The notes under the pieces: model-generated | Seen by the model: only the letters and a program-made list of their open reading frames with translations | What the model was told of the DNA's origin: nothing | Database searches by the model: none | In this document: positions 1 through 64,000 of the stretch, one piece after another | How the letters are laid out: every line of letters begins with the position of its first letter | How positions within the stretch are numbered: the stretch's first letter is position 1 | Program-made: the position numbers and the translations under genes | NCBI GenBank assembly: GCA_038890745.1 | Contig: JAWAFD010000001.1 | Coordinates: 218,704-282,703, forward strand | Reading direction: 5' to 3' | Source of the DNA: Candidatus Anstonellales archaeon | Lineage (GTDB): Archaea > Micrarchaeota > Micrarchaeia > Anstonellales > J096 | Length of the DNA stretch: 64,000 nt

Positions 1-78
1 TTGATCTCCATGCTATCGCTTTCTTTCTTATCAGAAAAACTTTATAAAGTTGCTATATAAAACAATATAGGGGTTTTT

Positions 79-855
79 ATGAAGCTCAGGGAGAAGTTTA
101 TCAAAAAAGCGCGCGCTGGGATAAAAGAAGCCGGCGAAAAAAAGGATGCCTATCTTGCTAATGTTGAGAGAACGCTCGAAGAAATAGATGAGGTAATAAA
201 CATTCTTGCGGAGAGGCTTGAAGACTGGTACGGGCTTTACTTTCCGGAGCTTAAAAGCGATGATAAGGCAAGGTACGCATCAATCGTTCTTGCAATAGAA
301 GATAGAAAAAATATAGATGTTGATGAGCTGCGCAAGATTGCGGGAAAGAATGCAGAAAAAATTGCTGAATTGGGAAAAAGAAGCAGCGGCGCAGAAGAGT
401 TTGACCTCTCAGAACCGAAAAAACTTGCTGGCGAGATTGTTTCTTTGGCTCAGCTTCGCTCCCACTATGAAAAAACTATTGAGAGGATTGCAAAAGAAAT
501 CTGCCCGAATGCAACAGAGATCGCAGGTGGGAGGATAGTTGCAATGCTGATTGCCCATGCCGGAAGTTTGGAAAGACTTTCAAAAATGCCTGCCTCAACC
601 ATACAGGTTCTTGGCGCAGAAAAGGCACTCTTCAAACATCTTAGGAACAAGAAAAAGATTGCACCCCCAAAACACGGCATACTTTTTTTGCATCAGTGGA
701 TAAGCAAGGCACCGAAAAAAGTTCGTGGAAAACTTGCCAGGACTATTGCGGCAAAGCTCGCAATAGCGTTTAAGGTTGATTATGGAAAGGGAGGGTTTAT
801 AGGTGATAAATTAAAGGCGCAGATAGATAAAAGGAGGAGGGAGCTCCTAAAATGA
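79..855 (+). CDS. nop5: C/D-box RNP protein Nop5 (Nop56/58 family)
   Basis: Motifs WYGLYFPEL, PASTIQVLGAEKALF, PPKHGILF. Confidence 0.95.
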   Translation: MKLREKFIKKARAGIKEAGEKKDAYLANVERTLEEIDEVINILAERLEDWYGLYFPELKSDDKARYASIVLAIEDRKNIDVDELRKIAGKNAEKIAELGKRSSGAEEFDLSEPKKLAGEIVSLAQLRSHYEKTIERIAKEICPNATEIAGGRIVAMLIAHAGSLERLSKMPASTIQVLGAEKALFKHLRNKKKIAPPKHGILFLHQWISKAPKKVRGKLARTIAAKLAIAFKVDYGKGGFIGDKLKAQIDKRRRELLK

Positions 856-1490
856 TCCGCATCCTCGCGCTTGCAGACCTGCACAATGATGAAATGGTTT
901 TGGACCGGCTGAGGGTTTTGGAATCGGATAGAAAGTATGATTATTTGGTTGTTGCCGGTGATGTTACCGGAAAAAATATAAGCTACGCACAGGATTTCAT
1001 AAGCATCGTTCAGCAGGTATTCTGGGTTCCCGGGAATAATGAAAGTGAAGAGGTAAGAAGGATGTTTGAGGATGCAAAATTTTCTGTTCATGGAAAAAGG
1101 GTTGAGATAAAGGAAGGGTTTAATGTCGTTGGTTTTGGTTTCTCCACCCCAACCCCTTTCAAAACCCCAGGTGAGATGCCTGAGGAGGAGATATACGCCC
1201 ATATGTCTTCTCTGAAAATAGATGCAAACACCATTCTCATAACGCATTCCCCTCCCCATGGACTTTTTGACAGCATTGGGGAAGGGATAAACATAGGAAG
1301 TAGATCGATTAGAAAAATCATAGAGGAGAAACAACCCAAGCTTGCGCTATTTGGTCATGTTCATGAGCACTTTGGCAAAGCAAACATTGGAAGGACGATA
1401 TGCATAAAAATACCGCATGCCCCATCCCTCAAAGCTGCTGCTGTTGAAATCAGGCACGGGCATGCAGAAGTGTATTTTGTGGAAATATGA
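852..1490 (+). CDS. Calcineurin-like metallophosphoesterase
   Basis: DLH, GD, PGNNE, THSPP, GHVHE motifs. Confidence 0.9.
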   Translation: MIRILALADLHNDEMVLDRLRVLESDRKYDYLVVAGDVTGKNISYAQDFISIVQQVFWVPGNNESEEVRRMFEDAKFSVHGKRVEIKEGFNVVGFGFSTPTPFKTPGEMPEEEIYAHMSSLKIDANTILITHSPPHGLFDSIGEGINIGSRSIRKIIEEKQPKLALFGHVHEHFGKANIGRTICIKIPHAPSLKAAAVEIRHGHAEVYFVEI

Positions 1491-1882
1491 TCAGAATACG
1501 CGCTTTAGAGAATAAAGAAAAGAAGCGAATAAAGCCGTTCATCTCAAAAATATTTCCGAATGCAAATTTTACAATAAAAAATTCTGATGAGATATTTGTT
1601 TATGAGATAGATTCCTCACCGGTTGCGTTTGCCCACTTAAGGGAATACCTGCGCGGAACTGTCCTTCTCGGTTTTGGTGTTTTGGAGGATTTCAGAGGAC
1701 AAGGAATAGGAAAACAACTTCTTTCCTTTGTTGTTAATCTTGCTGAGAAATCCCATAAAACAATATACCTAAAAGTGAGGAAAAACAACCATGCGGCAGT
1801 TTCTCTTTATAAAAGTTTTGGATTTAGAATAATAAAACGCAAGGGCGACAGACTCATAATGAAGCGCGCTTGCTTCAGTTAG
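1487..1882 (+). CDS. GNAT family N-acetyltransferase
   Basis: Motif A FRGQGIG; N..AVSLYKSFGF. Confidence 0.9.
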   Translation: MIRIRALENKEKKRIKPFISKIFPNANFTIKNSDEIFVYEIDSSPVAFAHLREYLRGTVLLGFGVLEDFRGQGIGKQLLSFVVNLAEKSHKTIYLKVRKNNHAAVSLYKSFGFRIIKRKGDRLIMKRACFS

Positions 1883-1885
1883 AAT

Positions 1886-1997
1886 GGGGAAGTGGGGTAA
1901 TCTGGTTAGCCTGCGAGCTTTGGGAGCTTGCGATCCCGGTTCAAAGAGCCCTATTCAGTTGGATGGTAGAAAGGGCTTGGAAATCCGGGCTTCCCCA
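1886..1997 (+). tRNA. tRNA-Pro(UGG) with 38-nt non-canonical intron at position 59/60 (1946-1983)
   Basis: Acceptor GGGGAAG/CTTCCCC; anticodon arm CGAGC-TTTGGGA-GCTTG; T-arm CCCGG-TTCAAA|T-CCGGG interrupted by a hairpin intron that forms a BHB. Confidence 0.92.
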
Positions 1998-2038
1998 CTA
2001 AACCTCGGGAGGAATACCGATGTCGTTTGCCGAAAGGC

Positions 2039-2101
2039 TTACTTAAGTTATTTTTAAATTTACTTAACCTAACTTAAGTAAAATCCAAATTTACTTAAGT
2101 T
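2039..2101. promoter_or_regulatory. Cluster of ACTTAAGT palindromes upstream of ATPase gene (putative operator)
   Basis: ACTTAAGT at 2041, 2072, 2093 and ACTTAACC at 2062, abutting a TATA-like TTTAAAAA at 2100. Confidence 0.55.
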
Positions 2102-2129
2102 TAAAAATTTTTAGGTTATACATCCACAT

Positions 2130-3185
2130 ATGTACTTTGAAATAGAACCTAAAAGTAAGAAAAAAGATTTTTTTAACTATGAAAACGAATACGAGCAGAT
2201 AAAAAAAGCATTGGAAAGAAAGGAAAAGATAATAGCCGTAGTGGGTGTAAGAAGGGTGGGGAAGACCAGCCTACTCAATGTGATCTACAACGAATCAAAA
2301 AATCTTAAATTGTGGATAGATGGTAGAATTGTCAAAAATCCTAAAAAGGAGTTGTTGGCTGCTATTTATGAAACTGCGAAAGGAGGCAGGTCTAAAATAT
2401 TTGGTAGGATAGAAGGATTAGGGGTATCTTTTTTTGGATTGGGTTTTGATATAAAATTAGAAAATAAAACAATAACCGAAATGGAGAAAAAGATAAAGAA
2501 TTCTGGCAGGATGTATGTGTTTATAGATGAAGCCCAGAGAATGGAGGGAGAAGAGCTGGGAGATGTTCTGTCATATTTTTACGATCGATTGCCAAATGTC
2601 TCTTTTATACTTTCGGGAAGCGAGATAGGATTGATGGAAAAGGTTATAGGTGAAAAGGATGCTCAACATCCCCTGTATGGTAGGGAGATCACAAAGATAC
2701 ACCTTAAAAGGTTGGATAAGAACAGATCGATGGAGTATTTGAAGATTGGTTTTAAGCAGCTAGGTTTGAAAATAGAAAAAGAGGAAATCGAGAAAGCTGT
2801 TGAAGAGCTTGATGGTTTAATAGGATGGCTTACTCTGTATGGATATGAGTCCGGAATCAAAAAGGATAGGAATGCCCTTGAAAGAACAGTAGAGAGAGCA
2901 GCCATGATCGCAGCTTCTGAACTCAATAGTTTTCTCAAAAATGCTAGAGACAAAAAATTGTACCTAACCATCCTTAGAAATTGTGTAGGGGTTGGATGGG
3001 ATGAGCTCCATTTTCGCGTGAGTAAAGGAATTGGCAAACAGATCAATCCGAATCTTTTTAACTTTTGTTTGGAAAGGCTTTTGACATACTCGTTTGTAGA
3101 AAAAAAGAATAAAAAGTACTATCTCGCTGACCCGATTTTGCAGAAATCTACATTTTTGCTTAGGGGCCATGGAATGATGGTATGA
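2130..3185 (+). CDS. Archaeal P-loop ATPase (ATPase_2/MJ-PH type) with probable C-terminal wHTH
   Basis: Walker A GVRRVGKTS, Walker B VFIDEAQ, ILSGSE, PLYGR, C-terminal YYLADP. Confidence 0.88.
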   Translation: MYFEIEPKSKKKDFFNYENEYEQIKKALERKEKIIAVVGVRRVGKTSLLNVIYNESKNLKLWIDGRIVKNPKKELLAAIYETAKGGRSKIFGRIEGLGVSFFGLGFDIKLENKTITEMEKKIKNSGRMYVFIDEAQRMEGEELGDVLSYFYDRLPNVSFILSGSEIGLMEKVIGEKDAQHPLYGREITKIHLKRLDKNRSMEYLKIGFKQLGLKIEKEEIEKAVEELDGLIGWLTLYGYESGIKKDRNALERTVERAAMIAASELNSFLKNARDKKLYLTILRNCVGVGWDELHFRVSKGIGKQINPNLFNFCLERLLTYSFVEKKNKKYYLADPILQKSTFLLRGHGMMV

Positions 3186-3838
3186 AAGAAAAATTTTCAG
3201 GCGTTTTTGAGGAGAAAAAAGAGCTTTACACGCTCAACATGGTTAGGGGGGAGAGGGTTTATGGTGAAAAACTGATTGTTGCTGAAGGAAAGGAATACAG
3301 AAGATGGGACCCTTTCAGGAGCAAGCTCGCTGCCGCAATAAAAAACGGGCTGAAGAATTTTCCCTTCTCTAAAAAAACAAAACTCCTTTATCTAGGCGCG
3401 TCAACAGGAACAACGGTAAGCCATCTTTCTGATATTATAACAGATGGCGAGATATACGCTGTTGAGGTCTCGCCTCAGGCGATGAGGTCTCTCATGGAGG
3501 TTGCTGAGAAAAGGGAGAACATAGTTCCCATCCTTGCGGATGCAAGAAAGCCAGAATCCTACGCTGAGATAGGTAAAGTAGATGGAATATACCAGGATGT
3601 TGCCCAGCCTGACCAGGATGATATTTTAATTTTGAATTCAAAAAAATTTTTAAAAAAAGGCGGGTATGCTTTCTTCTGCGTCAAGAGCCAGAGTATAGAT
3701 GTCACAAAAAAACCAGAAGAGGTTTTTGAGGATGTTAAGAGAAAAATTGAAAAATATTTTGAGATAGAAGAAGAAATCCGTTTAGAGCCTTATGATAAGG
3801 ACCATCTCCTTCTTGTTTTGAGGTTTAAGGGTTTTTAA
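3182..3838 (+). CDS. flpA: Fibrillarin rRNA 2'-O-methyltransferase
   Basis: VYGE, WDPFRSKLAAAI, LYLGASTGTTVSH, DVAQPDQ. Confidence 0.97.
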   Translation: MKEKFSGVFEEKKELYTLNMVRGERVYGEKLIVAEGKEYRRWDPFRSKLAAAIKNGLKNFPFSKKTKLLYLGASTGTTVSHLSDIITDGEIYAVEVSPQAMRSLMEVAEKRENIVPILADARKPESYAEIGKVDGIYQDVAQPDQDDILILNSKKFLKKGGYAFFCVKSQSIDVTKKPEEVFEDVKRKIEKYFEIEEEIRLEPYDKDHLLLVLRFKGF

Positions 3839-3892
3839 TGGTTTTTAATGTTATCTATAATGTTTAAAAATGTTTTCTTACTACGTTATATC

Positions 3893-4822
3893 ATGCGTTT
3901 CATGCGGAATCTGACAAAAGAAGAAAAGGTTATGCTTGATAGAAAGATAGAGGAAGTTCTGCCCATGATTGAAGACATAACCGGACTAAAATTTAAAGCA
4001 AAACCAGAGGTAGAGGTCTCATGGAAGAAGCCGTTTATTACCACGGTTAAGGCATTTTTTTACCTCTGGCCAACTGTGAAAGGACTTAGTCGTTGGTTAA
4101 ACCTAAGAACGCTTCGAGAAGGAGGGATGGCAATCCAATACCCAGAAAGCAATTCAATATGGATAAACCCAAAGCTTGGAAGCGGTCTGGAACCAATCTT
4201 GGTCCATGAGTTGGTCCATGTTTTGGACTATCAAAATTCCACACATCCAGTACTTAAGATAGCAGCAACCACAAGAAGAGAGCTTGTGCCTCTTAAATCT
4301 AATTATCAATTTGACCTCCTAAGGGCTTTGACAGAGGGAAGAGCGACCTTCCTCCAGTATTTCTATGCTAAAAGAGATTTAGACAGTGTGTACCATATGG
4401 CCGCGCCTGGGTTTGAAGGCTTTAAGGAAAAAAAGAAGCTTTTGCCATTGGACATTTTAACTCATTTTGGTTCATGGATTTGTTTAGGTATGGTTTCAGG
4501 TATAGTTTCACTAATTCCGTTGTACTATTTCTGGACATCTAGGAATGCAGCAGGGGTGTTATTCTCAAGTTTGCTGCCCGCAGTATACCTCCTCGCCACA
4601 GCAAAAAGATATAACCCCTATATGCTTCAGCTATTCGTCAAGCCAATCCATCGTTTGATCATTCTTGATCCATACTCACCAGGTTTTTATTTTATGGCAA
4701 GCGTTGCAAAGGAGATAGGGGTAAAGGAAGCATTTCAGATTACGCTTCAGAACCCTCCATCGAGCTTGGAAGAGCTGATGGAGCCGTGGAGGTATGTGGA
4801 AAGGATAACCCGACCTAGCTAA
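3893..4822 (+). CDS. Zincin-like (HEXXH) putative metalloprotease with two TM segments
   Basis: LVHELVH...TEGRA; hydrophobic hairpin in C-terminal half; start chosen downstream of TATA at ~3863. Confidence 0.6.
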   Translation: MRFMRNLTKEEKVMLDRKIEEVLPMIEDITGLKFKAKPEVEVSWKKPFITTVKAFFYLWPTVKGLSRWLNLRTLREGGMAIQYPESNSIWINPKLGSGLEPILVHELVHVLDYQNSTHPVLKIAATTRRELVPLKSNYQFDLLRALTEGRATFLQYFYAKRDLDSVYHMAAPGFEGFKEKKKLLPLDILTHFGSWICLGMVSGIVSLIPLYYFWTSRNAAGVLFSSLLPAVYLLATAKRYNPYMLQLFVKPIHRLIILDPYSPGFYFMASVAKEIGVKEAFQITLQNPPSSLEELMEPWRYVERITRPS

Positions 4823-5904
4823 ATATACCCCAAAAGATGCGCGACCATCAAGAAGAATACCCCTAGCAACAGGATCCCAGAAATTAGATGAATGGTTCTT
4901 ATATACTTTTCCTTTGTTTCGCTTATTTTCTGCACTGTTGCATACCCAGTAACGATTAGGGCAGTAATCATAACCATTGGAAGAACAAAAAACAGATTAT
5001 ACACTAGTAGATACATGATATGGAGCGCGCTGGCCTCTTTTGCAAGAAGCCCAAGAACCATAAGATAAGGACCAGAAGAGCATGGGAGTAAAAACAAAGA
5101 GCACAGAACAGCCGCGACAATCACACCAGGTAATGATGTTGCTTTTTCTATTGCTTTTTTTGCATAAGGCCTGAGAACCATTGGCATCTCAACAGCAAAA
5201 AATCCAGGCTTATAATTAAAGTATGCATTTATCTCCATGATTGCAAGAACGAGCGCGAGAACTGTCACAACAGTAAAAAATATTTCAGTAAGTCCTGATG
5301 TTGTCACAACCCTAAGTATCCCGAGCCCAAAAAGCAAGTACATCACAAACACGGTTCCAGTAAAAACAATTCCAGCAAGAAGGGTTTCTTTCCTTCCCTT
5401 CGAGAGCAGTATCACAGCCAAAAGCATTGCCATCACTGCAAGCGTGCATGGGTTTATGGAATCAACAAGCGCAGCGGCTATCAGCACGCTCCATGTTAAT
5501 CCCGCGCTCGGTTTGCTCACGATGTTTGAAAAATCATTTGCGCTGTAAACTCCTTCCAAACAATTCCCGGCGAGGCACTGCTCAAAAACATACTCCCAGT
5601 ATTCCTTTGGCATCTCACCTATTACAAGCATCTTATTATTTACGAGTGTTGTGGGGACTCCGCCGGAATACGGATTAAATCTAAACCTTTCATACAGCGC
5701 AAACATCTCATTCCTATTTTCATAGTTTTGATACACCTCTTTTTCAACAATGTTTAGGGTATAGTTTTTTTTCAGTTCTTCAAAAACAGCTTCTGTCCTT
5801 GCGCAGTGCGGGCATCCAACACCATAGTAGAATGTGATGTTTATCTGCTGTGCAAAAAGTACACTCAACAAAGCAAAAAGAAAAAACAAATTCCTTATCT
5901 TCAC
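4819..5904 (-). CDS. Thioredoxin-domain / CcdA-like membrane disulfide-exchange protein
   Basis: Signal peptide, CPHC thioredoxin motif, membrane cysteines DSINPC and LLPCS, about 6 TM. Confidence 0.85.
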   Translation of the reverse strand: MKIRNLFFLFALLSVLFAQQINITFYYGVGCPHCARTEAVFEELKKNYTLNIVEKEVYQNYENRNEMFALYERFRFNPYSGGVPTTLVNNKMLVIGEMPKEYWEYVFEQCLAGNCLEGVYSANDFSNIVSKPSAGLTWSVLIAAALVDSINPCTLAVMAMLLAVILLSKGRKETLLAGIVFTGTVFVMYLLFGLGILRVVTTSGLTEIFFTVVTVLALVLAIMEINAYFNYKPGFFAVEMPMVLRPYAKKAIEKATSLPGVIVAAVLCSLFLLPCSSGPYLMVLGLLAKEASALHIMYLLVYNLFFVLPMVMITALIVTGYATVQKISETKEKYIRTIHLISGILLLGVFFLMVAHLLGYI

Positions 5905-5918
5905 TTATACCACCAAAT

Positions 5919-6020
5919 TCCCGTCGGGCGGACTTGAACCACCAACCTGCCGGTCTCCACAGGCACGTTTGCCCTGCGCTGAAGCTACAGCCGGCCGCTC
6001 TACCGTTGAGCTACGACGGG
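5919..6020 (-). tRNA. tRNA-Tyr(GUA) with 30-nt canonical 37/38 intron (5955-5984)
   Basis: Reverse complement CCCGTCG...GCCGG-CTGTAG|A-CCGGC...GGTGG TTCAAGT CCGCC CGACGGG A; C1-G72 pair typical of archaeal Tyr. Confidence 0.95.
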
Positions 6021-6060
6021 TTAAACGTATTATACCCTCTATATAGAGTTGCAAAACAAA

Positions 6061-7644
6061 TTAAAAGGTTTGGCTTATTTCACCGAGCAATACCCTCTGG
6101 AACTCTATCGGATACCATGCATCCAGAGCCTTTATCGCAAAGTCAAGCTTCTCCTCGCTCTCAGCATATATATCAAACAGTATATCTCCTTTCTCAACCC
6201 TATCCCCTTTTGCTCTGTAAAGGTATATACCGGCTCCTTTATCCGTAGGCGCACCCGCAGCCCTCGCAATCTTAGAAATTTTCTTATTATCTATATGGGC
6301 TATCTTTCCGCTCCTATCTGCTTTTACAGAATATTTATGTTCTCCTAAAGGAATAGTATCTGATCTTATGTTCGGATTTCCTCCTTGCGCTTCTATTATC
6401 TCCCTCATTTTCTTTAATGCCTTTCCGCTCAGGATGAAATGCTCTGCAACAGCATACCCATCTCCCTTTGCAACCTTACCGGCCATTTCCAACAATTTAC
6501 CGGCAAGAAGTAAACTCTTATGTTTAAGGTCCTCAGGTCCCCTTCCCTCAAGAACCTGCAAAACATCCCTTGCCTCAAGTGCCGGCCCTATCCCATTTCC
6601 AACCGGTTCAGACCCATCCGTAATCAACACATCTATGTTCATGTTTATCATTTTTCCTATTTTTATGAAATCGTTCGCAAGCTCCTTTGCCTTCTCCAAA
6701 TCCTCTATTTTTGCGCCTATGCCTACCGGAATGTCTATTACAACATGCTCCGCGCCAACAGCCTTTTTCTTTGCAAGTATGCTTGCAAGAAGAACACCCT
6801 TCGGGTCCAAGCTAAGCGGTCTTCTTATCTTTATGAGCTTATCATCGGCCGAGGCTATGTTTATTCCCCCTCCCCAAACTATCGCCCCATGCACCCTACT
6901 TACTATATCCCTCATTTCATTCATCTTTATGTTTACATTTGCAAAAACTTCCATCGTGTCTGCGGTTCCAGCCGCAGAGGTAATTGCCCGGGAGGATGTT
7001 TTTGCTATATACAGGCCAGCTGCGGCAACGATTGGCACAATCACCATTGTTGTTCTGTTTCCAGCAACCCCACCTATGCAATGTTTATCCACTATCGGGG
7101 ATTTTCCCAATTGAAGCATTTCTCCAGATGCGGCAATCGCATTTGTAAGTGCAACCGTTTCCCTATCGGTCATCCCTCGTACATATGTAGAAGCTATCCA
7201 CATCGCGAGCTCGGGTTCATCCAATTTATTTGCCATCAGATCGCTTATCACTGATTCGATCTCCTCAGCAGAAAGCTCATTTCCATCGAGTTTTTTCCTT
7301 ATCGATTCTAAACTTACTGGCGTTGGGATGTGCTGTATCTCTATTATGTCCCCATCATGTAGATCCAGCTCCTTTGCCACATCCTTAAAAACACCTATCT
7401 CCCCTGCTTTCACCATCTCGCTGCTGAGGTCCACTATTGCAGTGTGATCCTCACCCCGAATTCTCAAACCTATCCTTTGCCCAGGGTAGATTTCATTCTG
7501 CATAGCTTCCCTGTCATTCAAAACTATTATTCTTTTTCCTGTAAAAATATCTATTGTTTTAACCTGGCAGATATACTTTTTGTATTTCCATACCTCCATC
7601 TCTTTTTTCTCTCTTTCAGAGGGTGCTTCGACATAATCCGCCAT
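6061..7644 (-). CDS. deoA: AMP phosphorylase (thymidine phosphorylase family)
   Basis: DKHCIGGVAGN, KTSSRAITSAAGTAD, GIGPALEA, with N-terminal extra domain of AMPpases. Confidence 0.93.
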   Translation of the reverse strand: MADYVEAPSEREKKEMEVWKYKKYICQVKTIDIFTGKRIIVLNDREAMQNEIYPGQRIGLRIRGEDHTAIVDLSSEMVKAGEIGVFKDVAKELDLHDGDIIEIQHIPTPVSLESIRKKLDGNELSAEEIESVISDLMANKLDEPELAMWIASTYVRGMTDRETVALTNAIAASGEMLQLGKSPIVDKHCIGGVAGNRTTMVIVPIVAAAGLYIAKTSSRAITSAAGTADTMEVFANVNIKMNEMRDIVSRVHGAIVWGGGINIASADDKLIKIRRPLSLDPKGVLLASILAKKKAVGAEHVVIDIPVGIGAKIEDLEKAKELANDFIKIGKMINMNIDVLITDGSEPVGNGIGPALEARDVLQVLEGRGPEDLKHKSLLLAGKLLEMAGKVAKGDGYAVAEHFILSGKALKKMREIIEAQGGNPNIRSDTIPLGEHKYSVKADRSGKIAHIDNKKISKIARAAGAPTDKGAGIYLYRAKGDRVEKGDILFDIYAESEEKLDFAIKALDAWYPIEFQRVLLGEISQTF

Positions 7645-7668
7645 AGTAGAGAATATTGCCGATTGTTT

Positions 7669-8211
7669 TTAAACCTTTTTCTTTTTGCCGTTATTTTTTC
7701 CTTCATTTTCTATTACAACAACATCTTCAAGCGTAATCATATGATCTGTTTTTTCTCCGTACATCATTCCTTTCTTTTCCGCAGCTTTTTTCATTTTCAG
7801 TTTTTCATACAAACCTTTAAGCTCCTTGCGTATTGTTTTTAGTTTCTTTTCGACCTCATCTGTTTTTACCTTTATTTCGTTCAGGTCGTTCTCAACAAGC
7901 TTAAGTTTTTTCCTTGCCCTGAAAACACTTTTGTACTTGGATAGCTCCTTCTCTAGCTCCATTATCTTTTTCACAATCGCCCTTTCCATCTGGGGGGTAT
8001 GAGCCTGCGTGGCAACCTTAAACTCAAGCCCCTTAAGCTGCTTCATCAGATTATCTACCCGTACATCCTTTGTTTTTTCAACAAAAGGAAGAAGCGCCTT
8101 ATGCTCCATGGTTTTGTACCTAAGCCGGTTGTTAAGTGTTTTTATCTCCTCTATCAGCGCCTTCTTTTCTTCCTCAAGTTGCTTTATGCGCTCTTCTATT
8201 TCGCTTCCCAT
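7669..8211 (-). CDS. Coiled-coil protein (archaeal COG1340-like)
   Basis: K/E-rich heptads; LEFKVATQAHTPQMERAIVKKI. Confidence 0.6.
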   Translation of the reverse strand: MGSEIEERIKQLEEEKKALIEEIKTLNNRLRYKTMEHKALLPFVEKTKDVRVDNLMKQLKGLEFKVATQAHTPQMERAIVKKIMELEKELSKYKSVFRARKKLKLVENDLNEIKVKTDEVEKKLKTIRKELKGLYEKLKMKKAAEKKGMMYGEKTDHMITLEDVVVIENEGKNNGKKKKV

Positions 8212-8288
8212 GAGATCACATAACCAGCCAGTTTTTATTTTATACTATTCAGCAATAGCTTTAAAAAGTATGATGGAAATTCCTTTTC

Positions 8289-8996
8289 ATGCTTTCAGTC
8301 ATTCTTGTTGAGCCAGAACGAGAAATAAATGTTGGTATGGTTGCGCGGGTGATGAAGAACACGGGTTTTTCCGACTTGATAATAATAAACCCAAAATGCA
8401 AAATTGGAAAAAAGGCGCTCATGTTTTCAAAACACGGCTCGGATGTTTTGAAAAATGCAAAAATTTTCAAAACCATAAATTCAGCAGTGAGAAATTTTGA
8501 TTATGTAATAGGAACTACGGGTGTAGTAAAAAGACATAAAAAAACAGATCGTGCTGTTATTCCTTTACAGAAGTTTCTTAAACGTGCGGGCCCGTACCTT
8601 TCCCGCAGGACAGCGATTGTTTTTGGAAGAGAAGGAATAGGGCTCACCTCTCAGGAGATAGACCTATGCGATCTTTTACTCTCCATAGAAGCAAACCCTT
8701 CCTACCCGGTTTTTAACATTTCGCATGCAGCTGCGATAATTCTCTACTCCCTTTCGCAGAACAAAAACAAAAAGCCCACCGGCATAGAACCGCTGGCAAG
8801 CAAGGAGGAAAGGAAAAAACTGGAGCTTCTTTTTAGACAGATATCCTCATGCTACCCCCTGAGAAATCCTCGCAGGGTGAATGCTTCCTGGAAAAAGGTA
8901 CTCTCAAAATCCATGCTAACTGAAAAAGAAGCGCGTTCCCTGCTTAAAATTTTCCGTCTCATTTCAGATGACATTAGCAAAATTAAAAAACATTAG
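8289..8996 (+). CDS. trmJ: TrmJ-family SPOUT tRNA 2'-O-methyltransferase
   Basis: VEPE..INVGMVARVMKNTG, FGREGIGLT, YPVFNISHA. Confidence 0.88.
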   Translation: MLSVILVEPEREINVGMVARVMKNTGFSDLIIINPKCKIGKKALMFSKHGSDVLKNAKIFKTINSAVRNFDYVIGTTGVVKRHKKTDRAVIPLQKFLKRAGPYLSRRTAIVFGREGIGLTSQEIDLCDLLLSIEANPSYPVFNISHAAAIILYSLSQNKNKKPTGIEPLASKEERKKLELLFRQISSCYPLRNPRRVNASWKKVLSKSMLTEKEARSLLKIFRLISDDISKIKKH

Positions 8997-9011
8997 CATA
9001 GAATATTTTGT

Positions 9012-10064
9012 TTGATGAAAAGAAAGGAGCTCGAAAGGTTGATTTCTCTTACATTCGATGAATCACCGCAGGTAAGAAAGGATGCTGCGGTTCGGCTTGG
9101 TGAGATAGATGACCCGGCAGCAATATTCGCCCTCCTTGAGCTAAGCTACGATAAAGAACCAGAGGTGAGCCAGACGGCGAGAAAGATACTTGAGGAAAAA
9201 AGAAACGGTGACACAACAGAGACGATTTCTTTTGCAGAACTTTTTGAAGCGGGTGCAGAAAAGCCCAAAAAAGAAGTTTTTGTTCCATCAACTAAGAAGA
9301 AAAAACTCCTAGAACCTATAGAAAAGCTGTTTGAGAAAAAACTCGGGAAGGAGAAGGGAGAAAAGATAAAGGCAAAGATGATGCCCGCGATAGAGCGCAT
9401 ATACGATAATGTTGTGGAAAAGAAGTTCGATGAGAAGAAAGTCCAGAACCTTCTTACAAGCTATCTCGATGCAATCGGAAGCATGCCAGAGAAGGATATC
9501 GAATCAATAGGAAAGGTTGAGGAGCTTGAGAAAATAGAAGAGAATTTTGAAAAGGAGGAGGAGCTGGAAGAGCCGGAAAAACTATCCGAAAAACCAGAGG
9601 GGGTTGAGCCAACCATTTTCCGCCATGCTCTAGAGGTTATGAAAGAAAGCGAGGGGGATGAAAACATAATGCTGCGGGAGATGAAGAGGCTCAAGAAATA
9701 CATGAGCGACCAGATAGACCTCGCTTTCAGCGTTGCGAAGAGCAGGTTCAAGCAGGTTCATATTACTCATCTGACTGAAATAAAGGATGGGATGAGAAAC
9801 ATAAACACAGATGAGCTCTTTGTTGTAGATGTTCAGCACGGAGAATACCAGAAAACAAAAACAAGAAAAGAGCTTTACACCAGAATTCTTGTCCGGGATG
9901 GGGAGGGCAGCGAAGGGGTCATATACCTTTTTGAAGGCCGGGGGCAGTTTGTAAAACCCGGAATGAAAATAAAGGTTGTCAAAGGGGTTGCAAAAACATT
10001 CAAATTCTCAGGTGAGACCGCACTTACGGTTACAAAGAGCGGTAACGTTTATATTGTTCTTTAA
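9012..10064 (+). CDS. HEAT-repeat protein with probable C-terminal OB-fold
   Basis: N-terminal D.SPQVR..AA..LG repeat; C-terminal beta-rich domain ILVRDGEG...KPGMKIKV. Confidence 0.6.
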   Translation: MMKRKELERLISLTFDESPQVRKDAAVRLGEIDDPAAIFALLELSYDKEPEVSQTARKILEEKRNGDTTETISFAELFEAGAEKPKKEVFVPSTKKKKLLEPIEKLFEKKLGKEKGEKIKAKMMPAIERIYDNVVEKKFDEKKVQNLLTSYLDAIGSMPEKDIESIGKVEELEKIEENFEKEEELEEPEKLSEKPEGVEPTIFRHALEVMKESEGDENIMLREMKRLKKYMSDQIDLAFSVAKSRFKQVHITHLTEIKDGMRNINTDELFVVDVQHGEYQKTKTRKELYTRILVRDGEGSEGVIYLFEGRGQFVKPGMKIKVVKGVAKTFKFSGETALTVTKSGNVYIVL

Positions 10065-10647
10065 GTTTTGCCCTTACTGCGTACAACCTCTCAAAAAAGA
10101 ATTTTTTCTCTTCTAAGATTTCAACCTCAAACCCCATTCCTTTCAGCATTCCTATGGTTTTTTCATGCCCGCTCAACGAGGAGGAAATGAGCATGACGCC
10201 CCCATTGTTTTCTAGATGCATTCTGCACTCTTTCAAAAATCTGTCCAAAGTTTTTCTTCCGCTTCTCCCTCCGTCGAATGCGTAGTTTAGTTTTCCTTTT
10301 ATTTTTTCATTTTTTTCAGTTGGTAAATAAGGCGGGTTAAAAACTATCCAATTGTATTTTTTGTTTTTCGGAACAGCGTTGAACATATCGCTAACAAAAA
10401 ATCTAACATTTCTTATTCCATTCACTCTTGCGTTGTGTTCTGCGTTCCTCACCGCAATTTCATTTATATCGCACCCCTCAACAAAATTTTTTGGATTGTG
10501 TTTCGCGTTCGTAAGAGCAACAATTCCGCACCCCGTACCCATGTCCAAAACTTTTCCCTTTAATTTTTTCGCATGCTCAGCAAGCATGTAGCTATCTTCA
10601 GCGGGTTCGTAAACGTTCTCAAAAATTTCCAGCTTCATAAGTTCCAT
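10030..10647 (-). CDS. HemK2/MTQ2-family protein methyltransferase
   Basis: VYEPAEDS, LDMGTGCG, FNPPYLP, DGG.SGR. Confidence 0.9.
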   Translation of the reverse strand: MELMKLEIFENVYEPAEDSYMLAEHAKKLKGKVLDMGTGCGIVALTNAKHNPKNFVEGCDINEIAVRNAEHNARVNGIRNVRFFVSDMFNAVPKNKKYNWIVFNPPYLPTEKNEKIKGKLNYAFDGGRSGRKTLDRFLKECRMHLENNGGVMLISSSLSGHEKTIGMLKGMGFEVEILEEKKFFFERLYAVRAKLKEQYKRYRSL

Positions 10648-10687
10648 TCTAACCTATGTTTTTTAAGTTAACGTTTCAAAAAAACGT

Positions 10688-13333
10688 GTGGAAATATATA
10701 ATTTAAAAATAGAAGAGGTTTACAAAAAACTTTCAACAGCGCCCAACGGTATTTCCGAAGAAGAGGCAAAAAAGCGCCTTGCGGCATATGGCCCAAACAA
10801 ACTAAAAGAGGAGAAAAAACCATCGCTCATCATGAAATTTCTTGAGCAATTCAAAAGCCCGCTCGTCCTCATTCTTCTCGTTGCGGTTCTAATCTCTGCA
10901 ATCATAGGTGAGGTTCTGGACTCAGCCATAATCGCTATTATTGTTTTTCTTGCCGCGACCTTAGGTTTTGTGCAGGAGTACAGAGCCGAGAAAGCAATGG
11001 AGGAGCTGAAAAAACTCTCTGCCCCAAAAGCAAAGGTAGTACGGGAAGGGAAGATAGTTTTAATCGATGCTGAGAGCATAGTTCCGGGCGATGTTCTTTT
11101 TTTGGAAGAAGGAGACCGGGTTCCGGCTGATGCAAGGGTTGTTGAAGAGTTTCAGCTCAGGGCTGATGAAGCATCCCTGACCGGGGAATCAACACCAGTT
11201 CAAAAAAGTTCAGAAGGACTAGTAGGAAAGGTTCCGGTTGCAGAAAGAAAGAATGTTGTTTTTGCAGGAACAACAATTGTGCGCGGGCATGGGAAAGCGG
11301 TTGTTTATGCTACTGGAATGGAAACGGAGTTTGGAAAGATTGCAAAGATGCTTCAGGAAGAGGAAAGGCCAAAAACACCATTACAAATAAAAATGGAAGA
11401 GGTTGGTAGGTTTTTGGGCATCGCGGCCCTTTTCATCGTTTTCATAGTTGCTGGAATAGAGTTTATGCTCGGGATGGGGGACCTGCTTTCAGTATTCATA
11501 TGGGCGATTGCGCTTGCTGTAGCAGCGGTACCAGAAGCTCTACCAGCAGTTGTCACAACCTCCCTTGCGCTCGGTATGAGAAAGATGGCGAAGAAAAATG
11601 CAATCGTTCGAAAGCTCGATGCTGTAGAAGCCCTAGGCTCTGTGAATGTAATTTGCACAGATAAAACAGGAACGCTCACAAAAAACGAAATGACGGTAAA
11701 GGAGATTTTTGCTTCAGAATGGTACCATGTTAAAGGTGTAGGATACAAGCCTGAGGGAAAGATTCTTCATAGTGGGAAGGTTGTTGATCCATCGGATGAA
11801 AGCACAAGGTCTCTTTACCTTGCTTTGAAGATAGGTGCTCTCTGTAATAATGCCCATCTTATAAAGGAGGATGGTATGTGGAAGGTTCATGGAGACCCAA
11901 CAGAAGGCGCTCTCCTTGTTTCAGCAGCCAAAGCCGGGCTTTTCAAGGAGGAGCTTGAAAAAAATGAAGAGAAGGTTGCCGAGATTCCTTTCTCTTCTGA
12001 AAGGAAGACCATGAGCACTGTACATAAAGCAAATGGGAAATATTTTTTGTACTCAAAAGGCGCTCCTGAGGTTATTATTTCAAAATGTAAATATGTTCTT
12101 TTGGGTGGGAAGAAAAAAATTCTTACAAAAAATATGAAAGAAGAGATTCTAAAGAATAATAAAAAAATGGCTTCGAACGCTTTGCGCGTTCTCGCGATGG
12201 CATACCGGGAAATCAAAAAGCAGAAAAATTATGATGAAGAGGATGAAAGGGATTTGATTTTCGTTGGGATGCAGGGGATGATAGACCCACCTAGGGCAGA
12301 GGTTGCTGAGGCCATAAAAATATGCCAGGAGGCCGGCATAAAAGTAATCATGGTTACCGGTGATCAAAGGGCAACGGCAGAAGCCATCGCAAAGCAGATA
12401 GGTCTGAAAGGAAAGGTGTATGAAGGAGAGGAGATAGATGATGCGAATGTTGATAGGATTGTTGAAGATGCAGGAGTGGTAGCAAGGGCTTCCCCCGAGC
12501 ACAAGCTCAAAATAGTAAAGGCATTGAAGAAAAAAGGGTATGTTGTTGCTGTAACCGGTGATGGTATAAACGATGCCCCTGCGTTGAAAACAGCTGATGT
12601 TGGGGTTGCGATGGGAATAACCGGAACAGATGTTACTAAAGAGGCGGGCTCGATGGTTCTTGCTGATGATAATTTTGCTACAATAGTTTCTGCAGTTGAA
12701 GAGGGAAGAAGCATATATGATAATATAAGAAAATATTTGTTTTTCCTTCTCTCATGCAATCTGGGCGAGATAGCTCTTATGTTTGTTGCTGCGCTTTTCG
12801 GCTTACCAGTTCCGCTTCTTGCCATTCACCTTCTCTACGTAAACCTGGCAACGGATGGCCTTCCGGCCATCGCTCTCGGAGTTGAGCCACCTGATAAGGA
12901 TGTGATGAAAAGAAAGCCCAGGCAAAAAAAGGAAAGCGTTTTTGCTGGTATGAAAACAACCTTACTTTTATTTACAGCCTATCTAACCCTTTCCCTATTT
13001 GCCCTCTTTTTCATTTCCCTTCCTTATGGAATAGAAAAGGCGAGAACGGTTGTTCTGGCAGGTATTGTTCTCGCAGAGCTTGCAAACGCATTCAACTCAA
13101 AATCCATAGAAAAGTCTATTTTCAAATTAAACATTTTCGCAAACAAATGGCTTCTCCTGGCTGTTCTATGGGAAACCCTTCTTCTAAGCTTTTTCATATT
13201 CACCCCATTCTCATCATTCATAAAGGTTGTTCAGATAAGCCCGCAAGAATTAGCCCTCCCGATTCTCATAGCTCTTGGGGGGATAGCGGTCATGGAAGTT
13301 GCGAAATTTTTTATTTTTCGTAAATCCTCATAA
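10688..13333 (+). CDS. P-type cation (Ca2+-type, IIA) transporting ATPase
   Basis: TGES, VPEALP, DKTGTLT, KGAPE, TGDGINDAP. Confidence 0.95.
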   Translation: MEIYNLKIEEVYKKLSTAPNGISEEEAKKRLAAYGPNKLKEEKKPSLIMKFLEQFKSPLVLILLVAVLISAIIGEVLDSAIIAIIVFLAATLGFVQEYRAEKAMEELKKLSAPKAKVVREGKIVLIDAESIVPGDVLFLEEGDRVPADARVVEEFQLRADEASLTGESTPVQKSSEGLVGKVPVAERKNVVFAGTTIVRGHGKAVVYATGMETEFGKIAKMLQEEERPKTPLQIKMEEVGRFLGIAALFIVFIVAGIEFMLGMGDLLSVFIWAIALAVAAVPEALPAVVTTSLALGMRKMAKKNAIVRKLDAVEALGSVNVICTDKTGTLTKNEMTVKEIFASEWYHVKGVGYKPEGKILHSGKVVDPSDESTRSLYLALKIGALCNNAHLIKEDGMWKVHGDPTEGALLVSAAKAGLFKEELEKNEEKVAEIPFSSERKTMSTVHKANGKYFLYSKGAPEVIISKCKYVLLGGKKKILTKNMKEEILKNNKKMASNALRVLAMAYREIKKQKNYDEEDERDLIFVGMQGMIDPPRAEVAEAIKICQEAGIKVIMVTGDQRATAEAIAKQIGLKGKVYEGEEIDDANVDRIVEDAGVVARASPEHKLKIVKALKKKGYVVAVTGDGINDAPALKTADVGVAMGITGTDVTKEAGSMVLADDNFATIVSAVEEGRSIYDNIRKYLFFLLSCNLGEIALMFVAALFGLPVPLLAIHLLYVNLATDGLPAIALGVEPPDKDVMKRKPRQKKESVFAGMKTTLLLFTAYLTLSLFALFFISLPYGIEKARTVVLAGIVLAELANAFNSKSIEKSIFKLNIFANKWLLLAVLWETLLLSFFIFTPFSSFIKVVQISPQELALPILIALGGIAVMEVAKFFIFRKSS

Positions 13334-13778
13334 ACAAACTCGCTGCAACAATTGAAAAAACAAGCATCGCAGAAGGACAGGTATGTTTGTACGCTTGGCT
13401 TCTATCCAGCATTGCCTGTTGTCTTAGTTCTTCCTGTTCCACCATCTTTTCGCAGAATTCTTTTACGTTGGAAACAGGCCATCCGTGTGGAATCAAAAAA
13501 TGTTCATGGGTTTCGCTGCATAAGTTTTTATCAAGAAATGTTCTTGCAACCTCTATAACACAGTTGTTATACTCCATATGTCTGACTGTGATGCTTATAT
13601 CAGGATCATCAGTAATTTTTCTGCACCACTGTAATGCCTCTTTTTTATCCCCCATAAGCGCATAGTAAACAGCTGCTTTTTTATAGCATTCTGCCTTTCC
13701 CTTGCAATTCTGCCCAACCTGAATGCATCCAGTAAGCAGAATGGCTGCCAAAATAAGCGCAACTACCCCCGCACGCAT
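13311..13778 (-). CDS. Small Cys-rich exported lipoprotein-like protein with C-terminal TM
   Basis: Lipobox-like LLTGC; several Cys; C-terminal TCPSA + hydrophobic + basic tail; divergent from membrane-protein array. Confidence 0.6.
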   Translation of the reverse strand: MRAGVVALILAAILLTGCIQVGQNCKGKAECYKKAAVYYALMGDKKEALQWCRKITDDPDISITVRHMEYNNCVIEVARTFLDKNLCSETHEHFLIPHGWPVSNVKEFCEKMVEQEELRQQAMLDRSQAYKHTCPSAMLVFSIVAASLFMRIYEK

Positions 13779-13831
13779 GGATGGTTTAAACAAAACAATT
13801 ATTTTAAATGTTGTTGTTTCAAAAAATAACG

Positions 13832-15007
13832 ATGCTGCCCATGCCAACCCTAAATGACTATCTTTCTGTTGCTATGCCTTTTATAGCAATTGCTTTCGGA
13901 ATCCATGTTTTCTATGTTGCTTTGCATTACATGTGGGGAAATTTGATGAACAGCCCGCAGGCGTATGCAAGGGGAAAGGAGGAGCTAATCTCTCTTTTCA
14001 GAACAGTTGGCGTGTTTGTTGCCGTCATAATAATATATAACATTCTCATTCTTGGTTTTGGGATAGATTTTATTGCATTGGCAAAGCTCTCTGTGAAAGG
14101 TTTTTTCTGGATGCTTGCAGATAGGTACATGGAGATAATGCTTTTTGACTTCGGTCTTGGTTCCATTTCGCAGACAGGCATTTTTCTGTTTATTCAAACA
14201 GAGTATGCTGCAATAGAGATAGGTGGCTCTCCGGTTATAGGATTGCAGAATACTCTTACAGTTCTACACAAAACCCTTGAACCACTCCAGTACGGCATTT
14301 CCCTTGCTGCTGGCAGGTATGCCCTCCTTGATTTTGCTCCTGCAGCCATGATCTACCTAATGCCCCTCGGCTTTTTCCTGCGCGCATTCCCCCTCACAAG
14401 AAAAACCGGCTCAAGCGTGATCGCTCTTGCGATAACAGTTTTTTTCGTTTATCCGCTTTCTGTTCTTCTTACAGACCATCTTGTTACCCTGTACGAAAAT
14501 CAGAGAATCACCCCTCCAACCCTTCCAAAGAACCCGCTCATAACAGAAAAGACAGATGAGGAGGTTTTCTCGGATTTTGTTGGGTATTTTGGAAAGGATG
14601 TATCCCAGCAACAAGGCCAGTACATTGAGCCTGGCAAGACAACTTCAACCAGTGGCCCGTATGGTTTTTTTAGCATAATCAGCAAGTTCCTTGGATGGCT
14701 TTTTGGCTGGATACCAAAACTACTTAGCAATATTAGCGCGATGGCTGCAAACATTCTTAGGCTTGTTGGCTCTACGCTTAAAATGATGCTTTCACCAGGT
14801 GCACCACTTTTCAGCCCGGCTGGTTGGGTCCTTCCAACCCTACTCATTTCTTTAAAATGGGTTTCCATAATTGCAGAGCAGATTGCAATACTATTCACAA
14901 TATTTATACTTGAGATTACGATAAGCATTACGATGTACAGGAATATTGCGATGCTCATAGGAGGAGAGCTTAGAATATTTGGGATTACAAAGGTGACAGG
15001 AGGATGA
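13832..15007 (+). CDS. Polytopic membrane protein, CedA/VirB6-like paralog 1
   Basis: PLGFFLRAFPLTRKTGSSVIA...VYP signature; start could be 13808/13832/13841. Confidence 0.6.
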   Translation: MLPMPTLNDYLSVAMPFIAIAFGIHVFYVALHYMWGNLMNSPQAYARGKEELISLFRTVGVFVAVIIIYNILILGFGIDFIALAKLSVKGFFWMLADRYMEIMLFDFGLGSISQTGIFLFIQTEYAAIEIGGSPVIGLQNTLTVLHKTLEPLQYGISLAAGRYALLDFAPAAMIYLMPLGFFLRAFPLTRKTGSSVIALAITVFFVYPLSVLLTDHLVTLYENQRITPPTLPKNPLITEKTDEEVFSDFVGYFGKDVSQQQGQYIEPGKTTSTSGPYGFFSIISKFLGWLFGWIPKLLSNISAMAANILRLVGSTLKMMLSPGAPLFSPAGWVLPTLLISLKWVSIIAEQIAILFTIFILEITISITMYRNIAMLIGGELRIFGITKVTGG

Positions 15008-15882
15008 ACCCTTTAATATTCGCTGCGATAGGGATAATGATCTCTGCAATCGCCTTAGCTTTTATGTTCGCAAGCTTTGCAAAAAAACCAGAGTGGGAGG
15101 CATGGGCAAAGGTTGAGCTGTACGAGCTTGCATGGGGGATAGTTTTGCTCATAGTAATATACGGAATATATACCTCAGTAAGTTTTATTGCGGATGCGTA
15201 TATCGGCACAAACATAATAAACTATTCTGAAAACCGGCTGAACGATGTTGTGAAAGACAGGCTCCTCCCAGCCTTCATACAACTTACTTATCTGGACCAT
15301 AATATTATTTTCTGGAGTCAGTTTAGGATGAGGTTCGGCCCTGCTGCATGGGGGATGACCTATAGATTCTATCCTGGGCTTGAAATCTACTCCCAGCCCG
15401 TAAGGATTCTTGAGTTTGGGTATATGGCTGCGTTTGCAAGCCTTTCTGTCCAGGTTATGCTTTTCCATATTTTAGATGTCATTACAGAATTTTTGCTCGC
15501 GGCAGGCATTCTGCTTAGGTTTTTCCCACCAACAAGAACAAGCGGAAATCTCCTCATAGCTATGGGTTTTTCGTTTAAGGTGATTTTCCCGCTCATGTAT
15601 GTTCTCTCCTACCAAGCGTTGGATGAGATATACAAAATTCATGGATGGAGCATGTCTGGTGTGTTAAAAACGTTATATATCCCGCAACTAATAGGTACAA
15701 CAATGCCAATGGTTCTTACCCTCACACCGCGTTTGTTCCACTCCCTCTTGGACAATTTTGGGCATCTTTCTGTTGAGATTCTCGTTATTCCCTCGACAGC
15801 CATAACCATCGCCATCTCAGCGACAACCGGTCTGCAGAAAGCTCTTGAATGGAAAACAATAGACTTAGGTGGTTGGAGATGA
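15004..15882 (+). CDS. Polytopic membrane protein, CedA/VirB6-like paralog 2
   Basis: AGILLRFFPPTRTSGNLLIA...IFP; ATGA overlap with previous gene. Confidence 0.6.
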   Translation: MNPLIFAAIGIMISAIALAFMFASFAKKPEWEAWAKVELYELAWGIVLLIVIYGIYTSVSFIADAYIGTNIINYSENRLNDVVKDRLLPAFIQLTYLDHNIIFWSQFRMRFGPAAWGMTYRFYPGLEIYSQPVRILEFGYMAAFASLSVQVMLFHILDVITEFLLAAGILLRFFPPTRTSGNLLIAMGFSFKVIFPLMYVLSYQALDEIYKIHGWSMSGVLKTLYIPQLIGTTMPMVLTLTPRLFHSLLDNFGHLSVEILVIPSTAITIAISATTGLQKALEWKTIDLGGWR

Positions 15883-17135
15883 TCCAGGTTCCTTTAGAGT
15901 TTGTGCCCTTCGCAATAATAGGTGTAGCCTTTGGCATCTCCATATCCCTCTCCTCCATTGCATACATGTTAGGCAGTGCTTTGGGTGATGAAAGAATAAA
16001 GGGATGGGCCAGGTTTGAGGTTTATGAAATATTCTACTCCGGGGTTCTTGGGGTTTTGATCGCATCCTCTTGGGCAGTGATGATCGGGCTGAGCGATGAT
16101 ATCGCAAAATCCTTAGACCCTCAGGGGTATCTTTTTGCCCTAACCGAACCAGACCACGAACCCATATTTCTCACAATGGCCCAAGCATACATGCGCGAGA
16201 TATACGGAGAAATCGCTTACCTTTATACAGAAATCTCAAAGGTTACCTCAATTACAATGTTTATGGAGAGCATATCATATTCAGTGGGCGTATCGCAGTT
16301 TAAAGATATTGGCGGGATGGTAAGCTTTGGGTTGTGCCCCCTTTTTTATGGCCCTTTCAATTTTCTCATGCAGAACATTACAGAAATGCTCATACGCGTG
16401 GGGGTGATTACAGTATTCCAAGCAGCAATTCTTGGTTTCATAAAATCCATAATGCCTGCTTTCATAGGGTTTGGTTTTGCTTTGAGAATACCTGGGCCTA
16501 CAAGAAAACTTGGTGGTTTGATGATGGCAATTGGGCTTATGCTGTATTTCGTTCTCCCCATGTTCTATGTTTTTGGAAGCGGGATATACCACTCCCTTGA
16601 CCCTGCTGAAAAGCACGCAGGCATGAGAATAGCGCAGTTTAACTCCTACTTTGGAACAGTTTCAATATTTGGAAACAGCATAGAATATGACCGGGAGTTT
16701 GATGAGAAACTAAGGGTTTATGAAGAATATATAAAAAGCGGAAAGCTTGAAGAGATGGATGCGCAGGAGCTTGAGGAAAGCCTGAGCCAAAACCTCCAGG
16801 AAACACAAAAGGAGTTTTATGGGTTCGACATCTCATTTCCTGGGGTTGTAAAAGCGATTCTTGACTCCATCGCCTCTCTTCCAGAATTGGCGGGGAATCT
16901 TGTTTGCATATCAAGGGTAAGTGCGCAGGCATGGAACTATGGTGTTCTTTCCCCATTCATCTACGACAACAAAATTTTTATTTCAGAGATAATGTTTGAG
17001 ATGCTTGCAAACCTCCTTTTCTTCACAACAGTTTTTTCATTCATGGCGCTCATGGCTATAATTGCCGGTATAAAGGGCCTTTCTCCGTTGCTTGGAGGGG
17101 ATGTAGAGATTGCGGGCCTTACGCACTTTATATGA
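15879..17135 (+). CDS. Polytopic membrane protein, CedA/VirB6-like paralog 3
   Basis: FGFALRIPGPTRKLGGLMMA...VLP; ATGA overlap at 15879. Confidence 0.6.
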   Translation: MIQVPLEFVPFAIIGVAFGISISLSSIAYMLGSALGDERIKGWARFEVYEIFYSGVLGVLIASSWAVMIGLSDDIAKSLDPQGYLFALTEPDHEPIFLTMAQAYMREIYGEIAYLYTEISKVTSITMFMESISYSVGVSQFKDIGGMVSFGLCPLFYGPFNFLMQNITEMLIRVGVITVFQAAILGFIKSIMPAFIGFGFALRIPGPTRKLGGLMMAIGLMLYFVLPMFYVFGSGIYHSLDPAEKHAGMRIAQFNSYFGTVSIFGNSIEYDREFDEKLRVYEEYIKSGKLEEMDAQELEESLSQNLQETQKEFYGFDISFPGVVKAILDSIASLPELAGNLVCISRVSAQAWNYGVLSPFIYDNKIFISEIMFEMLANLLFFTTVFSFMALMAIIAGIKGLSPLLGGDVEIAGLTHFI

Positions 17136-17144
17136 GGTGAAGAC

Positions 17145-18308
17145 ATGAAAAAAACAGTTTTGATTTTGATTTTTGCTTTTTTCCTGCTTCCCTCCTTGCT
17201 TCATTCCCAGCCAGCTTCTTCAGACAATTCTGCCACCGACATCTCAAACCTTGAACAACAAATTACCTCCGAGGAAACAATCCAAAAAATGATCGACACA
17301 ACAACTCAACTTGGTAAATGCGAAGAGCCGAAAAGTATTCTTGATGTTTTTGGCCTTTCCTACCTTGCTCTCGTTGTTGTTGTATTTTTCTACACCGCAG
17401 CTTATCTTGCGGGGAAAGTTTTCAACTACCCCATCACAGATGCGCTCCTGAGGATAAAGATTGATGAGGTTGCAACAACAATTTTGATAATATTCGCATT
17501 GACCTTTTTATATGCTTTCGTGAACTCCTCAGGCGGATACTACTATTTAGATGAAGCGATCAAATACAACGACAAGATTCTTTGGCATATTATTAGAAAC
17601 CTAGGTATTTTCACTATTTTCTCAACACTTATATACCTCTTGTACAGCCTTACAATATACATCCCAATTATTCCCGGCCTTCCCCTCATAAAATTTACAA
17701 TAAGCATCGGCCCAGCACTCAAACCCATTATAGATATGATATTCCAAACCTCAAACATGCTCAGTGTTATTGTAATAGAGTGGATAACGATGAAAGCTAT
17801 TCTATGCATGATAAAAACATGGTGGCTTAGCTTTGTTCTTCCTATTGGTGTTTTGCTAAGAAGCCTTTCAATTACAAAGGACGCCGGAAATACTCTTATA
17901 GCACTAGGAATAGGAATGTACTTCCTTTACCCTGTTCTCTTAACGATGAATTATGATATATATGAAATGCAGATAGGAAAGGCAGCAACAGGAGGACTGA
18001 CAAACTTTGACCTTTTCTTCGGGCAGATGAAAAACTTTTTATTCGGGGAGGCGCCGACAGTTTTGATAGGGATTATAATTTCCGGCATCCTTACAGTGTA
18101 CACAGAGGGCTCGTTTGCAATCGCCATAATCATAGCCTGGCTTCTCTGGCTTCTCCAAAACACCCTTCTAGATACGATATTTTTGCTTTTCATCATAAGC
18201 ATGTTCCTTCCGGCCCTAAATGTTTTCATAACCCTTACGTTCGTTATGGAGCTTGGCAAGCTTTTGGGAACGGATATAAATGTATCCGCCCTTACTAAAA
18301 TTATATGA
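17145..18308 (+). CDS. Polytopic membrane protein, CedA/VirB6-like paralog 4 (with signal peptide)
   Basis: PIGVLLRSLSITKDAGNTLIA...LYP; GAGGTGA SD upstream. Confidence 0.6.
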   Translation: MKKTVLILIFAFFLLPSLLHSQPASSDNSATDISNLEQQITSEETIQKMIDTTTQLGKCEEPKSILDVFGLSYLALVVVVFFYTAAYLAGKVFNYPITDALLRIKIDEVATTILIIFALTFLYAFVNSSGGYYYLDEAIKYNDKILWHIIRNLGIFTIFSTLIYLLYSLTIYIPIIPGLPLIKFTISIGPALKPIIDMIFQTSNMLSVIVIEWITMKAILCMIKTWWLSFVLPIGVLLRSLSITKDAGNTLIALGIGMYFLYPVLLTMNYDIYEMQIGKAATGGLTNFDLFFGQMKNFLFGEAPTVLIGIIISGILTVYTEGSFAIAIIIAWLLWLLQNTLLDTIFLLFIISMFLPALNVFITLTFVMELGKLLGTDINVSALTKII

Positions 18309-18317
18309 GGTGCGAAA

Positions 18318-19418
18318 ATGGCTTGGTACGAAATACCACTTCCCGGTTCCCATCCAACCGAACCAGCTGTGCTTACAGCCTGCAATCCTCCTAATGTTGA
18401 TTTTCTTGGGCTTTCCTTCCTCGCCCTTTTGGTCTCCTCACTTTACATCCTATTTTTTTATTTCTGGGGGAAGCTTACAAGCAATCCAAACATAGATGTT
18501 TGGGTGAAGGGAGAGCTTTATGAAATAGGCGCGACAGTTTTTATTGTTGTTTTTTTCCTCCCGCTTTTCCTAAATGTTGCGTGCGCATTTAAATTAGGAG
18601 AGTATAATATATTTGAAACAGCGCATGTGTACCTCGAATCTCTAAAGGCAAGCATAACCATGGTGATGCATGTACTTGCAGTAGGGTACATGGCAGTTGA
18701 TTTTATCGCTTCACTTTCTATAAAGGCCAGCCCATTTGGTCTTGGTCTTTCGGCTGCGGATGTTGGAGCGGGTCTTGTTGCTCTTTGGAAGCCGATATTT
18801 CTTCAGATAACAAACGCGCTTACGCTCAGCTATATTTTTGCGTCTGCCCAGACAGTAATCCTTGAATACTTTACGTATGGAATGATAACAAAGATTCTAC
18901 CGCTTGGTGTGCTCCTTAGAAGCTTCACCCCAACAAGAAGGGTTGGTGGGATGCTCCTTGGGCTTTCCATTGGTCTCCTCTTTCTCTATCCTCTAATCCT
19001 TACGCTCAACTACTTCCTTGTTAAAGACTATCTTGTTGTTTCCTGGGATCAAAAATACAATGTGTGGGAAGTTGATGAGAACTTTAAAACAATACTATCG
19101 GATATTTGGGATGTAATAAATCTTACAAGTCCAGAGTCTTCTTGGTGGGAAAATTTCTTTAAAACTGCTGGAGAGCTGGTTACTGGAATACTAACTTTAG
19201 TAGCCTTTGCATTTGGAAGCGGATGGCAGATTGTTCTTTTGATAGTAAGCGTTATATTCGTTCTTTGGGGCGCGGTCATCTCCGGTGCCTACCTTGGTGT
19301 TGTTGCTGGCATAATCCTGCCTGCTCTAAATGTAGTAATACTGGTGCAAGGAATAAGATATTTTACCTACATATTTGGGGAGGAGCTTGATATTACAACC
19401 TTAACGAGGATGGTATGA
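18318..19418 (+). CDS. Polytopic membrane protein, CedA/VirB6-like paralog 5
   Basis: PLGVLLRSFTPTRRVGGMLLG...LYP. Confidence 0.6.
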   Translation: MAWYEIPLPGSHPTEPAVLTACNPPNVDFLGLSFLALLVSSLYILFFYFWGKLTSNPNIDVWVKGELYEIGATVFIVVFFLPLFLNVACAFKLGEYNIFETAHVYLESLKASITMVMHVLAVGYMAVDFIASLSIKASPFGLGLSAADVGAGLVALWKPIFLQITNALTLSYIFASAQTVILEYFTYGMITKILPLGVLLRSFTPTRRVGGMLLGLSIGLLFLYPLILTLNYFLVKDYLVVSWDQKYNVWEVDENFKTILSDIWDVINLTSPESSWWENFFKTAGELVTGILTLVAFAFGSGWQIVLLIVSVIFVLWGAVISGAYLGVVAGIILPALNVVILVQGIRYFTYIFGEELDITTLTRMV

Positions 19419-20383
19419 TGGTTGAGTTTTGGGAAGGATGGGAAGTGGTTTGCATTCTGATTTCCTTAATCAGTGTGATAGGAACCGCAATTGTGATAAT
19501 GGCTGCAAAATTTTTTGGTTCAAAAGAGCTTGAGCAGAGTGCGAAGGCAGAGCTAACCTTTGCAATCTCTACGGTTCTTATCGTTCTCTTCCTGATCGCA
19601 GCTGTCAATTTTGCAGATTCCCTTGCGACAAGCTTTGGTAAGGAAAGCTCGAGAATAATATTCGGCAGGGAGGTGCATGTGGATAATTTTTGGGAGGTTT
19701 CAAAGCTTTATATGAACAATATTTACGAATGCTATGTTGGTTTCGAAAAGATATTGGTTTCTATAGACGCTCCCATCTCCACAATAGCCACATTGAAGTT
19801 TATGGCATTTTATTTTGACCCTATATCAGCCTACACTTTTGGAATAATGCATGATGCCATTCAGAATATTCTTGGCCTATTCTATTATTTCAAATGGGGC
19901 TATAAGCTTATGATAAAGACTGTTGATTTTTTCTTCTACATTGGCTTTCCCATCCTCCTTCCAACAGGTGTTGCTCTTCGTGCATTCCCTCCAACCCGCG
20001 GCACTGGAGCATACCTTATTGCATTTTCAGTTGGTATATATTTCGTTTTCCCTGTTGCATACCTTATTGCTGTTGGTGTGATGGAATCCCCGTTTTTATG
20101 CCCAGTGTTAGGTCTCAAATTTGTTCCGCTCCTTCTGGACCCCTGCGAAGCAGAGGACGTTAACATATTTGGATTTGTTTTCTCATGGGTGATGGGAAAT
20201 ATAGAATTTTTTAACGTGCTTTTCAAAGAATCCATTCCCGGCCTTCTCAGAGAGCTTTGCATTAACCTGTGCATCTTTCCTTTCGTTGCCCTTATGATAA
20301 CTTTCTCCTTTGTTAATTCAGGTTCGAGCCTTTTCGGTGCGAACATCCCGGAAGTTGGAAGAGGGCTTATAAAGCTCATATAA
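19415..20383 (+). CDS. Polytopic membrane protein, CedA/VirB6-like paralog 6
   Basis: PTGVALRAFPPTRGTGAYLIA...VFP; ATGA overlap. Confidence 0.6.
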   Translation: MMVEFWEGWEVVCILISLISVIGTAIVIMAAKFFGSKELEQSAKAELTFAISTVLIVLFLIAAVNFADSLATSFGKESSRIIFGREVHVDNFWEVSKLYMNNIYECYVGFEKILVSIDAPISTIATLKFMAFYFDPISAYTFGIMHDAIQNILGLFYYFKWGYKLMIKTVDFFFYIGFPILLPTGVALRAFPPTRGTGAYLIAFSVGIYFVFPVAYLIAVGVMESPFLCPVLGLKFVPLLLDPCEAEDVNIFGFVFSWVMGNIEFFNVLFKESIPGLLRELCINLCIFPFVALMITFSFVNSGSSLFGANIPEVGRGLIKLI

Positions 20384-20407
20384 AAAGCTTTTTAATTCCT
20401 TATAAGT

Positions 20408-23400
20408 ATGGATTATTATATGGGAAAATCCGTGTTGAAAATTTGCATCCTTCTTCTCCTTCTTTTCACTCAGCTTTCTTACTCCGTAGGTGAAAAATAC
20501 ACCTCGATAATTGTTTCAAAACAAGTGAACGAGCAAAATGGTACGATATTTTTCAACATTACTGTTCTTTATTTCAACACATCGAGGATAGAGATTCCGC
20601 AGGGGCCTGGTAAATCCCCAAAAATAGTAGAAGAAACGAACATAACCTCTATTGAAAATGCGACAGTTTACATATCCTTCTACAACACCTCTTATACAGA
20701 AGAAGGAAAGCTTGTCCAGACCCTTGTTCCTCTCCCTTGCTCGCCGCTTATGACAAACGAAACCTATGAAGAGGATGGTAAGGTTGTTTATTATGGAATC
20801 TGCATCGTTAGCGGCGAACTTTACTCAAAATATTTCAACAACACATGTAAGGGGTTTGATTTTTATTTTCCCGGAATAGCTCTTCCAAATGAGTCCATCC
20901 CTCCTACTGAAACAACACTCGATGTCTGCACAGGAAAACCAACCATTTTTGAAGCGCTCAGAGGAATACTTGCATCAGCCATAAACCCAGAGGACCCATT
21001 CTGCATTTCCATGTTCATAATATTCGGGCTTCTCCTCGCAACCATGTTTTTTACGGGAAGGTCTCCTCTTGCTCTATTGGATATGGTAACGCCCATGCTT
21101 CCAAGAGCAAGGAGGTTTGCGTACAGGGCAGGTGAGGCTGGAATAGGAGCAGGGCATAAGCAGATGAGGGAAGCAGCAAACAAAGCTATAAAAGCGGTCG
21201 ATAAGGAAATAAAAGAAAAAGAAAAGAAGAACCCTGTTCCAGCTAACTTGCGTTCATCGTATAACAGCGCACCCGGATGGAAAAAGCTACTTGTGTTGAA
21301 AGCTCTAGAGGAAGGAAATGTTGGGTTGGCCGAAAGAATTCTCACGAGTCGCAGTCCCTTTGACGTTGCCACAGATCATTGGGGCGAAAAGGACAGAGAT
21401 GTGAAGAAAGCATATACCTATTATGATATGAAAAAGACCCTCGAAGCTTACGATGAGATGCTAAAGGTTCCAAAACCTTTAAAGCCTCTTGGAAAAGTAT
21501 GGCTCCTTAGCCAAATTCCTCTAGCCGCTGCGAATGTAGGAATGATGGTTAGATTCGTAAAACGGGCAGTTAAGGCGCCTTTTGTTAGGTATGGTGAACT
21601 GAAACGTGTTAGAGCTGTTGAAAGCGCACCGCTGGGTACTCCGGCGAGAATGGCTGCTGAAGCAGAGCTTGCCGCTTACAGAAGAAGGCATGAGATAAAA
21701 CCAGTCCAGCAACTTTTTGACCCTCTTGTTTTCGGGCAGGAGCGCTACAAGGTACTCAAAGAGCAAGTTTCAAAAGAACTTATCTCATACTTGCTCCTAA
21801 GGGTTTTTGATAAGGCAAAAATAGAAAAAAAGGAGATAGAGCGAATTTTCGCCCTACTTCAGAAGGCGATCGCTGAAAAAAATGAGGCGCTTGCTAAAAA
21901 AGCGTGTGCGGATTTGGATAGGTTGATACATGAAATAGATAATCTTGACCCCAGATATAAACATATTATCGAGACAATTAGAAGGGCTTATTTAATGCCC
22001 AGCCCTGATCCATACCTAAAGGCATCCGGCATCTTACTTATTTTAGAAAAACAAAACATAATCTCGGGTCGCGAACTTTCAGAATTAAAAAAATATATAC
22101 AAGAATTAAGATATATAGACAGAATGAAAGACGCTGAAGATATACAGAAATTTTTAATGGCAGCCGAATACATTACAGATTATAGAGCCGACCTTCTACA
22201 TCCTCAGAGAAGACAAAAGTGGGAATGGTTTGTTCCTTCCCTCTTTACCTCAGAAGTAGAAAGAAAAAAAATTCCAATCTTTTCCATGCTTTTTGCGCAT
22301 GAACTTCTCTCTCAAGCAAAGGCAGACATATCTGATATTGCAAGATATTTCTTCGGTATTAGAGGGATTAATCCTTTATTCCCGCTTATGGAATATAATC
22401 TCCTCCCCGCTACGTTTAAAGGATGGGTAAAAAAAGAAAATCTTGATGGCGTGTATAAAACAATTTCCTCTTTTTCGAGCAGAATGTTCGATGAGATTGC
22501 CAAGAGGCATAACTTAGATATTCCAGGTTTGATGAAGGAAAAGCATGTTGGAAGTAAATTTGTGCTTTTGACGAAAGGTGTGTTTGATACCATTAACCTT
22601 AACACAAAAGGGGACTGGCATGTTTTTGCACCTGACTACTATGTCGGCAAGACACAAAGGATTACCTCATCTGCTTTTGGAAGGGCTTTGGAATCAGCTT
22701 ATGTTGGGGCTGTGAAGGAAAGGTTTGAGAGTGCGTTTAATGACAAAGCATTCATAAATCTTTTCTCATACTACAGCGTGATTACAAAAAATTTTGCCGC
22801 GGACAATCCGTACCAGCTTGCTTCTATAGGATACAACTCTGTGAGATACTATGTTGCTAAAAAATTAGGGGTGGATGTGGATGACCTTACAGACGATATG
22901 TTCAAAAGGTTTATAATCAACAAGAAAAACCTTGATTTGTATCTGACTGACTTTGACAAGGGCTCATTTGTACTCCTGAAAGGGTATGGGGTTATTCCGT
23001 TTATTCAGGATGTTCTGCGTCCAGACCCTTCAAAGCTCGACAGGTATTTTGTGGATAAAAAAATCAGAGAGTATATAGAAAATAGATTGGGATACTCCAT
23101 CCTGCGCGACAAGGATGCTATTTACTCCAAACTAGTAGCAAAGGGAGGAATAGCGCTTTCGGACTCTTTCATAAACACAACAATAATCGTGAATGTTGAT
23201 GGAAAATTCCGCTTGTGGAAAGGACAGGAGCTTAGCGAATATGATCTGTACAAATTAGATAAAAAATTGGTTGAGAAGAAAGAAAAAATCGGGCCTCAGG
23301 GAGAAGAGGCAAGACCCGGAGATTTTGTAAAACTATACCAGCTTGCTGCTTCCGGAGATACAAATGCTTTCAATAAAGTTAAGGAGATTCTTATAAAATG

Positions 23401-25075
23401 CGAGAGAATGGACGCATTTATGCCTCTTGCAAGCGCATATTATATGTCTACAAGAGACGTTGTTTCCCGCCAGGAGATCTTTAAAGGAATAACTCAGAAC
23501 TACGTAAGATACATTCCTATGGAGGAGGCAAGAAATGTGGTGCAGGATTGGAAAGACAGGGTTGAATTATTGGTGAAGAGGGGAATCAGCGGTGCGTTCA
23601 AGCCGATTATTTATGCTGGCGTTCCTTATTGGGAGGCTATGGGAACCGTTGTTACGGCTTCAGAGGCCGCAAGAAGGATTGGTGTGGAGTATGTTGGGGG
23701 CTTAACGCAGGATTATATTAAGGGTTTGGGTGAGGAAGAAAGAAAGAGGGAGATGGAATTTGCAAAAGCAGTAAAAGAGTTTGAGCATGCTTGGCAGTGG
23801 ACAATAACCAGGGATGCCTTACTGTATGGTGGATTTGAGAGGTATGGCAGGCCAGGCTATCTTACGACAGGTTTCCATGTAGGGCCCGCTATGCCAATTA
23901 CAAACTGGATGGATAGAAGGAGTTTTAGCCCGCTTTTCCAAAATATTCCTATATTAGATTGGGTTATGCAGAATGTTGCGCTTACAACTTTCAAGCTTTC
24001 AGTTGCTTTTTCAAGGCCTTTTGTTTTAGGCGCGAGAGCCATTACTTTTCGTAGATTTAGGTATCCGTCTGTTTATGACTTACGGTCAGATATTTCTGAA
24101 ATCAATCCTTTTGTAGCCACACAAGGATACTACTCTATCCATTCAACCATCCCGCTGTTACAGCAGCCGTCTCAACTTTTGTATGGGGCCGCTTCTCTTG
24201 CAGCCCTGCCTTTAGTTATCCCGGCCTTTATTAGGGAACTTAGAGAGAGGAGAGAGTTACCAATCTTCTCTATAGAAGAGCTTACTCCTGAGGAAGAGGC
24301 AGTTCCACATGGGGGTGAGGGTGCGCGTGGTATCCGACTACGAAAGTATGTGATTCGTGGAAGGGTTGTGGAAGCAATAAGGAATTCAATCGCTAGAGCG
24401 CATGAGATGTGGGTTTCACAGCCTGGTTCCATAAGATGGTTTGGAGTAGCAAACTTGGACATATTTATCGGAGCTCCGAGGATGACGGATACATATTGGT
24501 TCTACTCCTCTGCGATCGCAAACATAGGAGACACTGATACAAACCCAGGCCTTTCTTACATTCAAAGCTACACCGGAGAGTATGTTTGGGAGTCGGTTGT
24601 TCCAAGAGCACTTGAGAGAAAAGGATTTGAGCTTTTACCAAGAATGAGAGAGCACATGTTTGATGTGCATGAGAAAAGGACCCTCTCAGCCTTGGGGATG
24701 GCTGCTTTCTATTACACCGAAATTCATTGGGCAGACCCGTTTAATTTCAGAAACAATCCGCTTTATTCCATACTCTCTCCCGGTACTGCTCTTTTATCTT
24801 CCGGCGGATGGATGGGTAGAAAGATTTATAGATGGAAATATAAAAGAGAAATAAAGAAAGAGGAGGAAGAGTACAGAAAGCTTCATCCGGGAGGACCCGT
24901 TACTGATTGGGATAGGCTAAAAATGGGTGGACCAAAATCATCCAATGCAATATTGAATTTTGTTAAAGGAAAGTGGGAGAGATGGGTGTATGTTGGATGG
25001 AGTAAATGTAATCTATGCGGTACTAACTACTATGGTTCTGGACCCTGCCCAAGATGCGGGGCGAAGCATCCCTAA
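20408..25075 (+). CDS. 1555-aa membrane-anchored hypothetical protein with C-terminal Zn-ribbon
   Basis: Signal peptide, sequon-rich N-terminal ectodomain, TM at about aa 198-216, long helical region, terminal CNLC-x9-CPRC. Confidence 0.8.
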   Translation: MDYYMGKSVLKICILLLLLFTQLSYSVGEKYTSIIVSKQVNEQNGTIFFNITVLYFNTSRIEIPQGPGKSPKIVEETNITSIENATVYISFYNTSYTEEGKLVQTLVPLPCSPLMTNETYEEDGKVVYYGICIVSGELYSKYFNNTCKGFDFYFPGIALPNESIPPTETTLDVCTGKPTIFEALRGILASAINPEDPFCISMFIIFGLLLATMFFTGRSPLALLDMVTPMLPRARRFAYRAGEAGIGAGHKQMREAANKAIKAVDKEIKEKEKKNPVPANLRSSYNSAPGWKKLLVLKALEEGNVGLAERILTSRSPFDVATDHWGEKDRDVKKAYTYYDMKKTLEAYDEMLKVPKPLKPLGKVWLLSQIPLAAANVGMMVRFVKRAVKAPFVRYGELKRVRAVESAPLGTPARMAAEAELAAYRRRHEIKPVQQLFDPLVFGQERYKVLKEQVSKELISYLLLRVFDKAKIEKKEIERIFALLQKAIAEKNEALAKKACADLDRLIHEIDNLDPRYKHIIETIRRAYLMPSPDPYLKASGILLILEKQNIISGRELSELKKYIQELRYIDRMKDAEDIQKFLMAAEYITDYRADLLHPQRRQKWEWFVPSLFTSEVERKKIPIFSMLFAHELLSQAKADISDIARYFFGIRGINPLFPLMEYNLLPATFKGWVKKENLDGVYKTISSFSSRMFDEIAKRHNLDIPGLMKEKHVGSKFVLLTKGVFDTINLNTKGDWHVFAPDYYVGKTQRITSSAFGRALESAYVGAVKERFESAFNDKAFINLFSYYSVITKNFAADNPYQLASIGYNSVRYYVAKKLGVDVDDLTDDMFKRFIINKKNLDLYLTDFDKGSFVLLKGYGVIPFIQDVLRPDPSKLDRYFVDKKIREYIENRLGYSILRDKDAIYSKLVAKGGIALSDSFINTTIIVNVDGKFRLWKGQELSEYDLYKLDKKLVEKKEKIGPQGEEARPGDFVKLYQLAASGDTNAFNKVKEILIKCERMDAFMPLASAYYMSTRDVVSRQEIFKGITQNYVRYIPMEEARNVVQDWKDRVELLVKRGISGAFKPIIYAGVPYWEAMGTVVTASEAARRIGVEYVGGLTQDYIKGLGEEERKREMEFAKAVKEFEHAWQWTITRDALLYGGFERYGRPGYLTTGFHVGPAMPITNWMDRRSFSPLFQNIPILDWVMQNVALTTFKLSVAFSRPFVLGARAITFRRFRYPSVYDLRSDISEINPFVATQGYYSIHSTIPLLQQPSQLLYGAASLAALPLVIPAFIRELRERRELPIFSIEELTPEEEAVPHGGEGARGIRLRKYVIRGRVVEAIRNSIARAHEMWVSQPGSIRWFGVANLDIFIGAPRMTDTYWFYSSAIANIGDTDTNPGLSYIQSYTGEYVWESVVPRALERKGFELLPRMREHMFDVHEKRTLSALGMAAFYYTEIHWADPFNFRNNPLYSILSPGTALLSSGGWMGRKIYRWKYKREIKKEEEEYRKLHPGGPVTDWDRLKMGGPKSSNAILNFVKGKWERWVYVGWSKCNLCGTNYYGSGPCPRCGAKHP

Positions 25076-25115
25076 TGGAGGAAAGCATTTAAATTTTTAC
25101 AAAGAAAAATTTTTC

Positions 25116-27386
25116 ATGCGAAAATTGCTCCATCTCTTCTTTATTATGTTTTTTTTACTTTCCTCGGGATGCTTGATAGATAAAGAAAAGGTAAAGCAGG
25201 TTTTTGAAACCCCTTCTTATGAATTTGACGCACGCGAGCTCATATGCGGAGGCGGGCAGTGCGTTGCTTTTATATGCAACCAAAGCAAAGAAAATGATTA
25301 CACTGTTTTCTACCCTCCGCCAGTTGTCGGCTCAAACTGTTCTTTTGAGGTTGTTGAGACCAAGAAAGAGTACAAAGAATATTTGGCAGGAAAAGAGGAA
25401 TTTCTGCGCACCTTTGGTGCAGGGTTTGGCTCTTCCTTCATGGAGTTTGCGGATGCCAATGCTTATTGCAACAACTCCCTTACCTACTCTGTGAAATGGG
25501 TTTTGGGCAACACCTCAACCGGCTATGTCCTTCCCTCTCCTGAGCGTGCAACCTGCTTCTTTGAAAAATCCACCCTTCCTGTATACATCCTCTACGCCGG
25601 CGGTCCTTCTGTTCCAATAAACAAGGTTGCTGAGTTTGCGAAAGCATTAGATACAAAAGGACCAGCTATAGTTGTAACAGAGTATTCTTACAACTCCTCA
25701 GACCCAATAGAGATTGCGGCCATTTCTTCCCAAGCAAAGACGATAAAACAAAACTGCAAGAACTGCATTGTTGCAGTGTACACAAAAATGAATGATGATG
25801 CCATTCTAAAAGAAATGCAGAAAGATAGCGGATTTAATAAAAGCGTAGATTTGGTTGCTTTTGGTTTGGATGGCAGGGAAACGCCTCATTGCAGCGGAGG
25901 GTGGCTTATAAATAATGGCATGAATTTTTCCAGAGTGGTCTTGTATACCTATGGTAAACCATCCCTTTGGGCGTATATTCTAATCCCGCGTGGATTTAAT
26001 GAAAAAGGGATGTGCGTTTGGAACGAGGTTGAGGAGAAAAGAGCATACATTAGTCTTTTCATCTCTGTAGGTTCCATGAGAAAATACGGCGTAATCGGTT
26101 TTGCTCCATATTCTCTATACGGTAATCCTCTGAAATGCGAAAACTGCACCCTTATGGAAAATGGCGAGCCGCGCCAGGACTCTTTTTCAACATTTTTCTC
26201 CTACTGCCAGCAATTCTACTATTACTACAGCTTCCTTCCTGTTGCTTACGCAACAAAGCCAGGAACAAACTGCAGTTTTGAGAAAACACCATCCTTCCCG
26301 ATATTTTTTGGCCAGTCCTCCAGCGAGATTGATGTTCCTCTGTACACTGTTGATTCTCAAATGCCGTACTTTTACAAATGCGCTGCATGCTTCTCTTTTA
26401 ACGACACCATCCCTTCCGGTATCTCTGGGAGTGGAAGCGGCTATCACTGCACAGATGGAATAGGAAAGACAATAGACTACTGGGCAGATGTTTTTGAGGT
26501 TGACCCTGATTACATGAAGGCGATTGCTCAGCAGGAGAGCGGTTTTGATGAATGCGCAGTAGGGCTTGCCCCCCCCAACTGGTCATACTGCAATTCTGAT
26601 AATTTAGTTTTTGAAGATCCGACAGGAAAATGCAATGAAAAGATTCAAAATAAACTTAATAATTACTGCTGGGATAAAAGCGTAACAAAGTTTGCAGACC
26701 CAAGCGAGGCATGCAAACCATGCAGTTCTGTAAGCTCAGGTAATAACGGTGGGCATTGCAAGATATGCGCTATGGGGATGATGCAGGTTATAGATTACCC
26801 TGGGTATTACTATAAACAACACGGGAGCGAAGTCCCTGATAGGATAAAACTCTGCGGGGCTTACGAATACAACCCATTCAACATGAACGATAGTGCGTGC
26901 GCGAGAAGCTATGATGCCATGACGAATGCAAAAAAAGCAAGAGAGCTTATTGCTGAGTTGAGTTCAGATGAAAAATCTGCGCTTGGGATAACGGATGAAA
27001 ATGTAGGATGGTGGGTAGCTCTTTTTGCATCATACGCAAACAGCAAATCAACCATGCATGGATGGATAACCGATTACATTGAAAACAAGCCACAGAACTG
27101 CTATGGGCTTAGCGAAAGCGCATGCTATGCCCAGGCATGCTGCATGTGGGATGATGAAAACGAAGAATGCAAATATGCATACAGCCAGACATGCTGCGGT
27201 GCGAAGACCTTCTTTGAATACCTTGAAAGCAATAGGTGTCTATACAAACCATACGGAGTTCAGGTTTTAAGAAAGTATATAAATGCATGGAGAGAATGCA
27301 GAAATTGTGATGAGGGTCAGTTCTTGGATAACTTTAAAAAATACCATCCACCTTCTCCTGGTTTTCCTGGGTTTGGTGGGAAGTAG
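25116..27386 (+). CDS. Cys-rich lipoprotein with lytic transglycosylase (SLT/lysozyme-like) domain
   Basis: Lipobox LSSGC; VDPDYMKAIAQQESGFD and AMGMMQV motifs; start moved to ATG 25116. Confidence 0.75.
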   Translation: MRKLLHLFFIMFFLLSSGCLIDKEKVKQVFETPSYEFDARELICGGGQCVAFICNQSKENDYTVFYPPPVVGSNCSFEVVETKKEYKEYLAGKEEFLRTFGAGFGSSFMEFADANAYCNNSLTYSVKWVLGNTSTGYVLPSPERATCFFEKSTLPVYILYAGGPSVPINKVAEFAKALDTKGPAIVVTEYSYNSSDPIEIAAISSQAKTIKQNCKNCIVAVYTKMNDDAILKEMQKDSGFNKSVDLVAFGLDGRETPHCSGGWLINNGMNFSRVVLYTYGKPSLWAYILIPRGFNEKGMCVWNEVEEKRAYISLFISVGSMRKYGVIGFAPYSLYGNPLKCENCTLMENGEPRQDSFSTFFSYCQQFYYYYSFLPVAYATKPGTNCSFEKTPSFPIFFGQSSSEIDVPLYTVDSQMPYFYKCAACFSFNDTIPSGISGSGSGYHCTDGIGKTIDYWADVFEVDPDYMKAIAQQESGFDECAVGLAPPNWSYCNSDNLVFEDPTGKCNEKIQNKLNNYCWDKSVTKFADPSEACKPCSSVSSGNNGGHCKICAMGMMQVIDYPGYYYKQHGSEVPDRIKLCGAYEYNPFNMNDSACARSYDAMTNAKKARELIAELSSDEKSALGITDENVGWWVALFASYANSKSTMHGWITDYIENKPQNCYGLSESACYAQACCMWDDENEECKYAYSQTCCGAKTFFEYLESNRCLYKPYGVQVLRKYINAWRECRNCDEGQFLDNFKKYHPPSPGFPGFGGK

Positions 27387-27723
27387 CATTCATCCAATAG
27401 TATATACTCCTTCTTCCTATTCCATACTTTTTTGCAGTTTTACTTACACCCTTCTTTTTTGCCTCTTTCAAAATTTTTCTTTTTAATTTTTTTGGATACT
27501 CCCTCCTCCCCCGCTTTCTTTTCTCAACCTTTATCTTTACCCCAACATCCTTAAGTGCCTTCCAATATTTTTTGCTAACGCTTTTATATATCGCTTCGCT
27601 AACAAACATCTTCTTCATCTTAGTTTTATTAAGGAGAAGTAAAAACAAAAACTTACTCGGTTTTGTTTTCAAAACTATTTCTTCAGCATCCGGATTTTTT
27701 TCAATCCTTCCCATTATTTCCAT
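27334..27723 (-). CDS. DUF1699-like protein with C-terminal HTH
   Basis: NPDAEEIVL.TKPS...YKSVSKK; RGRR then VSKTAKKYGIGRRSIYYW. Confidence 0.6.
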   Translation of the reverse strand: MEIMGRIEKNPDAEEIVLKTKPSKFLFLLLLNKTKMKKMFVSEAIYKSVSKKYWKALKDVGVKIKVEKRKRGRREYPKKLKRKILKEAKKKGVSKTAKKYGIGRRSIYYWMNATSHQTQENQEKVDGIF

Positions 27724-28819
27724 TCTTTTTCCCGCTATTTCCAATTTTTTCAAGGAATTCACGCCCCCTTCCTCCTTTTAATGCTTCATAAAGTTCGATC
27801 TGTTTTTTAACCTCATCCGGACTTATTTTCAAAAATTCCGAAGCCCACCCAATTCCCTTTTCTTTCGCAACAATCGCAGCACCAACATTGTACTCATAAA
27901 ACATCATTCTTTCTCGGATTATTTTTGCAAAATCCATTCCCGTATACTCTTTTATCAAAACGAGATTTGATAGGGTTTTTTCGTCAGGCTCTGAAACAAG
28001 CGCCGGATAGATTTTATTTCTTTTTGCACTCTCCCGAGTTTCGCGCAAATAAAATTTTATTATTGGGATGAAGGTAAGGAGAAAACCTCTTTTTCTTATT
28101 TCATTTCTTATGGTTTTTTTTCTTTCCTCAATTTTATTTGCAAACTCTTCCCTCATTTTTGCGTTTTCAAGGAATCCTCTCTCTTCCAATTCTTTTTTCA
28201 ATCCCTCAAAGCCTTCAAGATGCTCAACCCTGCTGTATGGGGTGATGTTATGTTTTCTTAGTATAGAGTTGTACTCCACTACCTCAGCGTCCGCTTCGTT
28301 CTGAAGCACCTCGTCCCTTACTCCCTCTGCGGCGTACAGCACTATTGAGGAGAGAAGCGCCTTTTTCACTGATGTTGACTTGAAAAAAGGGTTTGCTGCA
28401 TCCTCAAGCTCCCTGAAAACCATTATCCCATACGCCCCAGAGCGTACGAGGTTTTCTATATAGTTTCCGTTTGTTGGAAGGTAGTTTGCAAAATCTTCAT
28501 ATGGGATGTTTTGTTTTATTTTTTTTGCTGAAACCGCAACCCTTACCCTTGCTAATGTGGATTTTTTCAGCATAGCAACATACCTAAAAAAGGAAACCTG
28601 CTTCTTTAAATCCGCAATCTCTTCTGCACTATTCTCTCCTAACTCTTCCTTTGTTATCCTTAATAATGCCCTAAAAGGTGCGTTGAACCTTCTGAGCAGC
28701 ATCTCCTCCCTGAGAACTTCAAGTTCTTCTATGCTTGGTTCTTTTTCCAGGGCTTCGTTTGCATAGTGGATAAGAGCCATAGAATCCATTTCCTGTAGAT
28801 CTCTTTCTCCGGTTTCCAT
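27701..28819 (-). CDS. DUF530-like protein
   Basis: RRFNAPF motif, FFRYVAMLKKSTLARVRVA; downstream of Topo VI genes. Confidence 0.55.
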   Translation of the reverse strand: METGERDLQEMDSMALIHYANEALEKEPSIEELEVLREEMLLRRFNAPFRALLRITKEELGENSAEEIADLKKQVSFFRYVAMLKKSTLARVRVAVSAKKIKQNIPYEDFANYLPTNGNYIENLVRSGAYGIMVFRELEDAANPFFKSTSVKKALLSSIVLYAAEGVRDEVLQNEADAEVVEYNSILRKHNITPYSRVEHLEGFEGLKKELEERGFLENAKMREEFANKIEERKKTIRNEIRKRGFLLTFIPIIKFYLRETRESAKRNKIYPALVSEPDEKTLSNLVLIKEYTGMDFAKIIRERMMFYEYNVGAAIVAKEKGIGWASEFLKISPDEVKKQIELYEALKGGRGREFLEKIGNSGKKNGNNGKD

Positions 28820-28828
28820 ACTCCCAAC

Positions 28829-29935
28829 CTATGGTAAGAATTCTTTGTTTTTTATTTTCTCCCTTATGTACTCCCCAACAAACGTGAGCCTCTGACCTTG
28901 CAATGCATCCTGCTCAAGCTTTTTCTTTGTTTTCACAACAAGCTTCAGTTCCTCCACCCATTGCTTGTGCGCCTTTATCCATGGATATTCTATCATCTCC
29001 ATGGCCCTCTTTATATCTATCTCCTTTGCCTTTATTGTAAGTTTTTCCAAAAACTCATATTTCTTAATATCGCTCATCGTTACGCCAATAAACCTAGCCT
29101 CCGGGATGCTAAAATCCCTTCCCAAATAAGCAAGGTTCATGCTCCCTGTTTTCATCGTCCAGTAGATATACCATCCCCAAGCATCGCAATCTGTGAAAAC
29201 AAAAATCGGCAGGCCCAGATCAGCAAACTTTCTCAACAGCCTTCTTGTTCCTCTAGAACTCTGTCCCTTTGGGGTAATCAATATTGCTTTCTCCTTTTCC
29301 CAGAATCTGTCCTCATTCAACCTCTGCCAGAGCGCATCCTTCTCTACTACGAGCACATACTTTGCATCTACTTTAACTATTTCCATTCCATTATCAACAT
29401 CGCTCGGTATCATCCATCCGCTCCTTCCCTGCTTCGTTCCATCTATTATTACCTCCTCCCCTGCGAACCTGTCCCGGATCACAACCGGACCTGCGAGAAC
29501 ACCTTTTCTATCTGTTGTAAGATTTAGGTCCTCTCTCTTTACGCCGAGCGCGACCTCTAAATCTTCTATGAGTGCGTTGCTTTCGCTTTGCTCTTCAAAA
29601 AGCGATTCGTCCACATCCTCCCCCAAGCTGAATTTTAGCTGGTAGTAAAGACCCCTTATGCTTGTGTGGAGCCCTTGCTCCAAAAAAGACTTTGTCTTGT
29701 TTGCTATCGCAATCGTTTGCATGAATGTCCTTGCCTGTCCTATATTCAGAAACTTTCTGACCTCTTTCTTATCCCCAAGCTTAAGATATCCCAAGTTTTC
29801 ATCAAATATTATGTTTCCCTTGCTGTGCAGATAGGTTTCGAATGCCGGGCTTTCGCCCCGGTTTATCTCATCCACCATCCTTTTCCCGAGCAATTTTAGT
29901 TTCTCAATCGGTGATGCGGATATCTCATCCACCAT
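28829..29935 (-). CDS. top6A: DNA topoisomerase VI subunit A
   Basis: SIRGLYY catalytic Tyr, VVEKD, DCDAWG toprim. Confidence 0.95.
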   Translation of the reverse strand: MVDEISASPIEKLKLLGKRMVDEINRGESPAFETYLHSKGNIIFDENLGYLKLGDKKEVRKFLNIGQARTFMQTIAIANKTKSFLEQGLHTSIRGLYYQLKFSLGEDVDESLFEEQSESNALIEDLEVALGVKREDLNLTTDRKGVLAGPVVIRDRFAGEEVIIDGTKQGRSGWMIPSDVDNGMEIVKVDAKYVLVVEKDALWQRLNEDRFWEKEKAILITPKGQSSRGTRRLLRKFADLGLPIFVFTDCDAWGWYIYWTMKTGSMNLAYLGRDFSIPEARFIGVTMSDIKKYEFLEKLTIKAKEIDIKRAMEMIEYPWIKAHKQWVEELKLVVKTKKKLEQDALQGQRLTFVGEYIREKIKNKEFLP

Positions 29936-31430
29936 ACTTTCCCTCCACTATTTCTATAAGCTTTTTTTCTATAACTTCTTTTTTTTCTCCGGATAGCTCT
30001 GCTATATCGCTGCTAAGCTGACTTATGTATTTCATAAAGAGCTGCTTCTTTGTTGCCCTTTCTCTCTCCCTTATTTTTCCTGAGATGTGCCTCTCAATCT
30101 GTCTGGCAGCCTCGAACACTGCATTCTTTATTTCGCTCATTATTTCCTCATCGTTTGTGATCGCCTGCTTTCCTGCACTTATGTAAGGAACATAGACACT
30201 GGAAAAATTAACAAATACTGTGATGGGCTCATTCTCAAAATCTTTTATTCCATATCTTTTCCAATCGATATTTTTTATAACCTCAGTAATGGCGCATGCG
30301 GATGCATCAAAAATAAGCGGGGCCCTATTCGCAAACCTCATGATGCTTGATTTCTGGTTTCCTCCATACGCAATCCCGGCTTCAACAACATATGGTATCC
30401 CTCCTTTGTAAACCTTTGGGGGTCTCTCAACAACCGCGACTATTTCTGGATTGAGTATATTCTTAAGGGATTTTTCTATCTGCTCCTTTCCTATTGGAAT
30501 TACAGAATCGGTTGCAGGAGCGATCCATTTCACCTGTTTGAATGCTTTGACTATTTTTTCAGCCTCCTCCCAGCTTAGTGTTTTTGGGTTTCTCTTGAAA
30601 TCTATCTCCGGAACAAGCGCTTGCACCTCCTTCACCTTTTCCGCGCTTACCCTTGAAAAGCTCGCTTGCAAAAACGAGCTTATTCTTGTTGATTCCGATG
30701 CCTTTGCCCTTTCCAGAAGGTCATGCACATCCACTCCGAGAGGGTGGGGGAGCACCTCCTTTGGTTTTTGTGGGACTTGTTCAACAGAGCGCGGGAATAT
30801 GAAAACCTGCCCGTCTGGGTCTGTGAATTCTATCTGCGCATGCGGATTTGCCAATGCGGTTCTCTTCAAGTATTCATATGCCCCATACTGCCCCTTATCA
30901 TACTTTACATTTCCAAACTCTCCCCTTACAACAATCCCTCTAAAATCCCCGTGGGTTTCAGAGCTGTTAGTAACCACCGGTTCGTTTGTTTTCAAATCCA
31001 CGCTCAGATCACACTCAAAGATCTTTCCATTATGCCCAGAGATCACATGAATAGGTTTACCGGTTGTTAGCAGAGCATACATCGTGCACCCTGCGGCGCC
31101 TATTCCCTGCTGCCCTCTCTGCTGCATGTACCTATGGAATTTTGTTCCGGTTAGCATCTGTCCTAATGCCTTTCCTACAAGGTTTGGTGGTATCCCGGGT
31201 CCATTATCCTGGACTGTTACAACGTACCTTTCCTCTCCAACCTCTTCTATTTTTATCTTTATCTCAGGCAAGATTCCTGCCTCTTCGCATGCATCCAAGC
31301 TGTTTGTTACGTACTCATGCACAATTGTTGTAAGGCTTCTTATCTTTCCGCTGAAACCTAGCATTTGAGCGTTCTTTTTGAAGAACTCTGTAATCGAATA
31401 TTCTCTGAAATTCTTTGACATCTCAGCCAT
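29925..31430 (-). CDS. top6B: DNA topoisomerase VI subunit B
   Basis: EYVTNSLDACEE, DNGPGI, RGQQGIG, RFANRAPL. Confidence 0.96.
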   Translation of the reverse strand: MAEMSKNFREYSITEFFKKNAQMLGFSGKIRSLTTIVHEYVTNSLDACEEAGILPEIKIKIEEVGEERYVVTVQDNGPGIPPNLVGKALGQMLTGTKFHRYMQQRGQQGIGAAGCTMYALLTTGKPIHVISGHNGKIFECDLSVDLKTNEPVVTNSSETHGDFRGIVVRGEFGNVKYDKGQYGAYEYLKRTALANPHAQIEFTDPDGQVFIFPRSVEQVPQKPKEVLPHPLGVDVHDLLERAKASESTRISSFLQASFSRVSAEKVKEVQALVPEIDFKRNPKTLSWEEAEKIVKAFKQVKWIAPATDSVIPIGKEQIEKSLKNILNPEIVAVVERPPKVYKGGIPYVVEAGIAYGGNQKSSIMRFANRAPLIFDASACAITEVIKNIDWKRYGIKDFENEPITVFVNFSSVYVPYISAGKQAITNDEEIMSEIKNAVFEAARQIERHISGKIRERERATKKQLFMKYISQLSSDIAELSGEKKEVIEKKLIEIVEGKYGG

Positions 31431-31974
31431 GTTTCTCCCCTCTGATTCTTGATAGCATAAGATTTTTTCTTGCTTTTGCAAGGTAGTTCAGGACTGTTGA
31501 GTGCATCGCACCTTCTATGATCATGTTAATCGCTTCCGTTGCAATATCTATGCTGTCAACCGGCCCTATCACACCTACCGTATGACCGTATACGCTTATG
31601 TAGCTATCCGAAGCATTTTCTATCTCGCTTTTTATCCTCCCTTTCTCCCCTATAATCCTTCCTTTTATCCTTCTCATTGCATTCTCACTATTCGCATACT
31701 CTTTAAGATTTATTATATGAAAATGATATCCCTCTTTTAGTAGCTTGAGTGCAACCCTTGCCTCAAACCCCCTTCCTATTGCGCGTACAACATCTTTTGC
31801 AAAGTATATTTTATCCGCATCTCCCTCCAGCATAACCTCCCCTTCTTCGTTCGCTTTTATCCTTACCCCGGCTGCATTTTCCACTTCCTTTTTTATCCTC
31901 TCATTCTCTCCTATAAGCGCAGCCACCCTTTCAGCGGGTATCTTTATTATTTCCTGTGCCCTTTCGCTCATCAT
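31423..31974 (-). CDS. KH-domain rRNA processing protein (Dim2/Pno1-like)
   Basis: RAIGRGF, RIKGRIIGEKG, GAMHSTV. Confidence 0.92.
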   Translation of the reverse strand: MMSERAQEIIKIPAERVAALIGENERIKKEVENAAGVRIKANEEGEVMLEGDADKIYFAKDVVRAIGRGFEARVALKLLKEGYHFHIINLKEYANSENAMRRIKGRIIGEKGRIKSEIENASDSYISVYGHTVGVIGPVDSIDIATEAINMIIEGAMHSTVLNYLAKARKNLMLSRIRGEKHG

Positions 31975-32687
31975 TTTCCCTCGTTGTATTGGATTATTTT
32001 TTGAAGGAGGTGTGCAATGTATTTGTTGGTTTCCTCTTTTAAAGCTTTCTTTGCCTGCTCTCCAAGAAGCTCGTTTTTTACATTCTGCATCGCCTCTGCA
32101 GATAGCATCCTCACCTTCTCGTCCCAGTCGTCTATGAGTGCGATGAAAACTTTCTGCACATCCTCATCTTTTTTCGCAAGGTTTTTTAGTGCTTCAAGCG
32201 CCATGTACTGAACATCATCTATCTCCTCCCGTGCTGTTTCTATAAGCTCAGGCTTGAATTCTTTCTCAACCTCCTCGTTGTTTATTTTTGAAAGCAACGC
32301 GAGAACTGCTTCCCTATCCTCTCCAATCCTTTCCCTAAGCCACCCCACTACTTCAGGGCACTCTTTTATTAACCTGTCCACCCCAGCAACAATAGAGGGA
32401 GAGCCATTCCCGATTTTTAAAAAATTCGCAAAAGCATCCTTCATGCCTGCCATGAAAAAAAGCTTTGCAGAGAGATACGCTAGCCGGTTTGCACTCATGT
32501 TCACTATGTACACTCTTTTTGGTGCGTTTGCATACTCCGCGGCCACATTTCCCATAATTCCCCCTACATTCTTCGCAATCTCGCATGCTTCCTTCTCCTT
32601 CTTCTCAACCATTAGCTTAATGCATTTCCAGAATATGTCGCTTATGTTCCTTTCAGCCAGCTCCTCTCCTTCAATATACTTCCGCAT
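31971..32687 (-). CDS. HEAT-repeat hypothetical protein
   Basis: All-helical; LIDDWDEKVRMLSAEAM. Confidence 0.6.
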   Translation of the reverse strand: MRKYIEGEELAERNISDIFWKCIKLMVEKKEKEACEIAKNVGGIMGNVAAEYANAPKRVYIVNMSANRLAYLSAKLFFMAGMKDAFANFLKIGNGSPSIVAGVDRLIKECPEVVGWLRERIGEDREAVLALLSKINNEEVEKEFKPELIETAREEIDDVQYMALEALKNLAKKDEDVQKVFIALIDDWDEKVRMLSAEAMQNVKNELLGEQAKKALKEETNKYIAHLLQKIIQYNEGK

Positions 32688-32727
32688 CTGTTCACCTTTT
32701 TAAAAACTATTCCTTCCGATTACTATT

Positions 32728-33354
32728 ATGGATAATAAAGAAATGGTTAAAAGGTTAAAGGAAACTGGTTTTCTGCTCTCCCCGGTTGTTGAAAACGCCA
32801 TGCTATCCATAGATAGAAAATATTTTGTTCCTGAAAAGTACATAGAGGATGCATACTATGATGTTGCCCTTCCCATAAAAAATCAATCCACTATCTCTGC
32901 TCCTGGCGTGGTTGCGTTCATGCTTTCCCATCTGGACTTGAAAAAAGGTCAGGATGTTTTGGAGGTTGGGACGGGTTCAGGGTATAATGCAGCCATCATC
33001 GCCAAGATCATCTCCCCCGGAAAACTTACCACAACCGAGATAGATGGGGAGGTTTTGGAGATCGCAAGAAAAAATCTTTCGCGTTTCAATTTCAAAAACA
33101 TAGAGTTGATTCACTGCGATGGAAGCGCGGGGTATGAAAAAAATGCTCCTTATGATAGAATAATAGTGACCGGTGCCATGCCCGCCATTCCAGAATCCCT
33201 CCGCAGCCAGCTCAAGCCAGACGGTCTTCTCATCTCTCCTGTTGGTCAGTATTTTCAAAAATTAGTTCTATACTCAAAAAAGGATAAGACATACAAGGAG
33301 CTTTTGGATGTGGTTTTTGTGCCGATAGTCGGAAAAGACGGTTTTAAAATTTAA
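32728..33354 (+). CDS. pcm: Protein-L-isoaspartate O-methyltransferase
   Basis: AYYDVALPI, TISAP, LEVGTGSGYNAA, APYDRIIVT, VFVP. Confidence 0.95.
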   Translation: MDNKEMVKRLKETGFLLSPVVENAMLSIDRKYFVPEKYIEDAYYDVALPIKNQSTISAPGVVAFMLSHLDLKKGQDVLEVGTGSGYNAAIIAKIISPGKLTTTEIDGEVLEIARKNLSRFNFKNIELIHCDGSAGYEKNAPYDRIIVTGAMPAIPESLRSQLKPDGLLISPVGQYFQKLVLYSKKDKTYKELLDVVFVPIVGKDGFKI

Positions 33355-33363
33355 AAACAATAC

Positions 33364-33607
33364 AAGCCTCGGACGGGGATCGAACCCGAACCGCAGGGAA
33401 ACCACCAGCGGGTTTCCCCTCAGTTTGAGGCTCCTCCTGATCCCCTTCCTGCAACCTTTTTTTTAAGAATTATGAGCCTCGGACGGGGATCGAACCGAGC
33501 TTTTAGGGGGGAAGTATCCCCCCTGAAAAGCTACGCTCGCAAAATCACCCCCCTCACTTTTGGATAACAGAACTTACTGTATAAGCCTCGGACGGGGATC
33601 GAACCCG
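33364..33607 (-). repeat. Three copies of the tRNA-Thr 3' end at ~110-bp period, separated by unique hairpin-forming spacers
   Basis: AGCCTCGGACGGGGATCGAACC at 33365, 33475 and 33584 (the last within the tRNA). Confidence 0.9.
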
Positions 33608-33655
33608 TGACCTCTTGCTTACCAAGCAAGCGCTCTACCACTGAGCTACCGAGGC
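33584..33655 (-). tRNA. tRNA-Thr(GGU)
   Basis: Reverse complement GCCTCGG TA GCTC AGTGGTA GAGC G CTTGC TTGGTAA GCAAG AGGTC ACGGG TTCGATC CCCGT CCGAGGC T. Confidence 0.97.
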
Positions 33656-33741
33656 ATTAGTTCCCTTATGCTGGGAATCATCAGGATGGGAAAATTTTTG
33701 ATAGAAAACCTTAAATATACTTTTTCTCATAAACAAGACAC

Positions 33742-34182
33742 ATGAGTAAGTTTGGTAGGACAATAAAAAGGGTTGGTGAACGCATACTATTTACATTAAC
33801 CCCTTTAATCCTCTCCTGTGCATTTTTGCATAGAGCTCCTAAGGTCGAGAATATGCAGAATAATAAACAAGTTGAAGTGGACACAGCAAACGCAGAAGTT
33901 GTAGAGAATTGGTGGGATGAGGTACGGAAAAGAGTGGATGTAGAAAAAGAGTTAGCCTATTGGAAAGTTGTTCTCCACGATGATTGGGTTAAAGATACAG
34001 CACGGTTTGTTTATGTTGTTGAAGGAACAATAAGCTATAGAGAATGGCTTGGAGTTCCTTGGAACTCTCTTTCAAGAGAGGAACAGAAAAAATTAATTTT
34101 AAATAATTTAAGTCTAGGAACAGGAGGCAAAGACCCAGAACCGATATCTCCACCAATGCCAGAAATCGGCACATGGAAATAA
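33742..34182 (+). CDS. Hypothetical lipoprotein-like protein
   Basis: Basic N-terminus, hydrophobic stretch ending LILSC; TATA at ~33710. Confidence 0.6.
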   Translation: MSKFGRTIKRVGERILFTLTPLILSCAFLHRAPKVENMQNNKQVEVDTANAEVVENWWDEVRKRVDVEKELAYWKVVLHDDWVKDTARFVYVVEGTISYREWLGVPWNSLSREEQKKLILNNLSLGTGGKDPEPISPPMPEIGTWK

Positions 34183-34187
34183 TTTTC

Positions 34188-35668
34188 CTATTTTTCCATG
34201 CTTTCTTTAATTCTTTCAATTCTTTCTAATAATTCATTATACATCGCATGCTTTTCCCCAACAGTTTCAACACACTCTTGTAGAGCATTATATGCATTTT
34301 TGTAGAATTCTTTAGCTTGCTCGGGATTTTCTTTAGATTGTTTTTCGGCCAGTTCCTCATACAATTCACACAGATTTATATAAGCGAGAACATAGAATCT
34401 ATCTGCTTCAGTTGCTTTTTTATAATTCTCTTCAGCTTCCACGTACCTTTTTTGTTTATGATACACCCTTCCAAGCCCAGTTAATGCTTCAGCATACTTT
34501 TCTTTTAATTCTATAGCTCTCTTAAACTCCGTTTCTGCTTTATCTAGTTCATTCAATCCAAGATAAGCCAACCCTAGATTCATATGAACCTCTCCATTTT
34601 CAGGATAGTTTTTTGCTAATGGTTCAAGCAGTTCCCTAGCTTCTTCGTATTTTGCTTTGATAATTAAAATCTTTCCTAGGCCAACCTTTGCATCAGCATA
34701 GTCTTTGTTTATTTTAATACATCTCTCGAAACACCTTTTTGCATTTTCCAGATCGCCTAAACTTAGATATACATTTCCAAGCGCGTGCCACCCTCTCTCA
34801 TTGTTCTTCCACTTTGCAGTAACATCCAATAATATATCTTTTGCTTTTTCATATCTCCCAGCAAAATAATAAGCCTTTCCAAGATTTGTCAAAGTTCCAA
34901 ACTCCCCCATTATCCTTGCTCTTTCGTAATTCTCTATTGCTCTATCATAAGCCCCATTTTTTAAAGACAAATACCCTTGCTGATCATAGTAGGTCGCCTC
35001 AACCTTATCTCTTGTGTCAAGCAAAAGAACATTGTCTTTAGGAAGAGAAAATCCATTTTCTATCAGGTCACTATAATAAGTAGAAATCTCAGAAACAAAA
35101 TCTTCACTTCCTGGCTTGTTTGTAAGTGTTCCAAATAATTTTCTTGCAGGGTCTATAAGCAATGTTTCATTTTCCAATTCAACAATTATGATTGAGGCAT
35201 GCGCTTCATCAACAACAAAACCCCTCTCTCTTTTCTCAAATCTTAAACATAAAAGCTGGGAGCTTATCCCAATCTCATCCAACAAAGCATATGTAAACCT
35301 TGAGTATTCTAAACAATTTAGTTTTATAATTTGCTTATTTTCTATTGCATTGCATATCTGGAAATTTGAATAAGGAGTTCTTGGGTTTGATCCGTTGTAT
35401 GATTTGATGAATTTGTTTTCTATTATGAAGCTATAAACAAACTTTGCTTTATCCTTCTCTGTGCTAACATGGCCCCAGTCAGTTTTTAGTCTTAAATCTA
35501 TTGCAAGCTGTTGTCTTATTCCATCAGTTATCCCAAGAATACCATAATCTGGTATTTTCTTATTTTCTTAGGTATTATCTCACCTATACCGAGCTCTTTC
35601 TCTAGTTTTGGCTCCTGTATTTGGATTTGTCCGGGGCAGTCACGTTCTTTTGGAGTTGATTTTTTTTC
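34188..35668 (-). pseudogene. Transglutaminase-like (Cys-His-Asp) + TPR protein, 5' end disrupted
   Basis: Frame is open 35567-34188 with LNCLEYS...AHAS...LIDP and about 6 TPRs, but has no ATG/GTG/TTG upstream of the Cys; 8-bp duplication TATTTTCT at 35553-35568 shifts the frame. Confidence 0.65.
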
Positions 35669-36161
35669 TTATAAGTTTTGTTCGTTGGTTCAGTCTTGCG
35701 AAGTCACGCTCTACAAGTTTCTTAACTTTCCCAATAACATTTTTTATTCTTTTCCAATGTCCTCCTTCCCAATAAACCTGTCCGCATCTTTTACATACCC
35801 AGAACTCCTTAATTTTTTCAAGCACCTTTCTAGGAACCCTATGCTTAACCTCTTCTTTTTTAGCTTTTTTCAACTCTCCATTACAGAGCGCGCATCTCGT
35901 CTCCCTTATCTTTAAACTCAACCTAAAATGTTTGACAATATCAGCCATTTTTTCATAAAAATTTTTTCCCTTCACAACATATATCCTAACCTCTTTGCTC
36001 TTCATCTTTTCATCGCGCGTTAGGATAACCCTACCCTCTTCTAATGCTTTCCTCACTATCTCTTCATCCTTAACTTTTTTCACATAGGCGGCGTCGTACC
36101 CAAGGATGCGAAGCCATCTTGCAACATCGCCCAGCATTTCGTCAACAAGGAATTTTGGCAT
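35640..36161 (-). CDS. Mut7-C PIN-domain RNase (DUF82) with Zn ribbon
   Basis: FLVDEMLG.VARWLRILGYD, ILTRD, RCALCNG, CKRCGQVYWEGGHW. Confidence 0.92.
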   Translation of the reverse strand: MPKFLVDEMLGDVARWLRILGYDAAYVKKVKDEEIVRKALEEGRVILTRDEKMKSKEVRIYVVKGKNFYEKMADIVKHFRLSLKIRETRCALCNGELKKAKKEEVKHRVPRKVLEKIKEFWVCKRCGQVYWEGGHWKRIKNVIGKVKKLVERDFARLNQRTKLIRKKINSKRT

Positions 36162-36202
36162 GAAGACTATTTATCTAACAAAATTATAAAACTAACTAAA
36201 CA

Positions 36203-36514
36203 TCAGCCTAAAATTATTTTCACAAAAACATCATCCGGAACCTTTATCCTCAAAATCTGTCTTAAATTCTTCTCGTCCCCCTCTATCTCAACTATTCTTC
36301 TGCTTATTCTTTTCTCCCATCTTTCGTAAGTATCCGAGCCATCCCCGCATGGGGTCCTCCTAGTAGCGATCAAAAGTTTTTTTCTTGGCATGGGGATTGG
36401 ACCCTTTATTTTCATATCAAGTGTTTTTGCAATTTGTTTTATCTGGTCTATTACATAGTTTATGCTCTCTGGTTTTTCAGCTTCCAAACGGATCCGAGCC
36501 TTCGCCCTTGTCAT
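36203..36514 (-). CDS. rps10: 30S ribosomal protein uS10
   Basis: KGPIPMP, RRTPCGDGSDTYERWE; follows tuf. Confidence 0.96.
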   Translation of the reverse strand: MTRAKARIRLEAEKPESINYVIDQIKQIAKTLDMKIKGPIPMPRKKLLIATRRTPCGDGSDTYERWEKRISRRIVEIEGDEKNLRQILRIKVPDDVFVKIILG

Positions 36515-36554
36515 CCCTTTTCACTCCTCCAAAATAATAAACAAAAAGAAAAAA

Positions 36555-37823
36555 TTACGCAGATTTTGGCTTTACGTCAAGCACAATCCCTGCCGCGATG
36601 GTCATACCCATGTCCCTGATTGCAAACCTTCCGAGCGGCGGGAAGTCTTGGAATTTTTCCACAACTACTGGTTTCACGGGTTTTATTTTTACAACCCCAA
36701 CATCCCCGGTTTTTAGGTAGTTCGGCTTTCCTTCGCTCTGGCCCGTTTTCGGGTCTTTCTTTTCCACAAGTTCAACAATCTTTCCTGCAAACTGCGCGGT
36801 GTGGATATGGAAGACCGGTGTATATCCGACCGTAATCGCGGTTGGGTGGTTTAGCACAACAATCTGCGCTGTGAACTCTTCAGCAACCTTCGGTGGGTTG
36901 TCTGGGTGGCCTATTACATCCCCTCTGTTAATATCTTTTCTTTCAACCCCTTTTACGTTGAATCCTACATTGTCCCCCGGAACCGCTTCTGGAATTTCCT
37001 GGTGGTGCATTTCTATTCTCTTTACTTCTCCCTTTGCACCAGATGGCATGAAAACAACAGTTTCACCAGGCTTGAGCTTTCCAGTCTCAACCCTTCCAAC
37101 CGGAACTGTTCCGTGGCCTGTGATCGTAAACACATCTTGGATGGGCAGCCTCAGCGGTTTATCGATTGGTTTTGGAGGAACCTTCAGCGTGTCCAAAGCC
37201 TCGAAAAGCGTTGGTCCTTTGTAATATGGAGTTTTATCGCTCTTTTTTACGAGGTTGTCTCCGTAGTATGAAGAAGCTGGGATTATGGGTATGTTCTCAA
37301 CTTTATACCCTATTCCCTTTAGAAGGTTTTCAACCTCTGCTTTTACTTTTTTATAATCTTCTTCTTTGTAATCAACCGCGTCCATCTTTGAGAGAAGCAC
37401 TATCAGCTGGTCTATTCCAAGAACCTTTGCAAGGAATGCGTGCTCTTTTGTCTGAGCCTGAACCCCATCCTTTGCGGAAACTACAAGAACAGCCGCATCC
37501 GCCTGGCTTGCACCGGTGATCATGTTTTTTACAAAGTCCCTGTGCCCCGGAGCATCTATGATTGTAAAGTGGTATTTTGGGGTTTCAAACTCTTGATGGC
37601 TGACATCTATCGTCAGACCCCTCTCCCTTTCCTCCTTCATGGTGTCCATTACGTACGCAAACTCGAAAGTTGGCTTTCCTAACTTTTCTGCCTCTTCTTT
37701 TAGTTTTCTTATTACATTATCCGGTACCTTGCCTGTTTCGTAAAGCACTCTTCCCACTGTAGTTGACTTTCCCGCATCGACATGTCCTATAAAGACAATG
37801 TTTATATGCTCTTTTTTTGCCAT
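36555..37823 (-). CDS. tuf: Translation elongation factor aEF-1alpha
   Basis: [49 protein letters not shown]. Confidence 0.99.
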
Positions 37824-37892
37824 ACCATCACCCCATAAATTTTTTGCTCAGAATCTATGAACTTATACACCTATCCTTTTTTAAATGTTTTC

Positions 37893-37980
37893 CCATCCCC
37901 TCTCGGCATATACTTCGAGATGTGGTGAGGTGGTAAGCGCAAGGCTCCACCCCACCCCCCATTTATTCCCTAAGGGAAAG
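37893..37980 (-). ncRNA. Possible small structured RNA (three hairpins) upstream of the tuf promoter
   Basis: GC-rich intergenic; 10-bp stem GGTGGGGTGG/CCACCTCACC that is perfect only on the minus strand, plus TTCCC/GGGAA and TCTCG/CGAGA hairpins. Confidence 0.3.
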
Positions 37981-38028
37981 AGCAGATAGTAGGAAATGTT
38001 TTTATAACTTTTGTTGCTCCATTTTTCT

Positions 38029-39138
38029 ATGAAGAAAGTTTTTCTCCCATTTTTCATTTTCCTCCTATTTTTCCTTGCCTGCGTGGAAAAAGAGTCCCTT
38101 CAACCCGTCGCTGAACCCGCATCAAAAATAACTTTCGAAACATACATTCCAGCGTATGTTCCGGATGACAATTTTTGGATTGAGCAGGCCAAATACAACA
38201 ACAATTTCGAGATATGTAAAAAGGTAAGCGAGGAAAACAGGTCTGAATGTTATTCCTTGTTTGCGTACGAGGATTTGGACGCGTGCGTTCTCCTCCGTCC
38301 CCCGGAGGAAGACGACTGTCTTTTTCACCATGCAACAACCCTTTCAAAATGGGAGCTCTGTTCTGCGATTCAGAACGCAACGCTTAGGGCGGTATGCGAC
38401 CAGCTGCTAGGGCCATGTTCCACTCTCTACGGAGCAGAAAAATCCAGATGCCTTGCCTTCTACTACAACGACTCTTCATACTGCGAGGATGAAAACTGCT
38501 TGTTTGATTATGCAATAGTGTTCAAAGATCCATCCATTTGCAGCGCGATTTCAAGACCGGATTTGAATGCAGCATGCAAAACATATCTTTTGAACAAGGA
38601 TTATTGCAAGGAGGTTCAAGCAAACAATGCGGATTTCTGCTACTATTTTGTTGCGACGCATAAAAACCAACTTCATCTCTGCTCAAAGATATATTCAAAC
38701 TACTACCGCTTAGAATGCGCAGTGTACAAAGCCGTGTATGAAAGAAACCCATCCGCATGCTCTCTTATGGAGTACAACACAGCATACTATACCTGTCTTA
38801 GGAGATATGCGATGGAAATGAACGATGTAACCGGTTGCCTTATGATAGATTATCGCGCACCTTCTCATAACGGCTGTTTGTATGAACTCGCGGAAAAATA
38901 CCGCAACCCGGCGTACTGCGTTAACATTACAGATTCAAACATGAAAACAAACTGCTATCTCATGACCATGGGGATAGAAAATATCACATACTCTCTTTCA
39001 GATTGCATGAAAATAGACCATGAGGTTTGGAGAGAAAAATGCATTCTTAGGCTTGCTCAACATAATAAGGATTCTTCTCTTTGCAAATATTTAACATATT
39101 ACTATGTGTCCTGCATGGCCTCTGTTTCCGGCGGATAA
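38029..39138 (+). CDS. Cys-rich repeat surface lipoprotein
   Basis: Lipobox FLAC; more than 10 imperfect ~24-27 aa repeats each with two Cys. Confidence 0.8.
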   Translation: MKKVFLPFFIFLLFFLACVEKESLQPVAEPASKITFETYIPAYVPDDNFWIEQAKYNNNFEICKKVSEENRSECYSLFAYEDLDACVLLRPPEEDDCLFHHATTLSKWELCSAIQNATLRAVCDQLLGPCSTLYGAEKSRCLAFYYNDSSYCEDENCLFDYAIVFKDPSICSAISRPDLNAACKTYLLNKDYCKEVQANNADFCYYFVATHKNQLHLCSKIYSNYYRLECAVYKAVYERNPSACSLMEYNTAYYTCLRRYAMEMNDVTGCLMIDYRAPSHNGCLYELAEKYRNPAYCVNITDSNMKTNCYLMTMGIENITYSLSDCMKIDHEVWREKCILRLAQHNKDSSLCKYLTYYYVSCMASVSGG

Positions 39139-39771
39139 CTATTCCCCTTCCTCTTCAATTTCGATTTTTTCGAAGTGGCTTAACGGATATTTAAACTCAC
39201 TGTAATTTTTTATGGTTCCGTTTTTTACCATCATCTCACGTGTGAGCAGCCAGAAAAACAACGCCAAGGATTTTCTTCCCTTGTTGTTCATAGGGATTAT
39301 AAAATCAACAAATTCGCTTGTGTTATCTGTATCCACCAATGCAATTACCGGAATATTCATCATCTTTGCTTCTCTCAGTGCCTCCCTTTCCCCTTTCGGG
39401 TCGCACACAACAATAATTTTTGGTTCTCTGAAGCTCTGCGAGTTTATATTGGTAAAAGTTCCCGGGTGGAACCTTCTGGTTATAACATCAAAACCTACGA
39501 GCTCCTTTGCTTTCAGCGCAGAGTTTCCTGAATACGTTCTTGTTGCAACAACACTTACCTCCTCTGGTTTGTAGTTTTTCAAAAGGTTGAATGCAAGCCT
39601 GAGCCTCTCATCTATCATCTTTAAATCTATTATGTATATCCCATCCTTTCTTTTCTTAAAAACAAACCTTTTCATGTCTCCTGTTCTTACCTTTGTACCT
39701 ATATGCACGCCCGCTTCAAGATATTTATCCGGGCTCACAAGCATTCCTTCTTCTTCCTCAGCCATCATCAT
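39139..39771 (-). CDS. rps2: 30S ribosomal protein uS2
   Basis: YLEAGVHIGT, RFHPGTFTN, IPMNNKGRKSLAL; start after GAGGAGG SD. Confidence 0.97.
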   Translation of the reverse strand: MMMAEEEEGMLVSPDKYLEAGVHIGTKVRTGDMKRFVFKKRKDGIYIIDLKMIDERLRLAFNLLKNYKPEEVSVVATRTYSGNSALKAKELVGFDVITRRFHPGTFTNINSQSFREPKIIVVCDPKGEREALREAKMMNIPVIALVDTDNTSEFVDFIIPMNNKGRKSLALFFWLLTREMMVKNGTIKNYSEFKYPLSHFEKIEIEEEGE

Positions 39772-39783
39772 CCTCCTCTTTTT

Positions 39784-39877
39784 TGGGGCCGCCGAGATTT
39801 GAATTTCCGTGCTTTTACAAGCATCTCGGATAACAGGCACCCCAAGCCTGCAGGATACCAGGTTACCTCACGGCCCC
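39784..39877 (-). tRNA. tRNA-Pro(GGG) with 21-nt non-canonical intron at position 53/54 (39804-39824)
   Basis: Reverse complement GGGGCCG...CAGGC-TTGGGGT-GCCTG...CCGAG|intron|TTCAAAT CTCGG CGGCCCC A; BHB central helix TCCG/CGGA. Confidence 0.92.
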
Positions 39878-39884
39878 TTGAGCA

Positions 39885-40082
39885 TCACATCTTTCTGTAC
39901 TTTATTACTTCATCCTCCAGCTCCACATGGGTTATGAACATCCTCCTGCAGCAGTATCTGCTTATTCCAAGCTCGTCCATCGCCTCCTTTGGGCTTTTCC
40001 CATCTGCGACAAGTTTTTTGTACTGCTCGTACATATGCCCTATAATCTTCCCGCATGTGAAACATCTTACTGGAAACTCCAT
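39885..40082 (-). CDS. rpoN: RNA polymerase subunit Rpo10 (N)
   Basis: PVRCFTCG, RYCCRRM. Confidence 0.98.
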   Translation of the reverse strand: MEFPVRCFTCGKIIGHMYEQYKKLVADGKSPKEAMDELGISRYCCRRMFITHVELEDEVIKYRKM

Positions 40083-40091
40083 TCTATCTCC

Positions 40092-40598
40092 TCACCTATA
40101 AGATTTTTGATACCTTGCCCTTGCCTTGGGCCCTTTGTATTTCTTCGGTTCTACCTGCCTTACATCATCAACTACAAGATGCTTATCAAGCTCGAAGTAT
40201 TTTTCCCTTAGCTTTTCATCCTCAAAATACTCCACAAGCCCCTTTGCGATCGCAGTTCTCGCTGCCTGCATCTGACCCATCACTCCCCCGCCCCTCACGC
40301 TAACATCTACATCAACCTTTGTTGCCCTCTCTCCTATGAGCGCGAACGGTTCCATTAATATTTCCTTTATATACCTATTGTCTATCGCGTTTATATCCAT
40401 CCTGTTTATCCTTATTCTTCCCTTCCCTTCGCGCACAACCGCCCTTGCAACCGCTGTTTTTCTCGTTCCCCTCTTTATAATCGCTTTAATTTCTCTTGCC
40501 TTCCTTCTTTTCACCTTCTGTTCGCTTGTTTTTTTCTGCGTGGGTTGTTTTTTTGTTTTCTTTTCCATATTTTTTGTCTTTTCTGCTTCCTCAGCCAT
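40092..40598 (-). CDS. rps9: 30S ribosomal protein uS9 with Lys-rich N-terminal extension
   Basis: GTRKTAVARA, VRGGG, EPKKYKGPKARARYQKSYR. Confidence 0.97.
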   Translation of the reverse strand: MAEEAEKTKNMEKKTKKQPTQKKTSEQKVKRRKAREIKAIIKRGTRKTAVARAVVREGKGRIRINRMDINAIDNRYIKEILMEPFALIGERATKVDVDVSVRGGGVMGQMQAARTAIAKGLVEYFEDEKLREKYFELDKHLVVDDVRQVEPKKYKGPKARARYQKSYR

Positions 40599-40599
40599 C

Positions 40600-41007
40600 C
40601 TACCCCCTCCATCCCAGCTCCTTGCACAGCTCACCAACGGTTATCTTCTTCGCAAGCTCTTTTGTTTCCATCTTTTCAGCCTTGTCAAAGTTTTTTGGAT
40701 TTCCTATATAAACACGAAGTTTTTTGAATGCATTCCTCCCCTTCGCTTTTTTCCTCGGTAGCATTCCCCTTATTACCCTTCTCACCAACAGGTTCGGGAC
40801 CTTTGGCCATTTAGGGCTCTTCTCTGGATTCTGCTTGCTTTTCAGCCTCCTTCTTACCCTATACCTTTCAACTATCTGATTTTTGTTTCCAGAGATAATT
40901 ATCTTTTCAGCATTTATCACATGAACCTCTTCATTGTTTATGAGATGCTTCGCAACCTTTGCAGCCATCCTTCCCAAAACAGCCCCGTCCCCATCGATTA
41001 CTATCAT
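40600..41007 (-). CDS. rpl13: 50S ribosomal protein uL13
   Basis: IDGDGAVLGRMAA, NAEKIIISG, RRVIRGMLP. Confidence 0.97.
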   Translation of the reverse strand: MIVIDGDGAVLGRMAAKVAKHLINNEEVHVINAEKIIISGNKNQIVERYRVRRRLKSKQNPEKSPKWPKVPNLLVRRVIRGMLPRKKAKGRNAFKKLRVYIGNPKNFDKAEKMETKELAKKITVGELCKELGWRG

Positions 41008-41017
41008 TTTTTGCACC

Positions 41018-41371
41018 TCATATAACAATCATCGCGTCCTTTGCCTCCTTATTTTTCTTATAATACTCCTCAATCTCTACACATTTCGCTCCGGCGCTTT
41101 CAATCATTCTTCTTGCACTCTCGCTGAAATTGAACGCAACAACATTAACCTTTTTTGTCAGTCTTCCGTTTCCGAGTACCTTTCCGGGTACGACAACCGT
41201 ATCTCCTTCTTTTGCAAGCTTTTCTATTTTGCTAATATTCACCTCAACCCTTCTCCTCTTTGGTTTTGCAAGAAGTTCAGCAACCCTTCTCCAGAATGGC
41301 TTCTGCTCCTTCCTAAGCGTATCCAGTATGCTCAGCAATCTCTCGTTTTCAGCGTTTGTTTTTATTTTCAT
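41018..41371 (-). CDS. rpl18e: 50S ribosomal protein eL18
   Basis: WRRVAE.L.KP.RRRVEVN, VVPGKVLG.G, FSESA. Confidence 0.96.
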   Translation of the reverse strand: MKIKTNAENERLLSILDTLRKEQKPFWRRVAELLAKPKRRRVEVNISKIEKLAKEGDTVVVPGKVLGNGRLTKKVNVVAFNFSESARRMIESAGAKCVEIEEYYKKNKEAKDAMIVI

Positions 41372-41435
41372 TTTTTCGCCCCTATTCGCTGTTTCCAGCT
41401 CGCCCCTTCTTCAGGGACTTGAAGGAGAAATAGTA
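41372..41435 (-). promoter_or_regulatory. Structured 5' leader (three-way junction) of rpl18e-rpl13-rps9 operon
   Basis: CTATTT/GAATAG closing helix enclosing CTTCA/TGAAG and GCTG-GAAA-CAGC hairpins; TATA TTATAAAA at 41460-41453. Confidence 0.45.
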
Positions 41436-41466
41436 TTCTTACGGAGAAAGGTTTTTATAATTATGC

Positions 41467-42402
41467 TCATACCATCCTTACTTTTTTCCCACCCCAAACA
41501 TCCCTCTCAAATCTTAATCCATACTTTCCTTTATGATAAACCGCTGGCTCAAGCGCCATTACGCTTCCCTTTATTTTATCCTTTGATTTTTCCTTCAGCC
41601 TTGGGAACTCATGCACCTCCAAACCTATTCCATGACCAACAGAGTGTGGCATTTTTTTCAGTTCTAATTTTTCAAAAATCCTCAGATATAGTTTATGCAC
41701 ATCTCCTCCGGTTTCGCACTCATTCAAACCATCAACAATTTCATGGAACGCATTCTCCAACCTTTCGTACTCCTCTTTTGCTTTTTTATTTCCAAAAAAG
41801 AAAACCTGAGAAATGTCTGAGCAATAATGTTCATGCTTTACCCCAAAATCAATCAGCAATATTTCTTTCAGTTTTCTATCCCCAACCCTTGCATGCGGGA
41901 TTGCAGAGTTTTCATCCACAGCAACGATGGGCTCAAACGCCAACTCAACCCCTCTCTCAACCGCTTTCATTTTCAGCATTTTTTCTATCTCCCTCTCACT
42001 CATCCCTTTTCTTACCTCCGCTCCAGTTTCAAAAATAATCCCGCTCGCAATTTTCACAGCCTTTCTTATTTTTTCAACCTCCCACCCTTTCTTCAGCATT
42101 CTCATTCTGAAAAGCTCTTCGCTTACATTCCTTACCCTCCTCGCATTCTTCTCAATTCTCATGCAAAAATAGGCGCTCATGTTTTTTGCATCCAGCTCTA
42201 TGTTCTTTCCTTTCACGAGTTTTTCAAATTTTTTCCACTCAAAGATCTTCCTTTTTCCGCTAAGCTTATCGTAAAATATCTCTTTCTTTCCGTTATTGTG
42301 GATTACAAGAACCCCGGGCACCTCATCTTTTGTAATATAATAATAGTTTGGGTTGAAATGCTCAAGGGAAGAAATAACTTTCATGGGGAATGCTTTACGC
42401 AT
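41467..42402 (-). CDS. M24 family Xaa-Pro peptidase
   Basis: AIPH, LIDFG, YCSDIS, HSVGHGIGLEVHE, ALEP, RFE. Confidence 0.92.
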   Translation of the reverse strand: MRKAFPMKVISSLEHFNPNYYYITKDEVPGVLVIHNNGKKEIFYDKLSGKRKIFEWKKFEKLVKGKNIELDAKNMSAYFCMRIEKNARRVRNVSEELFRMRMLKKGWEVEKIRKAVKIASGIIFETGAEVRKGMSEREIEKMLKMKAVERGVELAFEPIVAVDENSAIPHARVGDRKLKEILLIDFGVKHEHYCSDISQVFFFGNKKAKEEYERLENAFHEIVDGLNECETGGDVHKLYLRIFEKLELKKMPHSVGHGIGLEVHEFPRLKEKSKDKIKGSVMALEPAVYHKGKYGLRFERDVWGGKKVRMV

Positions 42403-42517
42403 AATCCTTTAAAATACTGCTCCATCTTTTTGTCCTTCAATTATTAGCCTATAACTTATCCCTACATTTTTATTTAAAAAAGTAAAATTTATAAATATGT
42501 AGTGGTAAGAATTATGC

Positions 42518-43420
42518 ATGGTGACTATTAAAAAAAGAATTATTGGGAAGCAAACATATTATTACCTAGAGCATACCCTGAGAAAAAATGGCAAGGTGGA
42601 AAAGAAAGAAAAATACATTGGAAAGGTTATACCGAATAATGTTCAGGACATGAAGAAAGAGTTTCTTTCTGAAATTTATAAGGAAAAATGGTACCCATTA
42701 TTCTATAGAATAAAAGAAAACTTTTCTAAAGAAATAAGACGAATGCCGAGCTTTGCTGCAGAAAAAGAAACCGAAACATTTGCAATTAAATTTACTTATG
42801 ATACGCAGAGAATAGAGGGTTCAAAACTAACGCTGAAGGAAACTGCGGATTTACTTGAGAGAGGGATTACACCAGCAGCAAAACCAATCCAGGACGTTAA
42901 GGAAGCGGAGGCGCACAAAAAGATTTTTTATGAAATGTTAAAATACAAAAAAGACCTCTCTCTGCAGATTGTTTTGTACTGGCACAAAAAGCTTTTTGAG
43001 CTGTCCAAGCCAGATATAGCCGGAAAAATAAGAAATTATCAAGTAAAAATTTCTGGTAGCAGGTTTGTTCCGCCCCTTCCTGCAGAGGTCTACCCCTTGT
43101 TAAGAGAGTTTTTTAGATGGTATAACAAAAATAAAAGTAAACTACATCCAGTTGAGCTGGCAGCGCTGGTGCATTTGAAATTTGTAACCATTCACCCGTT
43201 TGCAGATGGCAATGGTAGGATATCTAGATTACTAATGAACTTTGTCTTGAAGAAGCATGGCTACCCGATGCTTACCATTCCTTATGAAAAAAGAACAAGT
43301 TATTACAACGCGCTTGAAAGGTCTCAGATTAAAAAGATGGATAATATCTTCTTACAATGGTTTTTCAGGAGGTATGTTAAGGAATTTGAGAGGTATCTCA
43401 AAGCCGGAGGTAAGCCCTGA
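42518..43420 (+). CDS. Fic family protein
   Basis: Canonical HPFADGNGRISR and TQRIEGS inhibitory-helix-like motif. Confidence 0.95.
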   Translation: MVTIKKRIIGKQTYYYLEHTLRKNGKVEKKEKYIGKVIPNNVQDMKKEFLSEIYKEKWYPLFYRIKENFSKEIRRMPSFAAEKETETFAIKFTYDTQRIEGSKLTLKETADLLERGITPAAKPIQDVKEAEAHKKIFYEMLKYKKDLSLQIVLYWHKKLFELSKPDIAGKIRNYQVKISGSRFVPPLPAEVYPLLREFFRWYNKNKSKLHPVELAALVHLKFVTIHPFADGNGRISRLLMNFVLKKHGYPMLTIPYEKRTSYYNALERSQIKKMDNIFLQWFFRRYVKEFERYLKAGGKP

Positions 43421-43460
43421 AAAGGAAAAACATTTAAAACTTATTTTATGAAAAAAAACC

Positions 43461-43790
43461 ATGCGCCCCCTTTCGATGCTAGTCAACGTAGCAACTGTTT
43501 TGCTTGTGCTTTTTCTCATTCTTGAGTTTTTTTATGAAATAACATTGGCCAAGGAGATAATATTTGCTTTGAGCGTGCTCATTCTTGTTGATTTGGTTGC
43601 GAGATTTTATGCCGCGAAGAACAAGCTGTCATTTTTAAAGTTAAACTTTTTTGAGATTCTATCCTTTCTTCCATTTCTAGAGGGATTGAGGATGCTGAGG
43701 ATAGAGTCAACTATTTTGAGGCTAGCCAGACCTGTTATGAACATAGTCAACATACTATCGAGCCTTTCCAGCTTGAGGTGGATGAAATGA
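43461..43790 (+). CDS. Small membrane protein resembling an isolated voltage-sensor (S1-S4) domain
   Basis: DLVARF (S2), FLKLNFFEILSFLPF (S3), LRMLRI...LRLAR (S4-like). Confidence 0.6.
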   Translation: MRPLSMLVNVATVLLVLFLILEFFYEITLAKEIIFALSVLILVDLVARFYAAKNKLSFLKLNFFEILSFLPFLEGLRMLRIESTILRLARPVMNIVNILSSLSSLRWMK

Positions 43791-44776
43791 GGATAGTCCT
43801 GGACCCAGAGGTTTTTTCTCAGGATTTCATGCCCCCGGCTATTCTTCACAGGGAAACACAGATAAACTCGCTTAAACTTCTGTTTTCAAAAGGAACTGCA
43901 AACGCACTTCTCTATGGCCCTCCGGGAACAGGAAAGACAACAGTTGCAAAATATACTGCAGAACAGCTTTCAGAAGTTAAGAAACTCTCAAAACTATACA
44001 TAAACTGCTGGCACCTTTCCACAAAATCGGCAATCTTTAGTTATATAAACACTCAATTTGGAATCATCTCTCCTAGAAGAGGGGTGAGCAAGGAGGAGCA
44101 GTTCGAATGTTTTGTCCAGCAGTTCCCAAAAACCCGGGAGGTTTTTTTCATTCTTGATGAGGTTGATGCTATTAAGGATGGAGCGCTTTATGATATGCTT
44201 AGGTTGAAGGAGGTATATTCCTTGAAGGCGAGCGTTGTTGGAATAACAAACGTTCCGAATTTTCTTTCAAGGCTTGATGCCCGTGCAAGAAGCTCCTTTT
44301 CCTCAGCAATAGAATTCCCTCCCTACAAACCCAATGAGTTGAAGGATATACTTAAGGAGAGGGCCATTACCGGGCTTATGCCGAACACCTGGGATGAGGA
44401 TGTGATAGCAAAATGCGCCGGCTTCGCCGCAAAATACGGAGATGCAAGGATCGGTATTTCCCTTCTCTACAATTCCGCTCTTATTGCAGAAGAGGAGGAG
44501 GAAAGAATAAAGATTCAGCATGTTGAGAAAGCGAAGAGCAGAACGATTGTTCATTTAGTAGAAGCTGAGAAGCAGCAGCTTGGGGAGAATGAGAAAAAGA
44601 TTCTCACCCTCGTAGAAAGCGCTGGAGCGATTTCAGTTTCAGAACTCTACCCAAAAGTAAGAGGGATAAGCGAAAGAACCGTACGGGAAATTTTGGATTT
44701 GCTTGAGGGAAAGGGGTTTATAGTTATTGAGAATGTAGAAGGAAAAAGAGTAGTGAGGGTAAGGTTTAAGGTTTGA
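43787..44776 (+). CDS. cdc6: Orc1/Cdc6 family AAA+ replication initiator
   Basis: P.AILHRE, GPPGTGKT, YINC, ILDEVD, FPPY...LKDILKER, GDAR, C-terminal wHTH. Confidence 0.9.
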   Translation: MRIVLDPEVFSQDFMPPAILHRETQINSLKLLFSKGTANALLYGPPGTGKTTVAKYTAEQLSEVKKLSKLYINCWHLSTKSAIFSYINTQFGIISPRRGVSKEEQFECFVQQFPKTREVFFILDEVDAIKDGALYDMLRLKEVYSLKASVVGITNVPNFLSRLDARARSSFSSAIEFPPYKPNELKDILKERAITGLMPNTWDEDVIAKCAGFAAKYGDARIGISLLYNSALIAEEEEERIKIQHVEKAKSRTIVHLVEAEKQQLGENEKKILTLVESAGAISVSELYPKVRGISERTVREILDLLEGKGFIVIENVEGKRVVRVRFKV

Positions 44777-44829
44777 AAAGAGCAGGCAACAAAAACCATT
44801 TTAAACCCTTCCCTATAGAAATTCTATTA

Positions 44830-45255
44830 ATGGGATCAGAAATAAAAGTAGGAGAGGTAATGAGAAAAACCGTAGTAACAGCGAGTAAGGACAGCACAGT
44901 TACAGAAGCAGCCTCTCTTATGAAAAAGTATAATGTTGGCTCCGTTATCGCATTGGATAATGGGAAGGCGGTTGGCATCCTTACAGAGCGGGATATAGTG
45001 AGGAAGGTCGTTGCGGTATCCAAGAATCCAGCGGAAGTGAAGATTGGCGAGGTTATGTCGAGACCTTTAAGGGTGATTACTCCACAGGTTTCGCTTGAGG
45101 ATGCAGCAAAGACGATGAAAAAGTTTGGTGTAAGGCGCCTTCCTGTTATAAATGAGAGCGGAGAGCTGGTCGGCATAATAACAGAGAACGACATAATGAA
45201 GCTTTTCCCTTCGGTTGTTGACCTTATAGAGGAGAAGGCTGCTCTTCAAGGATGA
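44830..45255 (+). CDS. CBS domain pair protein
   Basis: VGILTERDI, RRLPVI...LVGIITENDI. Confidence 0.92.
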   Translation: MGSEIKVGEVMRKTVVTASKDSTVTEAASLMKKYNVGSVIALDNGKAVGILTERDIVRKVVAVSKNPAEVKIGEVMSRPLRVITPQVSLEDAAKTMKKFGVRRLPVINESGELVGIITENDIMKLFPSVVDLIEEKAALQG

Positions 45256-45260
45256 TGCTC

Positions 45261-45321
45261 ACTGCGCGTGGATGGCACCGCGAAAGGCATGAGCGTTCTG
45301 CCAACCCCGCGCAGCACACCT
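45261..45321 (+). ncRNA. Single-hairpin H/ACA box pseudouridylation guide sRNA with K-loop
   Basis: Stem CTGCGCG/CGCGCAG, pocket TGGATG/CAACCC, K-loop CGC-GA...AT-GA-GCG, ACA at 45316-45318, 14 nt from the pocket top. Confidence 0.75.
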
Positions 45322-45354
45322 TCCTGCTTTTTCTGGTTCCATGGAAATAAGAGT

Positions 45355-45618
45355 ATGAGGGTTGAAGTAAGAGTGATTCCAAATGCGAACCGGTTTGCAA
45401 TCAGGCTAGAGAATGGTGTGCTGAAAGTTTGGGTTGAAAGCAAGCCGGAGAAGGGAAAAGCAAACAGGGAGCTTGTTCAAAAGCTCAGCGAAATATTCGG
45501 AAGTGCCGAGCTTGTTTCAGGGCAGAAATCCCGTAGGAAGTTTGTTGAGGTGCAGGGAGATGAGGAATACTTACGAAGAAAAATCGAAAGCATTGAAAGC
45601 GTTGGAAAACATTCTTGA
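45355..45618 (+). CDS. DUF167 (UPF0235/YggU) protein
   Basis: VRVIPNA, PEKGKANREL, LVSGQKSRRK. Confidence 0.88.
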   Translation: MRVEVRVIPNANRFAIRLENGVLKVWVESKPEKGKANRELVQKLSEIFGSAELVSGQKSRRKFVEVQGDEEYLRRKIESIESVGKHS

Positions 45619-45937
45619 GGACCTAAGGAATGGGTTTGTGGTTGTTGAGGGTGAGAAGGATGCTGCATCGCTTGCAGAGTGCGGTATAACTGCGATTCCA
45701 GTTTCAGGAAGGGAGGTCTCAGCCATACGTGCAGAGGGTAACGTGATCATTCTCACCGACCTTGATGAAGCAGGGGATGAGCTGGCTAGAATGCTTCAGA
45801 GGGAGTTCGTTTCCAGAAAGAGTGTAAGGAAGGTTGATTCCTCAACAAGAATCAAACTGGGAGGACTGCTGAAGCTCGTACATTTTGAGAACTTTTCCGA
45901 AAAGCTTGAAAAAACAAAAAAAGAATTGGAGGTGTAA
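45560..45937 (+). CDS. Small Toprim-domain protein (RNase M5/UPF0292-like)
   Basis: VVEGEKD, ILTDLDEAGDEL. Confidence 0.85.
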   Translation: MRNTYEEKSKALKALENILEDLRNGFVVVEGEKDAASLAECGITAIPVSGREVSAIRAEGNVIILTDLDEAGDELARMLQREFVSRKSVRKVDSSTRIKLGGLLKLVHFENFSEKLEKTKKELEV

Positions 45938-45939
45938 GT

Positions 45940-47208
45940 ATGTCAAAAATATATATAGATACAGTAAAGTATTTGGTGTATGCAAACTTTGAGGTGGACG
46001 GGATAGTTGACAAGCCGGATGTTGTAGGAGCGATATTCGGTCAGACAGAGGGCTTGCTTGGAGAAGACCTTGATCTAAGGGACTTGCAGAAAAACGGGAG
46101 GATAGGAAGGATTGAAGTAGATTTGACTGTTCAGAAGGGAAAAACATACGGGGTTATAAAGATTCCTTCAAGTTTGGACATGGTCGAGACATCAATAATC
46201 GCAGCTGCTCTAGAGACGGTAGATCGGGTCGGGCCGTGTGATGCAAAAATAACATCCTCGCGGGTTGAGGATACGAGAAATGAGAAGAGAAGAAGGATAA
46301 TAGAAAGGGCTAAGGAGTTGTTGAAAAACCTTCTTGCAACAGAGATTCCTGAGAGCCGGGAGATAAGCGATATGGTAAGGCTTGAGGTGAAAACAGCAGA
46401 GATAACCCCATACGGACCTGAGGGATTGCCAGCAGGCCCGGCAGTGCAGAGCTCAGATTCGATAATTCTTGTTGAAGGAAGGGCCGATGTGATAAACATG
46501 CTGAGAAACGATATCACAAATGTAATAGCAATAGGCGGCGCAAAGGTTCCGAAGACAATCGTGGAGCTTTCAAAGAAAAAGGAGGTTACCGTTTTCCTCG
46601 ATGGCGACAGAGGAGGGGATATAATACTCAATGAACTGCTGGATGCGGGTGTTGAGATCGATTTCGTTGCAAGGGCCCCTGTTGGTAGGGAGGTTGAGGA
46701 GCTTACAAGAAAAGAGATAATAAAATGCCTTCGCAACAAGATTCCTTCAGAGCAGGAGACAACCTCTCCAGCTAAGCCGTACAGAAAAGAGCAGGTCTTC
46801 AAGCAGGAGGAAAGGCAAACGGTGAGGGAAGAGGGAAGAGAAATAAAGGAAGCCAAAGAAGAGAAGAAGAGTGAGGAAAAGAAAAAAGAAGAAAAGCCGA
46901 AAAAAGTTCTGCGGATGCCAACTGAAAAGGACATGAATTTTCTTAGAGAAGAGCTTAACACGCTCGCAGATACCTTAAAGGCAAGATTTTATGATGAGGA
47001 CCTGGCGCTGATTTCAGAGGTTCCGGTAAGGGATCTGATAAAAACCCTTACAGAATCAGAGGATGTTTTCGGTGTTGTGTTTGACGGAATAATCACCCAA
47101 AGGCTTGCGGACCTTGCCTCTGAGAAAGGCGTGAGGGTGCTTGTAGGCTTGAAGCTTGGAAACGTAAACAAAAAACCAGAAAACCTTGAGATAGTGGTAG
47201 CAAGATGA
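45940..47208 (+). CDS. dnaG: Archaeal DnaG-type primase / exosome-associated protein
   Basis: DVVGAIFGQTEGLLG, VEGRADV, FLDGDRGG, FDGIITQRL. Confidence 0.96.
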   Translation: MSKIYIDTVKYLVYANFEVDGIVDKPDVVGAIFGQTEGLLGEDLDLRDLQKNGRIGRIEVDLTVQKGKTYGVIKIPSSLDMVETSIIAAALETVDRVGPCDAKITSSRVEDTRNEKRRRIIERAKELLKNLLATEIPESREISDMVRLEVKTAEITPYGPEGLPAGPAVQSSDSIILVEGRADVINMLRNDITNVIAIGGAKVPKTIVELSKKKEVTVFLDGDRGGDIILNELLDAGVEIDFVARAPVGREVEELTRKEIIKCLRNKIPSEQETTSPAKPYRKEQVFKQEERQTVREEGREIKEAKEEKKSEEKKKEEKPKKVLRMPTEKDMNFLREELNTLADTLKARFYDEDLALISEVPVRDLIKTLTESEDVFGVVFDGIITQRLADLASEKGVRVLVGLKLGNVNKKPENLEIVVAR

Positions 47209-48446
47209 AGGTATACATAGAAACCTATGGATGCACGCTGAATCAGGCTGAAAGCGATATGCTTGCCGGTCTTCTCAAGGCCGGCGGTTTTTCTTTAGTT
47301 TCCGATGAGCGCAATGCTGATGTTGTTGTTTTGAACACATGCACGGTTAAGCTCTCAACACAGAACAAGATCCTTGCGAGAATAAGAGAAATAAAAAAAC
47401 CGCTCGTTGTTGCCGGCTGTCTCTGGGTTTTGAAGGAAAAGATAAGAAGAGCAAACAAAAATACGGTTTTACTCTCCCCCTCTTCCATTCCGATGGTTGT
47501 AGACGCTGTTCGCGATGCGTACAACAAAAAATGGGCCGACTATTCCCTTGAGTTTGCAGAAAAAAACTTCTCCCCCCGGGAATACACGGCCCCCATACTC
47601 CGTGTTCCTATTCAGGAGGGGTGCGTAGGAAACTGCACATTCTGCCAGACAAAACTCGCCCGACCAAAGCTTGTAAGTTTTGATGAAAAATGGATATGCG
47701 AGCAGATAAAAAATGGAATAAAAAACGGCGCAAAAGAAATCCAGATTACCGGTATGGACGCCGGCGCGTATGGATTGGAAAGAAACACCAATCTAGTAGA
47801 ACTTTTGAGAAAAATAGTTCGTGTAGATGGAGAGTTTTTTGTTAGGTTGGGAATGGTAAACCCCCATCATGTTAAGAGGATGCTTTCGGATTTGATACAG
47901 ATTTATAAAAATAAAAAAATGTTTAAGTTTTTGCATGTGCCGGTGCAGACAGGAAGCGAAAAGGTTTGCAGAGAAATGAACCGGGGGCATACCGTAAAGG
48001 ATTTTGTTGAGGTTATAGGTGCTTTCAGAAATGAAATCCCGGATATCTCAATCGCAACGGATATTATCGTTGGTTACCCAACGGAGAGCGAGGAGGATTT
48101 TGAAAAAACCATCATGCTCCTCAAAAAAATCAAGCCGGATGTTGTCAACATATCAAAATTTACCCCAAGAGAAAAAACAAAAGCTGCGGGTCTGAGGCAG
48201 CTCCCGACAGAAACGATAAAAGAAAGAAGCGTTTTTCTCTCAAGGTTTGTAAGAAATTTAGTTTGGAAAAAAAATCAAAAATTTTTAGGAAAAAAACTGA
48301 AGGCTCTTATTACCGAGAAATTTGGGAAAGGGGTAAAAGGAAGAACGATGAACTATAGGCAGGTTTTTGTAAATAGAAAGATCCCCCTCGGAAAAATTAT
48401 TGAGGTGAGAATAAAATCCGCAACAAACACAACCCTTTTTGCATGA
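47205..48446 (+). CDS. tRNA t6A37 methylthiotransferase (MtaB/e-MtaB, radical SAM)
   Basis: ETYGC..N, NTCTVK, GCVGNCTFC, HVPVQTGS, C-terminal TRAM. Confidence 0.9.
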   Translation: MKVYIETYGCTLNQAESDMLAGLLKAGGFSLVSDERNADVVVLNTCTVKLSTQNKILARIREIKKPLVVAGCLWVLKEKIRRANKNTVLLSPSSIPMVVDAVRDAYNKKWADYSLEFAEKNFSPREYTAPILRVPIQEGCVGNCTFCQTKLARPKLVSFDEKWICEQIKNGIKNGAKEIQITGMDAGAYGLERNTNLVELLRKIVRVDGEFFVRLGMVNPHHVKRMLSDLIQIYKNKKMFKFLHVPVQTGSEKVCREMNRGHTVKDFVEVIGAFRNEIPDISIATDIIVGYPTESEEDFEKTIMLLKKIKPDVVNISKFTPREKTKAAGLRQLPTETIKERSVFLSRFVRNLVWKKNQKFLGKKLKALITEKFGKGVKGRTMNYRQVFVNRKIPLGKIIEVRIKSATNTTLFA

Positions 48447-48908
48447 CTATGTGTAAAGATAAACATCAACAATTACGGGTACTTCCTCACCACTCCTGAG
48501 GATTCCTGTCCCAACCCTCGTTATTTTTACAATCCTTTCAGTTTTTTTCATCAATGGATTTATACCAGCTTCCCATCTCTGCGCGCCGGCATACCCAACT
48601 CTAATCTCTATATAAACATCATACGGAGTATTATAAACCTCTCTCATCTTAGATGCTGCAAATGTCAACATATCAGGCCTTATCCTCTTGTCGTTCCATG
48701 AAACAGCAATCCCCCCTCTTGAAAGGTCAGGAGTAAAAACAGCATTGCTTATCCTTATCGCCTCTTTTTCCATGAATCCCTGCTCCTCAGCAAGGCTGGA
48801 TTTCAATGCGTTCCAATAACTGAAGAAAGCAAGTATTGTCATCAAAAATATTATTGTCGCAACCATGGCATCAAAGCTGAAATACTGTCCTTTTAGCACT
48901 CCTGCCAT
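48447..48908 (-). CDS. Class III signal peptide (pilin-like) protein
   Basis: LKGQ-YFSFD + hydrophobic helix. Confidence 0.7.
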   Translation of the reverse strand: MAGVLKGQYFSFDAMVATIIFLMTILAFFSYWNALKSSLAEEQGFMEKEAIRISNAVFTPDLSRGGIAVSWNDKRIRPDMLTFAASKMREVYNTPYDVYIEIRVGYAGAQRWEAGINPLMKKTERIVKITRVGTGILRSGEEVPVIVDVYLYT

Positions 48909-49336
48909 AGCACTACCTCCTGACCGTTGTTTGAGATCAAAACATCCTTATTCACATCTATCACATACCATCCCTTTTCTGTTGGTATGCACCCGCCTTT
49001 TACAATTTTTCCGCTGTATGTTGGATAGGGATAGGTCGTATTCCTTCCATCAAGAACGGTAAGATGCACCATCCCTTCCTGTATCTCCACTCTGTAAGGA
49101 ATTCCGTTTATGTCACTCCCTAAATTCATTCTATAACTAAACCCCTCCTCAGCACTTCCAACCAATGCGATAACATTCGCAACCCTCATCACCTTTTCTC
49201 GAGCAACCGCAGCATTCCTTCCTTCAAGCTCTATCTTTTCAACCAAACCTATGCCTACAGAGATTGCCATGAGCGCGAGGAGGAAAATTGCGGAATACGC
49301 AAAAAACTCCATTGCTATCTGTCCCTTCCTATCCAC
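48893..49336 (-). CDS. Class III signal peptide (pilin-like) protein
   Basis: RKGQ-IAME + hydrophobic helix. Confidence 0.75.
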   Translation of the reverse strand: MDRKGQIAMEFFAYSAIFLLALMAISVGIGLVEKIELEGRNAAVAREKVMRVANVIALVGSAEEGFSYRMNLGSDINGIPYRVEIQEGMVHLTVLDGRNTTYPYPTYSGKIVKGGCIPTEKGWYVIDVNKDVLISNNGQEVVLWQEC

Positions 49337-49781
49337 TCACCCTCACCCCCATGAGCAAAACATACCCATACTCCCCCAAAAGTTTTCTTTCGCACTTTAT
49401 CTCTATCGGAACTACTCCTCTTCTTGTACTCCTAAAATTTTCTCCATAGTTTAGCAAAACAACAGTGTTGTTAGCATCGCTGAGAAGGACAGGATAGGAA
49501 TACTCATCCTCCCTTATTTTTACAACTGCCTCATTCTTGTTTATCTCTATGTGCTCAACATTATTCGGAATCTTTATAACAAGCGTTTTCTTCGCCGGGC
49601 AGGTCGCAAAAACCTCATTCACACCTTCCCCCAATTTTCTTGCGATCGCCCTTGCCTGCATCTCCTCCATGTTCTCAAGCTTCACAGAGGAATAGCTAAG
49701 CATCAAAAAAACTACTGGGATGGTGAGTACGAGAAAGATCCCAACCGTGATCAAAAGCTCGATGGATGCCTGTCCTTTCAT
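49329..49781 (-). CDS. Class III signal peptide (pilin-like) protein
   Basis: MKGQ-ASIE + hydrophobic helix. Confidence 0.78.
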   Translation of the reverse strand: MKGQASIELLITVGIFLVLTIPVVFLMLSYSSVKLENMEEMQARAIARKLGEGVNEVFATCPAKKTLVIKIPNNVEHIEINKNEAVVKIREDEYSYPVLLSDANNTVVLLNYGENFRSTRRGVVPIEIKCERKLLGEYGYVLLMGVRVSG

Positions 49782-51335
49782 CTACCCACCCGCCCCTAAT
49801 TCTTTTTCGCATCCAGCCCTCCCATCATTGCACGCTATCTCATCCATGTTGTACTCTCCTAAACTTTCTTCTGTTAAAGCAAAGTTTCCGATAGGCGTAT
49901 GTCCAGAGCACATCTCAAAACTCTTGCACCCCGGCATTCCCCTTACCTTTATTCCTTCCATTTCCTTAATAAATTCCCAGTCAATCCTGCTCCAGTTTCT
50001 TGCTTTTGAGTAAAGCTCTCCTCCGTAAACCTCTCCAACAACAAACCCCTCTATTCCATACTCGCTCGTTCTGTTTTCAGCATTCTCCAAAAACCTCTGC
50101 AAAAATGATGGCGCTTCTCCGTATGCTGGGAAGTAGTACCCGCATATTACTTCATCTCTGAGCATTTCAATATCATACACAAGTCCTTCACCGTGCCCAT
50201 TTACCTTCTCCTCTCCCCCGCTTCTTTCTACCTCTTCGGGTGTATGCTCGTTTACAAAAAGAACAGCGTACTTTCCATCCCCATCAGTATCGGCCATCTC
50301 TATGTAAAAATCAGGCGCAACTGCAAATGGTTTGTCTGTTTTAATATAATTTGAATTTATTTTTGCTTTGCATCCTTCCTTAGGGTCGTACAAAACTGCA
50401 TTGAAAACATACATCTCATTGTATTTCCCAGGGCAATTCCCGGATGCTTGGGTATCGATTGAGTTCGTTAAAACATACCCTCCAAACTCATCCAATATCC
50501 CCTGATCTTCGAGCAACTCAAAATCGCTGTAATCCCCAACAACAATATACTTCCATCTTTCAGTTTCATTCACTTCTTCTGTTTTGTTCGCTTTTCTCGC
50601 GCTTACAAGCGGGCCATAAAACCATCCCTGTCCGTGTGTAGCATAAGTTAGGATTTTTGGATTCTGCGGAGGATAGGGAGCAAACCATATCTGTCTGCTC
50701 GCGTTATCAAACCCGTGTTTTCTTAGCCATCTCAAAACCATCGGGTCATCCATCCCTTCTATCTCAAGCGTTCTGTGTATTCTGTATACTTTATCTAACC
50801 GTGCTCCTTTTCCTGATATGTTCAGCAAAATAACAGCCTCAACATTCAGCTTGTTGTACTCTGTTTGCGAAATATTTACATAAGATACGTTGAATGCTTC
50901 GAGCTTCATTCCTGTTTTTTCTAAACTCTCCTTCAACTTCGCGCCAAGCCCATCAAATGTATAGTCCCCCTTTTCCTCTTCGTTGTACAAAAGGGCACTT
51001 CCTGCGAAATGCCCTCTTTTTGACTCTCCGCTCTGAACAAGCTCCCTAAAAACCTCTCTGAAATGCTCGAGCTCATCTTTCTCACCTGCTTTGATGGGTT
51101 CTTCAGCAGTGTGGTTTATCATTTTGTATATTGCATAGTATGAATATATATCCACAATTTCGTTCATGGTTTCATTGCTCAACTGAGCAAGTACAATATC
51201 ATATGTTGCAATCTTTATCGTTTCTTCATACCCCTTCCCGCTCTCATCTATCGCTCTCGTGTATGCCTGCAGGGACATGGCAACATAAACAAGAAGAATG
51301 AAAATCCCGAGGACAAAAAAGAACCCTTTTTTCAT
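49782..51335 (-). CDS. Large pilin-like/adhesin protein with class III-like signal
   Basis: MKKG-FFF + hydrophobic helix; Cys-containing ectodomain; APSFLQRFLE, SRIDW. Confidence 0.65.
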   Translation of the reverse strand: MKKGFFFVLGIFILLVYVAMSLQAYTRAIDESGKGYEETIKIATYDIVLAQLSNETMNEIVDIYSYYAIYKMINHTAEEPIKAGEKDELEHFREVFRELVQSGESKRGHFAGSALLYNEEEKGDYTFDGLGAKLKESLEKTGMKLEAFNVSYVNISQTEYNKLNVEAVILLNISGKGARLDKVYRIHRTLEIEGMDDPMVLRWLRKHGFDNASRQIWFAPYPPQNPKILTYATHGQGWFYGPLVSARKANKTEEVNETERWKYIVVGDYSDFELLEDQGILDEFGGYVLTNSIDTQASGNCPGKYNEMYVFNAVLYDPKEGCKAKINSNYIKTDKPFAVAPDFYIEMADTDGDGKYAVLFVNEHTPEEVERSGGEEKVNGHGEGLVYDIEMLRDEVICGYYFPAYGEAPSFLQRFLENAENRTSEYGIEGFVVGEVYGGELYSKARNWSRIDWEFIKEMEGIKVRGMPGCKSFEMCSGHTPIGNFALTEESLGEYNMDEIACNDGRAGCEKELGAGG

Positions 51336-51826
51336 ATGAACACCGTAAGCTTCACGGTTGAGGTGTATACTTTCCCCGGGTTGTAGTTTGAAGGTAGCGG
51401 TTCGCATGGCACCATCGTTCCTTTGCATGTTTTATACCTATACCAGTTTTCCCCTTTATCCCGCGGCTCTTCTGCGCCCACAACAACCGCAACAGAGCTC
51501 GCTTTGACTTTTCTATACTCCCCTCTGCTTGCGATCACCTTCCCATCCACTTCTAGCTCATACCCATACTGTGCTGGAATGAGCGAGTCGAGTATTCCGG
51601 TTCCACCCTCCTCCTTTATTATCGCATCAAGATAACTATTTCCTAGGGCGGTATCTGTGGTTATGAGCGTTTTCAGTGTATCCGTGGCCAAAGCTTTGCA
51701 TTGGTATAGAATTGGGTAGTATGCGGTTGGAATGGAGTAGAAATATATAAGGAGATTTATCGCAAGGGTTGCAATTGTTAAAGCAACAAAAGCATCCAAG
51801 GAATAAACAAAAGCCTTTTTCATCAT
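51332..51826 (-). CDS. Class III signal peptide (pilin-like) protein
   Basis: MKKA-FVYSLDA + hydrophobic helix. Confidence 0.7.
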   Translation of the reverse strand: MMKKAFVYSLDAFVALTIATLAINLLIYFYSIPTAYYPILYQCKALATDTLKTLITTDTALGNSYLDAIIKEEGGTGILDSLIPAQYGYELEVDGKVIASRGEYRKVKASSVAVVVGAEEPRDKGENWYRYKTCKGTMVPCEPLPSNYNPGKVYTSTVKLTVFI

Positions 51827-51867
51827 TTATGTTTTGAAAAAAACATTTAATAAAGTTTGCCCATTTC

Positions 51868-52788
51868 TCATTTAAATTCAATGCTTATTTTCTTTTTTGC
51901 TATTTCATTTATCCCCTTCAAAAAACTTTCTCCAAAAATCCCACCCGAGTACTTGCTCGGGAACTCGATTTCGCAAACCGGTACCTCCTTCTCGTATTCT
52001 ATCCCCCCCATCTCCGCGGCTTTTTTCAGTGCATCCTCTTTGCTTCCCAGCTCATCCACAAGCCCATAAGAATACGCCTGCCTCCCGCTCATGATCCTTC
52101 CATCAAAAATCTCATTCATTCTCTCCTTATCAATCTTCTTCCCTCTATTCTCAATAACAACACCCTTGAATTCTTCGAAAGTTTCGTTTATTATGCTCTG
52201 CATAATTTCTCTCTCCTCATCGCTCATCGGCCTTTCAATGCTTCCAATATCCTTATGCTCGCCGCTTTTTATGCTCGTAAAATTTATTCCCAACATATCA
52301 AAAAGTTCTGAAAATTCAGCAACGGTTGCGATCACACCTATGCTCCCAGTGAGGGTGTTTGGGTCAGCAATTATGTAGTCCGCTCCGGATGCAACATAAT
52401 ACCCTCCGCTTGCCGCAACCTCCCTTAAATAAGCAACCTTAGGTTTCTTTAAATCTTTCACTGCAGAGTATACCTCCCTTGTTCCCACCACACTTCCGCC
52501 GGGGCTGTTCACCACAATCACAACAGCACCCACATCATCCCTCTTGTTCAATCCTTCTATAGTTTTTGCCATCTCCTCAGAACCTGGCTTTCCGATGGAA
52601 AATATTCCTGCCTCCTCACCCTCCACAGTTATTTCCCCATCTATGTTCACCACGCCGACGCATTTTCCGAAGATTCCCTTTCCGCTCAGTTGCGTAAAAA
52701 CAACTAAAAGCAGGAGCAAAAGCACAAACCCAAGCCCCAAAAACCCAACGATTACATACTTCCATCCGCTCAGATCACTTTTTTTCAT
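51868..52788 (-). CDS. sppA: Signal peptide peptidase SppA (S49)
   Basis: NSPGGS, AASGGYY, TGSIGV, KSGEHKD. Confidence 0.95.
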   Translation of the reverse strand: MKKSDLSGWKYVIVGFLGLGFVLLLLLLVVFTQLSGKGIFGKCVGVVNIDGEITVEGEEAGIFSIGKPGSEEMAKTIEGLNKRDDVGAVVIVVNSPGGSVVGTREVYSAVKDLKKPKVAYLREVAASGGYYVASGADYIIADPNTLTGSIGVIATVAEFSELFDMLGINFTSIKSGEHKDIGSIERPMSDEEREIMQSIINETFEEFKGVVIENRGKKIDKERMNEIFDGRIMSGRQAYSYGLVDELGSKEDALKKAAEMGGIEYEKEVPVCEIEFPSKYSGGIFGESFLKGINEIAKKKISIEFK

Positions 52789-52907
52789 TCAATCATCCTC
52801 AAAATTCTGAATTCGAAGAATTTTAAAGCAATCGTAATGTTTATAAACGTTTCTGTGCTTAAAAACCTCTCCATAACCAAAAAGTTTAAAAATTTTTAGG
52901 TGGTTCG

Positions 52908-53840
52908 ATGAAGGCAAAAAAGAAGGAAAAGAAAGAGGTTACGATTTGTCCGGAATGTGGAAGTAGTAGATTGATTAGAGATTACGAGAAAGGAGAGTTG
53001 ATATGCACAAACTGCGGTCTTATTATAGAGGAAAGCATTCAGGATATGGGCCCTGAGTGGAGGGCTTTTGATTCCGAACAAAAGAAGAAGAGGGCGAGGG
53101 GTGGCGCACCGACCACACTCATGAGGCCTAACAAAGGGCTTGTTACCGAGATAGATCAGTATAATAGGGATATTAGAGGGTCGAAGATAAGCCCAAAAAA
53201 ACAAGCCCAGTTGAGAAGGATGAGAAAATGGCACAAGAGGATAAGCATAGCTACTAGTATGGAGAGAAATCTTGCCATCGCTCTTGCCGAACTTGATAGG
53301 GTTGCTTCTTATCTAGGTCTTCCGGATAATGTTAAGGAAAGCGCGGCCCTGCTTTATAGAAGAGCGGTTAAAGAAGAGTTGATTAGGGGAAGGTTGATAG
53401 AAAGCGTCGTTGCAGCTGTTATATATGCGATATGCAGGGTAATGGGGATCCCGCGCACTCTTGATGAGATAAGCAGAGCGAGCGGGGTTGAGAAGAAGGA
53501 GATAGGTCGGGCTTACAGGTTTCTGAAAAGCCAGCTTGAAATAAAGGTTCCCCTCACAGACCCGAGCCAGTATGTTCCGAAATTTGCGGTTGCTCTTAAA
53601 TTGAGCACAGAGGTTCAGCAGGAGGCGACGAGTTTGATAAAAAAGGCCCTTAGAAAAGGTTTGATTTCTGGGAGAGGGCCTACAGGCGTTGCAGCCGCTG
53701 CGCTTTACATAGCATCTGCCCTAAAAGGAGAGAGAAGAACGCAGAAAGAGGTTGCGGACGTTGCCGGTGTTACAGAAGTAACCATAAGGAACAGATACAG
53801 AGAGTTGAAAAAAGAGCTTAAACTGAAAGTAAATCTCTAA
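52908..53840 (+). CDS. tfb: Transcription initiation factor IIB
   Basis: CPECG..CTNCG Zn ribbon, GPEWRAF, two cyclin repeats, VTEVTIRNRY. Confidence 0.98.
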   Translation: MKAKKKEKKEVTICPECGSSRLIRDYEKGELICTNCGLIIEESIQDMGPEWRAFDSEQKKKRARGGAPTTLMRPNKGLVTEIDQYNRDIRGSKISPKKQAQLRRMRKWHKRISIATSMERNLAIALAELDRVASYLGLPDNVKESAALLYRRAVKEELIRGRLIESVVAAVIYAICRVMGIPRTLDEISRASGVEKKEIGRAYRFLKSQLEIKVPLTDPSQYVPKFAVALKLSTEVQQEATSLIKKALRKGLISGRGPTGVAAAALYIASALKGERRTQKEVADVAGVTEVTIRNRYRELKKELKLKVNL

Positions 53841-53855
53841 TTTTTCTTTTTTATT

Positions 53856-53928
53856 TGAGCCCGCCAGGAATTGAACCTGGGATCTCCGCTGTGTGAGAGC
53901 GGCGTCTTAACCTCTCGACTACGGGCTC
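53856..53928 (-). tRNA. tRNA-Val(CAC)
   Basis: Reverse complement GAGCCCG...CCGCT CTCACAC AGCGG...CCAGG TTCAATT CCTGG CGGGCTC A. Confidence 0.95.
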
Positions 53929-53993
53929 TGGATTTAAATAAACCTTCCGCAAGGATTAAAAACATATTCACTTACATCCATCTCGGTGTTTGG

Positions 53994-54188
53994 ATGGAAA
54001 CAAAAATTATCGTCTTGGCTTTAGCATTTGTCCTTCTTTTTGGAATGGCAGTTGTGCAGGCATACAGCGATTATGATTGGGAGGACGACTGGGACAGCTC
54101 TGACTATGACTATGGTTATTCCTGCTGCGGGCCGAGCTTTTTAATATTGGCGCTCGGGTTGGGTTTGGTTTCACAAAAACATTTTTAA
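53994..54188 (+). CDS. 64-aa exported acidic/aromatic peptide with CGP-CTERM-like anchor
   Basis: Signal peptide ending VQA; YSDYDWEDDWDSSDYDYGYS; CCGP + TM + KHF. Confidence 0.65.
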   Translation: METKIIVLALAFVLLFGMAVVQAYSDYDWEDDWDSSDYDYGYSCCGPSFLILALGLGLVSQKHF

Positions 54189-54213
54189 ACCTTATCTAAC
54201 ACAAATATAAAAT

Positions 54214-54804
54214 ATGGTAAAAGATGGGTGTATGCGAAACGGGCGATTGAGGTACGAGGAGTTGAAGGCTTACGCTTTAAATGGAGTATGTAAATGGTCC
54301 AGTGAAGAGAGAAGACAAATCTTCTCCTGGGTCTATGGTATGATTGAAGAGATACAAAATACTTATAATACGAGTAATGGGAATGGATTTGATAAACTAA
54401 ACGGTGTTTTTGAAAATAAACTGGAGTCCCTTCGATCCCAAGGGATAGCCCAAGCAAAAAAACTCTCCCTTATAGCTATTTTAGATGAAAGCCCAGTAGT
54501 AAGAAGGGTTGCTGTTGTGCTTCTTCTCGGTCTTGCGACTAAGATAACGAATTCTGAAAAAAACCCAGAACGTGAAGAGATTCAGCTCGCTCATGATATA
54601 TTTCGTTTCGTTATATCCTACGTGCAAGATTCCGAGATTGCAAGAGTACAGCAGGATTGTAGTTTGCTAAATTTCATATTAAAGAAAAGTGAGGCATATC
54701 GTTCAGTGATACTAACGCTAACGAACCTTCACGCTCAACCTGAAGAACCAATTTCCGTTAAGGATTGGGACTCGATGATTCAGAAACAAAACTCTGTAAA
54801 TTAA
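54214..54804 (+). CDS. Hypothetical protein
   Basis: 196-aa ORF filling the gap; no motif recognised. Confidence 0.5.
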   Translation: MVKDGCMRNGRLRYEELKAYALNGVCKWSSEERRQIFSWVYGMIEEIQNTYNTSNGNGFDKLNGVFENKLESLRSQGIAQAKKLSLIAILDESPVVRRVAVVLLLGLATKITNSEKNPEREEIQLAHDIFRFVISYVQDSEIARVQQDCSLLNFILKKSEAYRSVILTLTNLHAQPEEPISVKDWDSMIQKQNSVN

Positions 54805-54831
54805 AAACATCCCATCGCTATGCCATCTCCC

Positions 54832-55461
54832 CTATTTCAAAACCTTTCCTGTTTCGATATACCACAAGTATAGATCCAACTCACCAGGTTCTAATCCAGT
54901 CCTTTCCGCCAATTTTTTCAAAACACCTTCGATCTCAAAATATTTTTTTCGAGTGATTGCTTTGGGTTTTTTTATCATTCTATTTTTTACGAGTAAATCA
55001 ACAATATGGAAGTCAACTATTCCAAGGTCCATAAACCCTACATTCCTTAAAAAGTGGCTCGCCTCCTTATACCCTAACCCCTTAACATTTTTAACAAGCC
55101 ATTCCCTTGCTTCTCTTCCATCAGCAAAAGAAAAAACAATTTCCTTTATTTTTTTTGCAAATTTTTTTCTCGCCTCAACTATGAACTTCGCCCTAGTATT
55201 CGGAAACCTATGACCCAATTTTTTCAATTTCTTAGCAAGCGCCTTTTCACCCATTTTCAAAAATCCATCCCCGATTTCTTTTTGTATCCTTATCCCCCCT
55301 TCCGCTGAATAATTTGCAGTAAGAATGCAAAAACAAAGCTCGCTAAAAATTCTTTGCTTAGAGCTTTTTCCAGCTCGCTTGAATTCTTTTACTCTTTTAT
55401 CTATCAGCTTTTTTACTCTGCCTTTTCTCAATCTCTTTATTTTTTCCAGAATTTTTTTCAT
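54832..55461 (-). CDS. ogg: 8-oxoguanine DNA glycosylase/AP lyase (Ogg2 type)
   Basis: [46 protein letters not shown]. Confidence 0.94.
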
Positions 55462-55847
55462 TCCATCTCTGCCTTCCAAAGCCCATGTATATTACAGTAT
55501 TCCCTCACCGTTGCAACATCTTCAATTTTTATTTTGAAATCTGCCTTTGGTTCCATCCCTGGTTTTAAGAATGCGATTTGCGAATACCCGCTCTTTGTGA
55601 TCACCTCAACCCATTCGATATAGTGCTTCTCTTCCATCGGGTGCGGAACAGACCCAACCCTTACCCTTATCCCCTGCTTGATTTTCTCAACAACAGGAAC
55701 ATGCTTTTCATTTCCAACATCTTGAGTTTTTTCTTTGAGGAGTTCCATCGGCTGTCCGCAGCACACCAGAGTACCAACCCCTGCGTGCATTACCTCAACT
55801 ATGTTTCCGCAAACATTACATCTATAAACCTGCAATCTTTCAGTCAT
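55458..55847 (-). CDS. dfx: Desulfoferrodoxin (2Fe superoxide reductase)
   Basis: CNVCGN...CCGQPM, EKHVP, HPM...HYIEW, CNIHG. Confidence 0.95.
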
Positions 55848-55888
55848 CCTCTCAACCTTTTCCGAGGGCTTTAGCCCCAGGTATCAAC

Positions 55889-56374
55889 CTAAAGTTCTTG
55901 AAGGAGATTCTCAAATCTCTGTTCGTGCTCCATCTCTTCTTTCATGATGTGGAGCATCAGCTCATATGTTATTTCATCCTTATCCTTCACCATATCCGCA
56001 ATTTTCTTATAAACATCTATCGCGCATCTTTCTCCCTTCACCCCTGCTTCAATCGCTTTTTTCACGTCCTCATTCGGGATTTCATAACCGCAGTTTGTTT
56101 TTGTATAATATTGTTTCGGGTCAACTATGGGTTTTCCTTCAAGCTGGATTATTCTCTCCGCAAGTTCTGTTGCATGCTCTAATTCTTCCTTTGCAATCTC
56201 CTCAAGTTCCTTTGCAGCAATCGCGGCCATTTTCCCCTTTATTATTTTTGCAGAGTTCCAGTACTGCAAATAGGCAAGCCATTCATCCGCCAAGGCTTTG
56301 TTCAGTTCCGCAACAACTTTGTCCGCTAAATTCCCAACTATTTCATGTGCTTTCTTACTCATAATCTCACCCAT
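55889..56374 (-). CDS. Ferritin-like DPS-like protein
   Basis: ALADEWLAY.QY, EELEHA, GERCAI, EMEHE. Confidence 0.9.
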   Translation of the reverse strand: MGEIMSKKAHEIVGNLADKVVAELNKALADEWLAYLQYWNSAKIIKGKMAAIAAKELEEIAKEELEHATELAERIIQLEGKPIVDPKQYYTKTNCGYEIPNEDVKKAIEAGVKGERCAIDVYKKIADMVKDKDEITYELMLHIMKEEMEHEQRFENLLQEL

Positions 56375-56421
56375 GATACTTACATAATAAAATTAAAAAA
56401 CCTATTGCAAGAACTCTCCCT

Positions 56422-56832
56422 ATGCCGAAGGATTTTTTGAATAAGAAAAACATACTTGCTGTTGTGGGCGCGAGCCGGGATAAGGAAAAGTTTGGGTACA
56501 AAATCTACAAAGCGGTTCTAAATGCCGGGTATAAAGTTTATCCAGTTAACCCAAATGCAAAGGAAATAGATGGAAATCCATGCTACCCATCGCTCGCTTC
56601 CCTTCCAAAAAAGCCGGATGTTGTGATTGCGGTTGTTCCGCCCAAGATCACAGAAAAGATTGTTGAGGAAATTGCAGAATTGAAAATAAAAAAAGTTTGG
56701 ATGCAGCCGGGCAGCGAATCTGAAAAGGCGATAGAATTCTGCAAAAATAACAGAATTAAAGTGGTTGCGTGGATGTGTTTTGTTGCTGATGGCCTTAAAG
56801 AAAATTTGGAAAAACTTGCATTTGGTTTATAA
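56422..56832 (+). CDS. CoA-binding protein (YccU-like)
   Basis: AVVGAS, YPVNP, VWMQPG. Confidence 0.9.
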   Translation: MPKDFLNKKNILAVVGASRDKEKFGYKIYKAVLNAGYKVYPVNPNAKEIDGNPCYPSLASLPKKPDVVIAVVPPKITEKIVEEIAELKIKKVWMQPGSESEKAIEFCKNNRIKVVAWMCFVADGLKENLEKLAFGL

Positions 56833-56854
56833 TTTTTTTCTTTCTATCTAAAAC

Positions 56855-57322
56855 ATGGAAAAACTATACTACCTTCTTTATCCCATGCGCGTCTGCCTCA
56901 TCACCTCTTCGTACAGCGGGAAGGACAACATAATGGCCGCTGCATGGGTTTATCCCCTTTCATTTGACCCTCCGCTGTTTGGGGTTTCTGTTTCAAAAAA
57001 ACGCTTCTCTTATGATTTGATAAAAAAAGGAAGTGCATTTGGGATAAACACATGCTCTCCTGATATGAAAGAGGCAGTTTTGGTTTGCGGAAGGAGAAGC
57101 GGAAAGGAGATCGATAAGTTTAAGGAGGCGAAGCTTACAAAAGAAAAGGGAAAATTTGTTCCACTCATAAAAGAAAGCCCTGCGAGTATAGAATGCGAAG
57201 TAATAAAAGAGATAGAAATGGGCGATCATGTTCTGTTTGTTGGGAGAGTAATAAATGTTTTGAAAAGAAAAGAGGGGAAAGGACTCTACCATGCAGGCGG
57301 GGATAACTTTTTAGAGATCTGA
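56855..57322 (+). CDS. Flavin reductase-like FMN-binding protein
   Basis: NIMAAAW, SFDPP, SGKEIDKF, GDHVLFVG. Confidence 0.9.
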   Translation: MEKLYYLLYPMRVCLITSSYSGKDNIMAAAWVYPLSFDPPLFGVSVSKKRFSYDLIKKGSAFGINTCSPDMKEAVLVCGRRSGKEIDKFKEAKLTKEKGKFVPLIKESPASIECEVIKEIEMGDHVLFVGRVINVLKRKEGKGLYHAGGDNFLEI

Positions 57323-58294
57323 TTACCATCCAAGAACATACGCAAAAATAAGCGGCGCAACTATCGAGGCATCCGATTCTATCATAAACTTTGGTGTATC
57401 TACATCAAGCTTTCCCCATGTTATTTTTTCATTCGGCACGGCACCCGAATAGGAGCCGTAGCTTGTGGTTGAATCGCTTATCTGGCAAAAGTATGACCAG
57501 AAAGGCACCTTTTCTTTCATGTCTTGAAGAATGAGAGGAACAACGCATATCGGAAAGTCTCCTGCAATCCCACCACCTATCTGGAAAAACCCAATCTTAT
57601 GTTTTTTTGATTCTTCTTTGTACCATTTGATTAGTTCTTTCATGTAATAAAGACCTGATTTTACAGTATCAAGGTTTTTTATCTTTCCTTTTACATGATT
57701 AGCCACGAACATATTCCCTGATGTTGAATCCTCCCAACCGGGAACAAAAAGCGGCAGGTTTTTTTCCGCAGCTGCAACTACCCAACTATCTTTTGGGTCA
57801 ATCTCGTAATACTTTTCCAACTTTCCTGATCTTATCATTTCATAAAAGTATTCATGGGGGAGCATGCTTTCCCCTTTTCTATCCTTTTCTTTCCAGATTT
57901 CCATCAGATTGGACTCGATCCTTCGCATGGCCTCTTCCTCTGGAATGCATGTGTCCGTTACGCGGTTCAGCCCCATTTCAAAAAGTTTTTTTTCCTCAGG
58001 AGGGGTAAGCTCACGATAGTTTGGGATCCTTTTGTAGTGCGAATGTGCAACAAGGTTATAAACATCTTCTTCTAAGTTTGCGCCCGTGCAGCTTATTGCA
58101 TGCACCTTATCTTTTCTTATCATTTCAGCAAGGCTCTTCCCTATCTCTGCCGTGCTCATCGCGCCAGCCATCGCAAGAAACATTTTTCCTCCGGAATCAA
58201 TAAGTTTGGAGTACTCTTCTGCAGCGTCGGCAACAACAGCAGCGTTGAAGTGCTTGAAATGAGATTTTATAAAATTTTTTATTGGAGAAATCAT
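57323..58294 (-). CDS. Deoxyhypusine synthase-family protein, bacterial (homospermidine-synthase-like) type
   Basis: HFNAA, GAMSTAE, CTGANLEED, FQIGGG, GSYSGAVPNEKITWGKL; start 58294 or 58318. Confidence 0.85.
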   Translation of the reverse strand: MISPIKNFIKSHFKHFNAAVVADAAEEYSKLIDSGGKMFLAMAGAMSTAEIGKSLAEMIRKDKVHAISCTGANLEEDVYNLVAHSHYKRIPNYRELTPPEEKKLFEMGLNRVTDTCIPEEEAMRRIESNLMEIWKEKDRKGESMLPHEYFYEMIRSGKLEKYYEIDPKDSWVVAAAEKNLPLFVPGWEDSTSGNMFVANHVKGKIKNLDTVKSGLYYMKELIKWYKEESKKHKIGFFQIGGGIAGDFPICVVPLILQDMKEKVPFWSYFCQISDSTTSYGSYSGAVPNEKITWGKLDVDTPKFMIESDASIVAPLIFAYVLGW

Positions 58295-58434
58295 TCCATC
58301 ACCATAAAAATATTGCATTAAGAATTTAAAACTTTTGCTATTTTTTATTTTTCATTTTTGCATTTTAATTCTTAAATTTTAGTAAAAATTCAAACAGTTT
58401 TATTTTTAAATATTTTCATAAAAAAGAGCGATAC

Positions 58435-58977
58435 ATGGTTCCTACAAAAGTTTTTTTTACAAAAGGGGTGGGGGTTCACAAGGACCGGCTTGCTTCTTTT
58501 GAGGCCGCACTCAGGATGGCTGGCATAGCGCAGTTCAACCTTGTGTACGTTTCGAGCATTCTCCCTCCCGGATGCAAGATCATTTCGGAGCAGGAAGGAT
58601 TGAAGGAGATGAAGCCCGGTCAGATTGTTCATGTGGTAATGGCAAGGAACGAAACAAACGAGCCGAACAGACTGGTATCCGCAGCCATAGGTGTTGCAAT
58701 CCCGAAAAACCCTGAGGTGCACGGCTATCTTTCAGAGCACCATGCTTTTGGAGAAACGGATGAGAAAAGCGGGGAGTATGCAGAGGATTTGGCTGCAACC
58801 ATGCTTGCAACTACACTCGGAATAGAATTCGATCCAGAAAAGGACTGGAGCGAGAGGGAGATGGAATACAAAGCAAGCGGCCACATATTCAAAACAACAA
58901 ACATCGTCCAGTCAGCAAGGGGGAACAAGGATGGTCTTTGGACAACGGTAATTGCGGTGGCAGTCTTTGTCCCATGA
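58435..58977 (+). CDS. pdaD: Pyruvoyl-dependent arginine decarboxylase
   Basis: [23 protein letters not shown] (Ser-Ser self-cleavage site), GYLSEHH. Confidence 0.93.
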
Positions 58978-58997
58978 AATAATTTTATTGTGATTTT

Positions 58998-59729
58998 ATG
59001 GATGTTTTGTTTTTGATTCTTGCCGTTCTAGTGATAAACACTCTTCTCGGGGCCGTGGGAATTTTTTCATTTTGGGTAAAAGAAAAAAATTTGCGTACGG
59101 TTTCTTTTTTTCTCATGGCGTTTGCAGCCGGGACGCTTTTGGGCGGCGCATTCTTCCATCTTTTTGAAGAGTCATTGGAGCAAGGACTCGAATCAGAAAC
59201 CGTTTTTCTTTTTGCCTTAGGTGGGTTTGTTGCATTTTTCATATTTGAGAACTGGCTTCACTGGCACAGGTGCGCGGAATGCAAAATTCATCCCTACACG
59301 TTTAACATTCTTATAGGTGATGGTATACACAATTTAATAGATGGTATTATTGTTGCAATTACTTTTTTGATCTCTGTTGAGCTTGGGCTTGCTGCAAGCA
59401 TAGCGATCCTCGCGCATGAAATCCCCCAAGAGCTTGGAATTTTTGGGGTGATGGTACATGGAGGTCAGAACAAAAATAAATCGGTTATCTACTCCGTTGC
59501 TGCGCAGTCTACATCCATAATCGGTGGCTTGCTCGGATATTTTTTCGCACCTTCACTTAGCCCGTATGTTCCTCTTCTCCTTCCGCTCGCAGCAGGAGGG
59601 TTCATCTACATCTCTTCATCCGACCTCATACCCGAGATTCACAAGAGCGAAAGAACGCAGAAGATTTTTGGGATAGTTGCTCTTTTTATTGGGCTGCTTT
59701 TTATGTGGATTTTGAAAGGAGCACACTGA
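58998..59729 (+). CDS. ZIP family metal transporter
   Basis: FAAGTLLG.AFFHL, GDGIHNLIDG, HEIPQELG, DLIPE. Confidence 0.93.
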   Translation: MDVLFLILAVLVINTLLGAVGIFSFWVKEKNLRTVSFFLMAFAAGTLLGGAFFHLFEESLEQGLESETVFLFALGGFVAFFIFENWLHWHRCAECKIHPYTFNILIGDGIHNLIDGIIVAITFLISVELGLAASIAILAHEIPQELGIFGVMVHGGQNKNKSVIYSVAAQSTSIIGGLLGYFFAPSLSPYVPLLLPLAAGGFIYISSSDLIPEIHKSERTQKIFGIVALFIGLLFMWILKGAH

Positions 59730-59733
59730 ACAT

Positions 59734-60954
59734 TTAATACCTCAAAGCCTCGATAGCAGGAATCTCAGCCGCGCTTTTTGCAGGAAAATAACCAGCAAGA
59801 ATTCCAACTGCAGCTCCATACAGCAAAGCAAAAGCAAAAAGTTCAGGGGTTATTACATAAGGAATCCCAAAACTATTTACTATTTCTGCGCCAATCCATC
59901 CAACAGCAAGCCCCAAAATTCCTCCAAGCAAACCTATTATCCCTGCCTCTGCGATGAACAAAATTATAATCTGTTTTTTTGTTGCCCCTATGCTTTTCAA
60001 AACCCCTATTTCTCTTCTCTTTTCAGCGACTGCCATGTACATTGTATTCGCTATCCCTATCCCTCCGATTATGGATGAGACAACTGCGATCGCAAAAAGA
60101 AAACTCGTTAGCATCCCCATTACAGCATCTGTTATCTCCATTATGAAATCCCGGGTCATCACGGTGAAATCCTTTTCATCTAAGCTTACATGGTGGTTTC
60201 TTGCGAGTATCTCTTCTATTTTTTCTTTCACCTCGTTTACATTCGCCCCATCTTTCAGATCAACCATTATAGTATACACTTCATCCTTTGCAAGAACATC
60301 CTTAAACATCTCCTTTCCATCTTCATAAGGTATAAAAATAACTGCATCATCCTGTTCGCTGAGCGCAGTTCCTATTCTCTCAGCTATTCCTACAACCCTG
60401 AACTTTTTCCCCCCTATTGTCATGTAGTTTCCTACTCTTATTCTGTTTTTTCCAAAATACTTGTTCGCGATATCATTCCCGATAAAAACGACCCCTCTCT
60501 CATTTTCTTCAGGGTATCTTCCCTCCTCAACTTTAAAATAGTCCTCCCACATCTTAAAACCAGCAGTATCGCCTGGAAAAACAGGAGAATATAGCTCCAC
60601 ACCCCGAAATTCTATTGTTGTTCTCCCCATATTCATTTTTGCCACGGTTTCAACCTCAGGTAAGGTTTCAATGTCTTCCGCATCCTTTTCTGTAAGCTTT
60701 CCGGATGTTGGTCCTCTTCCAGTAAGCGCCCCTCTACTTGTTATGCTATCCATACTTATTGGAACAATGGCAAGCTTATCCTCTCCAAAAACTTCCATCT
60801 GCTCTTCAACATATCCTTTAACACCCTGCGCAATTCCCATCAGCACAACAATGGTAGCGATCCCTATTATAATACCGATTAGAGTAAGCCAGCTCCTCAA
60901 ACTTCTGTGCGAAAGGTTTCTTGTTGCATACTCAAAAACATCCTTAGCGTTCAT
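59734..60954 (-). CDS. MacB/FtsX-type ABC transporter permease
   Basis: RSWLTLIGIIIG, GGIGIANTM, REIGVLKSIGA, PAIEALRY. Confidence 0.93.
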   Translation of the reverse strand: MNAKDVFEYATRNLSHRSLRSWLTLIGIIIGIATIVVLMGIAQGVKGYVEEQMEVFGEDKLAIVPISMDSITSRGALTGRGPTSGKLTEKDAEDIETLPEVETVAKMNMGRTTIEFRGVELYSPVFPGDTAGFKMWEDYFKVEEGRYPEENERGVVFIGNDIANKYFGKNRIRVGNYMTIGGKKFRVVGIAERIGTALSEQDDAVIFIPYEDGKEMFKDVLAKDEVYTIMVDLKDGANVNEVKEKIEEILARNHHVSLDEKDFTVMTRDFIMEITDAVMGMLTSFLFAIAVVSSIIGGIGIANTMYMAVAEKRREIGVLKSIGATKKQIIILFIAEAGIIGLLGGILGLAVGWIGAEIVNSFGIPYVITPELFAFALLYGAAVGILAGYFPAKSAAEIPAIEALRY

Positions 60955-62157
60955 CTACTCATACCTCAGCGCTTCCACAGCGGGAATCTCAGCTGCGTTT
61001 TTTGCCGGAATAGCACCAGCAATCAAACCTACAACAAAAGCAAACACCGCAGCACCAACAACAACCTCGGGCAGGATTATGACCGGTGTGATAAAACCAA
61101 CGAGAAATCCAAGAACAAATGCAGAGAGTATTCCAATAATCCCTCCTACAAAACCTATGATGCCTGCCTCCATCAAAAATATTGCTACTATTTCATTGTT
61201 TTTCATCCCTATCGCTTTCAGCGTCCCTATTTCTTGAGTTTTTTCAAGAACAGAAGTAAACATTGTGTTGCTTATCCCTATGCCTCCAACAACCAGCCCT
61301 ATTCCAGCTACAGCCCCTACGAGCAGGCTTAGGATGCCGATCACAGAATCAACCTGCTCGTTTATGTATTTTGGGGTGATTACAGAAAAATCCTCTTCCC
61401 CTTCTCCAACCCTGTGGCTCGCCCTCATCTCTTCCCTTACCCTTTCCCCAACCTCCTCAACATCATAGCCGGGGCTTACCTTCATTCTTATTATCGTAAT
61501 CTCCTTCTCAGCCATTATATTCTTGAAGAGCTCCCGTCCATCATCAAATGTCACAAAAACATAGTTGTCCAGCTGGCTTAAGGTGTTTCCTGTTTTTTCC
61601 AGGGTTCCAACAATTCTGAACTTCTCTTCACCTATTTTTATGTACTGCCCTACTTTTACATCCTCGCTGAAGGTATCTTCCGCGATGCTCGCACCGACAA
61701 CAGCAACATGACTGTCCCCGTCTCTCAAAAACCTACCTTCTTTAACCTTTAGGCTTGTTGACATCTGCTCAAAAACAGACGGCTCCACCCCACCTATTGT
61801 CGCTGTTACCGTATCACCCTTGTAAGTAATGCTGGCCCTATTCCCTATTACCTTTGATATCATTTCTATTCCAGGTATTTTCTTCAATTTTTCATAGTCC
61901 TTTTCCCAAAGCTTCCCTTTTGTCGGAACATAAAAAGAAAAGGCCGGGCTCTGCACGTTGAATGCTACAACCGCGATGGTGTCAGTTCCGAACGCCTTCA
62001 GCTGATCATTAATTCCTTCTTTCAACCCCTGTGCGATCCCAAGTAGAAGGACTATGCTTGTAATTGCTATTACTATCCCCACTATCGTAAGCCAGCTTCT
62101 AAGCTGGGCGTACCTAAGGCTTTTGACTGCATAGTTAAATATTTCCTCCACTTTCAT
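60955..62157 (-). CDS. MacB/FtsX-type ABC transporter permease (paralog)
   Basis: RSWLTIVGIVI, GGIGISNTM, EIGTLKAIG, PAVEALRYE. Confidence 0.93.
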   Translation of the reverse strand: MKVEEIFNYAVKSLRYAQLRSWLTIVGIVIAITSIVLLLGIAQGLKEGINDQLKAFGTDTIAVVAFNVQSPAFSFYVPTKGKLWEKDYEKLKKIPGIEMISKVIGNRASITYKGDTVTATIGGVEPSVFEQMSTSLKVKEGRFLRDGDSHVAVVGASIAEDTFSEDVKVGQYIKIGEEKFRIVGTLEKTGNTLSQLDNYVFVTFDDGRELFKNIMAEKEITIIRMKVSPGYDVEEVGERVREEMRASHRVGEGEEDFSVITPKYINEQVDSVIGILSLLVGAVAGIGLVVGGIGISNTMFTSVLEKTQEIGTLKAIGMKNNEIVAIFLMEAGIIGFVGGIIGILSAFVLGFLVGFITPVIILPEVVVGAAVFAFVVGLIAGAIPAKNAAEIPAVEALRYE

Positions 62158-62160
62158 TCT

Positions 62161-63609
62161 CTAAACCCGGCTCTTTTTTCTCATTTTAAGGAAATAGTAC
62201 ACTCCGGCGATTAAAACAACCCCAAGTATAATCAGCAGCATGGTTCCGTTTCCGCTTTCCTGCACCGCGCCTTCTATTAGCAGTTTTGCTTCTACGTTTT
62301 TCGTTACCCATTCTCCTGAGTAGTCCCTATAGGTTATTTTGATACTTATTGGATATACCCCCGGCTCAACATTCTTCACCTTTACTTTAAACTGCTCGCT
62401 GCTGAAATCATCGTACTCCAACCCACCTATGTATTTTTCTGCCTGAGCTTCCTGTATCTCAAAAACATCGCTCTGCAGGCTCACGCTTACAGAACCGATA
62501 GCATAGCTCCCAAGGTTTGCAACTGTGATGGAAAGGGTATGCTCACCATTCGCCCTTATGGGCGCCGGTTTTGCCTCAACATACACCCCAACATCAGCAT
62601 CGCTCTTTATCCTCATTGGAACCGTGATTATATCCTCTTTCTTTTCTCCATTCTCCTCCCACTCAATTTTTACCTGCACATTCGTTATCCCGGGTTCTGC
62701 GTTCACGTACACTTTTGCATCTAGTTCCTTGCTTCCTCCCTTTGCGATCTCTCCAGCATCTATTTTGCTCATTCCCACAAGCTTTATAGCATTATCAACA
62801 AAGCTTATCCTTACATTTTTTGCATCATTCCCCTTGTTCGAGACTAGCAGTTTAAGCGTTGTTTCTGTTTTTGTCTGCACATCTTCTAATTGCTCCAGTG
62901 AGAAATCGCCCTCCCTCTTATTTACAACAACATTTACTGTTTTTTCCTCTGTTTTTTCCTCTCCCAGTTCATTTTTGTAGTTGAGGATTAGTTTTAGGGG
63001 CGTGCTTCCTTCGCTCGCGCTACGGGCGTCGAACAAAACATTTTTGTTTACGCATCCCTTTCCAACAGTTCCTACGTAAACGCTGTCCGTCCCTGAAAAC
63101 CTTATCTCCCCACCAGGCTCTATACTCATATCCCTTGCCTCTCCACCATCATTGCATATCGTTAGCGTGGCCTTGGTTTCCTTCCCAAGTTCTGTTTCAT
63201 CCAATCTAACGCTCAGCACTGGAGTTTTAACTACCTTTACAGCCGCGATACTTTCGGTTCTTTTAAATTCTATGGGCGTTACGCTCGTTATGCTTCCCCT
63301 TGCATCAATGGTCACAAAGTACATTCCGCTTGTCGCTGTTTTCACAACAGTAATCGGAATGTTTATGGTTGTAGAGCTTGCGGGCCCTAGATCACCTATG
63401 TTTAGGACGGTTGCTCCGAGCGCGATGTTTCCACCTGCGCTTAATTGAAGCGTGATATCATTCACGCTTGCAACATCCCCATTTTTTAGTACTATAGTAA
63501 TGTACCCAGTATCCCCAGGAGCATAGCTCATTTTGTCTGTTGAAACAGAGCTTATGCTCAGCCCAATCACCGTTCCTAAGACCAAAAACAACAAAAGCAA
63601 TTTTTTCAT
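62161..63609 (-). CDS. COG1361 S-layer-domain (Ig-like/CARDB repeats) protein
   Basis: Signal peptide, repeated beta-sandwich N.G...A..V motifs, C-terminal TM + basic tail; between ABC ATPase and permeases. Confidence 0.82.
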   Translation of the reverse strand: MKKLLLLFLVLGTVIGLSISSVSTDKMSYAPGDTGYITIVLKNGDVASVNDITLQLSAGGNIALGATVLNIGDLGPASSTTINIPITVVKTATSGMYFVTIDARGSITSVTPIEFKRTESIAAVKVVKTPVLSVRLDETELGKETKATLTICNDGGEARDMSIEPGGEIRFSGTDSVYVGTVGKGCVNKNVLFDARSASEGSTPLKLILNYKNELGEEKTEEKTVNVVVNKREGDFSLEQLEDVQTKTETTLKLLVSNKGNDAKNVRISFVDNAIKLVGMSKIDAGEIAKGGSKELDAKVYVNAEPGITNVQVKIEWEENGEKKEDIITVPMRIKSDADVGVYVEAKPAPIRANGEHTLSITVANLGSYAIGSVSVSLQSDVFEIQEAQAEKYIGGLEYDDFSSEQFKVKVKNVEPGVYPISIKITYRDYSGEWVTKNVEAKLLIEGAVQESGNGTMLLIILGVVLIAGVYYFLKMRKKSRV

Positions 63610-64000
63610 TCTTTCACCTCTCCATCCTTTATTTTTATTACTCTTTCAGCATGTTTTGCGATATCCTCATCATGCGTTACCACAACGATTGTTTTCCCCT
63701 CCTTATTTAGCTTTGTGAATATTTCCACGACCTCATGCCCGCTTTTTGTGTCCAGGTTTCCCGTTGGCTCGTCCGCAAGAATAACCTCTGGCTGGTTTGC
63801 CAAAGCCCTTGCGATTGCAACCCTTTGCCTCTGCCCCCCGCTGAGCTCAGCCGGCTTGTGCGTGAGCCTTTCCCCAAGCCCGAGTTTTTCCAATAACTCC
63901 CTTGCTCTCCTCTCCCTTTCTTCCTTTCCAGCCCCATATATCATCATGGGTATTGCAACATTCTCCAATGCGTTCAGGCTGGGGATGAGGTTGAACATCT
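63606..64000 (-). CDS. ABC transporter ATP-binding protein (LolD/MacB type), 5' truncated by window edge
   Basis: LSGGQRQRVAIARAL, ILADEPTGNLD, VTHD. Confidence 0.95.
   Translation of the reverse strand, partial: MFNLIPSLNALENVAIPMMIYGAGKEERERRARELLEKLGLGERLTHKPAELSGGQRQRVAIARALANQPEVILADEPTGNLDTKSGHEVVEIFTKLNKEGKTIVVVTHDEDIAKHAERVIKIKDGEVKE

Follow-up and report, generated by a model that had tools for sequence, protein, structure and literature searches.

The six-gene locus

The window, a 64,000-nucleotide stretch of contig JAWAFD010000001.1, belongs to a Micrarchaeota MAG of 0.99 Mb; the source archaeon is tiny and host-dependent. Six neighboring open reading frames (ORFs), all on the + strand, are tightly coupled and span positions 13808–20383 (Table 1). 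ATGA overlaps join paralogs 1 and 2 and paralogs 5 and 6, and also paralogs 2 and 3 if paralog 3 begins at 15879, which is probably its true start; paralog 1 starts at either 13808 or 13832. At the junctions of paralogs 3 and 4 and of paralogs 4 and 5, TGAGGTG is followed by a short spacer and then ATG. These overlaps and short spacers bear out the translational coupling that had been proposed.

Table 1 Genes of the array and the two genes downstream of it (positions in the window).
Feature	Position	Strand	Length (aa)	Remarks
Paralog 1 (p1)	13808–15007	+	399	ORF; family HMM E 6.6e-49
Paralog 2 (p2)	15004–15882	+	292	ORF; start overlaps stop of paralog 1 (ATGA)
Paralog 3 (p3)	15849–17135	+	428	ORF; family HMM
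Paralog 4 (p4)	17145–18308	+	387	ORF
Paralog 5 (p5)	18318–19418	+	366	ORF
Paralog 6 (p6)	19415–20383	+	322	ORF; modelled with AlphaFold2
A7	20408–25075	+	1555	Orphan membrane protein; downstream of array
A8	25113–27386	+	757	Cys-rich protein; lipobox-like N-terminus

All 15 pairs among the six proteins were found by blastp (E ≤ 0.003) and also by phmmer, with E-values, computed in a database of the six sequences, from 1.3e-18 (paralogs 4 and 5) up to 0.073 (paralogs 1 and 4). Paralog 4, which has a signal-peptide-like N-terminus and an N-terminal extension of ~60 aa, thus has paralog 5 as its nearest relative within the array (E ~1e-18). The six-way alignment occupies 525 columns, with 20–24% identity to the first sequence, and contains eight invariant residues (Tyr107, Leu160, Gly188, Leu191, Arg192, Thr197, Gly201, and Pro216 in paralog 1). 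Over 124 family members, Gly198 and Pro213 are invariant, and Glu46, Gly185, Arg189, Thr194, Arg195, and Gly308 are at least 90% conserved (paralog 6 numbering). The original prediction of tandem membrane protein paralogs therefore holds: all pairs are related and all three motif blocks are conserved, namely the N-terminal K/R-x-E block, the central G-hhLR-xxx-T(R/K)xxG...P motif, whose invariant residues recur in the alignment, and the glycine of the C-terminal tail. As predicted, the tail is present in five of the six (paralog 2 is without the tail motif) and the loops are unrelated, as the length of the alignment and the low identity attest.

Searches of Pfam, NCBIfam, and PDB sequences with the six paralogs returned no family match, and a literature search found no paper on the six-gene array. 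The family is nevertheless widespread, with 2807 metagenome representatives, and searches detected it in 30 of 31 close relatives and 135 of 151 genomes across the phylum. Matches that carry an organism name come from Micrarchaeota (Microcaldota) in every case.

Array number and positional identity

Every array examined contains exactly six genes (14/14). Two arrays per genome are present in all five genomes of the source order, and one array plus one single-copy member (singleton) in all five closed genomes of other families. Besides the array described here, the source genome carries another, deeply diverged one, as well as a seventh family member in single copy.

On the tree, the copies cluster according to their position in the array. 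When position labels were mapped onto the tree, 8 changes were required, compared with a minimum of 6 and a mean of 60.3 for shuffled labels; none of 200 shuffles reached 8 changes or fewer. Clade support is 82 for p2, 89 for p3, 96 for p6, and 97 for the singleton, whereas p1, p4, and p5 do not form single clades (2, 3, and 2 changes). Paralog 1 clusters with the p1 proteins that other genomes of its order encode. Position-specific HMMs built from one clade and applied to the other gave the correct position for 22 of 30 and 28 of 54 proteins, where chance would give 5 and 9, and p3 proteins were called as p3 in 14 of 14 cases; for p1 of families f13/f14, the p4 model scored highest in four of five (across two deep clades). 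Position-specific clades across genomes, suggested as a check on the array, are thus seen for p2, p3, and p6, the copies did not cluster by genome, and the proposed deep divergence without recent amplification is borne out by the constant six genes and the grouping by position. The array is ancient and has not been recently amplified, and its six genes encode ancient, position-specific paralogs of one unnamed five-helix membrane protein family.

Predicted fold and topology

The AlphaFold2 model of paralog 6 (pLDDT 87.6, pTM 0.81) is all-helical with five membrane helices. In a wide VIA search with this model, TrwI/VirB6 (PDB entry 7o3v, chain F) ranked second of 48,161 chains with Z 7.9 and an rmsd of 6.3 over 239 of 261 residues. 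DotA, in rank 10, was weaker (Z 7.4 and rmsd 8.8 with 270 residues aligned), and these two were the only natural full-length matches in the list. In a second look, TrwI took ranks 1–3 (8rt9_F, Z 9.2; 7o3v_J, 9.0; 8rtd_L, 8.9), with the next match at 7.9. VIA warns that helical proteins at Z below ~13 can match by common arrangement, and we consider the fold match of the family to TrwI/VirB6, at Z 7.9–9.2, suggestive, not decisive. Foldseek returned nothing for the family model at E ≤ 1e-3 and only weak matches to GPCRs and TTYH2 (E ≥ 0.13). Best structural matches to unrelated transporters, which had been named as refuting the proposal, did not occur.

Charge distribution in 84 array proteins is consistent with a defined orientation. 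Lys and Arg make up 16.4% and 15.1% of loops 1 and 3, but 4–5.5% of the N-terminus, the long helical region, and loop 4. Most Cys residues are in the latter three segments and in the C-terminal tail segment (1.21 Cys per protein), and most sequons are in the long helical region and loop 4. The predicted topology thus places the N-terminus outside, the C-terminus inside, and the three conserved motifs at the cytoplasmic side. Some array paralogs carry giant Cys-rich outer inserts, for example one of 1380 aa with 106 Cys.

Conjugation-type genes encoded with the family

The single-copy member of the source genome is part of a cassette encoding, in order, an 81-aa pilin-like protein, the family member, a 261-aa protein, and a 477-aa ATPase. 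The same four-gene cassette is present in both genomes that have a lone family member (2/2), and single-copy members are encoded with a pilin-like protein and an ATPase in the source genome and seven others. Among 11 pilin-like ORFs, six match TrbC/VirB2 (best E 4.2e-6) and six match T4SS_pilin (best E 1.1e-5; highest score 25.8 bits, below the 26.6-bit cut-off); for the source-genome copy the respective E-values are 0.014 and 0.097.

The 477-aa ATPase matches PF12846 (AAA_10; 1e-17) and DUF87 (6e-17) in Pfam, as well as the TraG P-loop, and its best PDB sequence match is HerA (7.5e-13), ahead of VirB4 (4ag5; 2.5e-6). For the model of the 261-aa protein, the top nine Foldseek matches are all TrwK/VirB4 (E 2.3e-3 to 1.5e-2, probability 0.99–1.0), and VIA gives Z 8.1 across 159 residues of the VirB4 N-domain region. 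We read the 261-aa protein and the ATPase as a putative split VirB3–VirB4, the ATPase being placed as VirB4 rather than HerA mainly because of the N-domain fold and the context.

In f13/f14, it is the six-gene array that is encoded with these parts: in four of five closed genomes the array is directly followed by genes for two 277-aa proteins, of the same type as the 261-aa protein of the source genome, and a 505-aa ATPase, and a pilin-like gene was detected upstream in three of five. The source genome has two ATPase modules, with separate ATPases of 477 and 522 aa, away from both arrays, and its C2 ATPase is 51–56% identical to the array-linked ATPases of f13/f14. Because no ATPase or pilin gene is next to either of its arrays, coupling of array and ATPase in this genome is proposed by analogy with the other families.

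The family could instead consist of helical membrane proteins that do something else, acting for example as transporters or lipid scramblases; the match to the VirB6 fold would then be a chance likeness between long helices, and the neighborhood a coincidence. Although the Foldseek matches are weak and to GPCRs and TTYH2, the Z-scores are in the range that VIA calls common for helical models, and there is no sequence signal, we consider this highly improbable: the four-gene cassette recurs in distant families, two other T4SS-type parts were recognized independently, and in both fold searches TrwI ranked highest among natural proteins matched over their full length.

The arrangement of the array also bears on whether the six proteins might be alternative channel subunits, each forming its own homo-oligomer, with specificity determined, for example, by host, substrate, or pilin. 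Six genes in all 14 arrays, kept in order and forming position clades, argue against this possibility, because a set of independent alternatives should differ in size from array to array. Start/stop overlaps or SD-like spacers shorter than 10 nt suggest equal output, and f13/f14 have one ATPase per array. In its favor, VirB6 of plasmid R388 (TrwI) is a homo-oligomer, a pentamer beneath VirB5; the outer loops of the six paralogs are unrelated; and single-copy members are evidently enough in minimal cassettes. On balance we judge separate homo-oligomers to be quite unlikely.

Large proteins downstream of the arrays

A7 has a signal peptide, an N-terminal ectodomain with nine N-x-S/T sequons (residues 44–161), TM helices near residues 198 and 1257, a long stretch after the first helix without cysteine clusters, and a C-terminal CxxC...CxxC zinc ribbon. 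It contains no P-loop, and searches of Pfam, NCBIfam, PDB, and Atlas gave no lead. A7 is kept at the same place, with 67–72% identity, in two contigs of the same genus, L012 (residues 24–1553 aligned) and L011 (the first ~400, where the contig ends). A8, with 39 Cys counted in its 808-aa ORF form, has a sub-threshold match to PF01464 (SLT) over the 31 residues 454–484 (E 6.5e-4; 19.7 bits, below the 21.3-bit cut-off), and no lysozyme-like match was found among PDB sequences; at most it is a weak candidate for a VirB1-like lytic transglycosylase, which is an optional component of minimal archaeal T4SS-derived systems. It is 80% identical in L012 and has distant relatives beside arrays in L026 and L013.

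The second array of the source genome, on contig C5, is likewise followed by a giant (1230 aa) and a Cys-rich (772 aa) protein. Homologs of this pair follow a type-B array in L022 (E 7e-25 and 1e-10), and an A8-like protein follows the array in L026. This recurrence, together with the Cys-rich inserts of some paralogs and the lack of an ATPase or pilin gene beside either source-genome array, could mean that the array acts on its own as a membrane platform for anchoring, exporting, or displaying the adjacent giant and Cys-rich surface proteins, and that a partnership with a conjugation-type ATPase was lost in the order. However, no giant protein is found beside four of the seven further arrays examined in the order (L020, L021, L023, and L024), the giant proteins of the two array types (A7 and B7) do not match each other, the array and the ATPase module form one operon in f13/f14, and the source genome keeps two such modules. 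We therefore regard an independent surface-protein platform as unlikely.

Proposed machine

The six arrayed paralogs are probably the core, within the membrane, of a hitherto undescribed machine for cell-to-cell transfer or contact. The best reading, to which we lean, is a hetero-oligomeric platform in the VirB6 position of a chromosomal T4SS/Ced-like machine. The family would take the VirB6/CedA position in a conjugation-derived (Ced–Ted-like) apparatus that, in its simplest form, would consist of a VirB2-like pilin, a family member, a VirB3/VirB4-N-domain-like protein, and a VirB4/HerA-type ATPase. Such an operon carries, in some families, the six-gene array in place of the single copy, and in the source order the array would have been duplicated and detached, with ATPase modules elsewhere in the genome. 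Six subunits, one of each, would build a membrane platform or channel that docks via its conserved cytoplasmic motifs onto a hexameric ATPase, while the variable outer loops, bearing Cys and glycans, would face the host. The platform may serve assembly of a pilus or nanotube, or macromolecule transfer at the contact with the host. The data establish that the six are paralogs, how old the paralogy is, that number and order are fixed, which genes lie nearby, and that fold and topology resemble those of VirB6; we infer the homology of the family to VirB6, the 1:1:1:1:1:1 assembly, the use of an ATPase encoded in trans, and the substrate.

A more specific proposal, which we hold only tentatively and consider unlikely, is that the six paralogs form a 1:1:1:1:1:1 hetero-hexameric ring on a hexameric VirB4-like ATPase, as the core of an intercellular apparatus of Micrarchaeota. 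Such a ring would be a symmetry-matched, asymmetric VirB6-type channel through which cytoplasmic material is exchanged with the host. Cryo-tomography of a Microcaldus co-culture revealed nanotube and docking structures (PMC11329633), and the ring might be their core. If so, the two types of array in each genome of the source order would form separate machines or contribute two rings to a single one.

The array bears on the means by which DPANN archaea attach to a host and draw material from it. Because of its spread, its fixed composition, and its neighborhood tie to conjugation-type parts, the array is a concrete candidate for the core of a host-contact machine. It would be the first T4SS-derived system in which the channel subunit is replaced by six fixed paralogs, a case relevant to the origin of hetero-oligomeric rings from homo-oligomeric ones, and it would extend the reach of Ced/Ted-like domesticated conjugation systems beyond Thermoproteota.

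Comparison with known systems

VirB6 has an outside N-terminus, five membrane helices, an inside C-terminus, and a large outer region past helix 2, and the same arrangement is predicted for the array family. With VirB6/TrbL proteins as references (TrwI of plasmid R388; PDB entries 7o3v, 8rt9, and 8rtd; Pfam PF04610), the array family shares a polytopic helical build and gene linkage to a VirB2-like pilin and a VirB3/VirB4-type ATPase, and TrwI is its best full-length fold match (224–239 residues aligned). The linkage to pilin and VirB4-type ATPase holds for single-copy members and for the f13/f14 array (4/5), but not for the source-genome arrays. None of the six paralogs matches the VirB6/TrbL Pfam family at E ≤ 1, their profile has no match among PDB sequences at E ≤ 10, and hhalign of the 124-member family profile with TrwI gives a probability of 0.2%. 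The VirB6/CedA-type link suggested in the original prediction is therefore supported in kind by gene neighborhood and by the best full-length fold match (TrwI/VirB6), but not by sequence similarity to VirB6, which was searched for and not found. VirB6 is also one gene there and six fixed paralogs here, and VirB6 systems are plasmid-borne whereas the array system is encoded on the chromosome by nearly all members of a phylum. Homologs of VirB5, B7, B8, B9, B10, and B11 were not recognized here.

In Rickettsiales, the T4SS has tandem VirB6 paralogs (RvhB6a–e), which likewise are several diverged VirB6-type genes kept for long in one system. They differ in being bacterial, in numbering four or five copies with large extensions, and in being recognizable as VirB6 by sequence; to our knowledge, they have not been shown to make one hetero-oligomer.

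The giant SPEARE-type proteins of Nanohaloarchaeota carry VirB4/TraG-like ATPase domains and have been proposed to act on the host (PMC10266531); VirB6 is not mentioned in the accessible text of that study (0 occurrences). There too, in another DPANN lineage, T4SS-type ATPase parts are encoded with giant cell-surface proteins, but as a fusion of the two, whereas A7 has no P-loop and the ATPases here are separate.

The Ced and Ted systems, as described in PMC9905601, are archaeal, chromosomal, domesticated T4SS derivatives for DNA import, composed of a VirB2-like pilin, a pilin-adjacent VirB6-like membrane protein, and a VirB4-like ATPase; BLAST does not recognize their components between lineages. 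From that account, the array system resembles them in being archaeal and chromosomal, in its types of parts, and in being unrecognizable by BLAST between lineages. CedA and TedA are single genes with seven predicted helices (PMC9905601), whereas the array family has five helices (model and hydropathy) and six paralogs. When hhalign was used to align the local pilin profile to the N-terminus of the family, the result was not significant (probability 2.3%). In a language-model look-up, paralog 6 fell close to a Microcaldota cluster (score 0.91), 23% of whose members have the CedA1 Pfam domain; we take this as a lead only.

A tandem array of six diverged paralogs

All 15 pairs among the six open reading frames of the array (paralogs 1–6, at positions p1–p6) are connected by blastp at E ≤ 0.003, and phmmer likewise recovers 15/15, with paralogs 4 and 5 the strongest at 1e-18 and the weakest pair at up to 0.07. 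Within the central motif, G188, L191, R192, T197, G201 and P216 (paralog-1 numbering) are invariant across the six. The original prediction of a tandem array of six diverged paralogs with shared motifs stands. Across 124 family members, the central motif is nearly invariant, as are the Glu in the N-terminal block and the tail Gly at the C-terminus. Junctions between the array genes consist of ATGA overlaps or of a 9-nt spacing after TGAGGTG.

The source genome of the window is archaeal, 0.99 Mb in five contigs (C1–C5, the window lying on C1) and 93.8% complete. The closest named relatives of this genome are Candidatus Micrarchaeota and Micrarchaeales MAGs, with 80–83% identity in paralog 3. 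The array is set among ordinary archaeal housekeeping genes, and its surroundings show no sign of a mobile element. Bacterial-type promoter and terminator scans, which are uninformative for an archaeon, did not rise above shuffled sequence (35 versus 30.6 and 14 versus 14.7).

Features of the window, of other contigs of the source genome and of loci from other genomes (L-numbers; L009 and L032 are loci of the source genome)
Feature	Location	Strand	Content
P-type ATPase	window 10688-13333		upstream of array
Six family ORFs	window 13808-20383	+	292-428 aa each
A7	window 20408-25075		orphan, 1555 aa
A8	window 25113-27386		Cys-rich (39 Cys), lipoprotein-like
Flanking housekeeping genes	window 27701-31481 and 36555-37823		DUF530, topoisomerase VI A and B, EF-1alpha, ribosomal proteins, Orc1/Cdc6
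Seventh family member (singleton)	C1		single copy, 307 aa
Singleton cassette, in order	C1		81-aa two-helix protein; family member, 307 aa; 261-aa protein with two N-terminal helices; 477-aa ATPase (PF12846 AAA_10 1e-17, DUF87 6e-17); 232-aa coiled-coil protein, last
Second array	C5		six genes, 318-574 aa, followed by proteins of 1230 and 772 aa
Run of alternating divergent gene pairs	C5:15000-21300 (L009 1-6300)	+ and -	3' of 772-aa protein
Array-less module	C2:64097-70063 (L032 8098-14064)		271, 522, 133, 248, 804 aa
Array-linked module, in order			two 277-aa homologs of 261-aa protein; 505-aa ATPase; two small proteins; 243-aa homolog of coiled-coil protein; ~800-aa protein, last
Six-helix protein	L015 2771-3502; L016 2619-3368; L019 16269-17003		~245 aa
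Relative of six-helix protein	C3 76270-76938		25% identity
Enlarged p3 paralog, type-B array	L022 5814-9956		1380 aa

The six paralogs belong to a large, unnamed family. They have no match in Pfam (E ≤ 1), NCBIfam or PDB sequences, and a profile built from them retrieves 2807 cluster representatives from 1.84 billion proteins at E ≤ 1e-3 (1888 at ≤ 1e-10). In a word-indexed search, 26/26 matches were without a Pfam domain, the named ones being "hypothetical protein" of Anstonellales or Micrarchaeota. The family is present in 30/31 relatives, the single miss being an 83% complete genome. In the phylum as a whole, with at most 12 candidates scored per genome and with the unpublished-flagged genome G054 included, it occurs in 135/151 genomes of at least 85% completeness (119/133 among the high-quality ones).

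Fixed number and position-specific paralogy

Besides the window array, the source genome carries a second array and a singleton. Every array examined contains exactly six members (14/14, comprising 12 arrays from 11 other genomes and the two of the source genome). One array and one singleton are found in all five closed single-contig genomes, which represent two other families, and two arrays in 5/5 genomes of the source order, with 1, 1, 1, 0 and 2 singletons; the 19–20 matches per genome correspond to two arrays with split matches, not to three arrays. Individual members can be very large: in one type-B array of the same order, the p3 paralog is enlarged and has 106 Cys in its outer loop, and giant inserts of 1072–1387 aa also occur in paralogs of arrays from other genomes.

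When the 90 proteins of a maximum-likelihood tree (350 columns, LG+C20, IQ-TREE quick search) are labelled by gene position, the labels need 8 changes, against a possible minimum of 6 and a mean of 60.3 after shuffling; 0/200 shuffles were as low. The paralogs thus do not cluster by genome, and the proposed deep divergence, rather than a lineage-specific expansion, is borne out. Positions p2, p3 and p6 and the singletons each form a single clade (SH-aLRT 82, 89, 96 and 97, respectively); p1, p4 and p5 do not, with 2, 3 and 2 changes. Many end branches are long, which leaves the deep joins unsure. At each of the six positions, the C5 array groups with one and the same array from another family, so that the two array types predate the families of the order.

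As a second test, position HMMs were built in one deep clade and applied to the proteins of the other. They assigned 22/30 proteins correctly (chance 5), and 28/54 (chance 9) in the reverse direction. Position p3 was correct in 14/14, and p1 of f13 and f14, two other Micrarchaeota families, in 0/5, scoring best as p4 in 4 cases and as p6 in 1. The expectation that each position forms its own orthologous clade is upheld for p2, p3 and p6, which are strictly one-to-one across the class, and only partly for p1, p4 and p5.

Conjugation-like gene neighbourhoods

The singleton on C1 lies in a cassette with a pilin-like two-helix protein, a 261-aa protein, an ATPase and a coiled-coil protein. Each of the five closed genomes has its singleton in the same cassette, the 261-aa homolog being undetected in one, and pilin, family member, 260-aa protein and ATPase are contiguous in 2/2 genomes that have one family member only. 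In 4/5 closed genomes, an ATPase module of related content lies immediately 3' of the six-gene array, and one of its two small proteins combines a zinc finger with a membrane helix; the fifth (L017) is rearranged past its 277-aa genes. A six-helix protein lies upstream of the array in 4/5 closed genomes (L015, L016, L018 and L019), and a pilin-like gene farther upstream in three of them (L015, L018 and L019). The six-helix protein, conserved and without a Pfam match, is immediately 5' of the array in f13 and f14, and the source genome encodes a relative on C3.

The source genome also has a module on C2 consisting of a VirB3/4N-like protein, an ATPase, a zinc-finger membrane protein, a coiled-coil protein and an 804-aa protein, with no family member adjoining. 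It is orthologous to the module 3' of the six-gene array in other families. The C2 ATPase is 51–56% identical to the array-linked ATPases and the C1 ATPase 42–48%. Because the array-less module has been kept and its ATPase is closer than that of C1 to the array-linked ones, we conclude that the arrays have become detached from the ATPase module in this order.

Several of these components resemble parts of type IV secretion systems. Hits to TrbC/VirB2 come from 6 of the 11 pilin-like ORFs (best E 4.2e-6), and hits to T4SS_pilin also from 6 (best E 1.1e-5); all fall just short of the Pfam cut-offs, and the copy of the source genome is the weakest. When the 261-aa protein was modeled with AlphaFold2 (16 sequences, pLDDT 82, pTM 0.59), the top nine Foldseek matches were TrwK, the VirB4 of plasmid R388 (E 2.3e-3 to 1.5e-2, probability 0.99–1.0, 161–183 columns). 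TrwK is also the only domain-length match in a Foldseek-independent structure search (Z 8.1, rmsd 6.0, 159 residues). From this model, we read the protein as a putative VirB3-like hairpin joined to a VirB4 N-domain that has been separated from the ATPase domain. In sequence comparisons, the ATPase matches HerA structures (7.5e-13) better than it does a VirB4 structure (2.5e-6).

Fold and topology of the family

Paralog 6 was modeled from 124 sequences (pLDDT 87.6, pTM 0.81) as an all-helical protein whose helices are very long. Foldseek gave no match to this model at E ≤ 1e-3. Among 48,161 chains searched independently of Foldseek, TrwI, the VirB6 of R388, ranks second (Z 7.9, rmsd 6.3, 239/261 residues). 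The only other full-length match is DotA of the Legionella type IV secretion system (rank 10, Z 7.4, rmsd 8.8, 270 residues), to which we attach little weight, and most of the remaining rows are helix hairpins or bundles of 50–150 residues. In a second structure search, TrwI chains fill the first three ranks (Z 9.2, 9.0 and 8.9), followed by a designed repeat at 7.9. Since the tool trusts helical matches only at higher Z values than these, the modeled fold is only suggestive of identity with TrwI/VirB6. Comparison of the family profile with TrwI by hhalign gave no sequence signal (probability 0.2%), and that of a pilin profile with the family N-terminus was not significant.

Charge, Cys and glycosylation-sequon counts in 84 array proteins indicate an N-out, five-helix, C-in topology. 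The large helical region following helix 2 and the variable loop 4 are predicted to be outside, and all three conserved motifs to be on the cytoplasmic face. Agrobacterium VirB6 has the same topology, N-out with five helices and C-in.

A proposed VirB6-like place in a conjugation-derived system

The best reading of these data is that the family fills the VirB6/CedA place in a chromosomal, conjugation-derived system, like those for Ced and Ted DNA import. In the published account, Ced and Ted are made up of VirB2-, VirB6- and VirB4-like components, which BLAST fails to recognise from one lineage to another (PMC9905601). That paper contains 0 occurrences of DPANN and 0 of Micrarchaeota, and literature searches on VirB6/CedA/VirB4, type IV secretion and DPANN/Micrarchaeota host interaction found no paper on such an array. 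Nanohaloarchaeal giant proteins with a VirB4/TraG-like domain are proposed as part of a type IV secretion system (PMC10266531), and cryo-tomography of a cultured Micrarchaeon is described as revealing nanotubes between cells, together with a 21-nm barrel-like docking structure of unknown composition (PMC11329633).

Four features of the gene sequences argue for one putative complex containing all six paralogs: (i) their fixed number, (ii) their fixed order, (iii) the positional clades and (iv) coupled translation. A complex prediction for paralogs 2, 5 and 6 with position-specific alignments gave a score of 0.01 and a mark of 0.32, values that speak neither for nor against such a complex. The location of the conserved motifs on the predicted cytoplasmic face suggests that they would dock to the ATPase or to its N-domain protein. 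The outer loops, which are unrelated, Cys-rich and sometimes giant, suggest a fast-evolving surface.

Downstream giant and Cys-rich proteins

The N-terminal ectodomain of A7, the first gene downstream of the array, looks glycosylated, with 9/10 N-x-S/T sequons within residues 44–161. Two strong membrane helices near residues 198 and 1257 enclose a long region, and the C-terminus forms a CxxC...CxxC zinc ribbon; the protein has no P-loop. Both same-genus contigs carry A7 at the corresponding location, with 67–72% identity (L012, and L011, which ends after ~400 residues). Beside other arrays there is no clear homolog, only a 20.7-bit match in L022, and searches of PDB sequences and the Atlas gave no lead. 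A8, the next gene, contains a sub-threshold SLT (lytic transglycosylase) stretch, which is odd for an archaeon; the reported hosts of Micrarchaeota are not known to have murein. Against PDB sequences, A8 matches only a phage tail-fibre stretch (E 1.6e-3).

AT-rich boxes lie 5' of both A7 and A8, suggesting that each may be under its own promoter. Giant neighbours occur beside some arrays and are absent from others, and we therefore treat A7 and A8 as variable cargo or accessory parts.

Next to the second array on C5, the ORFs on the + strand of the run of divergent gene pairs (~150–190 aa) start with MVIGVKERKDKEVKF, and those on the - strand (195–304 aa) resemble part of the 772-aa protein (E 1e-54 to 6e-13). 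This run resembles a cassette array made up of variable parts of surface proteins.
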